Shown: positions 1-47,685 of the stretch, piece by piece | Numbering within the stretch: the first letter of the stretch is position 1 | Layout of the letters: each line of letters opens with the position of its first letter | Source of the DNA: a virus | Taxonomy: Duplodnaviria > Heunggongvirae > Uroviricota > Caudoviricetes | Length of the DNA: 47,685 nucleotides | Virus record (IMG/VR): IMGVR_UViG_2513237200_000007 | Reading direction: 5' to 3' (one strand) | The notes under the pieces: model-generated | Seen by the model: the letters and a program-made list of their open reading frames with translations, nothing else | Database searches by the model: none | Told to the model about the DNA's origin: nothing | Program-made: the position numbers and the translations under genes

Positions 1-107
1 CTTGTTGTCTGATTATTGATTTTTCGCGAAACCATTTGATCATATGACAAGATGTGTATCCACCTTAACTTAATGATTTTTACCAAAATCATTAGGGGAT
101 TCATCAG
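1..107 (-). mobile_element. IS10 outside-end fragment; element continues beyond window start
   Basis: Positions 1-107 are identical to 19451-19557, the outside end and transposase 5' leader of the complete IS10 copy in the same orientation; the transposase ATG would lie just outside the window. Confidence 0.9.
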
Positions 108-169
108 CACTGCGCTTGAATTTATGGATTTCAAGAGTCATGCGTGTTAACTATTTGATAAATATTAAA

Positions 170-1465
170 TTAATTTTTCATTGCTTCGTTATGGGGCATG
201 GTTGGGGCAAACTCGCTTAACTGTGTATTTAACAAAGCTACCTGTGCATTATTGTTTTCAGACATCCATTTTCCGTATACCTGAAATACCATTTGCGCAT
301 CTGCATGGCCCATCTGGTTTGCTATAAATGCCGGGTTAGCACCAGCTGTCAGCGACCAGCAGGCATAAGTATGTCTCGACTGATATGATTTTCGATGGCG
401 GAGTCCGGCACGTTTTATCGCTGCGTCCCACATCTGCCTTATTGAGTCAACGGTAAAATGGTCACCATAATTTTTTACTCTCGCTGACACTTCAGGTTGA
501 AAAACAAAGGTGCATTTTTGTTTTTCTGTTCTGCCATACTCTCTGAGGTGAACATCAATGATATGCTCTTTGCTCAGTCTCGTTAATGTCATCTGACTCC
601 GGAGAGCGTCGATTGCTGGCTTAATAAGATGAATGACCCGATTGGTTCCCGCCTGTGTTTTTGGTACCGTGAAACGGTCTTTTGCTAAATTTCTCCTGAT
701 CATCATTGTTCCATTTTTCAGATCTATGTCCTCCCATCCAAGTGCACACAGCTCACCAGGGCGAACTCCAGTATAAACAGAAACACACCATAAATTTTTT
801 GCTTGCTGATTTCTGCACGCATCGATAAGACGGATAAATTCTTCCCGCGAAAGAGGATCCGGAATGGTTCTTGATTCCTTTAATGGCGAGATCCCCTTAA
901 ACGGATTATCTGCCAGGTAACCGTTATCAACACCAAACTGGAACACGGCGTTAAGATTTGTCATGTAATTATTTACAGTTACAGCCGATCTCCCTAGTTG
1001 TGTAACAATATAGTTACTTTTGGGGATCTGGTATCCAGTCAGTAACTCTTTACGAACCTCCAGTAATTTTTCTTTATTAATCGATGAGGCAAGATTTTTT
1101 TCACCGATTATGCTCAGGATATTTTTGATGACGGCACGGTATGTGTTGAGTGATGTTTTGGCGACTTCAGTTTCTTTCAGTGCCAGAAATTTTTCAGCCA
1201 GTTCTTTTATGGTTAAATCTTGTCGGGCCTCACCAAATTTTTCCAGATTGCGTGAGGAGGGAAACTGTTTTGCATAGTCGAAAACACCAGTTTTTATTGC
1301 GTAACAAACAGAGGAGCGTAGTTCACCTGCAACGCGCCTGTTTTTTGCTGTGTCAGGAACCCCCAGATTTTCCCTGACTCTTACGTCTTTATAAACAAAC
1401 CAGATACGTAATTTCCCTCCATGGTTTTCCACGCCTGTCGGATATTTCATTTCAACTTCTCTCAT
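170..1465 (-). CDS. int: phage integrase (tyrosine recombinase family)
   Basis: 431-aa ORF; C-terminal region has integrase-type R...HxxR...Y catalytic context (HADAQMVFQVYGKW, RHTYACW); sits at prophage edge next to an excisionase-like gene. Alternative start at Met6 (MKYPTG) possible. Confidence 0.9.
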   Translation of the reverse strand: MREVEMKYPTGVENHGGKLRIWFVYKDVRVRENLGVPDTAKNRRVAGELRSSVCYAIKTGVFDYAKQFPSSRNLEKFGEARQDLTIKELAEKFLALKETEVAKTSLNTYRAVIKNILSIIGEKNLASSINKEKLLEVRKELLTGYQIPKSNYIVTQLGRSAVTVNNYMTNLNAVFQFGVDNGYLADNPFKGISPLKESRTIPDPLSREEFIRLIDACRNQQAKNLWCVSVYTGVRPGELCALGWEDIDLKNGTMMIRRNLAKDRFTVPKTQAGTNRVIHLIKPAIDALRSQMTLTRLSKEHIIDVHLREYGRTEKQKCTFVFQPEVSARVKNYGDHFTVDSIRQMWDAAIKRAGLRHRKSYQSRHTYACWSLTAGANPAFIANQMGHADAQMVFQVYGKWMSENNNAQVALLNTQLSEFAPTMPHNEAMKN

Positions 1466-1484
1466 TAGTTAGTGTGGCTTTTAG

Positions 1485-1736
1485 TCAAGTAAGATGACGT
1501 CTTGGTCTCGCTGATGCCTGGCGCTCAATCCAGCGATCAATTTCTTCCAGGTTGTAAAAGCATGGACTGTTATCCCATGGCATACCGTCATGAGCGACAT
1601 GCTTATATTCCCTTCCTTCCATAAACGATTTTTCCCGGGCCTTTTTTAACGTACCTTTTTTTATTCCTTTCAGCGCAATTAACTGCTCTTCGGATACCCA
1701 TTTGCCGGGAGAGACAATCATGATTACTTCGCTCAT
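1485..1736 (-). CDS. xis: excisionase-like small DNA-binding protein
   Basis: 83-aa ORF immediately upstream of int on the same strand, 19-nt spacing; size and position typical of Xis. Confidence 0.6.
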   Translation of the reverse strand: MSEVIMIVSPGKWVSEEQLIALKGIKKGTLKKAREKSFMEGREYKHVAHDGMPWDNSPCFYNLEEIDRWIERQASARPRRHLT

Positions 1737-1808
1737 CGATTTCTTTATCTCTTACATCAGACGAGCGCCGGTTGCAGAATACCAGTCACAACCGGCGACA
1801 GTTGAACA

Positions 1809-4286
1809 TTAAGAATCAGCCTGACTCGGGATCAGTTTTTGCCAGATAACTGAAACGTATTTTGCCTGGTAACGGGCGTCATCAAGTGCATTATGGCGCT
1901 CACCTTCGAATGGAATAGCCGTTCTGGCATCGAAGTCTATGGCTTTCCCCAGCTCAACGATTGTGCGTACATCGCGATCGTTGTAGTAACGCCACGGGCA
2001 GGGGATCCCCTGCCGTTCGTATGAACGGCGCAAAATCGTGTTGTCGAAGTTGGCTCCATTTCCCCAAACCTGAACAAAAAATTCACCGGAGTTTTCGTCG
2101 ATAAATTCTCGCAATTGTAACAGTGCATCATCTAACGGGATTTCATCGGTCATAATGGCAGATTGCGCTTCGCGTGATTGCTTAAGCCACCATTTAATGG
2201 TGTCCCGATCAATGACTCCGCCAGCAGTTTCCAGATCGATAGTCTTACTAAATTCCGGTCCCATATCTCCGGTTTGCGGATCGAAAAATATTGCACCTAT
2301 TGAGATGATCGGGGCATCAGGATTTTTTCCCATGGTTTCAAGGTCGATCATTAGATGGTCACACGTCCTGCTGGTGGATGTGATTTCGTGATGACCGTTC
2401 ACCTTAATTGGGTGATCTGCCGTCTCGCCAGTTTCATTATCGCTATTGTGATGCTGATTGCCGCCAGTGTTCTCCTTGTGTGGATGTTCAGCGCCTTCCA
2501 TTTCCTCCGGATCATCTTCCTGAACTTCAACCTGATACTCTTCATCGAATGTTTCTTGGTATGTTGCGTCGCCCATCACCGCGCCACAATCAGGGCAGTT
2601 GCCGCCGCCGGTCTGACCGCAGGCGGTGCAGACTTTTTCCACTTCCTGTTGCGCTACTGGTTCAGGCTGTTTCGTTTCTGGCTCGTTTTGTAACGCATTT
2701 GGACTGTTTTGTTCCGCTTTTTGGTAGTTCCGTTCCGATTCATGCTGGTTCTGGTTCACAGAATCGCGGGTCTGGAGCCCCTTAACCCATTTCGGATCAT
2801 TCGGGTCACTAATCCCTTCAACAAATTCACCACGTGATGCAGCAAGCAACTTATCGGCGTCAGGCTGGCTGATATTGGCTGCCTGCATAATTTTGTTTAC
2901 TTCGTCAGCGGTAACTTTTATCGGCTCTGGTTGTTCTGAATCTTCAGCGGTATCTACATTTTGCGGTAAGCCCGTGTATGTGCCATTTTTTCGGGCAAAA
3001 TATTCTTCTTTTGTGATTTCAGTGGCGCCAGCAGCCAGTGCCTTATCCAGACCAGAGAGTTTGTTTGCGCGACCGTATTTTTCTCCGTCCTTATCTGCGA
3101 AGAGGAAATAGAACGGCCCCTCACGCTCTACAGATGGTTCAGCTTCCGGCGCGGTTTCATTTTTTGGGATATCAGATACCTCAGTTTCCACTGCATCAGT
3201 TTGTGTTTCTGATGACTGGAGAACATCAACAGTGCCCAGGTCTGTTTCTTCATTCTCAAACACGCCCTTTGTCGTCAGGTATTCGCAGATATATTTGTTC
3301 AGTGCTACGGGATCTTTGTGAATGTCGATCGGACGCTCACGGACAAGGCCAAAAATAGTTTGGCGGTCGTAGCGAAGGGCATCAGGCTGTTTGCGCATTG
3401 ATGCCGAGATACGCTTCCAGTCTTCGCGGTCGTTGTCGATAACTTCTTTTTTTGCCCAGCGATGGATGCTGCCGTCAATGTTTCCGGCATCCACATCACT
3501 AGGCCAGAGAGCGTAGGCCAGTTCGTCATCCAGTGTTTTCCATGTCTGCTTGTATTCGCGATGAATGGCAGCAATGACCGGGCTGATTTTTCCTGTTGAA
3601 TTTTCAGTGTACTGTTGATTGGCTCTGGCTCTGGCGCGGGCGAGATCAACAACAGACGTGTATTTTCCGGTTTCCTTGCGTTCACCTTCGCGACGTTTTT
3701 TCCAGATGCGCATCTCTGCCTGAATTTCGGGCCATTTAGCACCAGGAATACATTTATGCTTAACCCACCCAATGGCGTGCAACTTAAGCTCCGGATACAT
3801 GGCGTTAACTTCTGGCATTTTCATCAACGCTTCAACGATATGTCCGTCGAATGTTGCCATGTCTTCCTGCAACAATTCCTGTGCGCTAATAACCATATCA
3901 ACGGTGATGTTTTCACATGTGTCGAACTTAACCATGACAGCGTTCTGTACTTCAGGGGCCAGCTTGTCAAAAGTGACGTTCATCGGATCGGATTCAGTCT
4001 CAACCGGGACAAAAGAAGCAGACTCCTCATCCCAGCGGTTTTCCTGCATATATTCAGCATCCCATGAATCGAGGGCAGGGCGGGGTATGCCAGGTTTATC
4101 CTCGCAGACAATAAATTTATAAGCGCAGTCCTGAGCAGCCGGATAATGTTCCAGGAATTGCCAGTGAAATTTTGCTCGAGCACGGCGTTCGTCGCCAGCT
4201 TCAATGGCTGTGGCTACAGCCACAGCGCCTTCTTCCCTTGTTGCCAGTTCGTCAGGAATAGCGGCGCAAATAAAGACTTTACTCAT
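1809..4286 (-). CDS. RecE-like exonuclease (exodeoxyribonuclease VIII-like) with C-terminal DEDDh 3'-5' exonuclease domain
   Basis: Start taken at MSKVF (ATG 4284-4286) rather than track start 4322. C-terminus has DnaQ-like motifs (MIDLETMG ... WGNGANFD ... HNALDDA); central CxxC...CxxC zinc finger (CTACGQTGGGNCPDCG); acidic linker. Appears to be the intact form of the gene that is fragmentary (ydfE) in K-12 Qin. Confidence 0.8.
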   Translation of the reverse strand: MSKVFICAAIPDELATREEGAVAVATAIEAGDERRARAKFHWQFLEHYPAAQDCAYKFIVCEDKPGIPRPALDSWDAEYMQENRWDEESASFVPVETESDPMNVTFDKLAPEVQNAVMVKFDTCENITVDMVISAQELLQEDMATFDGHIVEALMKMPEVNAMYPELKLHAIGWVKHKCIPGAKWPEIQAEMRIWKKRREGERKETGKYTSVVDLARARARANQQYTENSTGKISPVIAAIHREYKQTWKTLDDELAYALWPSDVDAGNIDGSIHRWAKKEVIDNDREDWKRISASMRKQPDALRYDRQTIFGLVRERPIDIHKDPVALNKYICEYLTTKGVFENEETDLGTVDVLQSSETQTDAVETEVSDIPKNETAPEAEPSVEREGPFYFLFADKDGEKYGRANKLSGLDKALAAGATEITKEEYFARKNGTYTGLPQNVDTAEDSEQPEPIKVTADEVNKIMQAANISQPDADKLLAASRGEFVEGISDPNDPKWVKGLQTRDSVNQNQHESERNYQKAEQNSPNALQNEPETKQPEPVAQQEVEKVCTACGQTGGGNCPDCGAVMGDATYQETFDEEYQVEVQEDDPEEMEGAEHPHKENTGGNQHHNSDNETGETADHPIKVNGHHEITSTSRTCDHLMIDLETMGKNPDAPIISIGAIFFDPQTGDMGPEFSKTIDLETAGGVIDRDTIKWWLKQSREAQSAIMTDEIPLDDALLQLREFIDENSGEFFVQVWGNGANFDNTILRRSYERQGIPCPWRYYNDRDVRTIVELGKAIDFDARTAIPFEGERHNALDDARYQAKYVSVIWQKLIPSQADS

Positions 4287-4378
4287 TTGTTTTAACCTCA
4301 TGACAGATTTAAGGATGAACAAATCCCTGCCATTGCTGGCATATAAGAATGAAACCGGATATTTATTACGGAACTGTT

Positions 4379-4570
4379 TTAAAGACCTGCCGGGATTTCG
4401 ATATTATCCTGGTGAATAACTTTATCGACCGGGTAACAGTTACCGGGAATTTTCTGTTCGGTTGCTGCAGTCATACACTCCTGCATTGTCCTGTGAACAC
4501 TGACTGCAATATCAACTGGCTCTCCGGAAACAAGAAAAACTGTCAGAACAAGCACAAATGCTGAATTCAT
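4379..4570 (-). CDS. ydfD: YdfD-like small protein with N-terminal hydrophobic segment (lysis-associated in Qin)
   Basis: 63 aa from MNSAFVLVLTVFLVSG; its ATG (4568-4570) overlaps the dicB stop (4567-4569), the ATGA coupling seen in the Qin dicB operon. Confidence 0.75.
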   Translation of the reverse strand: MNSAFVLVLTVFLVSGEPVDIAVSVHRTMQECMTAATEQKIPGNCYPVDKVIHQDNIEIPAGL

Positions 4571-4755
4571 TGTGCACATCCTTTTGGCATCAGACGTAAA
4601 CGAGCCAGCATTGAAACAATGCATATTTTATTTAATAGCTCCCGTTCTTGTTTTCTCTTGTTAATGGCATCTTCAGTAAATACTGGGTTACTGATAGTGA
4701 CACCAATTTCAAAACAACCTTCAGACGTATTAACGTTTGGTAATAACGTTTTCAT
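4567..4755 (-). CDS. dicB: cell division inhibitor DicB
   Basis: 62 aa, MKTLLPNVNTSEGCFEIGVTISNPVFTEDAINKRKQERELL..., recognised as DicB from memory; SD GAGGA upstream; located immediately 3' of DicF on same strand. Confidence 0.8.
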   Translation of the reverse strand: MKTLLPNVNTSEGCFEIGVTISNPVFTEDAINKRKQERELLNKICIVSMLARLRLMPKGCAQ

Positions 4756-4924
4756 TATCGCGTCCTCAACAATGAATTTTGTGATGCAGTGCCTGGTGCC
4801 TCCAGGTGACGTTAACCAGTTAACAATTAACGCCGGATACAGAGAATCCACCCATAACACTGTTTTTGGTTTTAACTGTTCCGCGTGCGCTCAGCCGCAT
4901 TCACCACATCACAAAATTCACTTT

Positions 4925-4982
4925 AAAAAGGGCGGCAGAGCAGTCACGGAGTAAAACTGATACCGCCAAACGTCACCAGAAA
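4925..4982 (-). ncRNA. dicF: DicF small regulatory RNA (ftsZ-targeting sRNA) with intrinsic terminator hairpin
   Basis: Reverse complement of 4930-4982 reads TTTCTGGTGACGTTTGGCGGTATCAGTTTTACTCCGTGACTGCTCTGCCGCCC, matching DicF as I recall it; followed by a T-run; sits between ydfC and dicB as in Qin. Confidence 0.85.
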
Positions 4983-5322
4983 ATTGATAACAGAGGGCGT
5001 TGCAGCGGGGTTGTCACTTAAGCGTATGATCAACCTGACAACCCGGTGTCCTCAACGGGGAAGGAATAACCCCGCCATACTTACCGCCGCGCCATTTCGC
5101 GGGTTGCCACAACCGGAAGCGCACGGTCGACGAAAATTTAACGACAGGCTATCTATGAACCAGCTACCTCGCCGTGCGCTTTCGCGTTATGGTCTGACTT
5201 TTCAGGGAAATATCCTTTCAGTAAACTGTCAGTTCCGGATGCGCACCCGTGTCCGGCGCACGCACTCCACCTCACCCGTGGAGAACTCCTTAATTACTAA
5301 CCTTAGCTTTGTTGATTAGCTA

Positions 5323-5541
5323 CTAACGCGGGTATGTAATCATTCTGGCAATGCTTAATGCCGCTGCTTTTTCCAGATTGGTGATATCCTGCTCCAGAGC
5401 GGACAGATTTTCAGCCTGCTTAGCCCTGGCTTCATTAGCCCATTTCAGATCCTGCGCTGCATTAATTTTCTGGCGCATCCACTCATAAAGTTCATCATCG
5501 GTATAGTCTGGCGCGATGATGACGGGTTCTCGTTTCTGCAT
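5323..5541 (-). CDS. ydfC: YdfC-like protein
   Basis: 72-aa ORF in the dicA-distal operon, order and size matching ydfC of Qin. Confidence 0.7.
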   Translation of the reverse strand: MQKREPVIIAPDYTDDELYEWMRQKINAAQDLKWANEARAKQAENLSALEQDITNLEKAAALSIARMITYPR

Positions 5542-5570
5542 ACTGATTCCTCGCGGTGCTGTTTCGCTTA

Positions 5571-5699
5571 TCAGCCGTTAGATTTTGCCGAACTGGAAAG
5601 CGCCTGTTTAAACTCACTGAAGCTGAGAGCTTCTTCGCCTTCGGCAAGGCCTTCGAAGTATTCTTCGTAAGCCTTTTCCATGATTGTGTCGAAATCCAT
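5571..5699 (-). CDS. ydfB: YdfB-like small protein (42 aa; below ORF-track size cutoff)
   Basis: Hand translation of minus strand from ATG 5697-5699: MDFDTIMEKAYEEYFEGLAEGEEALSFSEFKQALSSSAKSNG, stop at 5571-5573; start is 2 nt after the ydfA stop, implying translational coupling. Confidence 0.6.
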   Translation of the reverse strand: MDFDTIMEKAYEEYFEGLAEGEEALSFSEFKQALSSSAKSNG

Positions 5700-5700
5700 A

Positions 5701-5856
5701 TCACTCACCTGAGTTTCTTTCCAGCCAGCGACGGGCACCATTTTCGGTTTTAAACGTTTTGCTTTTGGTATACGTCATTGCGGTGAACGTGCCGTCCTGG
5801 TTTGGAAACACGCCGTACACCAGAGATTCGTTGTTGCCAAGATCGATAGTATCCAT
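5701..5856 (-). CDS. ydfA: YdfA-like small protein
   Basis: 51 aa from MDTIDLGNNESLVYGVFPNQDGTF... (ATG 5854-5856); first gene downstream of dicA on the same strand. Confidence 0.7.
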   Translation of the reverse strand: MDTIDLGNNESLVYGVFPNQDGTFTAMTYTKSKTFKTENGARRWLERNSGE

Positions 5857-6022
5857 GCTGACCTCATTTCCCCTTAACGCTGGGGTAGCGGAACTGTTTG
5901 CTGAGAACACCGTGCGGTGTGTTGATGCAAACAAGATTAGCCATGACTAACATATCGGTCAAGTGATTTTGTATGCTATAGCTAACATAATTGATGTGGT
6001 AAAAGATAACTCATTGATGATG

Positions 6023-6430
6023 TTATCTTTTATTTGTCCGCTGACGGGCTTTTAGTAATTCTTCAAAGAGTTTATTGAAGTTTTTTACTCGAGCTCGCAT
6101 TTCGGCGAGCTGGGTATCCTGTTCTGATTCTGGCAGTGCATTAAACAGCTCAAGGAGCTCTAGTTCTTTGGGGGATAAGGCAACTGGCTTCTCAACAGGT
6201 GGTGTTGGTTGCTTGTCTTCATCGCCAAATAGAATCCATGTTGGTGAGCATTGCAATACTTTGCTGAGGGCAAAAAGGTTCTTCCCTGTAGGTTCACTAT
6301 CACCCCGTTCCCATTGTGATACAGACACATGGGAGATTTTCAGGGCTTTAGCAAGAGACCTTTGGGTGTGTTTGAGGTTTTTCCGACGATACCTGATGCG
6401 TTCGCCGATAGTTAAATTTTTTGTTTCCAT
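6023..6430 (-). CDS. dicA: HTH (XRE/cI-like) repressor DicA
   Basis: 135 aa, METKNLTIGERIRYRRKNLKHTQRSLAKALKISHVSVSQWERGDSEPTGKNLFALSKVL... with clear HTH_XRE motif; divergent from dicC. Confidence 0.85.
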   Translation of the reverse strand: METKNLTIGERIRYRRKNLKHTQRSLAKALKISHVSVSQWERGDSEPTGKNLFALSKVLQCSPTWILFGDEDKQPTPPVEKPVALSPKELELLELFNALPESEQDTQLAEMRARVKNFNKLFEELLKARQRTNKR

Positions 6431-6513
6431 AGTTAGCTAATGCTAAATCGTATTGACTATGTTTTTGTTAACATCTATCTTGTTAGTTATGACTAACAAT
6501 AAAGGTGTTTTAA
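6431..6513. promoter_or_regulatory. divergent dicA/dicC promoter-operator region
   Basis: 83-bp intergenic between divergently transcribed repressor genes; contains palindromes TTAGCTAA, GTTAAC and GTTAGTTATGACTAAC typical of repressor operators. Confidence 0.5.
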
Positions 6514-6744
6514 ATGCTTAAAACTGACGCTCTTTTGTATTTCGGTTCAAAAACAAAACTTGCACAAGCAGCAGGTATTCGTTTGGCTTCGCTTTATAGC
6601 TGGAAAGGGGATTTAGTTCCCGAAGGTCGCGCGATGCGTCTACAGGAGGCATCTGGCGGGGAGCTTCAGTATGATCCCAAAGTTTATGATGAATATCGTA
6701 AGACGAAGCGGGCGGGGCGGTTGAACAATGAAAATCACTCCTGA
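6514..6744 (+). CDS. dicC: Cro-like regulator DicC
   Basis: 76 aa, MLKTDALLYFGSKTKLAQAAGIRLASLYSWKGDLVPEGRAMRLQEASGG...; divergent partner of dicA. Confidence 0.8.
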   Translation: MLKTDALLYFGSKTKLAQAAGIRLASLYSWKGDLVPEGRAMRLQEASGGELQYDPKVYDEYRKTKRAGRLNNENHS

Positions 6745-7249
6745 ACAGGCTCGTGAGGCTCTGGATGCCTGGATATGTCGACCAGGAATGACACAGGAGC
6801 AGGCGACGATATTAATCACTGAAGCATTCTGGGCTTTGAAAGAGCGCCCGAACATCGATGTTCAGCGTGTCACATATGAAGGTGGCGCGATTGATCAGCG
6901 AGCGCTTGGCGTTAATCGAGTGAAGATATTTGAACGCTGGAAGGCTATCGACACCAGGGATAAGCGTGAAAAGTTCACGGCGCTAGTGCCTGCAATTATG
7001 GAGGCTATCCGGATTAATGATTTCAGGTTGTATCGTGAAATTACTGACGGAAAAAGCATCACGTGCATGATCGCCGGGTTAAACAAAGAATATGGCGATG
7101 TGGTGGAGTCCGGACTGCTTTTTGCTGATCCTGCCGTAGTGGATCGTGAAACTGACGAACTTATAGAAAAAGCAATTGCTTTCAAACTTGCGTATCGACA
7201 GCAATACCAACAAAAAGCTGGATGGAATTATGAGCCTTCTTTTTGCTGA
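6728..7249 (+). CDS. YdfX-like protein (intact form; CII-position regulatory or YdaT-like protein)
   Basis: 173-aa ORF overlapping dicC end by 17 nt; N-terminus MKITPEQAREALDAWICRPGMTQEQ... resembles the ydfX fragment of K-12 Qin as I recall it; function not established. Confidence 0.55.
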   Translation: MKITPEQAREALDAWICRPGMTQEQATILITEAFWALKERPNIDVQRVTYEGGAIDQRALGVNRVKIFERWKAIDTRDKREKFTALVPAIMEAIRINDFRLYREITDGKSITCMIAGLNKEYGDVVESGLLFADPAVVDRETDELIEKAIAFKLAYRQQYQQKAGWNYEPSFC

Positions 7250-8195
7250 ACGCCCACTGGTTATAAACACGCAGCTGGCAATGAAAATTGGCTTAAACGA
7301 AGCCATTGTTTTGCAACAACTGCACTACTGGTTGAGAGATACCAACTCCGGCATGGAATGTGATGGTGTTCGCTGGATTTATAACACAACGGAACAATGG
7401 CTGGAACAGTTCCCATTCTGGTCAGAGTCAACGTTAAAGCGCGCGTTTGCAAGTCTGAAAACGCTGGGGCTTTTGCGTTGTGAAAAGCTCAATAAATCAA
7501 AGCGCGATATGACCAATTTCTACACGATCAACTATGGGAGCGAGCTTTTAGATGGTGGCAAATTGAGCGAATCCATCGGTTCAAAATGCGCCGCTCCATC
7601 AGGTCAAAATGACACGATGGAAGAGGTCAAAATGAAACGCTCCATTGGTTCAAAACGACCCAATGTCATCGGGTCAAAATGGCCTGATGATCTTACAGAG
7701 AATACAACAGAGATTACTACAGAGAATAAAAACACTTTTCGTCCGGAAGCTTCGCAACCGGACCCGCAGACGACTGAACAGGATTTTTTAACCCGGAACT
7801 CCGACGCGGTTGTGTTTAGTGCGAAAAAACGCCAGTGGGGTAGCAGGGAGGATTTGGCGTGTGCGCAGTGGATCTGGGGGCGGATCGTGGGTCTCTACGA
7901 ACAGGCAGCCAGTGATGATGGCGAGATCATGCGACCAAAAGAGCCTAACTGGACTGCCTGGGCCAATGACGTGCGCACAATGCGGATGCTGGATGGCAGA
8001 AGCCACAGACAAATTTGCGAAATGTTTGGTCGGGTTCAGCGAGATCCATTCTGGGTAAAAAACATCATGAGCCCGTCAAAGCTCCGCGAAAAATGGGACG
8101 AACTGGTCATCCGCCTGGGACGTTCACCTGTACAGCGTTGTGTTAATCATATTTCTGAACCGGATACAGAAATTCCGCCTGGTTTCAGAGGATAA
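7230..8195 (+). CDS. phage replication initiation protein (O-like, N-terminal DNA-binding domain)
   Basis: Start at MSLLFAERPLVINTQLAMKIGLNEAIVLQQLHYWL (ATG 7230); contains an internal iteron array at the DNA level, as lambda O contains ori. Confidence 0.65.
   Translation: MSLLFAERPLVINTQLAMKIGLNEAIVLQQLHYWLRDTNSGMECDGVRWIYNTTEQWLEQFPFWSESTLKRAFASLKTLGLLRCEKLNKSKRDMTNFYTINYGSELLDGGKLSESIGSKCAAPSGQNDTMEEVKMKRSIGSKRPNVIGSKWPDDLTENTTEITTENKNTFRPEASQPDPQTTEQDFLTRNSDAVVFSAKKRQWGSREDLACAQWIWGRIVGLYEQAASDDGEIMRPKEPNWTAWANDVRTMRMLDGRSHRQICEMFGRVQRDPFWVKNIMSPSKLREKWDELVIRLGRSPVQRCVNHISEPDTEIPPGFRG
7571..7681 (+). repeat. five direct iterons with about 23-bp periodicity inside the replication gene, followed by an AT-rich stretch (putative ori)
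   Basis: Cores GGTTCAAAATG (7578), GGTCAAAATG (7602), GGTCAAAATG (7625), GGTTCAAAACG (7648), GGGTCAAAATG (7671); followed by AT-rich 7683-7745. Confidence 0.6.
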
Positions 8196-8235
8196 GTGTT
8201 GATTTCAGGTCATGAGGTAATTTTAAGGGGGACTT

Positions 8236-8658
8236 GTGGCAAAAGTTTTTACACAAGAAGAGCGGGAAAAAATTAAATGGCAGGTGGTGGAACTCGTGCG
8301 CCAGAGCGGCCGTGAGACGTTACGGCAACTGGAAGCTAAAACAGGTGCGACTAGATATCTGATGAGCGTTCTTGCCAGAGAGCTGGTAGCCAGTGGCGAT
8401 GTATACAACTCCGGCTACGGGTTATTCCCCTCTGAACAGGCGCGTAAGGACTGGCAAAACGCCCGCAAAAAACTCTCGAGGGCAAAGGTGAAGAAACCTG
8501 CTGTGGTTGATCCGGACCTTATCTGGTCATCACCTGACGGAGAAATACGTCGCTACGACAGTCGCCTAAACATAATCTGTCGCGAGTGCCGGAAGAGCGA
8601 AGTTATGCAGCGCATACTGGCTTTCTATCAGGGTAATTTTCAGGACGTGGCGCAGTGA
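8236..8658 (+). CDS. hypothetical protein (GTG start), translationally coupled to the downstream methyltransferase remnant
   Basis: 140-aa ORF with strong SD AAGGGGG 4-5 nt upstream of GTG 8236; stop overlaps the GTG of the next ORF (GTGA). No recognisable motif beyond a C-terminal CxxC. Confidence 0.5.
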   Translation: MAKVFTQEEREKIKWQVVELVRQSGRETLRQLEAKTGATRYLMSVLARELVASGDVYNSGYGLFPSEQARKDWQNARKKLSRAKVKKPAVVDPDLIWSSPDGEIRRYDSRLNIICRECRKSEVMQRILAFYQGNFQDVAQ

Positions 8659-9101
8659 GTGCACCGGCAACCATTCTTGATATGTGCTGTGGCAGCCGCA
8701 TGTTCTGGTTCGATAAGTCTGACGAACGGGCGATATTCAGCGATATCAGAAAAGAAGGATACACATTACGCAATGGGAGACGCTTGATTATCAGCCCTGA
8801 CATTATCGCAGATTTTCGTGCATTATCATTTGCAGACGCATCTTTTTCGATGGTTGTATTAGACCCTCCGCATCTTGAGAGTGTTGGTGATAACGCCTGG
8901 ATGGGAAAGAAATATGGACGGCTGAATAAAGATGCCTGGCGTGATGATTCGCGACAGAGATTTAAAGAAGCCTTTCGGGTGTTGAGGCCGCACGGCGTTC
9001 TGATTTTTTAATGGAATGAAACGCAAATACCGGTAAGCCAGATTCTGGCACTGACAGACAGAAAACCTGTTATCTGTCAACGAACAGGGAAAAAACGATA
9101 A
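8655..9101 (+). pseudogene. DNA methyltransferase remnant, truncated by in-frame TAA at 9009-9011
   Basis: N-terminal SAM-binding-like LDMCCGSR and catalytic-like VLDPPH motifs within 118 aa, then TAA; frame stays open a further 29 codons to the stop at 9099-9101; too short for a functional MTase. Confidence 0.45.
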
Positions 9102-9621
9102 AACCCACTGGATTATTTTTATGAAAGAGGCATCCAGTGAGTAGATTCGTAAGGCTACAGATACGTATATCTGAATAATTAAATTCAGTTCTGTAAATAA
9201 AATTTAATCCTTAACCGGATGGATTTCTGCACCCTCAGAACATCAGGAGGCCGCCCGAAAGGGCGGTAGTGAAATGCGAAAGTTCAAAATTATTATTGAA
9301 ACGGGAATAGCTGGTGGAGATTTTGAGGATGTATTCGAAGTGGACGATGACGCAACACCTGAGGAAATTCATGACGGAGCATAAGAAATTTTCTTTAACT
9401 ACTGCAATTACTCATACCACGAAATAAAAGACGATGAGGAAGAACAAAGTGGCTGATTTTTGTTCAGCTAAATATAACATCAGTTTTGAAGAGCGGGATG
9501 AACTATTAATGGACTATGGTGAGTTACGCGGTGGAAGTGCTGCTGATGTCGAATCCTAGCGTGATGACTATGAAGCGGGAAAAACTCCGGTCGAAGCATA
9601 TTGTGATGAGTGGGGCGATGA

Positions 9622-9909
9622 ATGAGCGAGATTAATTATCAGGAAGGGCATGAAACGGCGGGGCAAGCAAAACCAGTGGCATGGCGATATCGCTACGTGA
9701 AAAAAGGCGTTACGGACTTTCAGGGGAAGTAGTGGTCTGGTGACTGGAAATATGTACCGAAAAAAGAGGATTGTAACGACAGGCCGAACTATCAAATTCA
9801 GGCCTTATTCACTGCCTCACCAGTCCCAGTTACATCAGAAGAACTGGTTAAAGCTGTGCACTTTTATGAACAACTAAAACGCGAAAATCCACCAACATCC
9901 GGCAACTAG
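9622..9909 (+). pseudogene. small ORF interrupted by a single in-frame amber codon (TAG 9730-9732)
   Basis: MSEINYQEGHETAGQAKPVAWRYRYVKKGVTDFQGK-TAG-WSGDWKYVPKKEDCNDRPNYQIQALFTASPVPVTSEELVKAVHFYEQLKRENPPTSGN; 36 codons, stop, then 58 open codons in the same frame. Confidence 0.3.
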
Positions 9910-10163
9910 ATTAATGGATTAACTATGTCGGTTAAACGACCAGCCAACTGAAAAAGCGGAAACCTGATTACAGGTTGCCAGATAAGGCAATGAGCTACCT
10001 GGCGCGGAACGGACTGATAAGTATGGGGAATGTTTTACGATGAACCTTTAGACTAAAGAGTTTGTAACGCTATGTAAGTGATTTTTTCTGGTTTAGATAT
10101 TTATATGTCCGGCCAAATTGAGGTGTGTTTAAATGTAATTGCACATTGATTGTAGGAGGAATA

Positions 10164-10343
10164 ATGAAAAACGCATTGCAGTTTTTGTTTGTTGCGTTCT
10201 GGTTGTTCGCATCATGTATGCCCATCATCTTCACAGCAAGGTATATGGAAAAAGTTGATGTTTTGATATTAATATTTGGATATATAAATGCCCTTTTTTT
10301 AGGGGTGTTCATGGCGGTCATGTGCATTGAATACTGGCGGTAA
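10164..10343 (+). CDS. small predicted membrane protein (59 aa, two hydrophobic segments)
   Basis: MKNALQFLFVAFWLFASCMPIIFTARYMEKVDVLILIFGYINALFLGVFMAVMCIEYWR; strong SD AGGAGGA 4 nt upstream of ATG 10164. Confidence 0.45.
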   Translation: MKNALQFLFVAFWLFASCMPIIFTARYMEKVDVLILIFGYINALFLGVFMAVMCIEYWR

Positions 10344-10599
10344 ATACAGCGAACTCCATTGGTTTAGTTGGATATTTACTGTGCTGGACAAAAACGGTTT
10401 GCGGGGAAATCTTAGTTAAGTAGAATGACTGCGGGTGCTTGAGGCTATCTGCCTCGGGCATGGACACCAACGGCAGATAGAGAAAAGCCCCAGTTAACAT
10501 TACGCGTCCTGCAAGACGCTTAACATTAATCTGAGGCCAATTTCATGCTAGACACATGTAGGTTAGCCTCTTACGTGCCGAAAGGCACGGAGAAGCAGG

Positions 10600-12050
10600 C
10601 TATTGTTAACACCAAGCTGTAATGTCCCCTTTGAACCATTCTAAAATGTCCCCAGACAATTCTCTCGTGGATTTTTCATGATCAAAGAGACTGTTACGAT
10701 GAGTCATAAGGAACTCCACCGACTTCAGATTATTCAGGAACAAGCTGCGGCACGCATTGGCATTTCTATTCGGCAGGTTAAACGTCTGGTGCAACGGTAT
10801 AGAAATGAAGGGCCTTCTGGTCTGGTTTCCCACCGACGTGGAAAGCGTCCTAATAATTCCTTTTCTACTGAATTCAGAGCAACAGTAATTTCACTCCTCA
10901 AAGGCCGTTACGCTGATTTTGGACCTACGTTTGCGTGCGAAAAATTGCGCGAGATACACGGTTTATCTTTATCCGTTGAAACTCTCAGAAAGTGGATGAT
11001 AGAAGAGGGGTTATGGCGTGAACGCCGTCGTAAAATTGCCCGTATATATCAACGCCGCATGCGACGACCATCTTACGGTGAACTGATCCAGATTGATGGC
11101 TCACCTCATGACTGGTTTGAAAATCGAGGCCCCAGATGTACACTGATCGTTTTCATTGATGATGCCACCAGTGCGTTGATGGCGTTGCGTTTTGTGCCTG
11201 CTGAAACAACCCGGGCTTACATGGAAACCCTCCGGGGTTACCTTAATGATCATGGCGTACCGCTCGCTCTCTACTCTGATAGACACAGTATATTCAGGGT
11301 AAATAACCCAGAGCGGGAAGGTGAGCTGACCCAGTTCACTCGTGCGATAAAGACACTGGGCATCGAGCCAATCCATGCCAACAGCCCGCAGGCAAAAGGG
11401 CGGGTAGAGCGCGCCAATCAGACACTACAGGACAGGCTGGTCAAAGAAATGCGGCTTCAGAATATCAGTGATATTGAAACAGCAAATGCATGGTTGCCGA
11501 CCTTTATTGAAGCCTATAACAACCGGTTCGCTACGTCGCCTCGTACTACTGATAATGCTCATCTTGATGTGCACCATTCTGAAGAGGAACTGGGTTATAT
11601 CTTCAGCCTACAGGCGAAGCGCGTTCTGTCTAAAAATCTCACTTTCCAGTACAAAAGCAGTGCGTTTCAGGTACGCAGTGAGGGCCGGGGATATCGACTT
11701 AGGCATTCGGTTGTTACTGTATGCGAGAACTTTGACGGTGAAATTAACGTTCTGTATGACGGGAAAGCGCTGGGCTGGGAAAAGTATGTTGATGGCCCGG
11801 AGCCTATACCACTGGATGATGAAAAGAGTGTCCATGAACGAGTGGATAATGCCCGTATTGATTTACGCTCAAAATACTATGTTAAACCTAAAGCTGACCA
11901 TCCCTGGCTTACGCGCCGAACGCAAAGTCATCAGCAAGTTAAGCCCCCGAAGTTACCTAAAAAGAAGCCTGATCCCGATAAAAAAGATTGAAACCAAGAT
12001 CGATTCGGTTGAGTGCATATCCATTCATAGGGTAGATTCTTAAGTCGCGT
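10600..12050 (+). mobile_element. insertion sequence carrying an rve-type DDE transposase (IS481/ISNCY-like); ends not resolved
   Basis: Single transposase ORF with flanking non-coding sequence, lying where K-12 Qin has only pseudogenes; I could not identify terminal inverted repeats by eye, so coordinates are approximate. Confidence 0.35.
10678..11991 (+). CDS. DDE transposase with N-terminal HTH and retroviral-integrase-like (rve) catalytic core
   Basis: 437 aa; N-terminal HTH (HRLQIIQEQAAARIGISIRQVKRLVQRY), catalytic D (IQIDGSPHDWF), D (YSDRHSIF), E (KGRVERANQTLQDRL). Possible alternative start at MSHKEL (10699). Confidence 0.8.
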   Translation: MIKETVTMSHKELHRLQIIQEQAAARIGISIRQVKRLVQRYRNEGPSGLVSHRRGKRPNNSFSTEFRATVISLLKGRYADFGPTFACEKLREIHGLSLSVETLRKWMIEEGLWRERRRKIARIYQRRMRRPSYGELIQIDGSPHDWFENRGPRCTLIVFIDDATSALMALRFVPAETTRAYMETLRGYLNDHGVPLALYSDRHSIFRVNNPEREGELTQFTRAIKTLGIEPIHANSPQAKGRVERANQTLQDRLVKEMRLQNISDIETANAWLPTFIEAYNNRFATSPRTTDNAHLDVHHSEEELGYIFSLQAKRVLSKNLTFQYKSSAFQVRSEGRGYRLRHSVVTVCENFDGEINVLYDGKALGWEKYVDGPEPIPLDDEKSVHERVDNARIDLRSKYYVKPKADHPWLTRRTQSHQQVKPPKLPKKKPDPDKKD

Positions 12051-12427
12051 TTCTGGTGTTCATTTTCGGGTGGTTTGTTACTTGTTTTACCGGGGATATG
12101 CCAGAAACGCGCTGAGTCAGTCTGGGCGGTGCGCGTAATGAGGCGTTATGGTAAATAGCCTATGCTAATGTCCGCTAAGAGCAAGAAGCGGAAGTTGGCA
12201 GTTTTGTGGACTGTCCCCACAAAAGTGACTACAGAAATAGTTGCAATTCATAATTGATCATGGGTTGTCAGTTAAACTCGTGGCGATTTAAATAGACTAA
12301 TTGGGAGTGCGTCCATTACTTATATCTTGTAATGTTAACTATCAGAAATGATACAAAGATAATATGTCTTTAAAGAAAAGGCTGATGGCGAAAAGTGGCC
12401 CGATGAGGGCCACAATACGGCTGTCAC

Positions 12428-12760
12428 TTAGACGTAAATATCAATGGTGCCAGCGGTATTTGTATCGTCTTTTTTCTCTTCTTTTTTATCAGGCTGAACT
12501 GTCGCGTCTTCATTCTTTTTCTCTGCCTGCTGCCTTAACAACTGCTCCAGTTGAGCCCAGAGGCTTTCAATTTGCTTCTGTACCAATGCAGCCATTTCTT
12601 TTTTCTGCTGTGTCGTCATCCCCTCTTCCGATGAGATTTTCCCAAGCTTTTCAGTCAGCACCTGAATTTGTCTTGTGATTTTGGCTATTTCTGATGTTCC
12701 TTCCGGGGCGGAGTTGTTTGAAATAACGGTTGAGGTATTTCCCTGAATTGTGACAGACAT
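12428..12760 (-). CDS. flxA: FlxA-like protein (FliA-regulated)
   Basis: 110 aa, MSVTIQGNTSTVISNNSAPEGTSEIAKITRQIQVLTEKLGK..., recognised as FlxA; preceded by a sigma-28 consensus promoter. Confidence 0.85.
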   Translation of the reverse strand: MSVTIQGNTSTVISNNSAPEGTSEIAKITRQIQVLTEKLGKISSEEGMTTQQKKEMAALVQKQIESLWAQLEQLLRQQAEKKNEDATVQPDKKEEKKDDTNTAGTIDIYV

Positions 12761-12783
12761 AGATTTCTCCTTTTAAAAAAGCA

Positions 12784-12810
12784 CTATCGGCATGCACAAA
12801 AAAATCTTTA
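12784..12810 (-). promoter_or_regulatory. sigma-28 (FliA) promoter upstream of flxA
   Basis: Minus strand reads TAAAGATT-N11-GCCGATAG, against consensus TAAAGTTT-N11-GCCGATAA, about 25 nt upstream of the flxA ATG. Confidence 0.7.
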
Positions 12811-12962
12811 ATCGTATTTCTTGTGTCATTAATTGTTTGATGTTCAGATTGTTTTCCTCGCGGGCTGGCGCGCCTCAGAAAGTAAAGCTTGTTGACAGGG
12901 GTAAACGTTCGGCAATAATTTTCTGCCGCATGCGGGTGTTGCATAAAACGTGTTACGTTCCT

Positions 12963-13268
12963 TTATCGACAGGTCAGGTCACCGCTCACCCGCCGACGAG
13001 AAAGCAACACTGACATGCTAAAGCAAAAAATAGATGAATAAGTTGAGTTGTGCATATGTAGCCTGACCGTCACAAAGTATATGGTGTCTGTACCAGTAAG
13101 ATGATGGCCGGACTCTTTAAAAACGAGCTGACCTGCACAATACAGGATGGACTTAGCAATGGCTGCTCCTGGCACAAAGCGGACAGTGATCACCGTTCTT
13201 ACGACTACTTTCTGACTTCCTTCGTGACTTGCCCTAAGCATGTTGTAGTGCGATACTTGTAATGACAT
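12963..13268 (-). CDS. hypothetical ORF (YdfV-like by position and length)
   Basis: 101-aa ORF between relB promoter and flxA; composition is not convincingly protein-like; kept only because position and length match a gene annotated in Qin. Confidence 0.3.
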   Translation of the reverse strand: MSLQVSHYNMLRASHEGSQKVVVRTVITVRFVPGAAIAKSILYCAGQLVFKESGHHLTGTDTIYFVTVRLHMHNSTYSSIFCFSMSVLLSRRRVSGDLTCR

Positions 13269-13283
13269 TTGTAATTACAAGAG
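13229..13283 (+). promoter_or_regulatory. relB promoter with relO-like operator
   Basis: -35 TTGCCC (13229-13234), 17-nt spacer, -10 GATACT (13252-13257); operator-like inverted repeats CTTGTAATGACATTTGTAATTACAAG overlapping -10 and start site. Confidence 0.6.
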
Positions 13284-13292
13284 GTGTAAGAC

Positions 13293-13532
13293 ATGGGTAG
13301 CATTAACCTGCGTATTGACGATGAACTTAAAGCGCGTTCTTACGCCGCGCTTGAAAAAATGGGTGTAACTCCTTCTGAAGCGCTTCGTCTCATGCTCGAG
13401 TATATCGCTGACAATGAACGCTTGCCGTTCAAACAGACACTCCTGAGTGATGAAGATGCTGAACTTGTGGAGATAGTGAAAGAACGGCTTCGTAATCCTA
13501 AGCCAGTACGTGTGACGCTGGATGAACTCTGA
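13293..13532 (+). CDS. relB: RelB antitoxin
   Basis: 79 aa, MGSINLRIDDELKARSYAALEKMGVTPSEALRLMLEYIADNERLPF...; stop overlaps relE start. Confidence 0.9.
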   Translation: MGSINLRIDDELKARSYAALEKMGVTPSEALRLMLEYIADNERLPFKQTLLSDEDAELVEIVKERLRNPKPVRVTLDEL

Positions 13533-13819
13533 TGGCGTATTTTCTGGATTTTGACGAGCGGGCACTAAAGGAATGGCGAAAGCTGGGCTCGACGGTACGT
13601 GAACAGTTGAAAAAGAAGCTGGTTGAAGTACTTGAGTCACCCCGGATTGAAGCAAACAAGCTCCGTGGTATGCCTGATTGTTACAAGATTAAGCTCCGGT
13701 CTTCAGGCTATCGCCTTGTATACCAGGTTATAGACGAGAAAGTTGTCGTTTTCGTGATTTCTGTTGGGAAAAGAGAACGCTCGGAAGTATATAGCGAGGC
13801 GGTCAAACGCATTCTCTGA
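13532..13819 (+). CDS. relE: RelE mRNA interferase toxin
   Basis: 95 aa, MAYFLDFDERALKEWRKLGSTVREQLKKKLVEVLESPRIE...; ATGA overlap with relB. Confidence 0.9.
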   Translation: MAYFLDFDERALKEWRKLGSTVREQLKKKLVEVLESPRIEANKLRGMPDCYKIKLRSSGYRLVYQVIDEKVVVFVISVGKRERSEVYSEAVKRIL

Positions 13820-13890
13820 ACCAAAGCATGACATCTCTGTTTCGCACCGAAGGTGACACTTCTGCTTTGCGTTGACAGGAGAAGCAGGCT

Positions 13891-14046
13891 ATGAAGCAGC
13901 AAAAGGCGATGTTAATCGCCCTGATCGTCATCTGTTTAACCGTCATAGTGACGGCACTGGTAACGAGGAAAGACCTCTGCGAGGTACGAATCCGAACCGG
14001 CCAGACGGAGGTCGCTGTCTTCACAGCTTACGAACCTGAGGAGTAA
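13891..14046 (+). CDS. hokD: HokD (RelF) small membrane toxin, 51 aa (below ORF-track cutoff)
   Basis: Hand translation from ATG 13891: MKQQKAMLIALIVICLTVIVTALVTRKDLCEVRIRTGQTEVAVFTAYEPEE, stop TAA 14044-14046; Hok family features. Confidence 0.8.
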   Translation: MKQQKAMLIALIVICLTVIVTALVTRKDLCEVRIRTGQTEVAVFTAYEPEE

Positions 14047-14114
14047 GAGACCCGGCGGGGGAGAAATCCCTCGCCACCTCTGATGTGGCAGGCATCCTCA
14101 ACGCACCCGCACTT

Positions 14115-14140
14115 AACCCGCTTCGGCGGGTTTTTGTTTT
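14115..14140 (+). terminator. rho-independent terminator after relBE-hokD
   Basis: Hairpin CCCGC-TTCG-GCGGG followed by TTTTTGTTTTT. Confidence 0.6.
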
Positions 14141-14262
14141 TATTTTCAACGCGTTTGAAGTTCTGGACGGTGCCGGAATAGAATCAAAAATACTTAAGTA
14201 GCGCGCAGGGATAAGAGGGATGGTCCCTTAAAGGGGAGAGCTAATTATCCGGAAGGATTCTG

Positions 14263-14514
14263 ATGATGAACATCGAAGAACTGCGTAAAATTTTTTGTGA
14301 AGATGGCCTCTATGCTGTGTGCGTTGAAAATGGAAATCTTGTTAGTCATTACCGCATTATGTGTTTGCGAAAGAATGGGGCTGCGTTAATTAATTTTGTG
14401 GATGCTCGGGTCACGGACGGATTTATCTTGCGCGAAGGTGAGTTTGTCACTTCATTACAGGCATTGAAAGAGATCGGAATAAAAGCTGGCTTTTCTGCTT
14501 TTTCAGGAGAATAA
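14263..14514 (+). CDS. rem: Rem-like protein
   Basis: 83 aa, MMNIEELRKIFCEDGLYAVCVENGNLVSHYRIMCL...; position between hokD and ydfU as in Qin. Confidence 0.7.
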   Translation: MMNIEELRKIFCEDGLYAVCVENGNLVSHYRIMCLRKNGAALINFVDARVTDGFILREGEFVTSLQALKEIGIKAGFSAFSGE

Positions 14515-14580
14515 ACTCATCTACAATCTTGCGCGGGGCTGAACTCCCGCTGAGTAACACCGTGCCACCGGAGAAAACCG

Positions 14581-14859
14581 ATGGCACGCAACGCAAAATA
14601 TTACAATTCTGATAATTCGCCCGTTCTTGCCTGCACGCACGGGCGGTATTCTCACGCATTCAAGTCTGAATGGTTCCAGCACCCTCCATGCACTGCAGAA
14701 CAGGCCGAATGGCTGATTCATTCTTACCGCAGGCGCGGGTTCGAGGTTAAGAAAGCTCTCAGTCTCGACTATCGGCACTGGATAATCTCTGTCAGGCTGC
14801 CTTATTCCGAACGCCCACCACGTGCGTCCCGCACTTTCCAGCAACGGATCTGGAGGTAA
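14581..14859 (+). CDS. hypothetical protein (nin-region-like)
   Basis: 92-aa ORF with SD GGAG; its stop at 14857-14859 immediately precedes the ydfU GTG (14861). Confidence 0.4.
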   Translation: MARNAKYYNSDNSPVLACTHGRYSHAFKSEWFQHPPCTAEQAEWLIHSYRRRGFEVKKALSLDYRHWIISVRLPYSERPPRASRTFQQRIWR

Positions 14860-14860
14860 C

Positions 14861-15910
14861 GTGCGGGTATTACTTAGACCTGTTCTGGTGCCTGAGCTTG
14901 GGCTGGTGGTCCTTAAGCCGGGCCGTGAATCCATACAGATATTTCATAATCCTCGAGTGCTGGTGGAACCGGAACCAAAAAGCATGCGTAATCTGCCATC
15001 CGGAGTCGTTCCTGCCGTTCGCCAGCCGCTGGCGGAAGACAAAACATTGCTGCCGTTTTTTAGTAACGAACGGGTGATTCGTGCTGCTGGCGGCGTTGGC
15101 GCATTGTCCGACTGGCTATTACGTCATGTTACATCCTGCCAGTGGCCTAATGGCGATTACCATCACACTGAAACAGTCATTCACCGTTATGGTACCGGCG
15201 CAATGGTGTTGTGCTGGCACTGCGACAACCAACTGCGTGACCAGACATCGGAATCACTGGAGCTGCTTGCTCAACAAAATCTGACAGCATGGGTGATTGA
15301 CGTCATCCGTCACGCAATAAGCGGTACGCAGGAGCGGGAATTATCTTTGGCTGAATTATCCTGGTGGGCGGTCTGCAATCAGGTGGTGGATGCACTACCT
15401 GAGGCTGTATCGCGTCGTTCGCTGGGATTACCAGCGGAAAAAATCTGCTCGGTGTACCGCGAAAGCGACATCGTACCGGGAGAGCAGACCGCCACCAGCA
15501 TATTGAAACAACGCACAAAAAATCTTGCACCGTTGCCTTACGCCCACCAGCAACAAAAATCACCACAGGAAAAGACGGTGGTAAGCATCACCGTTGATCC
15601 AGAGTCTCCGGAATCTTTCATGAAGCTGCCTAAACGTCGCCGCTGGGTTAAGGAGAAATACACACGTTGGGTTAAGACACAGCCGTGTGCTTGCTGCGGT
15701 ATGCCAGCCGACGATCCGCATCATCTGATTGGTCACGGGCAGGGCGGAATGGGAACAAAAGCACATGATCTCTTTGTGTTGCCTTTGTGCAGAAAGCATC
15801 ACAACGAGCTGCATACGGATACAGTGGCATTTGAAGATAAGTATGGCTCCCAACTGGAGCTGATATTTCGTTTTATCGATCGCGCGCTGACAATTGGCGT
15901 ACTGGCGTAA
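14861..15910 (+). CDS. ydfU: YdfU-like protein (DUF968; HNH-like Cys/His motif)
   Basis: 349 aa from GTG 14861 with SD GGAGG 4 nt upstream; C-terminal CACCGMPADDPHHLIGHG...CRKHHNELH motif. Confidence 0.75.
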   Translation: MRVLLRPVLVPELGLVVLKPGRESIQIFHNPRVLVEPEPKSMRNLPSGVVPAVRQPLAEDKTLLPFFSNERVIRAAGGVGALSDWLLRHVTSCQWPNGDYHHTETVIHRYGTGAMVLCWHCDNQLRDQTSESLELLAQQNLTAWVIDVIRHAISGTQERELSLAELSWWAVCNQVVDALPEAVSRRSLGLPAEKICSVYRESDIVPGEQTATSILKQRTKNLAPLPYAHQQQKSPQEKTVVSITVDPESPESFMKLPKRRRWVKEKYTRWVKTQPCACCGMPADDPHHLIGHGQGGMGTKAHDLFVLPLCRKHHNELHTDTVAFEDKYGSQLELIFRFIDRALTIGVLA

Positions 15911-15923
15911 GTGGAGAACGAGC

Positions 15924-16676
15924 ATGAACCTTGAAGCCTTACCAAAATATTACTCCCCAAAATCTCCAAAATTGAGCGATGACGCTCCAGCGACAGGCAC
16001 CGGTTGTTTAACAATTACGGATGTAATGGCAGCGCAGGGGATGGTGCAGTCGAAAGCACCACTTGGGTTGGCCTTATTTCTGGCAAAAGTTGGTGTTCAG
16101 GACCCTCAGTTTGCGATTGAAGGCCTGCTAAATTACGCGATGGCACTGGATAACCCGACATTGAACAAATTGAGTGAAGAAATCCGGTTACAGATTATTC
16201 CTTACCTCGTGAGTTTTGCCTTTGCTGATTACTCCAGGTCTGCGGCAAGTAAGGCTCGCTGTGAGCATTGTTCAGGTACGGGATTTTATAATGTATTGCG
16301 CGAAGTGGTGAAACACTACAGACGCGGGGAATCTGTAATCAAGGAAGAATGGGTGAAGGAACTATGTCAGCATTGCCATGGTAAGGGCGAAGCCAGCACA
16401 GCGTGCAGAGGGTGTAAGGGTAAAGGGATTGTTCTGGATGAAAAAAGAACCCGGTTTCATGGCGTACCGGTATATAAGATTTGTGGGCGTTGTAATGGAA
16501 ACCGGTTTAGTCGTTTACCGACCACGCTGGCACGACGTCATGTCCAGAAGCTGGTACCAGACCTGACCGATTATCAGTGGTATAAGGGGTATGCGGACGT
16601 CATTGGTAAACTGGTAACAAAGTGCTGGCAGGAAGAAGCATACGCGGAAGCGCAATTGAGGAAGGTGACGAGATAA
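15924..16676 (+). CDS. quuQ: late-gene antiterminator Q-like protein
   Basis: 250 aa from MNLEALPKYYSPKSPK; CxxC...CxxC zinc-binding region (CEHCSGTGFY...CQHCHGKGE...CRGCKGKG); immediately followed by a late-promoter-like element and terminator. Confidence 0.8.
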   Translation: MNLEALPKYYSPKSPKLSDDAPATGTGCLTITDVMAAQGMVQSKAPLGLALFLAKVGVQDPQFAIEGLLNYAMALDNPTLNKLSEEIRLQIIPYLVSFAFADYSRSAASKARCEHCSGTGFYNVLREVVKHYRRGESVIKEEWVKELCQHCHGKGEASTACRGCKGKGIVLDEKRTRFHGVPVYKICGRCNGNRFSRLPTTLARRHVQKLVPDLTDYQWYKGYADVIGKLVTKCWQEEAYAEAQLRKVTR

Positions 16677-16707
16677 ATGATTTTTGCTGAAGATGGCGAC
16701 ATGATGT

Positions 16708-16736
16708 TTGCATTTTTCAAAAAATATGGATAAAAT
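16708..16736 (+). promoter_or_regulatory. pR'-like late promoter downstream of Q
   Basis: -35 TTGCAT (16708-16713), 17-nt spacer, -10 TAAAAT (16731-16736). Confidence 0.5.
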
Positions 16737-16782
16737 TTTTTCAACGATGGGCTTTGTATACCCGACGTTAAGAAAAAGTAGA

Positions 16783-16812
16783 AAACCCGCTGATGAGCGG
16801 GTTTTGTGCTTT
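16783..16812 (+). terminator. tR'-like intrinsic terminator of a short late leader transcript
   Basis: Hairpin AACCCGCT-GATG-AGCGGGTT followed by TTGTGCTTT, about 50 nt downstream of the predicted late-promoter start site. Confidence 0.5.
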
Positions 16813-17097
16813 AAATGGGGCAATGGTAATGTTGAATCTCATCCCGGGACTCATGTCTGTTAACTTATTATTTAGCTGGTGACTTGGTTATTTGCCTGAT
16901 GTTTAAAATGTTTTCTTCCAGTACAATGTCCCTAAACACAATGAGTCTGCTTATTATATTATTAGCAGAGCTATTACGGCCAAAGTACAGCATAAGCTTT
17001 TAAAGCCAATCAACCAGTCATCAAGACAGACGGGGTTATTCATAAAAACTCTCCATGTGTGATCCGATGGGGCCTGAAATTAAAGCTTTAATATAGC

Positions 17098-17310
17098 TCA
17101 TGAAAGGTAAACATTGGCAGCTGAAGGGCCACGCAGACCATTTATCCGGCAAAATTCCACGCGTAATCCGGTGGTAATTTCTTCTGCATCGCGGAGATTG
17201 AGCGCTGAAACATGAAGCTGGACATCGATACGACCATCGGATGGGGTGATAAGACCCTTGCCGCTTTTGCCGTCAAAGGTTTTGACAATTCCTGTCATTT
17301 TACGGGACAA
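17098..17310 (-). CDS. cspF: cold-shock-domain protein CspF-like
   Basis: 70 aa, [38 protein letters not shown]...; CSD fold motifs. Confidence 0.85.
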
Positions 17311-17610
17311 AAAAATTCCTTAATACTGATAACTTGGCGCACTATACACACGTTCCTGAAGAAAGCTATAGTTTTTTGATGGGGTTGAAGATGGCTGGAT
17401 GTCTAAAATAAACATTGCTTCATATGTTCAACTATGCGTTAATGATTGCGTCGGTTTGAAGAACAGACGATATACGAAGTAGTTTACTAAAGCAGTTCTC
17501 ATTTCAGGTGTTATTCACTTATTCCTTCTTTGAGTCTCTCCAATTAAGTACGAAGTCGTTTCTGTTATGCAAACCATTTATGCCGAAAGGCTCAAGTTAA
17601 GGAATGTAGA

Positions 17611-17826
17611 ATGTCAAATAAAATGACTGGTTTAGTAAAATGGTTTAACGCTGATAAAGGTTTCGGCTTTATTTCTCCTGTTGATGGTAGTAAAGATGTG
17701 TTTGTGCATTTTTCTGCGATTCAGAATGATAATTATCGAACCTTATTTGAAGGTCAAAAGGTTACCTTCTCTATAGAGAGTGGTGCTAAAGGTCCTGCAG
17801 CAGCAAATGTCATCATTACTGATTAA
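17611..17826 (+). CDS. cspB: cold-shock protein CspB-like
   Basis: 71 aa, [38 protein letters not shown]...; RNP1/RNP2 motifs; long 5' leader typical of csp genes. Confidence 0.9.
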
Positions 17827-18107
17827 AATTCATCGCTCGTCTGTATACGATAACGAAGAAGGCTGATGCCTGAGTAGAGATACGGACAGAGTAGTGAATA
17901 TTGGATCTCTTTAATAAAAAGTAAGGAGGTCCAATACATGAAACAATGGCTAGCATATTTGGCAAAATCTTAATCAGGAAAAGTATGCTAACCATTGTGG
18001 TGAAGTGCAGGTTTGCTGCATGAATAGTTTTACAGCAGAAGCTAACTGCTGGCATGGCAAAACAAAGTGCGTAAGTGGATGACTCCCACAAAAAGCACCA
18101 CAATCTC

Positions 18108-18131
18108 AAACCCGCTCAGGCGGGTTTTTTA
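18108..18131 (+). terminator. rho-independent terminator after cspB
   Basis: Hairpin AAACCCGC-TCAG-GCGGGTTT followed by T-run. Confidence 0.6.
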
Positions 18132-18219
18132 TTATCTGCTTTAAATATATTATTAAAATATAAAAAATACTTGTTACTAATAAAATCAATCAGGCTACAG
18201 CTTTAAGATTTGTCTGGAA

Positions 18220-18228
18220 TACTTTGTT
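18220..18228. repeat. 9-bp target-site duplication (left copy) of IS10
   Basis: TACTTTGTT immediately flanks both IS10 ends (18220-18228 and 19558-19566). Confidence 0.8.
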
Positions 18229-19557
18229 CTGAGAGATCCCCTCATAATTTCCCCAAAGCGTAACCATGTGTGAATAAATTTTGAGCTAGTAGGGTTGCAG
18301 CCACGAGTAAGTCTTCCCTTGTTATTGTGTAGCCAGAATGCCGCAAAACTTCCATGCCTAAGCGAACTGTTGAGAGTACGTTTCGATTTCTGACTGTGTT
18401 AGCCTGGAAGTGCTTGTCCCAACCTTGTTTCTGAGCATGAACGCCCGCAAGCCAACATGTTAGTTGAAGCATCAGGGCGATTAGCAGCATGATATCAAAA
18501 CGCTCTGAGCTGCTCGTTCGGCTATGGCGTAGGCCTAGTCCGTAGGCAGGACTTTTCAAGTCTCGGAAGGTTTCTTCAATCTGCATTCGCTTCGAATAGA
18601 TATTAACAAGTTGTTTGGGTGTTCGAATTTCAACAGGTAAGTTAGTTGCTAGAACCCATGGCTCCTTTGCCGACGCTGAGTAGATTTTAGGTGACGGGTG
18701 GTGACAATGAGTCCGTGTCGAGCGCTGATTTTTTCGGCCTTTAGAGCGAGATTTATACAATAGAATTTGGCATGAGATTGGATTGCTTTTAGTCAGCCTC
18801 TTATAGCCTAAAGTCTTTGAGTGACTAGATGACATATCATGTAAGTTGCTGATAGGTTTCCAGTTTTCCGCTCCTAGGTCTGCATATTGTACTTTTCCTC
18901 TTACTCGACTTAACCAGTACCAACCCAGCTTCTCAACGGATTTATACCATGGCACTTTAAAGCCAGCATCACTGACAATGAGCGGTGTGGTGTTACTCGG
19001 TAGAATGCTCGCAAGGTCGGCTAGAAATTGGTCATGAGCTTTCTTTGAACATTGCTCTGAAAGCGGGAACGCTTTCTCATAAAGAGTAACAGAACGACCG
19101 TGTAGTGCGACTGAAGCTCGCAATACCATAAGTCGTTTTTGCTCACGAATATCAGACCAGTCAACAAGTACAATGGGCATCGTATTGCCCGAACAGATAA
19201 AGCTAGCATGCCAACGGTATACAGCGAGTCGCTCTTTGTGGAGGTGACGATTACCTAACAATCGGTCGATTCGTTTGATGTTATGTTTTGTTCTCGCTTT
19301 GGTTGGCAGGTTACGGCCAAGTTCGGTAAGAGTGAGAGTTTTACAGTCAAGTAATGCGTGGCAAGCCAACGTTAAGCTGTTGAGTCGTTTTAAGTGTAAT
19401 TCGGGGCAGAATTGGTAAAGAGAGTCGTGTAAAATATCGAGTTCGCACATCTTGTTGTCTGATTATTGATTTTTCGCGAAACCATTTGATCATATGACAA
19501 GATGTGTATCCACCTTAACTTAATGATTTTTACCAAAATCATTAGGGGATTCATCAG
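18229..19557 (-). mobile_element. complete IS10 (1329 bp)
   Basis: Inside end CTGAGAGATCCCCTCATAATTTCCCC at 18229; outside end ...GGGGATTCATCAG ending at 19557; single 402-aa transposase; flanked by 9-bp direct repeat. Confidence 0.95.
18242..19450 (-). CDS. IS10 transposase
   Basis: 402 aa, MCELDILHDSLYQFCPELHLKRLNSLTLACHALLDCKTLTLTELGRNL..., recognised as the IS10/Tn10 transposase. Confidence 0.95.
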   Translation of the reverse strand: MCELDILHDSLYQFCPELHLKRLNSLTLACHALLDCKTLTLTELGRNLPTKARTKHNIKRIDRLLGNRHLHKERLAVYRWHASFICSGNTMPIVLVDWSDIREQKRLMVLRASVALHGRSVTLYEKAFPLSEQCSKKAHDQFLADLASILPSNTTPLIVSDAGFKVPWYKSVEKLGWYWLSRVRGKVQYADLGAENWKPISNLHDMSSSHSKTLGYKRLTKSNPISCQILLYKSRSKGRKNQRSTRTHCHHPSPKIYSASAKEPWVLATNLPVEIRTPKQLVNIYSKRMQIEETFRDLKSPAYGLGLRHSRTSSSERFDIMLLIALMLQLTCWLAGVHAQKQGWDKHFQANTVRNRNVLSTVRLGMEVLRHSGYTITREDLLVAATLLAQNLFTHGYALGKL

Positions 19558-19566
19558 TACTTTGTT
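19558..19566. repeat. 9-bp target-site duplication (right copy) of IS10
   Basis: TACTTTGTT, identical to 18220-18228. Confidence 0.8.
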
Positions 19567-19698
19567 GCAATGAGGGCAGATCAAAAGGGCACCTTTTTGT
19601 ACTCTTGAAAAACTGTGTTCTGACTCTTGGGTGCAGTTTGGGCAGGAACATTTAACGAGATAATTACGGCGTGATTTTGAGTTTTTACGTTCTGACAT
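19558..19698 (-). pseudogene. small zinc-ribbon ORF interrupted by IS10 (originally about 56 aa)
   Basis: From ATG 19696-19698: MSERKNSKSRRNYLVKCSCPNCTQESEHSFSRVQKGALLICPHCNKV, then reads into IS10. Joining across the element using the duplicated 9 bp restores ...CNKVFQTNLKAVA-stop (stop at 18190-18192). Confidence 0.5.
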
Positions 19699-19917
19699 AG
19701 GCTTTTCCTGTATAAATGGCCGTATACAGTACACTAAATATGAAAACATTTCTCGTATTATTATTTTATATATGACTTTCTTTCAAAATAATTACCCACA
19801 TTTTTAATGTGTATGTTTTTTTAGCGCCGTTGAGAACAACGTGTGCTGTCAAAACTACCCCGTAGACTCCGATCTTTTCAAACATATTGCACCATCCGTG
19901 TACATCGGGGTGAGGAT

Positions 19918-20133
19918 ATGAAATCAATGGATAAGTTAACAACAGGTGTTGCCTATGGCACATCGGCGGGTAATGCTGGTTTCTGGGCATTGCAGTTACT
20001 CGATAAAGTAACTCCGTCACAGTGGGCTGCAATCGGTGTGCTGGGTAGCCTGGTTTTTGGCCTGCTGACGTATCTGACAAATCTTTATTTCAAGATTAAA
20101 GAAGACAGGCGTAAGGCTGCGAGAGGAGAGTAA
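19918..20133 (+). CDS. essQ: holin (phage 21 S-like class II holin)
   Basis: 71 aa from [71 protein letters not shown]; two TM segments and charged C-terminus. Confidence 0.85.
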
Positions 20134-20137
20134 TCCA

Positions 20138-20445
20138 ATGACTCAAGACTATGAACTGGTTGTGAAAGGAGTCCGTAATTTTGAGAATAAAGTTACGGTA
20201 ACTGTAGCCTTACAGGACAAAGAACGCTTTGACGGTGAAATTTTTGACCTGGATGTCGCCATGGACCGTGTTGAAGGAGCTGCGCTGGAGTTTTATGAGG
20301 CAGCAGCCAGAAGGAGCGTCCGGCAAGTCTTCCTGGAAGTAGCAGAAAAATTGTCAGAAAAAGTTGAGTCTTATCTGCAGCATCAGTACTCCTTTAAGAT
20401 TGAAAATCCTGCCAATAAGCACGAGCGTCCTCATCATAAATATCT

Positions 20446-20449
<4 letters not shown>
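20138..20449 (+). CDS. ydfR: YdfR-like protein (DUF1327) between holin and endolysin
   Basis: 103-aa ORF, tightly packed in the lysis cassette; stop overlaps the endolysin start. Confidence 0.7.
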
Positions 20450-21473
<1,024 letters not shown>

Positions 21474-21835
21474 GGTAATATTAAATCGGAACATTTACAT
21501 CGCGGAATGTAAAATTTAAATAAAAAGGACTCTTCCATGAGCCAAAATTCCTGAAATCTTAAGGGTAAGATAAAAGGTCTTAATCAGAATGACACGTTTT
21601 ATTAATAAATAAAGCTATTCTTTCATTGCTGTGTTTTTCTTTACAAAAGTAATCCTTGCTATGGGTGGTTAATCATGCGTTAATGGTGTTCTGGTTTGTT
21701 ACAAATTTATCTGAAGCAGTCATTGTTATAATTTTATTATTTGTACCTCTTGAGATTTCCTTGTTGGTTTTTCTCTCTGATATTTTTTTTCGGACCATTC
21801 TGCCCAAGGGCTAATTTCTTCAAAAGGTAATAATT

Positions 21836-22048
21836 ATGTCTAACAAAATGACTGGTTTAGTGAAATGGTTTAACCCTGAAAAAGGTTTTGGTTTCATCAC
21901 GCCGAAAGATGGCAGCAAAGATGTGTTTGTCCATTTCTCAGCAATTCAGAGCAACGATTTCAAAACATTAACTGAGAATCAGGAAGTTGAATTTGGTATT
22001 GAGAACGGACCTAAAGGTCCTGCCGCTGTTCATGTAGTGGCGCTTTGA
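21836..22048 (+). CDS. cspI: cold-shock protein CspI-like
   Basis: 70 aa, [45 protein letters not shown]... Confidence 0.9.
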
Positions 22049-22136
22049 GGTAGACAATATTACAAACCATATTCACTTTAGATGCCCGTGTTGTCATGGT
22101 TCCCAGTATAGAACATCATCTTTTGATGTTTCTGAC

Positions 22137-22247
22137 ATGAATCCTTTCGGGGCAAAATGTATCTTTTGTAAATCAATGATGATTACATTTGATAATATTT
22201 CACAATACTTAAATGCCAGCCGTCTGTCGTTGGATTTAAAAAAGTGA
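22137..22247 (+). CDS. small Cys-rich ORF (YnfN-like position)
   Basis: 36 aa MNPFGAKCIFCKSMMITFDNISQYLNASRLSLDLKK; the same frame is open upstream (…CPCCHGSQYRTSSFDVSD) without an ATG, suggesting a CxxC…CxxC protein with non-canonical start or a lost start. Confidence 0.3.
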   Translation: MNPFGAKCIFCKSMMITFDNISQYLNASRLSLDLKK

Positions 22248-22319
22248 AAATGAAGGCTCCTTCGGGAGCTTTTTTGCTTGGTGTCTATTCGATGGATACT
22301 CACATACTACGGTAACATC

Positions 22320-22550
22320 ATGAAAAAAATCATAGTTTTTTTTAACTCTGAACCAGCAGTGGTAGTGCCAGCGATGACTGGAGTTAACACCATCATGCGT
22401 GAATATCCAAATGGCGAAAAAACACACCTTACTGTAATGGCCGCAGGGTTTCCATCTCTGACCGGAGATCATAAAGTCATTTATGTAGCCGCGGATCGAC
22501 ATGTTACTTCAGAAGAAATTCTGGAAGCAGCAATAAGGCTCTTGAGTTGA
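22320..22550 (+). CDS. hypothetical protein (76 aa)
   Basis: MKKIIVFFNSEPAVVVPAMTGVNTIMREYPNGEKTHLTVMAAGFPSLTGDHKVIYVAADRHVTSEEILEAAIRLLS; protein-like composition; weak SD. Confidence 0.35.
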   Translation: MKKIIVFFNSEPAVVVPAMTGVNTIMREYPNGEKTHLTVMAAGFPSLTGDHKVIYVAADRHVTSEEILEAAIRLLS

Positions 22551-22718
22551 TTTGATGCTATTGCATTGATAATTCAGGAAAATTCTCTTTGTCTGTTTGT
22601 GTAAAATTTAGACTATCGTATGTTGATTATTGCGATGTTTCATCTTATCTTTTACACGTTTGCACCATATAATCGACTTACTGTGTAACTGGAAAGTCAT
22701 AACAGACTAAAAGAGGAA

Positions 22719-22895
22719 ATGATGAATATTGAAAACTTAAAAACAAAAGCAGAAGCAGATATTTCTGAATATATAACAAAAAAAATTATTGAACTTAAGA
22801 AAAAGACCGGGAAAGAAGTTACCAGTATTCAGTTTACCGCACGGGAAAAAATGACGGGTCTTGAAAGCTATGATGTCAAGATTAATTTAATCTGA
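22719..22895 (+). CDS. gnsB: GnsB/GnsA-family small protein (58 aa; below ORF-track cutoff)
   Basis: Hand translation: MMNIENLKTKAEADISEYITKKIIELKKKTGKEVTSIQFTAREKMTGLESYDVKINLI; SD AAGAGGA 3-9 nt upstream; resembles GnsA/GnsB. Confidence 0.7.
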   Translation: MMNIENLKTKAEADISEYITKKIIELKKKTGKEVTSIQFTAREKMTGLESYDVKINLI

Positions 22896-23046
22896 TGTAT
22901 TCAATAATAAAATTTATCCATAAACCTCGTTTTTACGGGGTTTTGTTATATTTGAATGGTTCCGAATATCTAAATCACAATTGTTGATGGTTTTTATTAA
23001 ACCAATGCAGTCCGGCTCAGGAGTGAGAGAAGCCGGACGTTATGGT

Positions 23047-23457
23047 TTAGCGTGGTAAGATCTGTGTAGTTTTCTGGATGCTTTCAGTAAATAGTAATGA
23101 ATTATCAAAGGTATAGTAATATCTTTTTTGTTCGTGGATATTTGTAACCCACCGAAAAACTCCTGCTTTAGCAAGGTTTCTTCTGTATTCCTGAAATGTG
23201 ATCTCTCTGGATTTCAGCTTATTAGAGGTCGTTTCTATAAGATGCCTATCCTTTGAAAATTTGACAGACACAATGTTTTTTAGGCCCTTTAATAACACTG
23301 TATTATCATTTTTTAATACAATATGAACATTCTCTGTGGCTAAATAGTAAATGTAATGTGAGACATTGTGACGTTTTAGCTCAGAATAAAACCATTGATA
23401 GTTTAAATCGTTTCGAACTTTATCAAATATTTGTTTAAAAATGACTACCTGATCCAT
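23047..23457 (-). CDS. ydfO: YdfO-like protein (DUF1398)
   Basis: 136 aa from [31 protein letters not shown]... Confidence 0.75.
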
Positions 23458-23514
23458 AGATAAACCTTCCATGTGATATGAGGGGGCGTAGTCTGCACGA
23501 TTATCTAAATTGCT

Positions 23515-23748
23515 TCAATCTGGTCTGACCTGTTTTCTGAGCAATTCAGTGATGTCACTCTTTTCTTTGTTTGCTTCAGAAGAAACTCTTTTTTCTGAGC
23601 ACAGTCTCCGGCGGCAGGCTTCAATGACCCAGGCTGAGAAATTCCCGGACCCTTTTTGCTCAAGAGCGATGTTAATTTGTTCAATCATTTGGTTAGGAAA
23701 GCGGATGTTGCGGGTTGTTGTTCTGCGGGTTCTGTTCTTCGTTGACAT
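23515..23748 (-). CDS. ynfO: YnfO-like small protein, probable ribbon-helix-helix DNA-binding
   Basis: 77 aa, N-terminal basic region then RFPNQMIEQINIALEQKGSGNFSAWVIEACRRRL suggestive of an RHH fold. Confidence 0.6.
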   Translation of the reverse strand: MSTKNRTRRTTTRNIRFPNQMIEQINIALEQKGSGNFSAWVIEACRRRLCSEKRVSSEANKEKSDITELLRKQVRPD

Positions 23749-23947
23749 GAGGTTGCCCCGTATTCAGTGTCGCTGATTTGTATTGTCTGAAGTTGTTTTT
23801 ACGTTAAGTTGATGCAGATCAATTAATACGATACCTGCGTCATAATTGATTATTTGACGTGGTTTGATGGCCTCCACGCACGTTGTGATATGTAGATGAT
23901 AATCATTATCACTTTACGGGTCCTTTCCGGTGATCCGACAGGTTACG

Positions 23948-23959
23948 GGGCGGCGACCT
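23948..23959 (+). other. cos: cos cohesive-end site (cosN 12-nt overhang GGGCGGCGACCT); cosB lies to the right
   Basis: Sequence ...CCGACAGGTTACG|GGGCGGCGACCT|CGCGGGTTTTCGCTATTTATGAAAATTTTCCGGTTTAAGGC matches the lambda cos junction, directly upstream of nu1. Confidence 0.85.
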
Positions 23960-24136
23960 CGCGGGTTTTCGCTATTTATGAAAATTTTCCGGTTTAAGGC
24001 ATTTCCGTTCTTCTTCGTCGTAACTTAATGTTTTTATTTAAAATACCCCCTGAAAAGAAAGGAAACGACAGGTGCTGAAAACGAGCTTTTGGGCCTCTGT
24101 CGTTTCCTTTCTCTGTTTTTGGCCGTGGAATGAACA

Positions 24137-24656
24137 ATGGAAGTCAACAAAAAGCAGCTGGCTGACATTTTCGGTGCGAGTATCCGTACCATTCAGAACT
24201 GGCAGGAACAGGGAATGCCCGTTCTGCGAGGCGGTGGCAAGGGTAATGAGGTGCTTTATGACTCTGCCGCCGTTATAAGATGGTATGCCGAAAGGGATGC
24301 TGAAATTGAGAACGAAAAGCTGCGCCGGGAAGTTGAAGAACTGCGGCAGGCCAGCGAGACAGATCTCCAGCCAGGGACTATTGAGTACGAACGCCATCGA
24401 CTTACGCGTGCGCAGGCCGACGCACAGGAGCTGAAAAATGCCAGAGACTCCGCTGAAGTGGTGGAAACCGCATTCTGTACTTTCGTGCTGTCGCGGATCG
24501 CAGGTGAAATTGCCAGTATTCTCGACGGGATCCCCCTGTCGGTGCAGCGGCGTTTTCCGGAACTGGAAAACCGACATGTTGATTTCCTGAAACGGGATAT
24601 CATCAAAGCCATGAACAAAGCAGCCGCGCTGGATGAACTGATACCGGGGTTGCTGA

Positions 24657-24682
<26 letters not shown>
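24137..24682 (+). CDS. nu1: terminase small subunit Nu1
   Basis: 181 aa, MEVNKKQLADIFGASIRTIQNWQEQGMPVLRGGGKGNEVLYDSAAV..., near-identical to lambda Nu1 as recalled. Confidence 0.95.
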
Positions 24683-28363
<3,681 letters not shown>

Positions 28364-28383
<20 letters not shown>

Positions 28384-29683
28384 TCTCCCGCATATTGCCA
28401 GCATGGCTTTTAATGAGCCGCTGATGCTTGAACCCGCCTATGCGCGGGTTTTCTTTTGTGCGCTTGCAGGCCAGCTTGGGATCAGCCGCCTGACGGATGC
28501 GGTGTCCGGCGACAGCCTGACTGCCCAGGAGGCACTCGCGACGCTGGCATTATCCGGTGATGATGACGGACCACGACAGGCCCGCAGTTATCAGGTCATG
28601 AACGGCATCGCCGTGCTGCCGGTGTCCGGCACGCTGGTCAGCCGGACGCGGGCGCTGCAGCCGTACTCGGGGATGACCGGTTACAACGGCATTATCGCCC
28701 GTCTGCAACAGGCTGCCAGCGATCCGATGGTGGACGGCATTCTGCTCGATATGGACACGCCCGGCGGGATGGTGGCGGGGGCATTTGACTGCGCTGACAT
28801 CATCGCCCGTGTGCGTGACATAAAACCGGTATGGGCGCTGGCCAACGACATGAACTGCAGTGCAGGTCAGCTGCTTGCCAGTGCCGCCTCCCGGCGTCTG
28901 GTCACGCAGACCGCCCGGACAGGCTCCATCGGCGTCATGATGGCTCACAGTAATTACGGTGCTGCGCTGGAGAAACAGGGTGTGGAAATCACGCTGATTT
29001 ACAGCGGCAGCCATAAGGTGGATGGCAACCCCTACAGCCATCTTCCGGATGACGTCCGGGAGACACTGCAGTCCCGGATGGACGCAACCCGCCAGATGTT
29101 TGCGCAGAAGGTGTCGGCATATACCGGCCTGTCCGTGCAGGCTGTGCTGGATACCGAGGCTGCAGTGTACAGCGGTCAGGAGGCCATTGATGCCGGACTG
29201 GCTGATGAACTTGTTAACAGCACCGATGCGATCACCGTCATGCGTGATGCACTGGATGCACGTAAATCCCGTCTCTCAGGAGGGCGAATGACCAAAGAGA
29301 CTCAATCAACAACTGTTTCAGCCACTGCTTCGCAGGCTGACGTTACTGACGTGGTGCCAGCGACGGAGGGCGAAAACGCCAGCGCGGCGCAGCCGGACGT
29401 GAACGCGCAGATCACCGCAGCGGTTGCGGCAGAAAACAGCCGCATTATGGGGATCCTCAACTGTGAGGAGGCTCACGGACGCGAAGAACAGGCACGCGTG
29501 CTGGCAGAAACCCCCGGTATGACCGTGGAAACGGCCCGCCGCATTCTGGCCGCAGCACCACAGAGTGCACAGGCGCGCAGTGACACTGCGCTGGATCGTC
29601 TGATGCAGGGGGCACCGGCACCGCTGGCTGCAGGTAACCCGGCATCTGATGCCGTTAACGATTTGCTGAACACACCAGTGTAA
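28364..29683 (+). CDS. C: head maturation protease/scaffold C (GTG start)
   Basis: 439 aa from GTG 28364 (VTAELRNLPHIASMAF...), SD GAGGAGGAG upstream; overlaps B 3' end; track ORF starts earlier at a non-physiological upstream codon. Confidence 0.9.
29078..29683 (+). CDS. nu3: scaffold protein Nu3 (in-frame internal start within C)
   Basis: ATG at 29078 in the C frame (MDATRQMFAQKVSAYTG...), as for lambda Nu3 sharing the C stop. Confidence 0.7.
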   Translation: MDATRQMFAQKVSAYTGLSVQAVLDTEAAVYSGQEAIDAGLADELVNSTDAITVMRDALDARKSRLSGGRMTKETQSTTVSATASQADVTDVVPATEGENASAAQPDVNAQITAAVAAENSRIMGILNCEEAHGREEQARVLAETPGMTVETARRILAAAPQSAQARSDTALDRLMQGAPAPLAAGNPASDAVNDLLNTPV

Positions 29684-29692
29684 GGGATGTTT

Positions 29693-30025
29693 ATGACGAG
29701 CAAAGAAACCTTTACCCATTACCAGCCGCTGGGCAACAGTGACCCGGCTCATACCGCAACCGCGCCCGGCGGATTGAGTGCGAAAGCGCCTGCAATGACC
29801 CCGCTGATGCTGGACACCTCCAGCCGTAAGCTGGTTGCGTGGGATGGCACCACCGACGGTGCTGCCGTTGGCATTCTTGCGGTTGCTGCTGACCAGACCA
29901 GCACCACGCTGACGTTCTACAAGTCCGGCACGTTCCGTTATGAGGATGTGCTCTGGCCGGAGGCTGCCAGCGACGAGACGAAAAAACGGACCGCGTTTGC
30001 CGGAACGGCAATCAGCATCGTTTAA
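29693..30025 (+). CDS. D: head decoration protein D
   Basis: 110 aa from [41 protein letters not shown]... Confidence 0.95.
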
Positions 30026-30046
30026 CTTTACCCTTCATCACTAAAG

Positions 30047-30067
30047 GCCGCCTGTGCGGCTTTTTTT
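30047..30067 (+). terminator. hairpin plus T-run between D and E (attenuator-like)
   Basis: GCCGC-CTGT-GCGGC followed by TTTTTTT, just upstream of the E start. Confidence 0.4.
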
Positions 30068-30080
30068 ACGGGATTTTTTT

Positions 30081-31106
30081 ATGTCGATGTACACAACCGC
30101 CCAACTGCTGGCGGCAAATGAGCAGAAATTTAAGTTTGATCCGCTGTTTCTGCGTCTCTTTTTCCGTGAGAGCTATCCCTTCACCACGGAGAAAGTCTAT
30201 CTCTCACAAATTCCGGGACTGGTAAACATGGCGCTGTACGTTTCGCCGATTGTTTCCGGTGAGGTTATCCGTTCCCGTGGCGGCTCCACCTCTGAATTTA
30301 CGCCGGGATATGTCAAGCCGAAGCATGAAGTGAATCCGCAGATGACCCTGCGTCGCCTGCCGGATGAAGATCCGCAGAATCTGGCGGACCCGGCTTACCG
30401 CCGCCGTCGCATCATCATGCAGAACATGCGTGACGAAGAGCTGGCCATTGCTCAGGTCGAAGAGATGCAGGCAGTTTCTGCCGTGCTTAAGGGCAAATAC
30501 ACCATGACCGGTGAAGCCTTCGATCCGGTTGAGGTGGATATGGGCCGCAGTGAGGAGAATAACATCACGCAGTCCGGCGGCACGGAGTGGAGCAAGCGTG
30601 ACAAGTCCACGTATGACCCGACCGACGATATCGAAGCCTACGCGCTGAACGCCAGCGGTGTGGTGAATATCATCGTGTTCGATCCGAAAGGCTGGGCGCT
30701 GTTCCGTTCCTTCAAAGCCGTCAAGGAGAAGCTGGATACCCGTCGTGGCTCTAATTCCGAGCTGGAGACAGCGGTGAAAGACCTGGGCAAAGCGGTGTCC
30801 TATAAGGGGATGTATGGCGATGTGGCCATCGTCGTGTATTCCGGACAGTACGTGGAAAACGGCGTCAAAAAGAACTTCCTGCCGGACAACACGATGGTGC
30901 TGGGGAACACTCAGGCACGCGGTCTGCGCACCTATGGCTGCATTCAGGATGCGGACGCACAGCGCGAAGGCATTAACGCCTCTGCCCGTTACCCGAAAAA
31001 CTGGGTGACCACCGGCGATCCGGCGCGTGAGTTCACCATGATTCAGTCAGCACCGCTGATGCTGCTGGCTGACCCTGATGAGTTCGTGTCCGTACAACTG
31101 GCGTAA
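30081..31106 (+). CDS. E: major capsid protein E
   Basis: 341 aa from MSMYTTAQLLAANEQKFKFDPLFLRLFFRESYPF... Confidence 0.95.
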   Translation: MSMYTTAQLLAANEQKFKFDPLFLRLFFRESYPFTTEKVYLSQIPGLVNMALYVSPIVSGEVIRSRGGSTSEFTPGYVKPKHEVNPQMTLRRLPDEDPQNLADPAYRRRRIIMQNMRDEELAIAQVEEMQAVSAVLKGKYTMTGEAFDPVEVDMGRSEENNITQSGGTEWSKRDKSTYDPTDDIEAYALNASGVVNIIVFDPKGWALFRSFKAVKEKLDTRRGSNSELETAVKDLGKAVSYKGMYGDVAIVVYSGQYVENGVKKNFLPDNTMVLGNTQARGLRTYGCIQDADAQREGINASARYPKNWVTTGDPAREFTMIQSAPLMLLADPDEFVSVQLA

Positions 31107-31147
31107 TCATGGCCCTTCGGGGCCATTGTTTCTCTGTGGAGGAGTCC

Positions 31148-31546
31148 ATGACGAAAGATGAACTGATTGCCCGTCTCCGCTCGCTGGGTGAACAACTGAA
31201 CCGTAATGTCAGCCTGACGGGGACGAAAGAAGAACTGGCGCTCCGTGTGGCAGAGCTGGAAGAGGAGCTTGATGACACGGATGAAACTGCCGGTCAGGAC
31301 ACCCCTCTCAGCCGGGAAAATGTGCTGACCGGACATGAAAATGAGGTGGGATCAGCGCAGCCGGATACCGTGATTCTGGATACGTCTGAACTGGTCACGG
31401 TCGTGGCACTGGTGAAGCTGCATACTGATGCACTTCACGCCACGCGGGATGAACCTGTGGCATTTGTGCTGCCGGGAACGGCGTTTCGTGTCTCTGCCGG
31501 TGTGGCAGCCGAAATGACAGAGCGCGGCCTGGCCAGAATGCAATAA
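31148..31546 (+). CDS. FI: DNA packaging protein FI
   Basis: 132 aa from MTKDELIARLRSLGEQLNRNVSLTGTKEELALRVAELEEEL... Confidence 0.9.
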   Translation: MTKDELIARLRSLGEQLNRNVSLTGTKEELALRVAELEEELDDTDETAGQDTPLSRENVLTGHENEVGSAQPDTVILDTSELVTVVALVKLHTDALHATRDEPVAFVLPGTAFRVSAGVAAEMTERGLARMQ

Positions 31547-31557
31547 CGGGAGGCGCT

Positions 31558-31911
31558 GTGGCTGATTTCGATAACCTGTTCGATGCTGCCATTGCCCGCG
31601 CCGATGAAACGATACGCGGGTACATGGGAACGTCAGCCACCATGACATCCGGTGAGCAGTCAGGTGCGGTGATACGTGGTGTTTTTGATGACCCTGAAAA
31701 TATCAGCTATGCCGGACAGGGCGTGCGCGTTGAAGGCTCCAGCCCGTCCCTGTTTGTCCGGACTGATGAGGTGCGGCAGCTGCGGCGTGGAGACACGCTG
31801 ACCATCGGTGAGGAAAATTTCTGGGTAGATCGGGTTTCGCCGGATGATGGCGGAAGTTGTCATCTCTGGCTTGGACGGGGCGTACCGCCTGCCGTTAACC
31901 GTCGCCGCTGA
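31558..31911 (+). CDS. FII: head completion protein FII (GTG start)
   Basis: 117 aa, (M)ADFDNLFDAAIARADETIRGYMGTSATMTSGEQSG... Confidence 0.9.
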   Translation: MADFDNLFDAAIARADETIRGYMGTSATMTSGEQSGAVIRGVFDDPENISYAGQGVRVEGSSPSLFVRTDEVRQLRRGDTLTIGEENFWVDRVSPDDGGSCHLWLGRGVPPAVNRRR

Positions 31912-31922
31912 AAGGGGGATGT

Positions 31923-32501
31923 ATGGCCATAAAAGGTCTTGAGCAGGCCGTTGAAAACCTCAGCCGTATCAGCAGAACGGCGGTGCCTGGTGCCGCCGCA
32001 ATGGCCATTAACCGCGTTGCTTCATCCGCGATATCGCAGTCGGCGTCACAAGTTGCCCGTGAGACAAAGGTACGCCGGAAACTGGTAAAGGAAAGGGCCA
32101 GGCTGAAAAGGGCCACTGTCAAAAATCCGCAGGCCAGAATCAAAGTTAACCGGGGGGATTTGCCCGTAATCAAGCTGGGTAATGCGCGGGTTGTCCTTTC
32201 GCGCCGCAGGCGTCGTAAAAAGGGGCAGCGTTCATCCCTGAAAGGTGGCGGCAGCGTGCTTGTGGTGGGTAACCGTCGTATTCCCGGCGCGTTTATTCAG
32301 CAACTGAAAAATGGCCGGTGGCATGTCATGCAGCGTGTGGCCGGGAAAAACCGTTACCCCATTGATGTGGTGAAAATCCCGATGGCGGTGCCGCTGACCA
32401 CGGCGTTTAAACAAAATATTGAGCGGATACGGCGTGAACGTCTTCCGAAAGAGCTGGGCTATGCGCTGCAGCATCAACTGAGGATGGTAATAAAGCGATG
32501 A
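31923..32501 (+). CDS. Z: tail completion protein Z
   Basis: 192 aa lambda gpZ-like. Confidence 0.9.
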   Translation: MAIKGLEQAVENLSRISRTAVPGAAAMAINRVASSAISQSASQVARETKVRRKLVKERARLKRATVKNPQARIKVNRGDLPVIKLGNARVVLSRRRRRKKGQRSSLKGGGSVLVVGNRRIPGAFIQQLKNGRWHVMQRVAGKNRYPIDVVKIPMAVPLTTAFKQNIERIRRERLPKELGYALQHQLRMVIKR

Positions 32502-32893
32502 AACATACTGAACTCCGTGCAGCCGTACTGGATGCACTGGAGAAGCATGACACCGGGGCGACGTTTTTTGATGGTCGCCCCGCTGTTTTTGATGAGGCGG
32601 ATTTTCCGGCAGTTGCCGTTTATCTCACCGGCGCTGAATACACGGGCGAAGAGCTGGACAGCGATACCTGGCAGGCGGAGCTGCATATCGAAGTTTTCCT
32701 GCCTGCTCAGGTGCCGGATTCAGAGCTGGATGCGTGGATGGAGTCCCGGATTTATCCGGTGATGAGCGATATCCCGGCACTGTCAGATTTGATCACCAGT
32801 ATGGTGGCCAGCGGCTATGACTACCGGCGCGACGATGATGCGGGCCTGTGGAGTTCAGCCGATCTGACTTATGTCATTACCTATGAAATGTGA
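32498..32893 (+). CDS. U: tail terminator protein U
   Basis: 131 aa lambda gpU-like; overlaps Z stop. Confidence 0.9.
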
Positions 32894-32900
32894 GGACGCT

Positions 32901-33641
32901 ATGCCTGTACCAAATCCTACAATGCCGGTGAAAGGTGCCGGGACCACCCTGTGGGTTTATAAGGGGAGCGGTGACCCTTATGCGAATCCGCTTTCAGACG
33001 TTGACTGGTCGCGTCTGGCAAAAGTTAAAGACCTGACGCCCGGCGAACTGACCGCTGAGTCCTATGACGACAGCTATCTCGATGATGAAGATGCAGACTG
33101 GACTGCGACCGGGCAGGGGCAGAAATCTGCCGGAGATACCAGCTTCACGCTGGCGTGGATGCCCGGAGAGCAGGGGCAGCAGGCGCTGCTGGCGTGGTTT
33201 AATGAAGGCGATACCCGTGCCTATAAAATCCGCTTCCCGAACGGCACGGTCGATGTGTTCCGTGGCTGGGTCAGCAGTATCGGTAAGGCGGTGACGGCGA
33301 AGGAAGTGATCACCCGCACGGTGAAAGTCACCAATGTGGGACGTCCGTCGATGGCAGAAGATCGCAGCACGGTAACAGCGGCAACCGGCATGACCGTGAC
33401 GCCTGCCAGCACCTCGGTGGTGAAAGGGCAGAGCACCACGCTGACCGTGGCCTTCCAGCCGGAGGGCGTAACCGACAAGAGCTTTCGTGCGGTGTCTGCG
33501 GATAAAACAAAAGCCACCGTGTCGGTCAGTGGTATGACCATCACCGTGAACGGCGTTGCTGCAGGCAAGGTCAACATTCCGGTTGTATCCGGTAATGGTG
33601 AGTTTGCTGCGGTTGCAGAAATTACCGTCACCGCCAGTTAA
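32901..33641 (+). CDS. V: major tail tube protein V
   Basis: 246 aa from [30 protein letters not shown]...; C-terminal Ig-like domain. Confidence 0.95.
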
Positions 33642-33656
33642 TCCGGAGAGTCAGCG

Positions 33657-34079
33657 ATGTTCCTGAAAACCGAATCATTTGAACATAACGGTGTGACCGT
33701 CACGCTTTCTGAACTGTCAGCCCTGCAGCGCATTGAGCATCTCGCCCTGATGAAACGGCAGGCAGAACAGGCGGAGTCAGACAGCAACCGGAAGTTTACT
33801 GTGGAAGACGCCATCAGAACCGGCGCGTTTCTGGTGGCGATGTCCCTGTGGCATAACCATCCGCAGAAGACGCAGATGCCGTCCATGAATGAAGCCGTTA
33901 AACAGATTGAGCAGGAAGTGCTTACCACCTGGCCCACGGAGGCAATTTCTCATGCTGAAAACGTGGTGTACCGGCTGTCTGGTATGTATGAGTTTGTGGT
34001 GAATGATGCCCCTGAACAGGCAGAGGACGCCGGGCCTGCAGAGCCTGTTTCTGCGGGAAAGTGTTCGACGGTGAGCTGA
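33657..34079 (+). CDS. G: tail assembly chaperone G
   Basis: 140 aa, MFLKTESFEHNGVTVTLSELSALQRIEHLALMKRQ... Confidence 0.9.
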   Translation: MFLKTESFEHNGVTVTLSELSALQRIEHLALMKRQAEQAESDSNRKFTVEDAIRTGAFLVAMSLWHNHPQKTQMPSMNEAVKQIEQEVLTTWPTEAISHAENVVYRLSGMYEFVVNDAPEQAEDAGPAEPVSAGKCSTVS

Positions 34080-34495
34080 GTTTTGCCCTGAAACTGGCGC
34101 GCGAGATGGGGCGACCCGACTGGCGTGCCATGCTTGCCGGGATGTCATCCACGGAGTATGCCGACTGGCACCGCTTTTACAGTACCCATTATTTTCATGA
34201 TGTTCTGCTGGATATGCACTTTTCCGGGCTGACGTACACCGTGCTCAGCCTGTTTTTCAGCGATCCGGATATGCATCCGCTGGATTTCAGTCTGCTGAAC
34301 CGGCGCGAGGCTGACGAAGAGCCTGAAGATGATGTGCTGATGCAGAAAGCGGCAGGGCTTGCCGGAGGCGTTCGTTTTGGCCCGGACGGGAATGAAGTTA
34401 TCCCCGCTTCCCCGGATGTGGCGGACATGACGGAGGATGACGTAATGCTGATGACAGTATCAGAAGGGATCGCAGGAGGAGTCCGGTATGGCTGA
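33657..34495 (+). CDS. T: tail assembly chaperone G-T fusion via programmed -1 frameshift
   Basis: Slippery heptamer GGGAAAG at 34055-34061 near the end of G; the -1 frame (track ORF 34061-34495) continues to just after the H start. Confidence 0.75.
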
Positions 34496-37049
34496 ACCGG
34501 TAGGCGATCTGGTCGTTGATTTAAGTCTGGATGCGGCCAGATTTGACGAGCAGATGGCCAGAGTCAGGCGTCATTTTTCCGGTACGGAAACTGATGCGAA
34601 AAAAACAGCGGCAGTCGTTGAACAGTCGCTGAGCCGACAGGCGCTGGCTGCACAGAAAGCGGGGATTTCCGTCGGGCAGTATAAAGCCGCCATGCGTATG
34701 CTGCCTGCACAGTTCACCGACGTGGCCACGCAGCTTGCAGGCGGGCAAAGTCCGTGGCTGATCCTGCTGCAACAGGGTGGTCAGGTTAAGGACTCCTTCG
34801 GCGGGATGATCCCCATGTTCAGGGGGCTTGCCGGTGCGATCACCCTGCCGATGGTGGGGGCCACCTCGCTGGCGGTGGCGACCGGTGCGCTGGCGTATGC
34901 CTGGTATCAGGGCAACTCAACCCTGTCCGATTTCAACAAAACGCTGGTCCTTTCCGGCAATCAGGCGGGACTGACGGCAGATCGTATTCTGGCCCTGTCC
35001 AGAGCCGGGCAGGCGGCAGGGCTGACGTTTAACCAGACCAGCGAGTCACTCAGCGCACTGGTTAAGGCGGGGGTAAGCGGTGAGGCTCAGATTGCGTCCA
35101 TCAGCCAGAGTGTGGCGCGTTTCTCCTCTGCATCCGGCGTGGAGGTGGACAAGGTCGCTGAAGCCTTCGGGAAGCTGACCACAGACCCGACGTCGGGGCT
35201 GACGGCGATGGCACGCCAGTTCCATAACGTGACGGCGGAGCAGATTGCGTATGTTGCTCAGTTGCAGCGTTCCGGCGATGAAGCCGGGGCATTGCAGGCG
35301 GCGAACGAGGCCGCAACGAAAGGGTTTGATGACCAGACCCGCCGCCTGAAAGAGAACATGGGCACGCTGGAGACCTGGGCAGACAGGACAGCACGGGCAT
35401 TCAAATCCATGTGGGATGCGGTGCTGGATATTGGTCGTCCTGATACCGCGCAGGAGATGCTGATTAAGGCAGAGGCTGCGTTTAAGAAAGCAGACGACAT
35501 CTGGAATCTGCGCAAGGATGATTATTTTGTTAACGATGAAGCGCGGGCGCGTTACTGGGATGATCGTGAAAAGGCCCGTCTTGCGCTTGAAGCCGCCCGA
35601 AAGAAGGCTGAGCAGCAGACTCAACAGGACAAAAATGCGCAGCAGCAGAGCGATACCGAAGCGTCACGGCTGAAATATACCGAAGAGGCGCAGAAGGCTT
35701 ACGAACGGCTGCAGACGCCGCTGGAGAAATATACCGCCCGTCAGGAAGAACTGAACAAGGCACTGAAAGACGGGAAAATCCTGCAGGCGGATTACAACAC
35801 GCTGATGGCGGCGGCGAAAAAGGATTATGAAGCGACGCTGAAAAAGCCGAAACAGTCCGGCGTGAAGGTGTCTGCGGGCGATCGTCAGGAAGACAGTGCT
35901 CATGCTGCCCTGCTGACGCTTCAGGCAGAACTCCGGACGCTGGAGAAGCATGCCGGAGCAAATGAGAAAATCAGCCAGCAGCGCCGGGATTTGTGGAAGG
36001 CGGAGAGTCAGTTCGCGGTACTGGAGGAGGCGGCGCAACGTCGCCAGCTGTCTGCACAGGAGAAATCCCTGCTGGCGCATAAAGATGAGACGCTGGAGTA
36101 CAAACGCCAGCTGGCTGCACTTGGCGACAAGGTTACGTATCAGGAGCGCCTGAACGCGCTGGCGCAGCAGGCGGATAAATTCGCACAGCAGCAACGGGCA
36201 AAACGGGCCGCCATTGATGCGAAAAGCCGGGGGCTGACTGACCGGCAGGCAGAACGGGAAGCCACGGAACAGCGCCTGAAGGAACAGTATGGCGATAATC
36301 CGCTGGCGCTGAATAACGTCATGTCAGAGCAGAAAAAGACCTGGGCGGCTGAAGACCAGCTTCGCGGGAACTGGATGGCAGGCCTGAAGTCCGGCTGGAG
36401 TGAGTGGGAAGAGAGCGCCACGGACAGTATGTCGCAGGTAAAAAGTGCAGCCACGCAGACCTTTGATGGTATTGCACAGAATATGGCGGCGATGCTGACC
36501 GGCAGTGAGCAGAACTGGCGCAGCTTCACCCGTTCCGTGCTGTCCATGATGACAGAAATTCTGCTTAAGCAGGCAATGGTGGGGATTGTCGGGAGTATCG
36601 GCAGCGCCATTGGCGGGGCTGTTGGTGGCGGCGCATCCGCGTCAGGCGGTACAGCCATTCAGGCCGCTGCGGCGAAATTCCATTTTGCAACCGGAGGATT
36701 TACGGGAACCGGCGGCAAATATGAGCCAGCGGGGATTGTTCACCGTGGTGAGTTTGTCTTCACGAAGGAGGCAACCAGCCGGATTGGCGTGGGGAATCTT
36801 TACCGGCTGATGCGCGGCTATGCCACCGGCGGTTATGTCGGTACACCGGGCAGCATGGCAGACAGCCGGTCGCAGGCGTCCGGGACGTTTGAGCAGAATA
36901 ACCATGTGGTGATTAACAACGACGGCACGAACGGGCAGATAGGTCCGGCTGCTCTGAAGGCGGTGTATGACATGGCCCGCAAGGGTGCCCGTGATGAAAT
37001 TCAGACACAGATGCGTGATGGTGGCCTGTTCTCCGGAGGTGGACGATGA
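34488..37049 (+). CDS. H: tail tape-measure protein H
   Basis: 853 aa lambda gpH-like; extended coiled-coil region. Confidence 0.95.
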   Translation: MAEPVGDLVVDLSLDAARFDEQMARVRRHFSGTETDAKKTAAVVEQSLSRQALAAQKAGISVGQYKAAMRMLPAQFTDVATQLAGGQSPWLILLQQGGQVKDSFGGMIPMFRGLAGAITLPMVGATSLAVATGALAYAWYQGNSTLSDFNKTLVLSGNQAGLTADRILALSRAGQAAGLTFNQTSESLSALVKAGVSGEAQIASISQSVARFSSASGVEVDKVAEAFGKLTTDPTSGLTAMARQFHNVTAEQIAYVAQLQRSGDEAGALQAANEAATKGFDDQTRRLKENMGTLETWADRTARAFKSMWDAVLDIGRPDTAQEMLIKAEAAFKKADDIWNLRKDDYFVNDEARARYWDDREKARLALEAARKKAEQQTQQDKNAQQQSDTEASRLKYTEEAQKAYERLQTPLEKYTARQEELNKALKDGKILQADYNTLMAAAKKDYEATLKKPKQSGVKVSAGDRQEDSAHAALLTLQAELRTLEKHAGANEKISQQRRDLWKAESQFAVLEEAAQRRQLSAQEKSLLAHKDETLEYKRQLAALGDKVTYQERLNALAQQADKFAQQQRAKRAAIDAKSRGLTDRQAEREATEQRLKEQYGDNPLALNNVMSEQKKTWAAEDQLRGNWMAGLKSGWSEWEESATDSMSQVKSAATQTFDGIAQNMAAMLTGSEQNWRSFTRSVLSMMTEILLKQAMVGIVGSIGSAIGGAVGGGASASGGTAIQAAAAKFHFATGGFTGTGGKYEPAGIVHRGEFVFTKEATSRIGVGNLYRLMRGYATGGYVGTPGSMADSRSQASGTFEQNNHVVINNDGTNGQIGPAALKAVYDMARKGARDEIQTQMRDGGLFSGGGR

Positions 37050-37375
37050 AGACCTTCCGCTGGAAAGTGAAACCCGGTATGGATGTGGCTTCGATCCCTT
37101 CTGTAAGAAAGGTGCGCTTTGGTGATGGCTATTCTCAGCGAGCGCCTGCCGGGCTGAATGCCAACCTGAAAACGTACAGCGTGACGCTTTCTGTCCCCCG
37201 TGAGGAGGCCACGGTACTGGAGTCGTTTCTGGAAGAGCACGGGGGCTGGAAATCCTTTCTGTGGACGCCGCCTTATGAGTGGCGGCAGATAAAGGTGACC
37301 TGCGCAAAATGGTCGTCGCGGGTCAGTATGCTGCGTGTTGAGTTCAGCGCAGAGTTTGAACAGGTGGTGAACTGA
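37046..37375 (+). CDS. M: tail tip protein M
   Basis: 109 aa; ATGA overlap with H. Confidence 0.9.
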   Translation: MKTFRWKVKPGMDVASIPSVRKVRFGDGYSQRAPAGLNANLKTYSVTLSVPREEATVLESFLEEHGGWKSFLWTPPYEWRQIKVTCAKWSSRVSMLRVEFSAEFEQVVN

Positions 37376-38073
37376 TGCAGGATATCCGGCAGGAAACACT
37401 GAATGAATGCACCCGTGCGGAGCAGTCGGCCAGCGTGGTGCTCTGGGAAATCGACCTGACAGAGGTCGGTGGAGAACGTTATTTTTTCTGTAATGAGCAG
37501 AACGAAAAAGGTGAGCCGGTCACCTGGCAGGGGCGACAGTATCAGCCGTATCCCATTCAGGGGAGTGGTTTTGAACTGAATGGCAAAGGCACCAGTACGC
37601 GCCCCACACTGACGGTTTCTAACCTGTACGGTATGGTCACCGGGATGGCGGAAGATCTGCAGAGTCTGGTCGGTGGAACGGTGGTCCGGCGTAAGGTTTA
37701 CGCCCGTTTTCTGGATGCGGTGAACTTCGTCAACGGAAACAGTGGCGCCGATCCGGAGCAGGAGGTGATCAGCCGCTGGCGCATTGAGCAGTGCAGCGAA
37801 CTGAGCGCGGTGAGTGCCTCTTTTGTACTGTCCACGCCGACGGAAACGGACGGTGCTGTTTTTCCGGGACGTATCATGCTGGCCAACACCTGCACCTGGA
37901 CCTATCGCGGTGATGAGTGCGGTTATCACGGTCCGGCAGTCGCGGATGAATATGACCAGCCAACGTCCGATATCACGAAGGATAAATGCAGCAAATGCCT
38001 GAGCGGTTGTAAGTTCCGCAATAACGTCGGCAACTTTGGCGGCTTCCTTTCCATTAACAAACTTTCGCAGTAA
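37375..38073 (+). CDS. L: tail tip protein L
   Basis: 232 aa lambda gpL-like with C-terminal Cys cluster. Confidence 0.9.
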   Translation: MQDIRQETLNECTRAEQSASVVLWEIDLTEVGGERYFFCNEQNEKGEPVTWQGRQYQPYPIQGSGFELNGKGTSTRPTLTVSNLYGMVTGMAEDLQSLVGGTVVRRKVYARFLDAVNFVNGNSGADPEQEVISRWRIEQCSELSAVSASFVLSTPTETDGAVFPGRIMLANTCTWTYRGDECGYHGPAVADEYDQPTSDITKDKCSKCLSGCKFRNNVGNFGGFLSINKLSQ

Positions 38074-38078
38074 ATCCC

Positions 38079-38822
38079 ATGACACAGACAGAATCAGCGA
38101 TTCTGGCGCACGCCCGGCGATGTGCGCCAGCGGAGTCGTGCGGCTTCGTGGTAAGCACGCCGGAGGGGGAAAGATATTTTCCCGGCGTGAATATTTCCGG
38201 TGAGCCGGAGGATTATTTCCGGATGGCTCCGGAGGACTGGCTGCAGGCAGAAATGCAGGGTGAGATTGTGGCGCTGGTCCACAGCCACCCCGGTGGTCTG
38301 CCCTGGCTGAGTGAGGCTGACCGGCGGCTGCAGGTGCAGAGTGATTTGCCGTGGTGGCTGGTCTGCCGGGGGGCGATTCATAAGTTCCGCTGTGTGCCGC
38401 ATCTCACCGGGCGGCGCTTTGAGCACGGGGTGACGGACTGTTACACGCTGTTCCGGGATGCTTATCATCTGGCGGGGATTGAGATGCCGGATTTTCATCG
38501 CGGGGATGACTGGTGGCGTCACGGTCAGAATCTCTATCTGGATAATCTGGAGGCCACAGGGCTGTATCAGGTGCCGTTGTCAGCGGCGCAGCCGGGCGAT
38601 GTGCTGCTGTGCTGTTTTGGTTCATCGGTGCCGAATCATGCCGCCATTTACTGTGGTGATGGCGAGCTGCTGCACCATATTCCTGAACAACTGAGCAAAC
38701 GAGAGAGGTACACCGACAAATGGCAGCGACGCACACACTCCCTCTGGCGTCACCGGGCATGGCGCGCATCTGCCTTTACGGGGATTTACAACGATTTGGT
38801 CGCCGCATCGACCTTCGTGTGA
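38079..38822 (+). CDS. K: tail tip assembly protein K (JAB/MPN and NlpC/P60-like motifs)
   Basis: 247-aa ORF; HSHPGG JAMM-like motif and downstream Cys/His peptidase-like region; 3' end overlaps I. The true start could be internal. Confidence 0.85.
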   Translation: MTQTESAILAHARRCAPAESCGFVVSTPEGERYFPGVNISGEPEDYFRMAPEDWLQAEMQGEIVALVHSHPGGLPWLSEADRRLQVQSDLPWWLVCRGAIHKFRCVPHLTGRRFEHGVTDCYTLFRDAYHLAGIEMPDFHRGDDWWRHGQNLYLDNLEATGLYQVPLSAAQPGDVLLCCFGSSVPNHAAIYCGDGELLHHIPEQLSKRERYTDKWQRRTHSLWRHRAWRASAFTGIYNDLVAASTFV

Positions 38823-39391
38823 AAACGGGGGCTGAAGCCATCCGGGCACTGGCCACACAGCTCCCGGCGTTTCGTCAGAAACTGAGCGACGGCTGGTATC
38901 AGGTACGGATTGCCGGGCGGGACGTCAGCACGTCCGGGTTAACGGCGCAGTTACATGAGACTCTGCCTGATGGCGCTGTGATTCATATTGTTCCCAGAGT
39001 CGCCGGGGCCAAGTCAGGTGGCGTATTCCAGATTGTCCTGGGGGCTGCCGCCATTGCCGGATCATTCTTTACCGCCGGAGCCACCCTTGCAGCATGGGGG
39101 GCAGCCATTGGGGCCGGTGGTATGACCGGCATCCTGTTTTCTCTCGGTGCCAGTATGGTGCTCGGTGGTGTGGCGCAGATGCTGGCACCGAAAGCCAGAA
39201 CTCCCCGTACACAGACAACGGATAACGGTAAGCAGAACACCTATTTCTCCTCACTGGATAACATGGTTGCCCAGGGCAATGTTCTGCCTGTTCTGTACGG
39301 GGAAATGCGCGTGGGGTCACGCGTGGTTTCTCAGGAGATCAGCACGGCAGACGAAGGGGACGGTGGTCAGGTTGTGGTGATTGGTCGCTGA
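38720..39391 (+). CDS. I: tail tip assembly protein I
   Basis: 223 aa with ubiquitin-like N-terminus and Gly/Ala-rich hydrophobic C-terminal region; lambda gpI-like. Confidence 0.9.
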   Translation: MAATHTLPLASPGMARICLYGDLQRFGRRIDLRVKTGAEAIRALATQLPAFRQKLSDGWYQVRIAGRDVSTSGLTAQLHETLPDGAVIHIVPRVAGAKSGGVFQIVLGAAAIAGSFFTAGATLAAWGAAIGAGGMTGILFSLGASMVLGGVAQMLAPKARTPRTQTTDNGKQNTYFSSLDNMVAQGNVLPVLYGEMRVGSRVVSQEISTADEGDGGQVVVIGR

Positions 39392-39410
39392 TGCAAAATG
39401 TTTTATGTGA

Positions 39411-39431
39411 AACCGCCTGCGGGCGGTTTTG
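39411..39431 (+). terminator. hairpin plus T-run between I and J
   Basis: AACCGCC-TGCG-GGCGGTT followed by TT. Confidence 0.4.
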
Positions 39432-39451
39432 TCATTTATGGAGCGTGAGGA

Positions 39452-42400
39452 ATGAGTAAAGGAAGCAGTAAGGGGCATACCCCGCGCGAAGCGAAGGACA
39501 ACCTGAAGTCCACGCAGTTGCTGAGTGTGATCGATGCCATCAGCGAAGGGCCGGTTGAAGGTCCGGTGGATGGATTAAAAAGCGTGCTGCTGAACAGTAC
39601 GCCGGTGCTGGACACTGAGGGGAATACCAACATCTCCGGTGTCACGGTGGTGTTCCGTGCCGGTGAGCAGGAGCAGACACCGCCGGAGGGGTTTGAATCC
39701 TCCGGCTCCGAGACGGTGTTGGGTACGGAAGTGAAATACGACACGCCGATCACCCGCGCCATCACGTCGGCAAACATCGACCGACTGCGCTTTACCTTCG
39801 GTGTGCAGGCACTGGTGGAAACCACCTCAAAGGGGGACCGGAATCCGTCGGAAGTTCGCCTGCTGGTTCAGATACAGCGTAATGGTGGCTGGGTGACGGA
39901 AAAAGATATCACCATTAAGGGCAAAACCACCTCGCAGTATCTGGCCTCGGTGGTGGTGGATAACCTGCCGCCGCGCCCGTTTAATATCCGGATGCGCAGA
40001 ATGACGCCGGACAGCACCACAGACCAGCTGCAGAACAAAACGCTCTGGTCGTCATACACCGAAATCATCGATGTGAAACAGTGCTACCCGAACACGGCAC
40101 AGGTCGGCGTGCAGGTGGATTCGGAGCAGTTCGGCAGCCAGCAGGTGAGCCGTAATTATCATCTTCGCGGGCGCATTCTGCAGGTGCCGTCGAATTATAA
40201 CCCGCAGACGCGGCAATACAGCGGTATCTGGGACGGAACGTTAAAACCGGCATACAGCAACAACATGGCCTGGTGTCTGTGGGATATGCTGACCCACCCG
40301 CGCTACGGCATGGGGAAACGTCTTGGTGCGGCAGATGTGGATAAATGGGCGCTGTATGTCATCGGCCAGAATTGCGACCAGTCGGTGCCGGACGGCTTTG
40401 GCGGTACGGAGCCGCGCATCACCTGTAACGCTTACCTGACCACACAACGTAAGGCGTGGGATGTGCTCAGTGATTTCTGCTCGGCGATGCGCTGTATGCC
40501 GGTATGGAACGGGCAGACGCTGACGTTCGTGCAGGACCGACCGTCGGATAAGGTGTGGACCTATAACCGCAGTAATGTGGTGATGCCGGATGATGGCGCG
40601 CCGTTCCGCTACAGCTTCAGCGCCCTGAAAGACCGCCATAATGCCGTTGAGGTGAACTGGATTGACCCGGATAACGGCTGGGAGACGGCAACAGAGCTTG
40701 TGGAGGACTCGCAGGCCATTGCCCGTTACGGTCGTAACGTCACGAAGATGGATGCCTTTGGCTGTACCAGCCGGGGGCAGGCACACCGCGCCGGGCTGTG
40801 GCTGATTAAAACGGAGCTGCTGGAAACGCAGACGGTGGACTTCAGCGTGGGTGCCGAAGGGCTTCGCCATGTGCCGGGCGATGTCATTGAAATCTGTGAT
40901 GATGACTATGCCGGTATCAGCACCGGCGGGCGCGTGCTGGCGGTAAACAGTCAGACCCGGACGCTGACGCTCGACCGTGAAATCACGCTGCCATCCTCCG
41001 GTACCACGCTGATAAGCCTGGTTGACGGAAGTGGCAATCCGGTCAGCGTGGAGGTTCAGTCCGTCACCGACGGCGTGAAGGTGAAAGTGAGCCGGGTTCC
41101 TGACGGCGTTGCTGAATACAGCGTGTGGGGGCTGAAGCTGCCGACGCTGCGCCAGCGCCTGTTCCGCTGCGTGAGTATCCGTGAGAACGACGACGGCACG
41201 TATGCCATCACCGCCGTGCAGCATGTACCGGAAAAAGAAGCCATCGTGGATAACGGGGCGCACTTTGACGGCGACCAGAGCGGCACGGTGAATGGTGTCA
41301 CGCCGCCAGCGGTGCAGCACCTGACTGCCGAAGTCACCGCAGACAGTGGGGAATACCAGGTGCTGGCCCGCTGGGACACGCCGAAGGTGGTGAAGGGCGT
41401 GAGTTTCATGCTTCGCCTGACCGTGGCAGCGGATGACGGCAGTGAGCGGCTGGTCAGCACGGCCCGGACGGCGGAAACCACATACCGCTTCACGCAACTG
41501 GCGCCAGGGAACTACAGGCTGACAGTCCGGGCGGTAAATGCGTGGGGGCAGCAGGGCGATCCGGCGTCGGTATCGTTCCGGATTGCCGCACCGGCAGCAC
41601 CGTCGAGGATTGAGCTGACGCCGGGCTATTTTCAGATAACCGCCACGCCGCATCTTGCCGTTTATGACCCGACGGTACAGTTTGAGTTCTGGTTCTCGGA
41701 AAAGCGGATTACCGATATCAGGCAGGTTGAAACCACAGCCCGCTATCTTGGTACGGCGCTGTACTGGATAGCCGCCAGTATCAATATCAAACCGGGCCAT
41801 GATTATTACTTTTATATCCGCAGTGTGAACACCGTTGGCAAATCGGCATTCGTGGAGGCCGTCGGTCGGGCGAGCGATGATGCGGAAGGTTACCTGGATT
41901 TTTTCAAAGGCAAGATAACCGAATCCCATCTCGGTAAAGAGCTGCTGGAAAAAGTTGATCTGACGGAGGATAACGCCAGCAGACTGGATGAGTTTTCGAA
42001 AGAGTGGAAGGACGCTAACGATAAATGGAATGCCATGTGGGGCGTCAAAATTGAGCAGACCAAAGACGGCAAACATTATGTCGCGGGTATTGGCCTCAGC
42101 ATGGAGGACACGGAGGAAGGCAAGCTGAGCCAGTTTCTGGTTGCCGCTAACCGTATCGCGTTTATTGACCCGGCAAACGGGAATGAAACGCCGATGTTTG
42201 TGGCGCAGGGCAACCAGATATTCATGAACGACGTGTTCCTGAAGCGCCTGACAGCCCCCACCATTACCAGCGGTGGCAGCCCTCCGGTATTTTCCCTGAC
42301 ATCAGACGGAAAGCTGACCGCTAAAAATGCGGATATCAGTGGTAGTGTGAATGCGAACTCAGGAACGCTCAACAATGTCACGATTAACCAGAACTGTACG

Positions 42401-42865
42401 ATTAAGGGCATGCTGGAGGCGACTCAGGTCAGAGGTGACTTCGTTAAAGCTGTATCCAAATCATTTCCGAAACAGGCTGGTACGTGGGGTAACACGGAAA
42501 CACCAAACGGGACGGTTACAGTCACCATCAGCGATGATCATAACTTTGACCGTCAAATCATTATTCCGCCCATTATCTTTAACGGAATAGCGTATAGCGA
42601 TCCGGGAAGTGGTAATAACCCGGGAGGTACAAGATACACGGGTTATGGTTTTGAAGTTCGCAAAAACGGTGTATTAATCGCATCCAGAGAAACTAAAGGG
42701 GCCATTCCCGGTAGCTACAGTGCGGTTATTGATATGCCGAGTGGCAGGGGAAGCGTCACTCTGGAGTTTAAGGTTTTCCATAAAGGCAATCAGCGGGCAG
42801 GTAATATCACCGACTGTACGGTGATTGTGACCAAAAAAGCGGCTTCAGGCATCAGTATTCGTTGA
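39452..42865 (+). CDS. J: central tail fibre / host specificity protein J with divergent C-terminal receptor-binding domain
   Basis: 1137 aa; most of the protein is lambda gpJ-like (fibronectin-III-like repeats), but the last roughly 150 aa differ from lambda J as recalled. Confidence 0.95.
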
Positions 42866-42887
42866 AATATTTATAACCCCAATAAAT

Positions 42888-42912
42888 GGCGTCAGGAATG
42901 ACGCCTTTTTTA
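42888..42912 (+). terminator. rho-independent terminator after J
   Basis: GGCGTCA-GGAA-TGACGCC followed by TTTTTTATT. Confidence 0.6.
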
Positions 42913-42935
42913 TTGCAGAAAAGCGAGAGGTAATT

Positions 42936-43535
42936 ATGCGTAAAGTTTGTGCCGCCATTTTGTCCGCAGCCATTTGTCTGGCCGTATCCGGTGCGCCTGC
43001 ATGGGCGTCTGAACATCAGTCCACGCTGAGCGCGGGGTATCTTCATGCCCGGACCAACGTTCCCGGCAGTGATGATCTGAACGGGATTAACGTGAAATAC
43101 CGTTATGAGTTTACGGATACGCTGGGGCTGGTGACGTCATTCAGCTATGCAGGAGACAAGAATCGCCAGTTGACCCATTACAGCGATACCCGCTGGCATG
43201 AAGATTCCGTTCGTAACCGCTGGTTCAGCGTAATGGCGGGGCCGTCTGTGCGCGTGAATGAATGGTTCAGCGCGTATGCGATGGCGGGTGTGGCTTACAG
43301 CCGTGTGTCGACTTTCTCCGGGGATTATCTCCGCGTAACTGACAACAAGGGGAAAACGCACGACGTGCTGACCGGAAGTGATGACGGTCGCCACAGCAAC
43401 ACGTCTCTGGTGTGGGGAGCTGGCGTGCAGTTTAACCCGACCGAATCCGTGGCCATTGATATTGCTTATGAAGGCTCCGGCAGTGGCGACTGGCGCACTG
43501 ACGGTTTCATCGTGGGTGTCGGTTATAAGTTCTGA
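42936..43535 (+). CDS. lom: Lom/Ail-family outer-membrane beta-barrel protein
   Basis: 199 aa with signal peptide (MRKVCAAILSAAICLAVSGAPAWA), alternating beta-strand pattern and C-terminal aromatic (YKF). Confidence 0.85.
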   Translation: MRKVCAAILSAAICLAVSGAPAWASEHQSTLSAGYLHARTNVPGSDDLNGINVKYRYEFTDTLGLVTSFSYAGDKNRQLTHYSDTRWHEDSVRNRWFSVMAGPSVRVNEWFSAYAMAGVAYSRVSTFSGDYLRVTDNKGKTHDVLTGSDDGRHSNTSLVWGAGVQFNPTESVAIDIAYEGSGSGDWRTDGFIVGVGYKF

Positions 43536-43562
43536 TTAGCCAGGTAACACAGTGTTATGACA

Positions 43563-43588
43563 GCCCGCCGGTTCAGGCGGGCTTTTTT
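43563..43588 (+). terminator. rho-independent terminator after lom
   Basis: GCCCGCC-GGTTCA-GGCGGGC followed by TTTTTT. Confidence 0.6.
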
Positions 43589-43599
43589 GTGGGGTGAAT

Positions 43600-46500
43600 A
43601 TGGCAGTAAAGATTTCAGGTGTACTGAAAGACGGCACAGGAAAACCGGTACAGAACTGCACAATCCAGCTGAAAGCAAAACGTAACAGCACCACGGTGGT
43701 GGTGAACACGCTGGCCTCAGAAAATCCGGATGAAGCCGGGCGTTACAGCATGGACGTTGAGTACGGTCAGTACAGCGTTATTCTGTTGGTGGAAGGATTC
43801 CCGCCGTCACATGCCGGGACCATCACCGTGTATGAAGATTCCCGACCCGGTACGCTGAATGATTTTCTCGGTGCCATGACGGAGGATGATGCCCGTCCGG
43901 AGGCTCTGCGCCGTTTTGAACTGATGGTGGAAGAGGTGGCGCGTAACGCGTCCGCGGTGGCACAGAACACGGCAGCCGCGAAGAAGTCAGCCAGTGATGC
44001 CGGCACATCTGCCAGTGAGGCGGCAACCCATGCGACTGATGCTGCAGGCTCAGCGCGTGCAGCCAGCACGTCAGCCGGACAGGCCGCGACGTCGGCTCAG
44101 GAGGCGTCTTCCAGCGCAGGAACGGCATCAACAAAGGCCACTGAAGCATCAAAAAGTGCTGCCGCTGCAGAGTCCTCAAAAAGCGCGGCGGCCACCAGTG
44201 CCGGTGCCGCGAAAACGTCAGAAACGAATGCTGCAGCGTCACAAAAATCAGCAGCCACTTCTGCATCCACTGCGACGACGAAAGCGTCAGAAGCCGCCAC
44301 TTCAGCCCGGGATGCGGCGGCCTCAAAAGAGGCAGCGAAATCATCAGAAACGAACGCATCATCAAGCGCCAGTAGTGCCGCTTCCTCGGCAACGGCGGCA
44401 GCAAATTCTGCGAAGGCGGCAAAAACGTCCGAGACGAACGCCAGGTCTTCTGAAACGGCAGCGGAACAGAGCGCCTCAGCTGCGGCAGACTCTGAGACAA
44501 CAGCTGCATCATCGGCCCGTGAGGCGTCCATTAAGGCAGAGGAGGCAGCAGTCAGTGCCACCGCCGCCGGAAAATCGGCAGAAAGCGCCGCATCATCCGC
44601 TTCAACAGCCACAACGAAGGCTGGCGAAGCCACTGAACAGGCCAGCGCAGCAGTGAGGTCTGCTTCCGCAGCGAAGACATCCGAAACGAACGCGAAAGCG
44701 TCGGAAACCAGCGCAGAATCCTCAAAAACGGCTGCCGCATCGTCCGCCAGTTCGGCGGCGTCATCGGCATCATCGGCGTCTGCTTCAAAAGATGAGGCGA
44801 CCAGACAGGCGTCAGCAGCGAGGGGCAGCGCCACGACGGCATCCACGAAGGCGACAGAGGCTGCTGGCAGTGCGGCAGCGGCAGCACAGAGCAAAAGTAC
44901 GGCAGAATCCGCAGCAACGCGCGCCGAGACAGCAGCAAAACGGGCAGAGGATATTGCATCCGCCGTGGCGCTTGAGGATGCGAGCACGACGAAAAAGGGG
45001 ATAGTACAGCTCAGTAGTGCGACTAACAGCACTTCCGAGTCACTGGCGGCAACACCAAAAGCCGTTAAGGCCGCGTATGACCTGGCTAACGGGAAATACA
45101 CCGCACAGGATGCAACGACAGCACAGAAAGGGATAATCCAGCTAAGCAGCGCGACCAACAGCACGTCTGAAACGCTTGCCGCGACACCAAAGGCAGTAAA
45201 AGCAGCCAATGACAATGCTGAGAAACGTCTGCAGAAAGATCAGAACGGTGCGGATATCCCTGGCAAAGATACCTTTACGAAAAATATTGGTGCCTGCCGT
45301 GCCTTCGGTGGGTCAGTAAGCACAACAACAGGAAACTGGACGACTGCACAGTTTATCGAGTGGCTGGATTCTCAGGGAGCATTTAACCATCCATACTGGA
45401 TGTGCAAGGGTTCCTGGTCTTATGGCAATAATAAAATCATTACTGATACTGACTGCGGTAATATTCATCTCGCCGGAGCTGTCATTGAAGTAATGGGGAT
45501 AAAGTCAGCGATGACGATCCGCATTACCACACCGACCACCTCCACTGGTGGTGGAACAACTAACGCCCAGTTTACCTATATTAATCACGGAACAGATTAT
45601 TCACCTGGCTGGCGAAGGGACTATAACTCCAGAAATAAGCCAACGGCATCAGAGATCGGGGCGTTACCGTCAGGTGGAACAGCAGTATCATCAGTTAATC
45701 TGGCTTCAAAAGGTCGGGTAACCGCGCTGACAGACAATACGCAGGGGGCAGCAGGTCTTGAGTTATACGAGGTGTATAACAACGGATATCCAACAGCGTA
45801 TGGAAATATCATTCACCTGAAAGGGATGACAGCCGTTGGCGAAGGTGAGTTACTCATCGGCTGGAGTGGTACAAGCGGTGCTCATGCTCCGGCATTTATT
45901 CGTTCACGACGGGATACGACCGACGCAAACTGGTCGCCGTGGGCGCAGCTTTACACCTCGGCTCATCCTCCTGCAGAGTTTTATCCAGTCGGTGCACCAA
46001 TCCCGTGGCCATCAGATACCGTTCCGTCTGGTTATGCCCTGATGCAGGGGCAGACTTTTGACAAATCTGCATACCCGAAACTTGCAGTTGCTTATCCGTC
46101 AGGCGTGATCCCTGATATGCGTGGCTGGACGATTAAGGGCAAGCCCGCCAGTGGTCGGGCCGTATTATCTCAGGAACAGGACGGCATTAAATCGCACACC
46201 CACAGCGCCAGCGCATCCAGTACGGATTTGGGGACGAAAACCACATCGTCGTTTGATTACGGAACCAAATCCACGAATAACACCGGGGCGCATACCCATA
46301 GTATTAGCGGGACCGCAAATAGTGCCGGTGCGCACCAACACAAGAGTTCCGGTGCATTTGGTGGCACGAACACGAGCATTTTCCCTAATGGTTATACCGC
46401 GATTTCAAATCTAAGCGCGGGGATTATGAGCACAACAAGCGGTAGTGGCCAGACTCGTAATGCAGGGAAGACATCATCAGATGGTGCTCATACCCACTCG

Positions 46501-46674
46501 CTGTCCGGCACTGCTGCAAGCGCAGGCGCGCATGCACATACTGTCGGTATTGGTGCTCATACGCACTCCGTTGCGATTGGTTCACATGGACACACCATCA
46601 CCGTTAACGCTGCTGGTAACGCGGAAAACACCGTCAAAAACATCGCATTTAACTATATTGTGAGGCTTGCATAA
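43600..46674 (+). CDS. stf: side tail fibre protein Stf
   Basis: About 1024 aa from [26 protein letters not shown] (lambda stf-like N-terminus); long Ala/Ser/Thr-rich repetitive shaft; two tandem copies of KKGI(V/I)[11 protein letters not shown](S/T)[11 protein letters not shown]; His-rich C-terminal region. Confidence 0.9.
43970..44990 (+). repeat. low-complexity Ala/Ser/Thr/Lys/Glu-rich repetitive coding region within stf
   Basis: Recurrent motifs ([21 protein letters not shown]) at protein and DNA level; long spurious antisense ORFs arise here. Confidence 0.6.
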
Positions 46675-47249
46675 TGGCATTCAGAATGAGTGAACAACCA
46701 CGGACCATAAAAATTTATAATCTGCTGGCCGGAACTAATGAATTTATTGGTGAAGGTGATGCATATATTCCGCCTCATACAGGTCTGCCAGCAAACAGTA
46801 CCGATATTGCACCGCCAGATATTCCGGCTGGCTTCGTGGCTGTTTTCAACAGTGATGAGTCATCGTGGCATCTCGTTGAAGATCATCGGGGTAAAACGGT
46901 TTATGACGTGGCTTCCGGCGACGCGTTATTTATTTCTGAACTCGGTCCGTTACCGGAAAATGTTACCTGGTTATCGCCGGAAGGGGAGTTTCAGAAGTGG
47001 AACGGCACAGCCTGGGTGAAGGATACGGAAGCAGAAAAACTGTTCCGGATCCGGGAGGCGGAAGAAACAAAAAACAACCTGATGCAGGTAGCCAGTGAGC
47101 ATATTGCGCCGCTTCAGGATGCTGCAGATCTGGAAATTGCAACGGAGGAAGAAATCTCGTTGCTGGAAGCATGGAAAAAGTATCGGGTATTGCTGAACCG
47201 TGTTGATACGTCAACTGCACAGGATATTGAATGGCCAGCACTGCCGTAG
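46674..47249 (+). CDS. tfa: tail fibre assembly protein Tfa
   Basis: 191 aa, [78 protein letters not shown]...; start overlaps stf stop (TAATG). Confidence 0.9.
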
Positions 47250-47346
47250 GGTAAAACATATAAATTCTATAATTAGATGTATCTTTCCATTTACGGCAAG
47301 GAAGGGGGCTTGGAAGACGTAAAGCATCTCACACCGAGATTATTTT

Positions 47347-47685
47347 TTATATGTCAGGTGTCTGAAGTTTTGCTTTGGCTCTTAAAATGGTTTGCCGCGA
47401 GGTTTTGAATTCCCGGGCAATGGCACTTATACTTACACCTGACTTAATTCGTTCGAATACCGCCTGTTTCTGTTCTTCATTTAACACAGGTGGTCGACCA
47501 AAACGTTTCCCTGCGCCGCGGGCTCTTACTATCCCGGAATGAGTGCGTTCAAGTAAAAGGTCTCGTTCAAATTCAGCGACTGCTGAAATTACTTGCATCA
47601 TCATTTTTCCTGTTGGACTGGTCAGGTCAATGCCCCCCAATGCTAAGCAATGCACTCTGATACCTGTTTCGGTCAGTTGTTCCAC
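47347..47685 (-). CDS. pin: Pin/Gin/Hin-family serine DNA invertase, C-terminal part (N-terminus beyond window end)
   Basis: C-terminal HTH region [44 protein letters not shown] and resolvase-domain residues ([35 protein letters not shown]); ORF runs to the window edge. Confidence 0.8.

Follow-up and report, generated by a model that had tools for sequence, protein, structure and literature searches.

Within a Qin-like prophage, a complete copy of IS10 interrupts the gene ynfU near its 3' end, at a point between the late regulator and the lysis genes. The prophage DNA lies in a stretch of 47,685 nucleotides (here, the window). The interruption is a simple insertion that carries a 9-bp target duplication. 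Very probably, it records a recent cut-and-paste transposition of IS10 within a lineage derived from Escherichia coli W; its consequences, and a net effect that we infer to be near-neutral, are part of the same reading. The mutation is genuine and private to the strain, but ordinary and of an already known kind, with nothing that should surprise specialists. The features on which this reading draws are collected in Table 1.

Table 1. Features of the window at and around the IS10 insertion in ynfU
Feature	Position	Strand	Basis or remark
Second IS10, outside-end 107 bp, cut by the window edge	1-107	-	Same orientation; between rspB and the prophage integrase
Late antiterminator Q (ydfT/quuQ)	15924-16676	+	Pfam PF03589, E 3.6e-54; annotated "antitermination protein"
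Candidate late promoter, TTTGCA, 18-nt spacer, TAAAAT	16707-16736	+	Consensus scan, inferred; just 3' of Q
GC-rich hairpin with T-rich run	16782-16812	+	Read from sequence, inferred; just 3' of Q
cspA-type 5' UTR thermoregulator	17450-17842		Rfam match
cspB with intrinsic terminator (18108-18135)	17611-18135	+	~93 bp left of IS10
Orphaned ynfU 3' end, codons 48-56 (FQTNLKAVA) and stop	18190-18219	-	Sequence and reconstruction
Left target-site duplication, TACTTTGTT	18220-18228	.	Abuts IS10
Complete IS10, 1329 bp	18229-19557	-	Inside end 18229, outside end 19557
IS10 transposase gene, intact, 402 aa	18242-19450	-	ORF; Pfam PF01609 DDE_Tnp_1, E 1.5e-24
Chimeric ORF, 102 aa	19390-19698	-	YnfU residues 1-47 and 55 IS10-encoded residues
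RNA-OUT antisense RNA gene	19443-19512	+	Rfam RF00240, model 1-70 of 70
ynfU 5' part, codons 1-47	19558-19698	-	Translation; start at 19698, MSERK...CNKV
Right target-site duplication, TACTTTGTT	19558-19566	.	Abuts IS10; minus strand is YnfU codons 45-47 (N-K-V)
Candidate ynfU promoter, TTGAAA, 18-nt spacer, AATAAT	19757-19786	-	Consensus scan, 10/12, best in region
Lysis cassette: essD/essQ holin, ydfR, rrrQ lysozyme, rzpQ	19918-21473	+	PF04971, PF07041, PF00959, PF10721

The element is IS10, a member of the IS4 family. Its 1329 bp are the published length of IS10 (PMC4574204), and its termini are imperfect inverted repeats that match at 17 of their first 23 positions. The transposase, of the DDE type, is encoded by the single long ORF of the element; its ATG falls at bp 108 counted from the right-hand (outside) end, and GATC occurs only at bp 67 and 1320. 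Opposite the transposase start sits the gene for the antisense RNA, RNA-OUT. This scores 98.8 bits against the Rfam model (gathering score 41), is predicted to fold stably into a stem-loop (-23.9 kcal/mol; z = -5.1), and coincides with RNA-OUT as mapped to IS10 nt 115 to 47 (PMC5006887). In its length, both end sequences, transposase, RNA-OUT, GATC positions and 9-bp target duplication, the element is the same as IS10-Right of Tn10, with no differences in the element itself. Many copies on plasmids also match it with 100% identity along all 1329 bp, and it shows 0 mismatches to a copy that adjoins the integrase in E. coli LY180. That LY180 copy is annotated as an "IS4-like element ISVsa5 family transposase" (WP_001339197.1); "IS4-like element ISVsa5 family" is the name that the NCBI pipeline gives to IS10.

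The target sequence, TACTTTGTT, is found twice in the window, each time directly against an end of IS10, and is single-copy at the corresponding site in LY180, W, K-12 and the isolated phage 2H10. The initial annotation had described a complete 1329-bp IS10, flanked by a perfect 9-bp direct repeat as expected of a simple insertion, and both descriptions stand; no evidence contradicts this structure. IS10 is known to use non-consensus target sites as well. Here, the target is the one feature that gives a mixed picture: it agrees poorly with the classic hotspot NGCTNAGCN (3 of 6 specified positions) but fits all four specified positions of the relaxed IS10 target consensus, NRCNNNGYN (PMC4574204).

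The site before insertion can be seen directly. Aligned to LY180, a derivative of W, the window matches over 18,228 and 28,128 bp with 0 mismatches apart from the insertion; what the two aligned segments share is exactly the 9 bp of the target. Because nothing but the insertion separates the two sequences, LY180 provides a near-isogenic empty site. Across its 1263 bp, the reconstructed empty site in turn shows 100% identity with K-12 MG1655 and with many other E. coli in which ynfU is annotated. Thus, the empty site and the intact 56-aa ORF, which were sought in relatives as a check on the initial annotation, are present in LY180, W and K-12, as well as in many other genomes, with 100% identity. 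The 25-kb late region of the window matches the W lineage, and the host most likely belongs to the series of W-derived production strains that runs from W through KO11 to LY180. A K-12 background was considered and rejected; alignment to MG1655 reveals segments of ~21 kb, 4.8 kb and 2.2 kb that are additional or divergent.

The occupied site is, on the other side, private. When 5,426 complete genomes of E. coli were queried with the 2.6-kb whole site and with the 120-bp right junction, neither was found in any of them; the matches returned were IS10 copies elsewhere. Other insertion sequences have entered the same interval between cspB and essD at loci that are otherwise 100% identical: IS5 in FDAARGOS_1249, IS1A in cS76a, and IS200C in FDAARGOS_1370/1371. 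These belong to other families, and all three examples examined leave ynfU intact, whereas the IS10 insertion, alone among them, breaks it.

The interrupted ORF is ynfU, a known putative zinc-binding gene of the Qin prophage, and is so annotated in K-12, LY180 and W (RefSeq). Removing IS10 and one copy of the repeat joins 47 codons to FQTNLKAVA and a stop, giving 56 amino acids. The cut after codon 47 is therefore nine codons ahead of the native stop, just where the initial annotation had placed it. The reconstructed protein matches Pfam PF23499 with 107.3 bits (cut-off 27) over profile positions 1-49 of 49. Homologues in other phages are 59-63% identical; in these, CPNC (19-22) and CPHC (41-44), the putative zinc knuckles, are invariant, the conserved core stops at F48, and the tail beyond F48 is variable. 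The paired knuckles (CPxC twice) have been described before, in a study that also detected tagged K-12 YnfU, which was the most abundant of the small proteins newly found there (10.1101/511675). The 56-aa frame is thus both conserved and, in K-12, made into protein. The earlier description of a small zinc-ribbon ORF was right as to structure, but did not recognize the ORF as a gene already known. A sequence search against solved structures gives weak zinc-finger matches (Tim15, E 0.013; the PhnA-like PA0128, E 0.11). The literature search for a YnfU function or phenotype returned the discovery paper and passing mentions, none of which reports one. The same search also turned up one intergenic polymorphism, in an evolution study with silver nanoparticles.

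The insertion does more than shorten this gene. The initial annotation spoke of truncation, and the cut itself is correct; the product, however, is a 102-aa chimera, since the frame reads on for 55 codons into IS10. The chimeric ORF crosses the outside end and then the transposase start, in a different frame, before its stop at 19390. Compared with ynfU in K-12 Qin (56 aa, PF23499), the gene here holds the same place, downstream of cspB and divergent from the holin gene, with identical nucleotides on either side of IS10; it differs in that codons 48-56 are detached and replaced, in frame, by the 55 IS10 codons. All five cysteines (C17, C19, C22, C41, C44) lie in the retained codons, and the chimera still scores 100.3 bits against PF23499, over profile positions 1-47 of 49. 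The candidate ynfU promoter, a consensus match alone, is left intact. The chimera would therefore keep the YnfU core (1-47) and exchange a nine-residue variable tail for 55 residues from IS10, which may destabilize it. In the Qin prophage, ynfU looks like a "moron" lodged between cspB and the holin gene.

The surroundings are those of a lambdoid late operon. On one strand follow Q, a promoter and a terminator (both consensus matches), and then holin, endolysin and Rz. Pfam and the annotation agree with the original placement of the site between Q/cspB and the holin-endolysin-Rz genes of a Qin-like prophage. Upstream of IS10 are Q (a Q-type antiterminator), cspF and cspB. The holin is of the P21 type (PF04971), and is followed by a DUF1327 protein, the lysozyme and an Rz-like protein; the cassette starts 361 bp to the right of the outside end of IS10 and 475 nt from the start of RNA-OUT. 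The isolated phage 2H10 has the same gene order from Q to the lysis cassette.

Late transcription in lambdoid phages relies on Q, and antitermination by lambdoid Q is expected to override Rho-dependent polarity. Here, IS10 lengthens the leader that precedes the holin gene, counted from the candidate late promoter, from 1836 to 3174 nt. For ordinary transcription, an untranslated leader that grows from ~1.8 to ~3.2 kb would be polar. Because the cspB terminator and the hairpin that follows Q already stand in the way of late transcripts, however, Q-dependent antitermination is implied, and it should blunt polarity on late transcription; Q-modified polymerase should largely read through IS10. The element also brings a promoter of its own. 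From the position of the transposase ATG and the RF00240 match, pOUT and RNA-OUT run rightwards, facing the holin gene and antisense to the residual 5' part of ynfU, and pOUT could therefore add to holin-gene transcription rather than reduce it, perhaps through weak constitutive read-through. Neither this outward promoter nor Q antitermination had figured in the initial annotation. The consensus promoter scan missed both pIN and pOUT, whose hexamers fall under its thresholds.

IS10 has expanded in the W/KO11/LY180 lineage and is known to be active there. Matches to its outside end occur at about 28 places in LY180. The literature on this lineage describes yqhC::IS10 in EMFR9 and rearrangements promoted by IS10 in KO11; in XW043-derived clones, focA::IS10 arose independently three times, with polarity on pflB. 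The yqhC and focA cases resemble the present one in the element, the W-derived lineage, the simple insertion and a possible polar effect; they differ from it in being tied to selected phenotypes, whereas ynfU::IS10 lies in a prophage gene with no known phenotype. Further copies of the element lie in or around the prophage. The start of the window lies in a second IS10, a fact that the initial annotation had overlooked: nucleotides 1-107 are 100% identical to 19451-19557, with a partial RNA-OUT match at 1-62. The LY180 counterpart is a full 1329-bp IS10 flanked by the duplication CACTGCGCT; W lacks it. A single 47-kb prophage thereby has three copies within or beside it (IS10-A, IS10-B, IS10-C), more than expected by chance (Poisson P ~0.003, calculated post hoc), and two of these, IS10-A and IS10-C, are lineage-specific and bracket it.

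Four other accounts of the insertion deserve weighing against a near-neutral transposition. That an assembler misplaced a repeated IS10 is scarcely credible. Some 28 copies in the lineage do, of course, offer repeats of the kind that mislead assemblers, but misassembly would yield no target duplication. Here, an element of exactly 1329 bp stands between colinear flanks with 0 mismatches, and the 9 bp perfectly duplicated at its ends occur in one copy in the parent, and on the strength of that duplication we reject the artefact. Polarity, the effect proposed in the initial annotation, is a more serious candidate. It would have the 1.3 kb of untranslated IS10, read antisense to the transposase, terminate late transcripts (through Rho or intrinsically), lowering holin, endolysin and Rz and attenuating lysis. 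The longer leader speaks for this, as does the lowering of pflB transcription downstream of focA::IS10 in the same lineage; further, the plus strand across IS10 holds only short ORFs, with a C-rich, G-poor stretch at ~18850-18970 that might load Rho. Yet the terminator scan finds no plus-strand site resembling an intrinsic terminator within IS10, the antitermination that late transcripts seem to need at the two upstream terminators is expected to beat Rho, and IS5, IS1A and IS200C occupy the same interval in other E. coli. We therefore regard attenuated lysis as doubtful.

The converse effect, low constitutive transcription of holin and endolysin by read-through from pOUT, with antisense transcription over the ynfU start that converges with the ynfU promoter ~300 bp away, also strikes us as unlikely. 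In its favor, 475 nt separate pOUT/RNA-OUT, on the plus strand, from the essD ATG downstream, the scan finds no plus-strand terminator-like site from the end of IS10 to essD, and read-through from pOUT has been reported at ~10% of PlacUV5, activating neighboring genes (in part, PMC4574204). Against it, most pOUT transcripts stop at IS10 nt 47 as the 69-nt RNA-OUT (PMC5006887), the 360-nt untranslated stretch ahead of essD could permit Rho termination, and constitutive holin and endolysin would be harmful in a strain that is viable, so that any such expression must be low. Selection during laboratory evolution, for an altered YnfU (for example) or for blunted prophage lysis under inhibitor or DNA-damage stress, is quite improbable. 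The IS10 insertions in yqhC and focA were adaptive in this lineage, and three copies cluster in and around the prophage; clustering, however, also arises from tolerance in non-essential DNA. Moreover, YnfU has no reported function or phenotype and retains its conserved core, the early region of the prophage contains pseudogenes and an IS fragment and the prophage may therefore not be inducible, and the insertion is present in one genome only. A bolder version has IS10 rewire, by pOUT or by polarity, a lysis cassette of the pinholin type in a Qin prophage of full length, and so alter autolysis or stress tolerance in an industrial strain, with the bracketing copies reflecting local hopping, or selection that dismantles or mobilizes the prophage; this we consider a long shot. 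What we infer instead is near-neutrality, with limited polarity and weak read-through from pOUT, the likeliest net phenotype being that of a near-neutral passenger mutation in non-essential prophage DNA. Because three copies exceed chance, the insertion may not be purely neutral, and selection or local hopping may have played some part.

The main practical use of ynfU::IS10 is as a strain-specific marker. It is also a reminder that IS10 is still mobile in production strains derived from W, KO11 and LY180, where it has changed phenotypes before. For those who wish to ask what YnfU does, the insertion provides a natural allele in which the core is kept and the tail replaced. Likewise, the natural arrangement that points pOUT at a holin gene could be used to gauge how well late transcription under Q withstands the insertion of an IS. 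Finally, a third IS10 in or near the prophage gives recombination something to work on. IS10-A and IS10-B form a direct repeat spanning 18 kb, and IS10-B and IS10-C an inverted pair around the 28-kb late region. Such pairs could drive deletion or inversion of the segments between them; the direct repeats, in particular, could delete the 18-kb early region.

The element in question is a complete IS10 that entered ynfU by cut-and-paste insertion with duplication of nine base pairs. Its left end is CTGAGAGATCCCCTCATAATTTC and its right end the reverse complement of CTGATGAATCCCCTAATGATTTT; read as inverted repeats, these termini agree imperfectly, at 17 of the first 23 positions. Just two copies of the 9-mer TACTTTGTT exist in the 47,685-bp window (18220-18228 and 19558-19566), each abutting an end of IS10. 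The length, the repeat, the transposase and the antisense RNA (RNA-OUT) all confirm what the initial annotation had claimed, a complete 1329-bp IS10 within a perfect 9-bp direct repeat, and the gene order likewise places it with the Q/late-promoter region on one side and the lysis genes on the other. The target fits the relaxed IS10 consensus NRCNNNGYN and matches the classic hotspot at three of six positions. Within the element, GATC is found at bp 67 and 1320 and nowhere else. Many plasmid-borne copies of IS10 are 100% identical to this one, which the NCBI pipeline labels "IS4-like element ISVsa5 family."

The transposase ATG is bp 108 of IS10, numbered from the right-hand end. The RNA-OUT stretch, which is predicted to form a stable stem-loop (-23.9 kcal/mol, z = -5.1), corresponds to IS10 nt 115 to 47, agreeing with the published RNA-OUT (PMC5006887). 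Because the transposase start and RNA-OUT are located there, the right-hand end is the outside end of IS10. This, in turn, means that the outward promoter pOUT fires rightwards, on the + strand. It points toward the lysis genes, with the holin ATG 475 nt away, an orientation that the initial annotation did not note. It is also antisense to the remaining 5' part of ynfU, and convergent with a candidate ynfU promoter at 19757-19786.

Features of the IS10 insertion, its surroundings and Rfam matches in the window
Feature	Position	Strand	Remarks
IS10	18229-19557		exactly 1329 bp
Transposase ORF	18242-19450	minus	402 aa; sole long ORF of IS10; DDE domain PF01609, E 1.5e-24
RNA-OUT (IS10 antisense RNA)	19443-19512	+	Rfam model full length, 98.8 bits (gathering score 41)
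Orphaned last nine ynfU codons and stop codon	18190-18219		
Q-type antiterminator ydfT/quuQ	15924-16676	+	PF03589
Candidate late promoter	16707-16736	+	TTTGCA, 18-nt spacer, TAAAAT; consensus-like; 31-60 bp past Q stop codon
Symmetric GC-rich hairpin, then T-rich run	16782-16812		T-runs on both strands
cspF		minus	between Q and lysis side, left of IS10
cspB		+	thermoregulator 5' UTR; own terminator 18108-18135
P21-type holin essD/essQ	19918-20133		
ydfR, lysozyme rrrQ, Rz-like rzpQ			downstream, with holin
cspA-type thermoregulator 5' UTRs, before cspB and cspI	17450-17842, 21690-22075	+	Rfam, gathering threshold
DicF sRNA	4930-4981	minus	Rfam, gathering threshold
IS009, inside tail-fibre assembly gene region	47017-47215	+	Rfam, gathering threshold

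The empty site is readily found. With IS10 and one repeat taken out, 1263 bp remain that K-12 MG1655 and many other E. coli share at 100% identity; at least 80% of this sequence is present in 1,618 genomes. LY180, an E. coli W derivative (NC_022364.1), offers the sharper comparison: window 1-18228 and 19558-47685 align to it over 18,228 and 28,128 bp with 0 mismatches. The two alignments share, in LY180, exactly the 9-bp target. As the flanks are identical and their overlap is the target, IS10 and its duplication are the sole difference over 47.7 kb, and LY180 is a near-isogenic empty site. The 9-mer is likewise present once in the ancestral strain W (NC_017635.1) and in the isolated phage 2H10. 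A single nucleotide separates window 107-18228 (here equal to LY180) from strain W over the 18.1-kb early region; in the 28.1-kb late region all three are identical. Neither the occupied site nor its right junction was found in any of the 5,426 complete E. coli genomes searched; within that collection, the insertion is private to the source strain.

The interrupted minus-strand frame is ynfU, annotated by RefSeq in K-12, LY180, W and many more as "putative zinc-binding protein YnfU" (WP_211180497.1). The intact 56-aa frame is present in relatives lacking this insertion, and the reconstructed protein matches its dedicated Pfam family, PF23499, over all 49 profile positions (107 bits). The discovery paper (10.1101/511675) describes YnfU as Qin-encoded, with two CPXC zinc knuckles, and ranks it most abundant among the small proteins newly found. 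A literature search found no published function or phenotype, and comparison with solved zinc-finger structures gave weak matches only. Homologues at 98-100% identity occur in the isolated phages 2H10, Tritos, HannyBb, PhiR42_1 and PhiR63_1, and more distant ones in phage PHB10 (63%) and a Klebsiella phage (59%). In 2H10 and the Klebsiella phage, as in the window, ynfU is divergent and just upstream of the holin gene. The frame is 98% identical but unannotated in 2H10 (NC_049950.1 41957-42124; 2501-2668 of our locus L008) and in Tritos (OV696610.1 41550-41717).

IS10 cuts ynfU after codon 47, which bears out the initial count of nine codons to the native stop. The accompanying claim of truncation needs amending: the gene is interrupted, but the frame does not stop at the cut. 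It reads on for 55 codons through the outside end of IS10 and meets a stop codon at 19390; the predicted product, a 102-aa chimera, still reaches 100 bits against PF23499. Among homologues, the cysteines and the core to F48 are conserved, while the tail past F48 varies. The chimera would keep the conserved core and gain a foreign 55-residue tail; it might still function, function differently, or be too unstable to function. Adaptive selection of the insertion is very improbable.

On sequence grounds, 16707-16812 could well be a late promoter followed by its terminator, and transcripts of cspF, arriving from the opposite strand, would end at the hairpin too. Measured from the candidate promoter up to the holin ATG, the leader grows from 1836 to 3174 nt through IS10. 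Under ordinary transcription, an untranslated IS RNA of 1.3 kb would exert polarity, and IS10 has been polar in this same lineage, where three independent focA::IS10 insertions in XW043-derived clones affected pflB. The + strand of IS10 also has one C-rich, G-poor stretch (~18850-18970), but no intrinsic-terminator-like site was found on that strand within the element. Further, two terminators already stand in the way of late transcripts, and getting past them implies Q antitermination. Lambdoid Q proteins are expected to suppress Rho-dependent polarity through antitermination, and should do so across IS10 as well. A measurable loss of transcription into the lysis genes through IS10 is, on balance, unlikely.

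Equally doubtful is measurable transcription of neighbouring genes from pOUT. Read-through is reported at roughly 10% of PlacUV5, activating neighbouring genes, but most transcripts from pOUT stop short, as the 69-nt RNA-OUT. Since read-through is reported nonetheless, weak constitutive transcription toward the holin gene, antisense to the remnant of ynfU, may occur. Our best estimate is that the ynfU insertion is a near-neutral passenger mutation.

Other E. coli also carry IS elements in the cspB-essD interval, but with ynfU spared each time: IS5 or IS1A on the holin side of ynfU, or IS200C on its cspB side, in loci otherwise 100% identical (for example FDAARGOS_1249, cS76a and FDAARGOS_1370; loci L003, L004 and L005). 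The interval is AT-rich (28-38% G+C), and IS elements have repeatedly landed in it, separating Q from the lysis genes.

Activity of IS10 in the W-derived lineage is already documented: yqhC::IS10 has been published in EMFR9, and IS10-promoted rearrangements in KO11. Thus the element, the gene and the prophage are all already known, and events of this type have been published more than once for the lineage; the exact insertion site alone is new.

The outside end of IS10 is matched at about 28 places in LY180. Two of these copies flank the prophage. The window holds only the outside end of one (1-107), in the same orientation as the ynfU copy and abutting the integrase side. Its LY180 counterpart, between rspB and the integrase, is a full 1329 bp with the 9-bp duplication CACTGCGCT (46641-47974 of L002, the LY180 locus excerpt) and 0 mismatches to the ynfU IS10; it is common to LY180, AQ15, HBUT-L and hubt-sl. 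The other, inverted, lies in the pinQ invertase gene ~127 bp past the right end of the window at 47685 (L002 1-278, LY180 record 1686000-1686277), and its target TGCTGAGCC perfectly matches the consensus NGCTNAGCN. In LY180 the prophage is therefore bracketed, with IS10 outside ends facing inwards. Strain W has none of the three copies (rspB-integrase, ynfU, pinQ). Three IS10 within about 47 kb compare with ~28-29 copies per 4.8-Mb genome (expected ~0.29; post hoc Poisson P about 0.003), a clustering in excess of chance. Local hopping could account for it, or a tolerance of prophage DNA for insertions. Lying as a direct repeat, 1-107 and 18229-19557 (18.1 kb) form a deletion substrate that could remove the 18-kb early region; the inverted pair (28 kb) is an inversion substrate that could flip the 28-kb late region.

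The prophage is the Qin found in the W lineage. Colinear with K-12 Qin (99.7-99.97% identity), it adds ~21 kb of lambda-like virion genes (24665-45719) and a 4.8-kb replication-region block (7007-11807), and its integrase-adjoining segment (1329-3514) is not in K-12. E. coli W and its engineered derivatives LY180, AQ15, HBUT-L, hubt-sl and SL112 carry the 25-kb late region at 100% identity. The W genome paper places Qin at ydfJ in that strain (PMC3032704), and PMC4444293 lists LY180 among the derivatives of W. From Q to the tail fibres, the late module shares 91-97% identity with that of the temperate phage 2H10, whereas the early regions differ.

With its full lambda-like virion gene set, this Qin greatly exceeds the K-12 remnant in completeness, and it has in addition an intact 431-aa integrase, an excisionase and an 837-aa exonuclease. 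In the early region, genes at about 9000-12000 are marked by RefSeq as frameshifted or with internal stops in W and LY180, and a partial ISNCY-family transposase (HTH and rve_3 domains) lies at 10678-11991. Because of these pseudogenes and this IS fragment, induction is doubtful, and the prophage may be defective despite its complete late region. Within the block missing from K-12 Qin, an Rfam match to the sok antitoxin RNA (104 bits; 10433-10604, + strand) suggests an extra hok/sok-type locus besides hokD.

Follow-up and report, generated by a model that had tools for sequence, protein, structure and literature searches.

An AT-rich stretch upstream of cos in a lambdoid prophage sequence matches the annotated cspI-ynfQ-ynfR-ynfN-gnsB cold-shock cargo block

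We found that the AT-rich stretch at 22049-22900 of the window (the whole 47,685-nucleotide Caudoviricetes sequence analysed, IMG/VR record IMGVR_UViG_2513237200_000007) is the annotated cspI-ynfQ-ynfR-ynfN-gnsB cold-shock cargo block found in E. coli prophages of the Qin/lambda type, and that its genes are already known. RefSeq names every ORF in the block (ynfQ, ynfR, ynfN, and gnsB, with cspI upstream), and at least 80% of window 21700-23100 is present in 2,092 E. coli records. Compared with the Qin prophage of E. coli K-12, window 21600-23100 shows 99.93% identity and one indel of 1 nt, and CspI, YnfQ, YnfR, and GnsB are identical to their Qin counterparts. The two loci are alike in gene order (cspI-ynfQ-ynfR-ynfN-gnsB-ydfO-ynfO-nohA; b1552, b4724, b4749, b1551, b1550), spacing, and sequence. 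They differ in a run of eight Ts in the window that is T7 in Qin, leaving ynfN intact at 76 aa rather than as a 51-aa remnant; a further difference lies in the window prophage itself, which carries an integrase and a cos sequence together with a complete lambda-like terminase-to-tail module. Because the block is already annotated in such prophages, it is ordinary, although its Cys-rich gene probably begins at ATT, a rare start codon that has been kept in evolution. We read the block with confidence as a cold-shock cargo unit, or "moron", already known from lambdoid prophages of the Qin/mEp460 type, consisting of cspI-ynfQ-(ynfR/terminator)-ynfN and then gnsB. The features are listed in Table 1.

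Table 1. Positions of the block's genes and regulatory elements, and of neighbouring features, in the window
Feature	Position	Strand	Evidence or remark
cspI promoter-proximal 5'UTR	21690-21835	+	Part of the cspA-type thermoregulator match spanning 21690-22075; drives first part of block
cspI, 70-aa cold-shock protein	21836-22048	+	Identical to K-12 CspI; RefSeq; Pfam CSD 1.6e-31
ynfQ, 62 aa, ATT start 22059	22059-22247	+	RefSeq CDS in K-12 (b4724) and other genomes; YmcF family
ynfR, 21-aa translated sORF	22250-22315	+	RefSeq b4749
Intrinsic terminator, ynfQ-ynfN	22252-22275	+	Stem GAAGGCUCC / GGAGCUUUU, UUCG loop, U6 tract; 5 nt after ynfQ stop
ynfN, full-length 76 aa	22320-22550	+	RefSeq WP_000720962.1; PHROG 3425
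T8 run inside ynfN	22336-22343	+	Sole difference between window 21600-23100 and K-12 Qin
Candidate gnsB promoter, TTGATT-17 nt-TATCTT	22623-22651	+	Only well-conserved block of the ynfN-gnsB spacer in an Escherichia/Citrobacter alignment
gnsB, 57 aa	22722-22895	+	SD GAGG 22713-22716; identical to K-12 GnsB
gnsB intrinsic terminator	22922-22950	+	9-bp stem, U-rich tail; terminator scan; MFE -11.5 kcal/mol, z -2.2
ydfO (DUF1398) 23047-23457, ynfO (DUF3950) 23515-23748	23047-23748	-	RefSeq, Pfam
Lambda-type cohesive-end sequence GGGCGGCGACCT	23948-23959	+	Exact match; 178 nt upstream of nohA/Nu1 (24137-24682)

A first-pass annotation made from the sequence alone had described small uncharacterised ORFs here, and every element that it listed was found in place. 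It missed the 21-aa ynfR, the terminator hairpin at 22252-22275, and the gnsB terminator at 22922-22943. Its term "uncharacterised" is only partly true, given that all four genes are named and annotated, YnfR and ynfQ have been reported as cold-induced, and GnsB overexpression phenotypes are published. Two minus-strand ORFs, at 22094-22303 (69 aa) and 22236-22502 (88 aa), were rejected as spurious, as they are not open in orthologous loci.

The earlier description of the stretch as AT-rich relative to a GC-rich morphogenetic module is borne out, with a GC content of 35.6% at 22049-22900, 47.2% in the lysis genes, and 57.1% from terminase to tail (24137-42865). Its view of a moron-like accessory locus near the packaging genes also holds: the block has its own composition, a cspA-type 5'UTR, two terminators, a position between lysis genes and cos (~1 kb upstream of cos), and a patchy occurrence in phages. 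The full block was found in only 7 phage records, while the window's Nu1 gene was found in 89, lambda included. The block is a variable insert between the lysis genes and cos. Two convergent AT-rich cargo genes, ydfO and ynfO, occupy the gnsB-cos interval. The 12-mer GGGCGGCGACCT, which we take to be the lambda cos end, is followed by Nu1 and gpA, both with Pfam matches. In lambda, the bor gene for a serum-resistance lipoprotein is a moron between Rz and cos. The window resembles lambda morons of this kind in its slot (lysis genes-cargo-cos-Nu1), deviant composition, own terminators, and patchy phage distribution, and differs in the cargo itself, which is a cold-shock and lipid module where bor encodes a serum-resistance lipoprotein.

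The 76-aa hypothetical protein of the first-pass annotation was confirmed as full-length YnfN, with its ATG at 22320 and its end at 22550; the ORF list carries it as a 90-aa TTG-extended frame. YnfN matches PHROG 3425 over residues 1-76 of 76 (E 7e-54), and searches of Pfam and NCBIfam returned no family. The K-12 YnfN, identical to its C-terminal part, is 51 aa long because a one-base loss in the T-run (T7) frameshifts the 76-aa frame. Orthologues in Citrobacter, Klebsiella, Raoultella, Scandinavium, Yokenella, and Trabulsiella align from residue 1, with a dN/dS of 0.10-0.20 that includes the N-terminal 25 codons. An AF2 model (pLDDT 88, pTM 0.75) predicts a five-strand sheet and a C-terminal helix, for which no PDB or BFVD neighbour with E < 0.01 was found; a PDB sequence search was also without a match. 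For ynfQ and ynfN alike, dN/dS is ~ 0.1-0.2 across genera, including the parts upstream of internal ATGs, and this conservation puts both frames far beyond chance. Purifying selection acts on both genes over their entire annotated lengths. Far from being unconserved, the Cys-rich and 76-aa frames are both kept well beyond Qin-like prophages.

For gnsB, the frame reported earlier as a GnsB-like 58-aa ORF behind AAGAGG stands (22719/22722-22895), while its start shifts to the second ATG (22722), giving 57 aa. The GAGG lies 5 nt from this ATG and just 2 nt from the first, and Citrobacter orthologues carry the second ATG only. GnsB matches Pfam PF08178 at 120.3 bits (cutoff 27) and GnsA in the PDB (4xo1/4xo2) over residues 1-56 (E 5e-20). 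From its conservation, we infer that the block at 22623-22651 may be the gnsB promoter; it scores below the scan threshold. A TATAAT at 22668-22673 is seen in E. coli only. GnsB overexpression is described as raising unsaturated fatty acids and rescuing cold-sensitive strains (Sugai 2001 as cited; data in bioRxiv 2024.03.27.586906). GnsB is most likely a separately promoted membrane-lipid modulator.

It is improbable, in our judgement, that these two genes form a toxin-antitoxin (TA; addiction) module stabilising the prophage, with GnsB as toxin and YnfN as antitoxin in the manner stated for YmcE and GnsA. YnfN does lie upstream of gnsB and has, at 76 aa, the length of YmcE, but the two proteins have no detectable similarity, on which ground YnfN was rejected as a YmcE analogue, and the window locus has no YmcE homologue. 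The ymcE-gnsA pair is among listed type II TA pairs (PMC8484670) and its genes overlap, whereas ynfN and gnsB are separated by 171 nt and the conserved promoter-like block. The genes are also found apart: loci of Trabulsiella, Yokenella, Scandinavium, Raoultella, and Klebsiella carry ynfN but not gnsB, and locus L013 shows the reverse. An adjacent or overlapping, co-inherited cognate antitoxin in one operon, by which type II systems are recognised, is not seen at the window locus. Labels do favour a toxin, with PF08178 titled "GnsA/GnsB toxin" and gnsB called "addiction module toxin" by PGAP, and gnsB overexpression raised persister counts and lowered ATP (bioRxiv 310961); against this, cloning and overexpressing gnsB by itself is possible and has had beneficial effects, and no PADLOC model was matched by YnfQ, YnfR, YnfN, or GnsB.

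The first part of the block is headed by cspI. The cspA thermoregulator (Rfam RF01766) matches here at 112.8 bits (gathering score 78, E 2.8e-29), with model positions 1-428 corresponding to 21690-22075, and it was the only hit in an Rfam scan of 20500-24500 for further RNA genes at E up to 1. A cspA-type 5'UTR implies that the block has its own promoter; the promoter scan found the terminators in the block and no promoter above threshold for cspI or gnsB. Published induction values are 6.5-fold for cspI, 5.9-fold for ynfQ, and 5.8-fold for ynfN, with parallel LexA and SspA dependence, and the same study terms ynfQ "cold shock induced" (PMC11228462). A transcriptome study likewise groups ynfQ with csp genes.

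Still more improbable is a cargo of anti-phage defence or superinfection exclusion, in which sensor and effector roles would fall to the cold-shock-domain protein and its small partners. Exclusion functions are often carried by morons located between lysis genes and cos. CspI matches the PADLOC cold-shock-domain model CSD_V (E 3e-15) and reaches 50 bits with the retron Se72 effector model, under its cutoff of 82, but it is a canonical CspA/CspG-type protein (138 bits, CspG equivalog) behind a cspA thermoregulator 5'UTR. The same gene order occurs at the non-prophage cspG-ymcF-ymcE-gnsA locus and beside csp genes in many genera, and the lack of PADLOC matches among YnfQ, YnfR, YnfN, and GnsB counts against defence as well.

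The Cys-rich ORF had been reported as 36 aa from an ATG (22137-22247), in a frame open upstream through a CPCC motif without an ATG. Both observations were reproduced, the frame being open to 22038 through FRCPCCHG with no in-frame ATG, but the real gene is 62 aa long and the 36-aa ORF is the C-terminal part of YnfQ. The non-ATG start suspected at that time is borne out by ATT 22059, both in annotation and as a conserved start column. The ATT lies 7 nt downstream of the Shine-Dalgarno sequence GAGGT (22047-22051), which overlaps the cspI TGA stop, and it is at this codon that ynfQ probably begins. YnfQ residues 1-62 align to positions 1-62 of 62 in the Pfam PF23641 (YmcF-like) profile, with 109.9 bits against a cutoff of 27; the NCBI name for the family is "cold shock small protein YmcF". 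Across 80 Enterobacteriaceae loci, the start column is ATT in 58, ATG in 18, and ATC in 4. A csp stop directly precedes 49 of the 62 near-cognate starts, while 17 of the 18 ATG copies are free-standing. The 26 codons before the internal ATG have a dN of 0.03-0.16 with saturated dS, pointing to strong purifying selection on them, and in most of these 80 loci tblastn matches run from residue 1 to residue 62. Support for the AUU start is comparative (annotation, the ATT/ATG/ATC column, the SD at 7 nt, and selection on upstream codons); a full-text literature search and the TetRP paper yielded no primary evidence for it. That the gene is the 36-aa ATG ORF only, or that the frame is non-coding and its CPCC stretch accidental, is scarcely credible and is effectively refuted by the conservation data, namely the Pfam and tblastn matches over 1-62, the low dN of the first 26 codons with C9 and C12 invariant there, and the ATG sitting exactly at the ATT column in 18 loci, even though no in-frame ATG, GTG, or TTG occurs at 22038-22136, canonical-start callers miss the long form, and no PHROG covers it.

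The ATT start causes standard gene callers to overlook YnfQ, and there is no PHROG for the protein. The name ynfQ was also used for a different 37-aa ORF by VanOrsdel 2018. All of 26 family members have C9, C12, and C37, and conservation is at least 90% for C11 and C34; the window protein has all five. The pairs C9-x2-C12 ... C34-x2-C37 form a putative Zn site, making YnfQ a probable four-Cys zinc-ribbon protein. The structure model is moderate (pLDDT 73) and had no significant structural neighbour, the best non-significant ones being zinc-ribbon proteins such as eL43 and TFIIE-alpha; a PDB sequence search gave no match. Our best guess is a nucleic-acid- or ribosome-binding zinc ribbon acting alongside Csp proteins. 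Two candidate relationships were rejected: YnfU, the other small zinc-binding protein of the prophage, has no similarity to YnfQ, and the NCBIfam model ECs_2282_CxxC gave 17.8 bits against a cutoff of 37, which is not significant. An SD-sequestering hairpin at the cspI/ynfQ junction was also discarded: the prediction gave z -3.0 in the window, a weaker z of -1.6 at cspG/ymcF, and no support in Citrobacter (z -0.5).

Directly after ynfQ, ynfR starts 2 nt past the stop, and its frame runs across the terminator hairpin. The YnfR-SPA level climbs strongly upon cold shock (PMC6001520). The sORF is shortened to 12 aa in one E. coli variant, its ATG is missing in most Citrobacter loci, and the peptide is not conserved beyond E. 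coli; YnfR looks like a by-product or a regulatory sORF over the terminator rather than a conserved peptide. The hairpin itself has an MFE of -14.9 kcal/mol (z -2.8), and the terminator scan lists it on the minus strand. A hairpin and U-tract were observed at the equivalent place in Escherichia, Citrobacter, Klebsiella, and Raoultella, with one UA-to-CG compensatory pair. The terminator is absent from Scandinavium, Yokenella, and Trabulsiella loci that retain ynfN, and attenuation is therefore not essential to the module.

The chromosomal cspG-ymcF-ymcE-gnsA locus of E. coli is a parallel, paralogous arrangement. There too, a 10-nt gap, an SD overlapping the csp stop, and a 62-aa YmcF-family gene starting from ATT are found (YnfQ and YmcF are 66% identical), and a Gns-family gene closes the unit at both loci. 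The chromosomal locus differs in that ymcE (hydrophobic, 76 aa, unrelated to YnfN) replaces the ynfR/terminator/ynfN segment, that ymcF, ymcE, and gnsA mutually overlap, that gnsA starts with GTG, and that it lies outside a prophage. The classical AUU-start genes of E. coli are infC, for IF3, at the thrS-infC junction, and pcnB. As in ynfQ, the weak AUU of infC stands just past an upstream stop near a GG(U) (UAA GGU AUU; PMC3592434), where it limits expression and responds to IF3. The spacing is 10 nt in ynfQ and 3 nt in the classical case, and no autoregulatory logic is evident for YnfQ, so this is a comparison of how the genes work rather than of homology, with the ynfQ side taken from sequence.

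The most likely arrangement is an operon induced by cold in which YnfQ, coupled to CspI, is produced at a low ratio to it, and GnsB is expressed from a promoter of its own. In the cold, the cspA-type 5'UTR would stabilise and open the cspI mRNA. Ribosomes finishing cspI, or recruited at the overlapping SD, would then initiate ynfQ at the weak AUU, and because initiation takes this route, YnfQ output would be a low, fixed fraction of CspI. Output would also be IF3-sensitive, with IF3 discrimination against AUU weakening at low temperature. The terminator 5 nt past the ynfQ stop would restrict transcription into ynfN, and read-through, which ribosomes on the ynfQ stop and on ynfR would promote, as would antitermination by the Csp family, would make ynfN cold-co-induced. 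Meanwhile, gnsB would be expressed from its own weak promoter, and raised unsaturated fatty acids would suit low-temperature membranes. AUU is 4- to 8-fold weaker than AUG and functions in a coupled context (PMC3592434). Efficient infC translation in the cold was related by the authors to weaker IF3 discrimination against AUU, yet AUU mRNAs were poorer competitors in the cold in vitro (PMC5499595), for which reason IF3-mediated cold de-repression is not a given.

More tentatively, the near-cognate AUU/AUC start of YmcF/YnfQ could be a conserved regulatory device. It would work by termination-reinitiation from the csp cistron ahead or, in Pseudescherichia, from a tiny overlapping uORF, gated by IF3 fidelity, tying zinc-ribbon output to Csp translation and temperature, with csp-uncoupled lineages forced to AUG; together with the ynfR-overlapped, ribosome-sensitive terminator, it would form a phage-borne, translation-sensing cold-shock circuit. 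The link between start codon and csp adjacency is based on perhaps 2-3 transitions that arose independently in evolution. The one mildly new point here is the association of the near-cognate start with translational coupling to csp.

All genes of the block are already in RefSeq and the K-12 gene list, and the discovery value is accordingly little. For annotation, the results are useful in that YnfQ is overlooked by standard callers and the 51-aa YnfN of K-12 is what a frameshift has left of a conserved 76-aa protein. If the idea of coupling and AUU initiation is true, the family would join the very few bacterial genes with AUU initiation as a natural, phylogenetically supported case, and start-codon choice would be linked to operon architecture in the cold-shock response.

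The small-gene block is an already known and already annotated feature. Among 5,426 complete genomes of E. coli, megablast recovered the segment 21700-23100 in 2,153, with at least 99% identity in 1,509 records. The cryptic Qin prophage of K-12 MG1655 has the same genes (b1552, b4724, b4749, b1551, b1550), and across 21600-23100 it differs from the window by one base, a run of seven Ts in place of eight (22336-22343). The stretch 22049-22900 lies between a lysis cassette and the lambda-type cos/terminase region; cos is followed by Nu1, gpA, and the morphogenesis module. The first-pass annotation had described an AT-rich stretch set against a GC-rich morphogenetic module, which agrees with GC contents of 35.6% and 57.1%, and every ORF it listed there is present.

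Features of the small-gene block and its flanks (window coordinates)
Feature	Coordinates	Strand	Description	Source
lysozyme	20446-20979		lysis cassette	
Rz-like DUF2514 protein	20976-21473		lysis cassette	
cspI	21836-22048		cold-shock protein	RefSeq
ynfQ	22059-22247		family 'cold shock small protein YmcF'	RefSeq
ynfR	22250-22315		sORF, 21 aa	RefSeq
ynfN	22320-22550		76 aa	RefSeq
gnsB	22722-22895		57 aa	RefSeq
gnsB terminator	22922-22943			
ydfO	23047-23457	-	DUF1398	RefSeq
ynfO	23515-23748	-	DUF3950	RefSeq
cos	23948-23959		lambda-type, GGGCGGCGACCT	
nohA	24137-24682		Nu1	RefSeq

The whole block was observed in seven phage genomes at 91.6-100% identity (PhiR42_1, Tritos, PhiR63_1, two records of 2H10, HannyBb, and mEp460_ev081), whereas the window's Nu1 gene is common to 89 phage records, including lambda; this supports the earlier proposal of a moron-like locus beside the packaging genes. 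The chromosomal cspG-ymcF-ymcE-gnsA locus of E. coli is a parallel arrangement. Similar csp-ymcF-ynfN-gnsB strings occur in Citrobacter, with no YdfO or YnfO matches in the fetched flanks of those loci. Enterobacterial csp-ymcF/ynfQ loci with protein identity of up to 100% also occur on contigs (L006, L056, L077) that bear the names of Veillonella parvula, Mucilaginibacter, and Chryseobacterium, and their placement there is probably due to assembly contamination or mis-binning. Elsewhere in the window, the frame of ynfU, a small zinc-binding protein gene (PF23499), is not closed at the K-12 stop and forms a 119-aa ORF (19390-19749, minus strand). A 402-aa DDE transposase ORF (18242-19450, minus strand) abuts its 3' end, and the YnfU C-terminus was probably replaced through IS insertion.

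A Cys-rich 36-aa ORF had been suspected to be part of a larger protein initiated at a codon other than ATG. The annotated ynfQ begins at an ATT (22059), 7 nt 3' of a GAGGT motif whose first G is the last-but-one base of the cspI TGA stop, and its paralogue ymcF, 3' of cspG, has an ATT start with an identical 10-nt gap. YnfQ residues 1-62 align to positions 1-62 of the Pfam YmcF-like profile (PF23641, 109.9 bits). A scan sampling one genome per species found 80 Enterobacteriaceae loci with a YnfQ homologue, most matching residues 1-62, and the codon aligned with the window's start was ATT in 58, ATG in 18, and ATC in 4. The 26 codons 5' of the internal ATG have a dN of 0.03-0.16 with saturated dS. 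Three cysteines (C9, C12, C37) are invariant, and two others (C11, C34) are almost so. The start column, Pfam match, substitution rates, and cysteine conservation therefore bear out the suspicion: the Cys-rich ORF is YnfQ, with ATT as its annotated start codon.

The start codon was found to vary with csp adjacency. Forty-nine of the 62 ATT/ATC copies lie directly 3' of csp, with the Shine-Dalgarno sequence overlapping the csp stop codon (Escherichia, Shigella, Citrobacter, Salmonella, Kosakonia, Scandinavium, and others), while 17 of the 18 ATG copies have no csp neighbour (Klebsiella, Raoultella, Silvania, Leclercia); in the remaining one, from C. sedlakii, csp is fused in frame. Pseudescherichia-type copies are mostly ATT without csp, and an 8-codon uORF, MKKG[YH]YYY, overlaps the ATT (L020-L022, L024, L026, L028, and L050, from Pseudescherichia and relatives; positions about 2482-2508), which could be a leader for reinitiation. 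Atlantibacter has ATT ATG at this start. AUU initiates 4- to 8-fold less strongly than AUG and functions in a coupled context (PMC3592434). It has been suggested that IF3 discriminates against AUU less well in the cold, and AUU mRNAs were poor competitors in the cold in vitro (both PMC5499595). The start-codon counts fit weak-codon initiation relying on upstream translation, a dependence that we infer, since there are few independent transitions behind the comparative signal. Seven Klebsiella/Raoultella loci (L031, L037, L042, L044, L063, L066, L080) have, immediately 5' of position 2501 and in place of csp, a short Cys-rich ORF (...CPCGSECC...) that terminates at or overlaps the start of the ATG-started ymcF homologue and may be a conserved small gene still missing from annotation.

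A hairpin, GAAGGCUCC-UUCG-GGAGCUUUU, with a U tract after it, starts five nt past the ynfQ stop (hairpin MFE -14.9 kcal/mol, z -2.8). Escherichia, Citrobacter, Klebsiella, and Raoultella keep both at the same place despite sequence turnover, with a UA-to-CG compensatory pair; no such terminator was found in the Scandinavium, Yokenella, and Trabulsiella loci. ynfR starts 2 nt 3' of the ynfQ stop and reads through the hairpin. An E. coli variant cuts it to 12 aa, and its ATG is missing from most Citrobacter loci. The peptide is not conserved, and therefore ynfR is read, on this comparison, as translation over the terminator and not as a functional peptide. Csp proteins were reportedly described as antiterminators by Bae et al. 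in 2000. Published RNA-seq shows co-induction of cspI (6.5-fold), ynfQ (5.9-fold), and ynfN (5.8-fold), all three depending on LexA and SspA in parallel (PMC11228462), and YnfR-SPA rises strongly upon cold shock (PMC6001520). The 'ynfQ' in Table 1 of PMC6001520 is a 37-aa ORF that lies between ydfJ and ydfK and is identical to YnaM, unlike the present 62-aa gene (b4724) 3' of cspI; it may now be named ynfT, which shares its coordinate (1632890) and heads a later listing of uncharacterised genes in Qin.

For ynfN, the single-base T-run difference separates a 76-aa protein in most genomes and phages from 51 aa in K-12. In six further genera, orthologues are alignable from residue 1 onwards (dN/dS 0.10-0.20), the N-terminal 25 codons evolve like the rest of the gene, and PHROG 3425 spans residues 1-76. 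Judged from these alignments, the conserved frame is the 76-aa one, and the K-12 annotation reflects a frameshift remnant. The predicted fold is a five-strand sheet with a C-terminal helix (AlphaFold, pLDDT 88, pTM 0.75), with no significant neighbour in PDB or BFVD and no family match in Pfam, NCBIfam, or PADLOC.

GnsB is identical to its K-12 counterpart, matches PF08178, and has a homologue of solved structure in GnsA (4xo1, 4xo2). We take the second ATG (22722) as its start because it has the better Shine-Dalgarno spacing and is the sole ATG in Citrobacter; the GnsB-like protein noted earlier is thus present, at 57 aa and not 58. The 171-nt ynfN-gnsB spacer holds one conserved block, TTGATT-17-TATCTT (22623-22651), a plausible candidate for gnsB's own promoter. 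Downstream of ydfO, a very stable minus-strand hairpin (22990-23050; -21.9 kcal/mol, z -7.1) is probably the ydfO terminator, facing that of gnsB. Cold-sensitive lipid mutants are rescued when gnsA or gnsB is overexpressed; the study showing this cites Sugai 2001 for an increase in unsaturated fatty acids, which it measured itself for gnsA (bioRxiv 2024.03.27.586906). A toxin-antitoxin label does not fit ynfN/gnsB, since no YmcE homologue was found at the window locus, YnfN and YmcE are unrelated, and ynfN and gnsB neither overlap nor are co-inherited.

Mildly new are the apparent link of a near-cognate start with csp coupling, the overlap of ynfR with a conserved terminator, and the recognition of the shortened K-12 ynfN. 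For this cold-shock block we infer a mechanism in which initiation at the weak ynfQ start codon would depend on upstream translation, and read-through into ynfN would plausibly be sensitive to ribosomes or to Csp.

Follow-up and report, generated by a model that had tools for sequence, protein, structure and literature searches.

The tail tip attachment protein J encoded in the window (by which we mean the whole stretch of 47,685 nucleotides of caudoviral DNA analysed here) carries, in its last ~150 residues, the receptor-binding domain (RBD) allele of phage 434 ('h434') on an otherwise lambda-like tail, very probably with OmpC as its receptor and with a tail that would be opened by contact with this porin. 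The feature is real but ordinary. It is a known allele of a domain that is itself known, in a prophage annotated before: both the h434 host-range allele and its specificity for OmpC are textbook knowledge of lambda genetics, and exchange of the C-terminal domain of J is already in use to retarget lambda particles. The frequency of the cassette, its sharp boundaries and its few variable positions could help in selecting natural RBDs for engineered delivery vectors and in predicting the host range of prophages. Coordinates of the features discussed below are collected in Table 1.

Table 1. Features in and around the J gene (positions are those of the window)
Feature	Position	Strand	Details
J (tail tip attachment / central tail fibre protein)	39452..42865	+	Intact ORF, 3,414 nt, 1137 aa
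J body, lambda-like (aa 1 to ~990)	39452..42421	+	Hub, FNIII/Ig domains, helical shaft, beta-prism fibre; inside the collinear lambda alignment
Second exchangeable segment in J (shaft / upper fibre, ~aa 806-930)	41949..42186	+	Lambda-like in the window; blastn gap against PhiR42_1
434-type RBD cassette (~aa 991-1132)	42422..42846	+	Allele comparison; both boundaries by alignment
PF12421 Ig_GpJ_C ('Tip attachment protein J, C-terminal receptor binding domain'), aa 1001-1136	42452..42859	+	E = 1.3e-25, 90.5 bits, cut-off 26.2
Conserved J 3' end (...ASGISIR + stop)	42847..42865	+	Common to different RBD alleles
Intrinsic-terminator-like hairpin + T-run, J/lom gap	42888..42913	+	Stem 42888-42905, then TTTTTTATTG
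lom (Ail/Lom outer-membrane protein), non-lambda allele	42936..43535	+	Pfam Ail_Lom, E = 4.9e-123
IS4-family element, 1,329 bp	18229-19557		Inserted relative to PhiR42_1, between Q and lysis gene positions

Where J departs from lambda

Over residues 1-1137 the protein matches the NCBIfam model NF049904 lambda_TipJ with 2281 bits (cut-off 1950), and its Pfam domains, each far over the respective cut-off, follow one another in the order FNIII-A_GpJ, Phage-tail_3, Ig_J, Ig_J_second, Phage_Tail_Tip and Ig_GpJ_C, the last of which closes the complete lambda gpJ domain series. In the span 37046-47246, as mapped by tblastn with lambda proteins, the gene lies 3' of M-L-K-I and 5' of lom-stf-tfa, and the annotation of E. 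coli W gives the same arrangement.

Positions 23948-42421 of the window are collinear with lambda 1-18474 at 98.43% nucleotide identity, after which the alignment breaks and restarts at 43408, near the end of lom. The head and tail genes from Nu1 to I are intact, and protein identity to lambda is 98-100% for each of Nu1, A, W, B, C, D, E, FI, FII, Z, U, V, G, H, M, L, K and I, in agreement with the initial annotation. Its description of the tail module as otherwise identical to that of lambda is valid as far as J and fails downstream, where lom is 45-46% identical to the lambda gene product, the intact stf (1026 aa) is a mosaic with respect to lambda (85% at the N-terminus and ~70% at the C-terminus) and tfa is 95% identical.

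Within J, identity to the lambda protein (NC_001416) is 96.6% over aa 1-985 and 36.1% over aa 986-1137, so that the divergence of the C-terminal ~150 residues claimed from the letters alone is borne out; the two peptides quoted in support of it are both present in the translation of the J ORF. In bins of 50 aa, identity stays at 96-100% up to aa 950, and the final four bins give 76, 42, 30 and 35%; at the nucleotide level, in bins of 60 nt, it drops from 0.92 (42280-42339) through 0.80 (42340-42399) to 0.55 (42400-42459). The drop between 42280 and 42459 places the onset of divergence ~80-120 nt past 42300, at ~42380-42421, and the interval 42300-42865 that had been proposed for the divergent region is thus correct at its end and begins too early. 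Given 96.6% identity to lambda in the remainder of J, the break appears to be a recombination boundary rather than the result of gradual divergence. The two RBDs share conserved framework strands and a conserved C-terminal tail, and they differ by indels at four places (window aa ~1011-1012, 1046-1051, 1086 and 1109-1120).

A second segment of J, located in the shaft and upper fibre, is also exchangeable. In PhiR42_1, and in other relatives whose J gene measures 3498 nt, an alternative with 28 additional residues takes its place, and the J span of such relatives aligns to the window gene as two pieces with 93% coverage. Protein identity to PhiR42_1 is 0.56 and 0.46 across aa 801-900, compared with 0.92-1.0 in the RBD.

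The RBD as a member of the 434 allele class

J of phage 434 (OL657226) has the same length as that of the window (1137 aa) and is 97.7% identical to it overall and 96.1% over the last 152 aa (146/152 residues), leaving six substitutions in the RBD (window to 434: S1004A, Q1008K, A1009V, N1019D, S1049D and R1099G). The last 152 residues are a discrete allele whose close relative is reported to use OmpC, which supports the earlier proposal that a host-range determinant has been exchanged here and that its receptor may not be LamB.

When 50,697 phage records were searched with the RBD by tblastn, the alleles showed a bimodal distribution (n = 242), with 74 records at 90% identity or above, 168 below 60% (36-49% among the matches listed) and none between. 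By its full-length RBD identity to 434 and its separation from the other classes, the domain belongs to the 434-type class, and it falls outside the lambda-type, LamB-binding class (36.1% identity to lambda J aa 986-1132, and 36.3% to lambda records in the tblastn search). It could be argued that the end of J has merely drifted among LamB-binding alleles and that the phage still uses LamB, given that domain family and fold are as in lambda and that framework strands and C-terminal tail are conserved. However, we consider this extremely improbable: the domain is 36% identical to the lambda RBD with four indel-bearing loop regions, the alleles are bimodal without intermediates in the 242 records, the nearest characterised allele (434, 96%) belongs to a reported OmpC user, and the transition from the 96.6% lambda-identical rest of J reads as a recombination boundary. 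The alignment that had been suggested as a check accordingly puts the C-terminus outside the normal variation of LamB-binding alleles.

Among the members of the 434-type class, phi458 has an RBD that is 100% identical to that of the window; IdasGreatGrand and many Stx2c- and Stx1a-converting phages follow at 99.3%, Evi and 2B8 at 97.4%, and PhiR42_1, mEp460 and cdtI carry the same class (at least 90%). Hosts given for class members are the K-12 strain MC1061 for phi458 and MG1655 for PhiR26_1, mEp332 and PhiR11_1. PhiR42_1, PhiR26_1 and phi458 are deposited phage genomes of this allele class with named propagation hosts, implying that near-identical tails are viable.

Between the window and 434, the RBD differs by 25 synonymous and 6 non-synonymous codons (pS 0.27, pN/pS 0.08), and the rest of J shows a pS of 0.14 and a pN/pS of 0.06. 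As judged from these codon differences, the RBD cassette is an older lineage and subject to purifying selection. Replacements within the class cluster at positions 1004, 1008/1009, 1019, 1049/1050, 1097-1101 and 1108-1115, and all six differences from 434 fall at these variable positions, most of which are in or beside inter-strand loops of the AlphaFold2 model described below. Of the four indel sites that separate alleles, three contain or lie within a few residues of positions 1008-1019, 1049-1050 and 1108-1115; this does not apply to 1097-1101. The window and 434 agree in V1108, H1110 and R1115, whereas I, Q and G stand at these positions in most of the other members of the class.

Boundaries, frequency and prophage setting of the cassette

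The 5' boundary of the cassette is where the lambda alignment stops, at 42421. On the 3' side, phages with other RBDs match the window again at 42825-42846 (query positions 404-425 of 42422-43407), and the sequence that they resume comprises the last J codons (...ASGISIR), the terminator and lom. Because phages with unrelated RBDs rematch at this point, the cassette proper is ~425 nt long (42422-42846). The block that is non-homologous to lambda extends further, through most of lom, to 43407; but lom is not part of the cassette proper, since the lom type of the window follows many other RBD alleles. The product of this lom has 45.4% identity with Lom of lambda and 96.0% with that of 434, and the gene is of the common type, with the lambda gene as the outlier. 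We also considered whether RBD and lom form one mobile unit and rejected this possibility, as the same lom stands behind many RBD alleles and a few phages with the 434-type RBD (ev207, PhiR11_1) differ downstream.

The cassette is flanked by conserved sequence on either side and may thus be movable as a unit. We infer that homologous recombination within the conserved flanks, namely the fibre upstream and the J tail, terminator and lom downstream, would transfer it between lambdoid phages, and the conserved flanks fit such an exchange. The conserved 3' end of J, with a ...KK.A.GIS.. tail that is kept in the window, lambda and A8, is likely to serve as the downstream recombination anchor. A search for an invertible tail-fibre segment beside the pinQ-type recombinase found no convincing inverted repeats.

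Of 5,426 complete E. coli genomes, 2,090 (~38%) carry the 425-nt cassette with a coverage of at least 80%. The equivalent lambda cassette was detected in 98 of the same 5,426, all with at least 99% identity, and the five matches listed come from laboratory strains, for example DE3 lysogens. The 434-type cassette hence outnumbers the LamB-binding one of lambda ~20-fold in this set, and given 2,090 versus 98 genomes, the allele that looks divergent is the usual natural one and that of lambda is unusual.

Positions 34300-47685 of the window are 100% identical to the chromosome of E. coli W, where the gene is annotated as gpJ. The nearest deposited phage is PhiR42_1 (PV340562), with 99.9% identity over the early region. 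The W prophage adjoins a ydfJ gene that is truncated, and pinQ, tfaQ and ydfK are found there as well; in K-12 this locus is the site of the defective Qin prophage. This neighbourhood, along with the IS4-family element listed in Table 1, raises the question of whether J is a relic in a defective prophage and its receptor-binding domain is without current function in the strain. The insertion sequence might impair late expression, which makes the use of this copy of J uncertain. However, J and all head and tail genes from Nu1 to tfa are intact, with the 98-100% identity to functional lambda proteins given above for Nu1 to I, and the RBD bears the marks of purifying selection. We therefore regard a relic as unlikely, and such a reading would concern the use of J in this host, not the function of the domain.

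Fold, receptor and comparison with known systems

The fold of the RBD was modelled with AlphaFold2 as a monomer (aa 960-1137; mean pLDDT 70.7) on an alignment of 9 sequences, which is shallow because the protein homologues retrieved with the RBD were mostly truncated or fused gene calls with very little diversity. The model is an all-beta domain of 13 strands and no helices, with a block pLDDT mostly of 72-95 within this domain except for one weak loop (model residues 94-99) and disordered ends. Its top four Foldseek matches in the PDB are 8xck, 9wca, 9wcb and 8xcj (E 2e-14 to 1e-13; query-normalised TM-score 0.65-0.67), which represent lambda gpJ in closed and LamB-bound forms (8xck/8xcj) and A8 gpJ in closed and OmpC-bound forms (9wca/9wcb), the A8 match having an E of ~3e-14. 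The PF12421 match, the model and the Foldseek results together assign the domain to the Ig_GpJ_C fold, an Ig-like beta-sandwich.

The mechanism of tail opening that has been described for lambda gpJ and LamB (PMC11101478) may be outlined for the window protein, in which it is presumably common with lambda. J would trimerise, with three Ig-like C-terminal domains making up the tip of the central fibre, and the distal loops of the RBD trimer would dock onto or insert into a trimeric porin, most likely OmpC for this allele. Porin binding would spread the base of the trimer, the beta-prism would twist, the helical shaft would be released or flip, and the tail tip would open for DNA ejection.

As to the receptor, OmpC serves phage 434, and a lambda whose J has been exchanged for the tail fibre gene of 434 binds OmpC and not LamB (PMC11101478, PMC3509688); the use of OmpC by 434 is restated in PMC12502783. 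On the strength of this literature, J of the window would most likely recognise OmpC rather than LamB. The lambda h434 imm21 hybrid has been sequenced (OM418627; PMC9119081), and its diagnostic sites are of lambda type to 17619 and of 434 type from 17637 as far as the comparison reached, at 21300. This switch places the crossover at ~J aa 705-711, and, since the hybrid is of 434 type past that point, the host-range allele lies in distal J or downstream. By itself the hybrid cannot single out the RBD as the only determinant, because it also carries 434 lom, stf and tfa. In independent work, two other natural J C-terminal domains, A8 and 1A2, sufficed for a shift from LamB to OmpC when grafted on lambda J, and the subsets of 23 natural OmpC variants that the two accept are sharply different (PMC11338833, Brodel et al. 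2024). Neither of them is the allele of the window, as the supplement of PMC11338833 contains no match to the window DNA strings and the printed sequences differ. The portions consulted of the literature on EHEC phages (PMC12502783) and PhiR phages (PMC13190303) did not yield a phage that combines the window allele with a measured receptor. The receptor-tested EHEC phage phi330 has a different allele, with an RBD that its authors give as 35-40% identical to those of 434 and lambda (PMC12502783), and the consulted part of the PhiR-phage study reports tests of ManYZ dependence (PMC13190303).

The six substitutions might also have altered specificity, so that this 434-class domain recognises certain OmpC variants only, or a further porin, for example OmpF, either alongside OmpC or in its place. 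Substitutions in the class do cluster at a few positions in or next to predicted inter-strand loops, and A8 and 1A2, which both bind OmpC, contrast in the natural OmpC variants that they accept. In the related phage 21, moreover, one J mutation adds OmpC to the use of LamB and a few more add OmpF (PMC11336670), suggesting that a few loop changes can alter receptor range. However, 96% identity and a pN/pS of 0.08 argue for conserved function, V1108, H1110 and R1115 are common to the window and 434, and the K-12 hosts of phi458, whose RBD is identical, and of PhiR26_1, mEp332 and PhiR11_1 match the host range of 434. We therefore think a shift of this kind improbable and prefer a domain with the specificity of 434. 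Likewise, there is only a small chance that the substitutions relative to 434 (1004, 1008/1009, 1019, 1049 and 1099), together with class variation at 1097-1115, tune the domain to OmpC variants. If they did, the 434-class cassettes, carried by ~38% of E. coli genomes, would amount to a graded series of keys, each specific to particular strains, and the W allele would have a host range measurably unlike that of 434, or would use a second porin.

Compared with known systems, J of the window shares with lambda gpJ (PDB 8xcj/8xck; PMC11101478) the family, the domain order, the Ig-like fold and a 96.6% identical body, and lambda gpJ is also the best structural match of the model, whereas the lambda protein has LamB as its receptor and an RBD that is 36% identical and separated by indels at four places. 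A8 (PDB 9wca/9wcb) has a fold like that of the window RBD but a different allele (41.6% RBD identity), which sets the window outside the A8 type, and the supplement sequence of 1A2 also represents a different allele. The other phages of the class resemble the window in the RBD (at least 90%) and usually in the type of lom as well, but they have other early regions and cargo (Stx, Cdt), and some have a J that is 28 aa longer, with the alternative shaft. Phage 434 itself shares with the window the lom allele (96%) and a terminator annotated at the equivalent place between J and lom. However, the side fibre of 434 is encoded by a 1314-nt stf with a 270-nt chaperone gene, unlike the 1026-aa lambda/Qin-type Stf and 191-aa Tfa of the window, and early region and integration site also differ between the two.

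Distribution of receptor-binding cassettes and mosaicism of J

When 5,426 complete E. coli genomes were searched, the cassette encoding the LamB-binding receptor-binding domain (RBD) of lambda (positions 4476-4901 of the lambda stretch L001) was detected in only 98 of them, every match having at least 99% identity, and its carriers among the matches listed (n=5) are laboratory strains, namely DE3 and K-12 derivatives. The 434-type RBD cassette was found in 2,090 genomes of the same set. The J segment of the window is also present at 100% identity in NZ_CP026085.1 (matches H165 and H252), whose record bears the label 'Escherichia coli strain DH5alpha'. Since this segment is not expected in a K-12 derivative such as DH5alpha, the record may be mislabelled.

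In the classical h434 hybrid, lambda h434 imm21 (OM418627), the crossover between lambda and 434 lies within J (aa ~705-711), at positions 17619-17637 of the record, and everything 3' of it in the stretch compared, which extends to position 21300, is of 434 type, including the rest of J, lom, the 434 stf, and the chaperone gene. Within the helical shaft and the upper fibre, J has a second mosaic segment. Its version in the window is lambda-like, and PhiR42_1 (PV340562, the nearest deposited phage) and numerous relatives whose J is 3498 nt long have another version with 28 additional aa and ~50% identity; despite this alternative shaft segment, they retain the same 434-type RBD as the window. 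The lom type of the window is the common one in lambdoid and Stx phages and is located behind many different J RBD alleles, which makes lambda's own lom the outlier.

Features discussed in the text (positions in the window)
Feature	Position	Strand	Remarks
Insertion	18229-19557		1,329 bp
IS4-family transposase ORF	18242-19450	minus	402 aa; inside the insertion
Second mosaic segment of J	41949-42186		aa ~806-930
lom	42936-43535		45% identity to lambda Lom, 96% to 434 Lom
stf (side tail fibre gene)	43594-46674		intact, 1026 aa
tfa	46674-47249		Tfa 95% identical to lambda
PinQ-type serine recombinase gene	47347-47685	minus	adjoins tfa; window ends inside gene

Insertion sequence absent from PhiR42_1

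PhiR42_1, otherwise 99.9% identical, lacks the insertion, whose ends presumably resemble those of IS10 and copies of which are present at at least 99% identity in 2,833 plasmid records. By the coordinates of PhiR42_1, the insertion falls in the interval from Q to the holin gene, and thus it could affect late-gene expression, including that of J.

Side tail fibre genes and chromosomal site

The stf gene is broken into orf-401 and orf-314 in the lambda reference, whereas it is intact in the window; the C-terminal part of its product is ~70% identical to lambda orf-314, and Ala, Ser, and Thr account for 59-75% of residues ~100-500. Considering that Ur-lambda Stf has been reported to bind OmpC (PMC12617516, PMC11338833), J and Stf of the window phage might share OmpC as a common target. 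No inverted repeats bounding an invertible fibre segment were detected between stf and the PinQ-type recombinase gene. In E. coli W, the prophage adjoins a truncated ydfJ, and ydfK and ynfT are also located there, an arrangement resembling that of Qin in K-12.

Follow-up and report, generated by a model that had tools for sequence, protein, structure and literature searches.

A side tail fibre gene in a lambdoid prophage of E. coli W

The 47 685-nucleotide stretch of viral DNA analyzed here (the window) comes from a lambdoid prophage of E. coli W (Qin/ydfJ) and carries a side tail fibre gene, stf, followed by a tail fibre assembly gene, tfa, and part of a serine invertase gene (Table 1). The stf open reading frame (ORF) starts with ATG, encodes 1024 aa and has no internal stops, with an in-frame GTG at position 43594 as a second possible start. 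Its product is 100% identical to WP_000279140.1, annotated as "phage tail protein" in E. coli W, and the RefSeq annotation of that strain gives the same coding sequence (CDS). The ORF list and the RefSeq CDS thus confirm the uninterrupted frame of about 1024 aa given in the preliminary description, and the Pfam domains and the coupling to tfa further support its reading as an intact side tail fibre gene. Within the shaft-coding region, long ORFs of up to 372 aa also occur in alternative frames and on the complementary strand; they were set aside as artefacts of a T-poor composition (11% T).

The order of genes is that of a lambda-type Stf region, with J (39452-42865) and lom (42936-43535), both intact, upstream of stf and tfa, and this J-lom-stf-tfa arrangement is shared with Ur-lambda, whose Stf has 774 aa. 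The stop codon of stf (TAA, 46672-46674) and the start codon of tfa (ATG, 46674-46676) overlap by one nucleotide in a TAATG, bearing out the earlier statement that stf is followed by a coupled tfa. Tfa shares 95% of its residues with its lambda counterpart, and its C-terminus matches Mu U in 5yvq_B; from its sequence we infer a role as chaperone of the fibre tip. The invertase gene, annotated as pinQ in E. coli W, is convergent with tfa. The prophage to which stf belongs is apparently complete.

Table 1. Features of stf and the adjoining genes (positions are those of the window)
Feature	Position	Strand	Evidence
stf, side tail fibre gene, intact	43600..46674	+	ORF list, protein identity, PHROG tail fibre families
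N-terminal tail-attachment domain, lambda gpStfN-type, aa 1-134	43600..44001	+	Pfam PF08400 phage_tail_N
Coiled-coil shaft of about 50 heptads, rich in Ala and Ser, aa ~108-457	43921..44970	+	periodicity, heptad table
9-nt microsatellite, GCATCATCG-type, 2.4 copies, coding ASS-ASS	44756..44777	+	TRF
Two tandem phage tail fibre repeats, 44 aa/132 nt each	44975..45213 (copies 44975-45081, 45107-45213)	+	Pfam PF03406 x2
Mu S'-like middle domain, aa 546-695	45235..45684	+	PDB 8ju3 (Mu tail fibre S/S')
Predicted knob-like beta domain, aa 696-793	45685..45978	+	AF2 model, Foldseek, PHROG 22609 + 37852
T4 gp37-type receptor-binding tip (collar, HxH needle, head), aa 794-1024	45979..46671	+	PDB 2xgf, Pfam Collar PF07484
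HxH motif starts	46195, 46291, 46333, 46489, 46531, 46558, 46585	+	
Hypervariable head segment, aa 913-960	46336..46479	+	divergence among relatives
tfa, tail fibre assembly chaperone, 191 aa	46674..47249	+	Pfam Caudo_TAP E = 3.6e-43
Serine invertase of the pinQ type, C-terminal 112 aa, truncated at the window end	47347..47685	-	Pfam Resolvase + HTH_7

A lambda-type anchor and a strict heptad shaft

The N-terminal domain matches the Pfam model over its entire length (1-134 of 134, E = 1.4e-71), and residues 1-94 are 92.6% identical to the same residues of the lambda tail fibre chain in PDB 9e7m; for the domain, identity to lambda Stf is 92-93%. In Ur-lambda, the StfN domain forms a dodecameric collar on the tail, and the plan of Stf comprises this N domain, a linker, a proximal coiled coil and a gp37-like distal part, with binding to OmpC (PMC12617516).

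The shaft is as rich in alanine and serine as the preliminary description had it (37% Ala, 23% Ser and 12% Thr over aa 111-455). Its Fourier spectrum peaks at exactly 3.5 and 7.0 aa, which none of 2000 shuffles matched, and when written in rows of seven it keeps the register x-S-A-x-x-A-x uninterrupted over about 50 heptads, with alanine at position 5 in 96% and at position 2 in 71% of the heptads. The shaft is homologous to the 'proximal coiled-coil domain' of Ur-lambda Stf and probably forms a coiled coil as modeled for that protein, whose model also suggests a helical trimer. The degenerate short repeats described earlier are therefore real at the protein level, with a period of strictly seven residues, but they do not amount to a tandem repeat in the DNA. 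Direct repeats in the shaft DNA are spaced by multiples of 21 nt, yet in-register 21-nt units have a mean nucleotide identity of 44%, the longest exact word that recurs is 11 nt, and TRF reported no tandem array in the shaft DNA other than the 22-nt microsatellite. A classical slippage-prone DNA tract was dropped as a candidate on account of the 44% unit identity.

Shaft length is conserved in most relatives

We surveyed shaft length in complete genomes, using one spread sample of 3589 E. coli records. Of its 49 matches with full coverage, about 47 span exactly 1141 nt, at identities down to 87.5%, and K-12 stfR has a shaft of identical length at 93.7% nucleotide identity. The length of the shaft is thus mostly conserved rather than hypervariable. 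Two further complete-genome variants are shorter by 315 and 336 nt, corresponding to 15 and 16 heptads, and relatives that are 92-100% identical include forms lacking 7, 14, 21, 28, 70, 84 or 98 aa. In addition, the 9-nt microsatellite, at aa 387, differs by -3 or +3 aa in at least 15 protein clusters. Relatives show ten shaft indels that reach 7 aa or more, and seven of these change the length by whole multiples of 7 aa (p = 1e-4), a bias that fits selection preserving the register of the coiled coil.

The preliminary description had called the shaft prone to slippage or recombination and had proposed comparing repeat count across related prophages for length variation; the count proved to be the same in most relatives, and the rare in-frame variants, mostly whole-heptad deletions, lend the claim weak support against a nearly constant span and the lack of true tandem repeats. 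The stronger form of this idea is that the shaft is a contingency-type tract, in which frequent slippage or unequal recombination rapidly alters fibre length and tunes reach to the host surface. The variants by whole heptads and by the ±3-aa microsatellite in such close relatives, the complete-genome losses of 15 and 16 heptads, the position of deletion junctions at recurring shaft motifs, and the recurrence of certain variants on many contigs (15 for the 940-aa form of Stf) all speak for it. Against them stand the dominance of the 1141-nt span, K-12 stfR included, the DNA-level divergence of the units described above, and the 2-5 nt of microhomology at the two deletion junctions examined, and purifying selection acting on rare deletions could explain the heptad bias. 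We consider a contingency tract quite unlikely.

Fibre repeats, a Mu S'-like domain and a predicted knob

Distal to the shaft, PF03406 (Phage_fiber_2) matches twice (E = 6.2e-37), in agreement with the two tandem fibre repeats noted before, although the unit is not 30 aa: the true period is 44 aa, or 132 nt. The two DNA copies are 72% identical (direct repeat family D5), and relatives carry one, two or three. Residues 97-172 of Mu Sc resemble the fibre repeat that precedes the next domain, for which PDB 8ju3 was the sole match, aa 546-695 having no Pfam match at E ≤ 10. The alignment of aa 539-695 with residues 178-334 of S' has 69% identity over 155 aligned positions. This Mu S'-like domain is missing from the Stf proteins of lambda, Turner and Chlobot.

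For aa 696-793, sequence searches of PDB and Pfam at E ≤ 10 gave no match. An AF2 monomer model of this region has a mean pLDDT of 79.6, rising to about 90 over residues 21-105, and contains six strands. The best Foldseek matches are all knob-type domains of phage fibres (T4 gp34, R-pyocin fibres and the Mu fibre), and since they are weak (E = 0.01-0.35, TM ≤ 0.57), the modeled fold is only suggestive of a knob.

A T4 gp37-type tip with a variable head

The preliminary description had hinted at an unusual distal domain and had named a match to a standard, characterized fibre tip as evidence to the contrary. The distal 231 aa match the tip of T4 gp37 and lambda Stf: the alignment of aa 794-1024 with residues ~811-1026 of gp37 in 2XGF runs over the full length (E = 1.3e-83), and identity is 71% overall, or 79% when the head is left out. 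Pfam Collar matches at aa 798-845. The finding is thus an ordinary one in this respect. An 11-residue C-terminal stretch is also conserved between the two tips, whereas gp37 is unrelated to Stf elsewhere, and its chaperone is of the gp38 type in contrast to the lambda Tfa type of Stf (PMC9659904).

All 14 histidines of the tip fall within seven HxH motifs, at aa 866, 898, 912, 964, 978, 987 and 996. Shuffled sequences had a mean of 0.79 motifs, and none of 20 000 shuffles reached seven. In the 2xgf alignment, each motif pairs one-to-one with an HxH motif of gp37, where they bind seven iron ions (PMC11705849). This pairing supports the earlier suggestion that the motifs bind metal: they are very likely metal sites, for iron by homology to gp37, and metal binding by such motifs is already known. 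Lambda Stf has eight HxH motifs rather than seven, and its needle is 87-90% identical.

The head segment diverges sharply from its surroundings. It is 19-35% identical to the heads of Stf proteins that otherwise share 92-100%, and 27% identical to the gp37 head, the insert of which is 16 aa shorter, against 79% for the flanks; indels among relatives are concentrated at aa 921-955. In the gp37/lambda family of tips, the collar is followed by a conserved stretch of the last ~215 aa, and the family combines a variable specificity region with an adjoining chaperone, and in gp37 that region occupies the position equivalent to the Stf head (PMC9659904). By analogy, aa 913-960 presumably set receptor specificity. 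A tblastn search with the head recovered only mEp332 (100%), ev099 (98.5%) and distant relatives (≤55%), and the literature consulted assigns no receptor to mEp332, ev099 or the distant head relatives. Because the allele is unlike those of lambda and T4 (23-27% identity), binding to OmpC cannot be assumed.

Comparison with related fibres

Besides the anchor and the needle, lambda Stf has in common with the E. coli W protein a homologous Ala/Ser heptad coiled coil, the fibre repeat and the collar. It differs in a shaft that is 105 aa (15 heptads) shorter, in having one fibre repeat instead of two, in its middle region, which is replaced in E. coli W Stf by the Mu S'-like domain and the knob-like module, and in its head (only 23% identity). 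The Mu fibre resembles Stf in the middle modules, yet it ends in a Mu-type rather than a gp37-type tip. Stf of the isolated phages PhiR42_1 and mEp460 (mEp460_ev081) matches the E. coli W protein domain by domain at 92-100% identity, with the exception of the head (35%), and in both phages stf, tfa and pin are arranged as in the E. coli W prophage. In mEp332, whose head allele is identical, the annotation breaks stf up into more than one CDS. A literature search found no paper for the PhiR and mEp phage records.

A side tail fibre that probably works as in Ur-lambda

With high confidence, we interpret the protein as the side tail fibre of the E. coli W lambdoid prophage, most likely working as in Ur-lambda, and none of the results contradicts this view. 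The intact gene, the homologies of its domains, the heptad period, the conserved HxH motifs, the coupling to tfa and the natural length variants are shown directly; for this fibre we infer the trimeric state, iron binding, length, chaperone dependence and class of receptor. Three Stf chains would form one fibre, docked onto the tail tip region by aa 1 to about 100. The alanine-core coiled coil of about 50 heptads would make a thin rod, roughly 50 nm long at 0.148 nm per residue compared with about 35 nm in lambda, which the two fibre repeats, the Mu S'-like domain and the knob-like beta domain would lengthen. The C-terminal 231 aa would fold into the gp37-type collar, needle and head, where the seven HxH motifs of each chain may hold seven metal ions along the trimer axis (iron in gp37) and the hypervariable head may touch the receptor, which would be LPS or a porin of the outer membrane. 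The translationally coupled Tfa would be needed as chaperone for trimerization of the tip. Such a fibre would provide fast, reversible adsorption, after which J would bind its receptor.

The length variants may be read further as a non-neutral 'length ladder', made of whole-heptad losses (7 to 112 aa), the stutter-adding ±3-aa microsatellite and one to three fibre repeats, along which selection would match the reach of the fibre to how thick the O-antigen or capsule is. The head allele shared with mEp332 and ev099 might also bind a receptor other than OmpC. We regard this extension as unlikely.

Another reading is that stf is a remnant of a prophage in decay, or now serves the host (for instance in the manner of StfE2, an anti-phage protein that masks a receptor), and provides no working virion fibre. 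Rac and Qin of K-12 are examples of the defective prophages in which many E. coli stf genes lie, and a chimeric e14 Stf fragment has been reported to block adsorption of T2 (PMC12529663). The full-length ORF with its coupled tfa, the intact J and lom upstream, the heptad register kept over the whole shaft, and the near-identical genes in the same arrangement in isolated phages argue against decay or co-option, and we think either very unlikely here.

The remaining reading, a Pin-driven invertible host-range switch of the Mu G, P1 C or e14 P type in which pinQ flips the distal fibre segment, would account for an invertase gene 97 bp 3' of tfa, for the middle of Stf being homologous to the variable part of Mu S' and beginning just past the position of the Mu crossover site, and for the literature that ties stf exchange to invertases (PMC3945230), but we judge it extremely improbable, as the interval between tfa and pin is a 97-bp spacer alone with no inverted stf'/tfa' copy, the best flanking inverted-repeat pair (24 nt at 75% complementarity) is not above chance level, the e14 pix core, with up to three mismatches allowed, has no match in the window or in the 15-kb locus of E. 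coli W, and PinQ of K-12 reportedly works in trans on the P segment of e14 (PMC12529663). The pix core query was the e14 sequence derived from K-12; no pix/gix-like site or inverted-repeat pair was found in the window or the 6 kb downstream, and the gix sites and invertible segment that accompany S' in Mu (G(-) form) were not found at stf.

The working side tail fibre gene that we favor is intact yet ordinary, a lambda-like prophage gene assembled from modules already characterized. Its significance outside annotation is slight: the analysis offers a residue-level module map of a common E. coli prophage fibre, which may aid host-range prediction and the engineering of fibre chimeras from lambda or T4. 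It further documents that the shaft is conserved in length in most E. coli prophages and that variation, when present, comes mainly in whole heptads.

The stf-tfa locus and its genomic context

The side tail fibre gene stf was correctly identified in the preliminary description as intact and coupled to tfa, the tail fibre assembly chaperone gene: it is a single reading frame of 1024 codons, and its stop and the tfa start share one base. A second possible start, an in-frame GTG at 43594, lies two codons before the ATG. The stf product matches three Pfam families, namely phage_tail_N (aa 1-134, E = 1.4e-71), Phage_fiber_2 in two copies (E = 6.2e-37) and Collar (aa 798-845), and Caudo_TAP and Ail/Lom are matched by the tfa product and by the protein encoded upstream of stf, respectively. 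Tfa shares 95% identity with its lambda counterpart and has a C-terminus that matches Mu U.

Features of the stf-tfa locus and modules of the stf product
Feature	Position	Strand	Evidence or remark
stf ORF, 1024 aa, uninterrupted	43600-46674	+	ATG start at 43600
tfa ORF	46674-47249	+	ATG overlaps stf TAA (46672-46674) by one base
pinQ-type serine invertase, Resolvase/HTH_7 fragment	47347-47685, runs past window end	-	Pfam; 9754-10344 in the 15-kb E. coli W locus (L001)
Lambda tail fibre N-domain, 9e7m	aa 1-94		92.6% identity
Mu S constant part	aa 490-565		PDB sequence match
Mu S', G(-) variable part, 8ju3 residues 178-334	aa 539-695		69% identity
T4 gp37 receptor-binding tip, 2xgf	aa 794-1024		End-to-end alignment, E = 1.3e-83

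The 3081-nt stf stretch is 100% identical to Escherichia coli W and several derivative genomes, and its product is annotated in E. coli W as ‘phage tail protein’ (WP_000279140.1). The gene order there is L, a K-like peptidase gene, I, J, lom, stf, tfaQ and pinQ, with ydfK, ynfT and a truncated ydfJ beyond pinQ, at L001 11681-12964 and past the end of the window; the ydfJ copy lacks its N-terminus. These last three genes mark the Qin attachment region of K-12, so the prophage occupies the Qin locus, and what is only the Qin remnant in K-12 has as its counterpart in E. coli W a lambdoid prophage that appears to be full-length. The same arrangement, at 94-98% nucleotide identity, was found in the isolated lambdoid phages PhiR42_1, mEp460_ev081, PhiR26_1 and Salmonella phage SPF_0923. 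One 4.83-Mb genome labelled ‘Escherichia coli strain DH5alpha’ (NZ_CP026085.1), close in size to W, matches E. coli W at 100% identity over stf-tfa, and its strain label may be wrong, the comparison covering this locus only. The sharp G+C step in the window, from about 36-52% at 1-24000 (early, regulatory and lysis side) to 55-60% over the genes of the head and tail (24000-42000), is typical of lambdoid mosaic structure. No tRNA genes were found in the window by ARAGORN.

A modular fibre with a gp37-type tip

Module boundaries were taken from a PDB sequence search, and identities were computed separately. The segment at aa 696-793 has no sequence match in PDB or Pfam and matches tail-fibre PHROGs. 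Its AlphaFold2 model, built on an alignment of 19 partial homologues, is a six-stranded beta domain (mean pLDDT 79.6, about 90 over the core) whose best Foldseek matches all belong to the knob-type domains of phage fibres (T4 gp34, R1/R2 pyocin fibres and the Mu fibre). Because these matches are weak (E = 0.01-0.35, TM <= 0.57), we call the module knob-like only tentatively. Residues 546-567 (45235-45300) match the point at which the variable part of Mu S' begins, directly behind the Mu gix crossover site (FIQNLGL). Here stf has one diverged copy without a recognisable crossover site, a state suggestive of an ancient exchange with an invertible fibre of the Mu type.

The preliminary description had named a match to a standard, characterised fibre tip as grounds for refutation, and the distal domain is such a tip, of the gp37 type. 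Identity to gp37 is 71% overall, 79% outside the head (aa 913-960) and 27% within it. The His-rich text quoted earlier is present as given, and its possible metal binding is very probable, as judged by alignment, and long known rather than new. Seven HxH motifs (aa 866, 898, 912, 964, 978, 987 and 996) hold all 14 histidines of the last 231 residues; shuffled tips contain 0.79 motifs on average, and none of 20000 reached seven. Each motif aligns to a gp37 HxH in 2xgf, and the gp37 motifs bind seven iron ions according to the summary of Bartual et al. 2010 in PMC11705849. The gp37/lambda-Stf tip family comprises >200 phage receptor-binding proteins with conserved flanks, a divergent specificity segment and an adjoining gp38/Tfa-type chaperone gene (PMC9659904), a description that the W protein matches exactly. 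Its tip flanks share 75-100% identity with those of other Stf proteins, and its head 19-35%, even with PhiR42_1. Phage mEp332 has an identical head allele, and ev099 one that is 98.5% identical. In plaque-forming mEp332 (PV340541.1), stf is annotated as two CDSs about 680 nt apart (1507-2187 and 2871-4907), which suggests a disrupted or mis-annotated gene and would be consistent with laboratory growth not requiring Stf.

The adjacent invertase

The pinQ-type gene is convergent with tfa, 97 bp away. No second, inverted fibre-tip/chaperone set lies near stf-tfa, no convincing inverted-repeat pair flanks it in the window, and the e14 pix core, derived from K-12, is matched neither in the window nor in the 15-kb E. 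coli W locus. We therefore rejected an invertible host-range segment at stf-tfa. With no pix/gix-like sites or invertible segment near it, pinQ seems to be an ‘orphan’ in cis. PinQ of K-12 reportedly acts in trans on the e14 P segment, inverting it and so blocking T2 adsorption (PMC12529663). Lambda-Rac and lambda-Qin recombination is also documented at the stf region, as is ancient exchange among unrelated phages (PMC3945230).

Periodicity and length of the shaft

The shaft, between the N-domain and the fibre repeats, is rich in Ala (37%), Ser (23%) and Thr (12%) over aa 111-455. Power spectra of its Ala and Ser/Thr positions have their maxima at exactly 3.5 and 7.0 residues, with a power that none of 2000 shuffles reached. 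When the sequence is written seven residues to a line, the register x-S-A-x-x-A-x runs unbroken from about aa 108 to 457; of the two core positions, one is 96% Ala and the other 71%. Such a pattern is characteristic of a coiled coil with an alanine core. Between the anchors EEVARNAS and AVALEDA the shaft has 344 aa in W compared with 239 aa in lambda, a difference of exactly 15 heptads.

The DNA that encodes the shaft is not a tandem repeat. The only TRF array is 22 nt long with a 9-nt unit (44756-44777), in-register 21-nt units share a mean identity of 44%, no exact word longer than 11 nt is repeated, and degenerate repeat families are spaced by multiples of 21 nt. Long ORFs also occur in other frames or on the opposite strand (372 aa, 44097-45215, minus; 229 aa, 43823-44512, minus; 220 aa, 43994-44656, plus). 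They are most likely composition artefacts and not genes, stop codons being scarce in shaft DNA that is T-poor (11%) and whose AT skew (0.40) is the strongest of the whole window.

Length variation was surveyed in the best 120 protein clusters, each aligned pairwise to the W protein. Among these, shaft deletions of 7, 14, 21, 28, 70, 84 and 98 aa were found, along with 9, 12 and 75 aa; of the ten events that span 7 aa or more, seven are whole multiples of 7 aa (binomial p = 1e-4). The same clusters show a microsatellite change of -3 or +3 aa at aa 387, the site of the 9-nt array, and small head indels restricted to aa 921-955. They also lose or gain a fibre-repeat unit to give one, two or three copies; the two tandem repeats described earlier are matched by Phage_fiber_2, but the unit is 44 aa and not 30 aa. 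The junctions of the deletions lie at recurrent motifs, AAKTSETNA and GSAR.AA among them, and two variants are clean deletions in DNA (252 nt and 210 nt) with exact microhomology of only 2-5 nt.

In a sample spread across the 3589 E. coli records matching the shaft, about 47 of 49 full-coverage matches, K-12 stfR (93.7% identity) among them, have a span of exactly 1141 nt, and their identities run from 100% to 87.5%. The two clear exceptions lack 336 nt and 315 nt, or 16 and 15 heptads. The canonical length is therefore strongly conserved, with a small minority of variants that mostly keep the heptad register, and a hypermutable tract is not supported. The proposal of degenerate repeats prone to slippage or recombination stands to the extent that rare heptad-quantised variants exist, but not as a tandem-repeat DNA of variable length. 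The shaft is a known coiled coil of mostly invariant length, and its variants support recombination or deletion that happens occasionally and is constrained because the coiled coil has to be kept.
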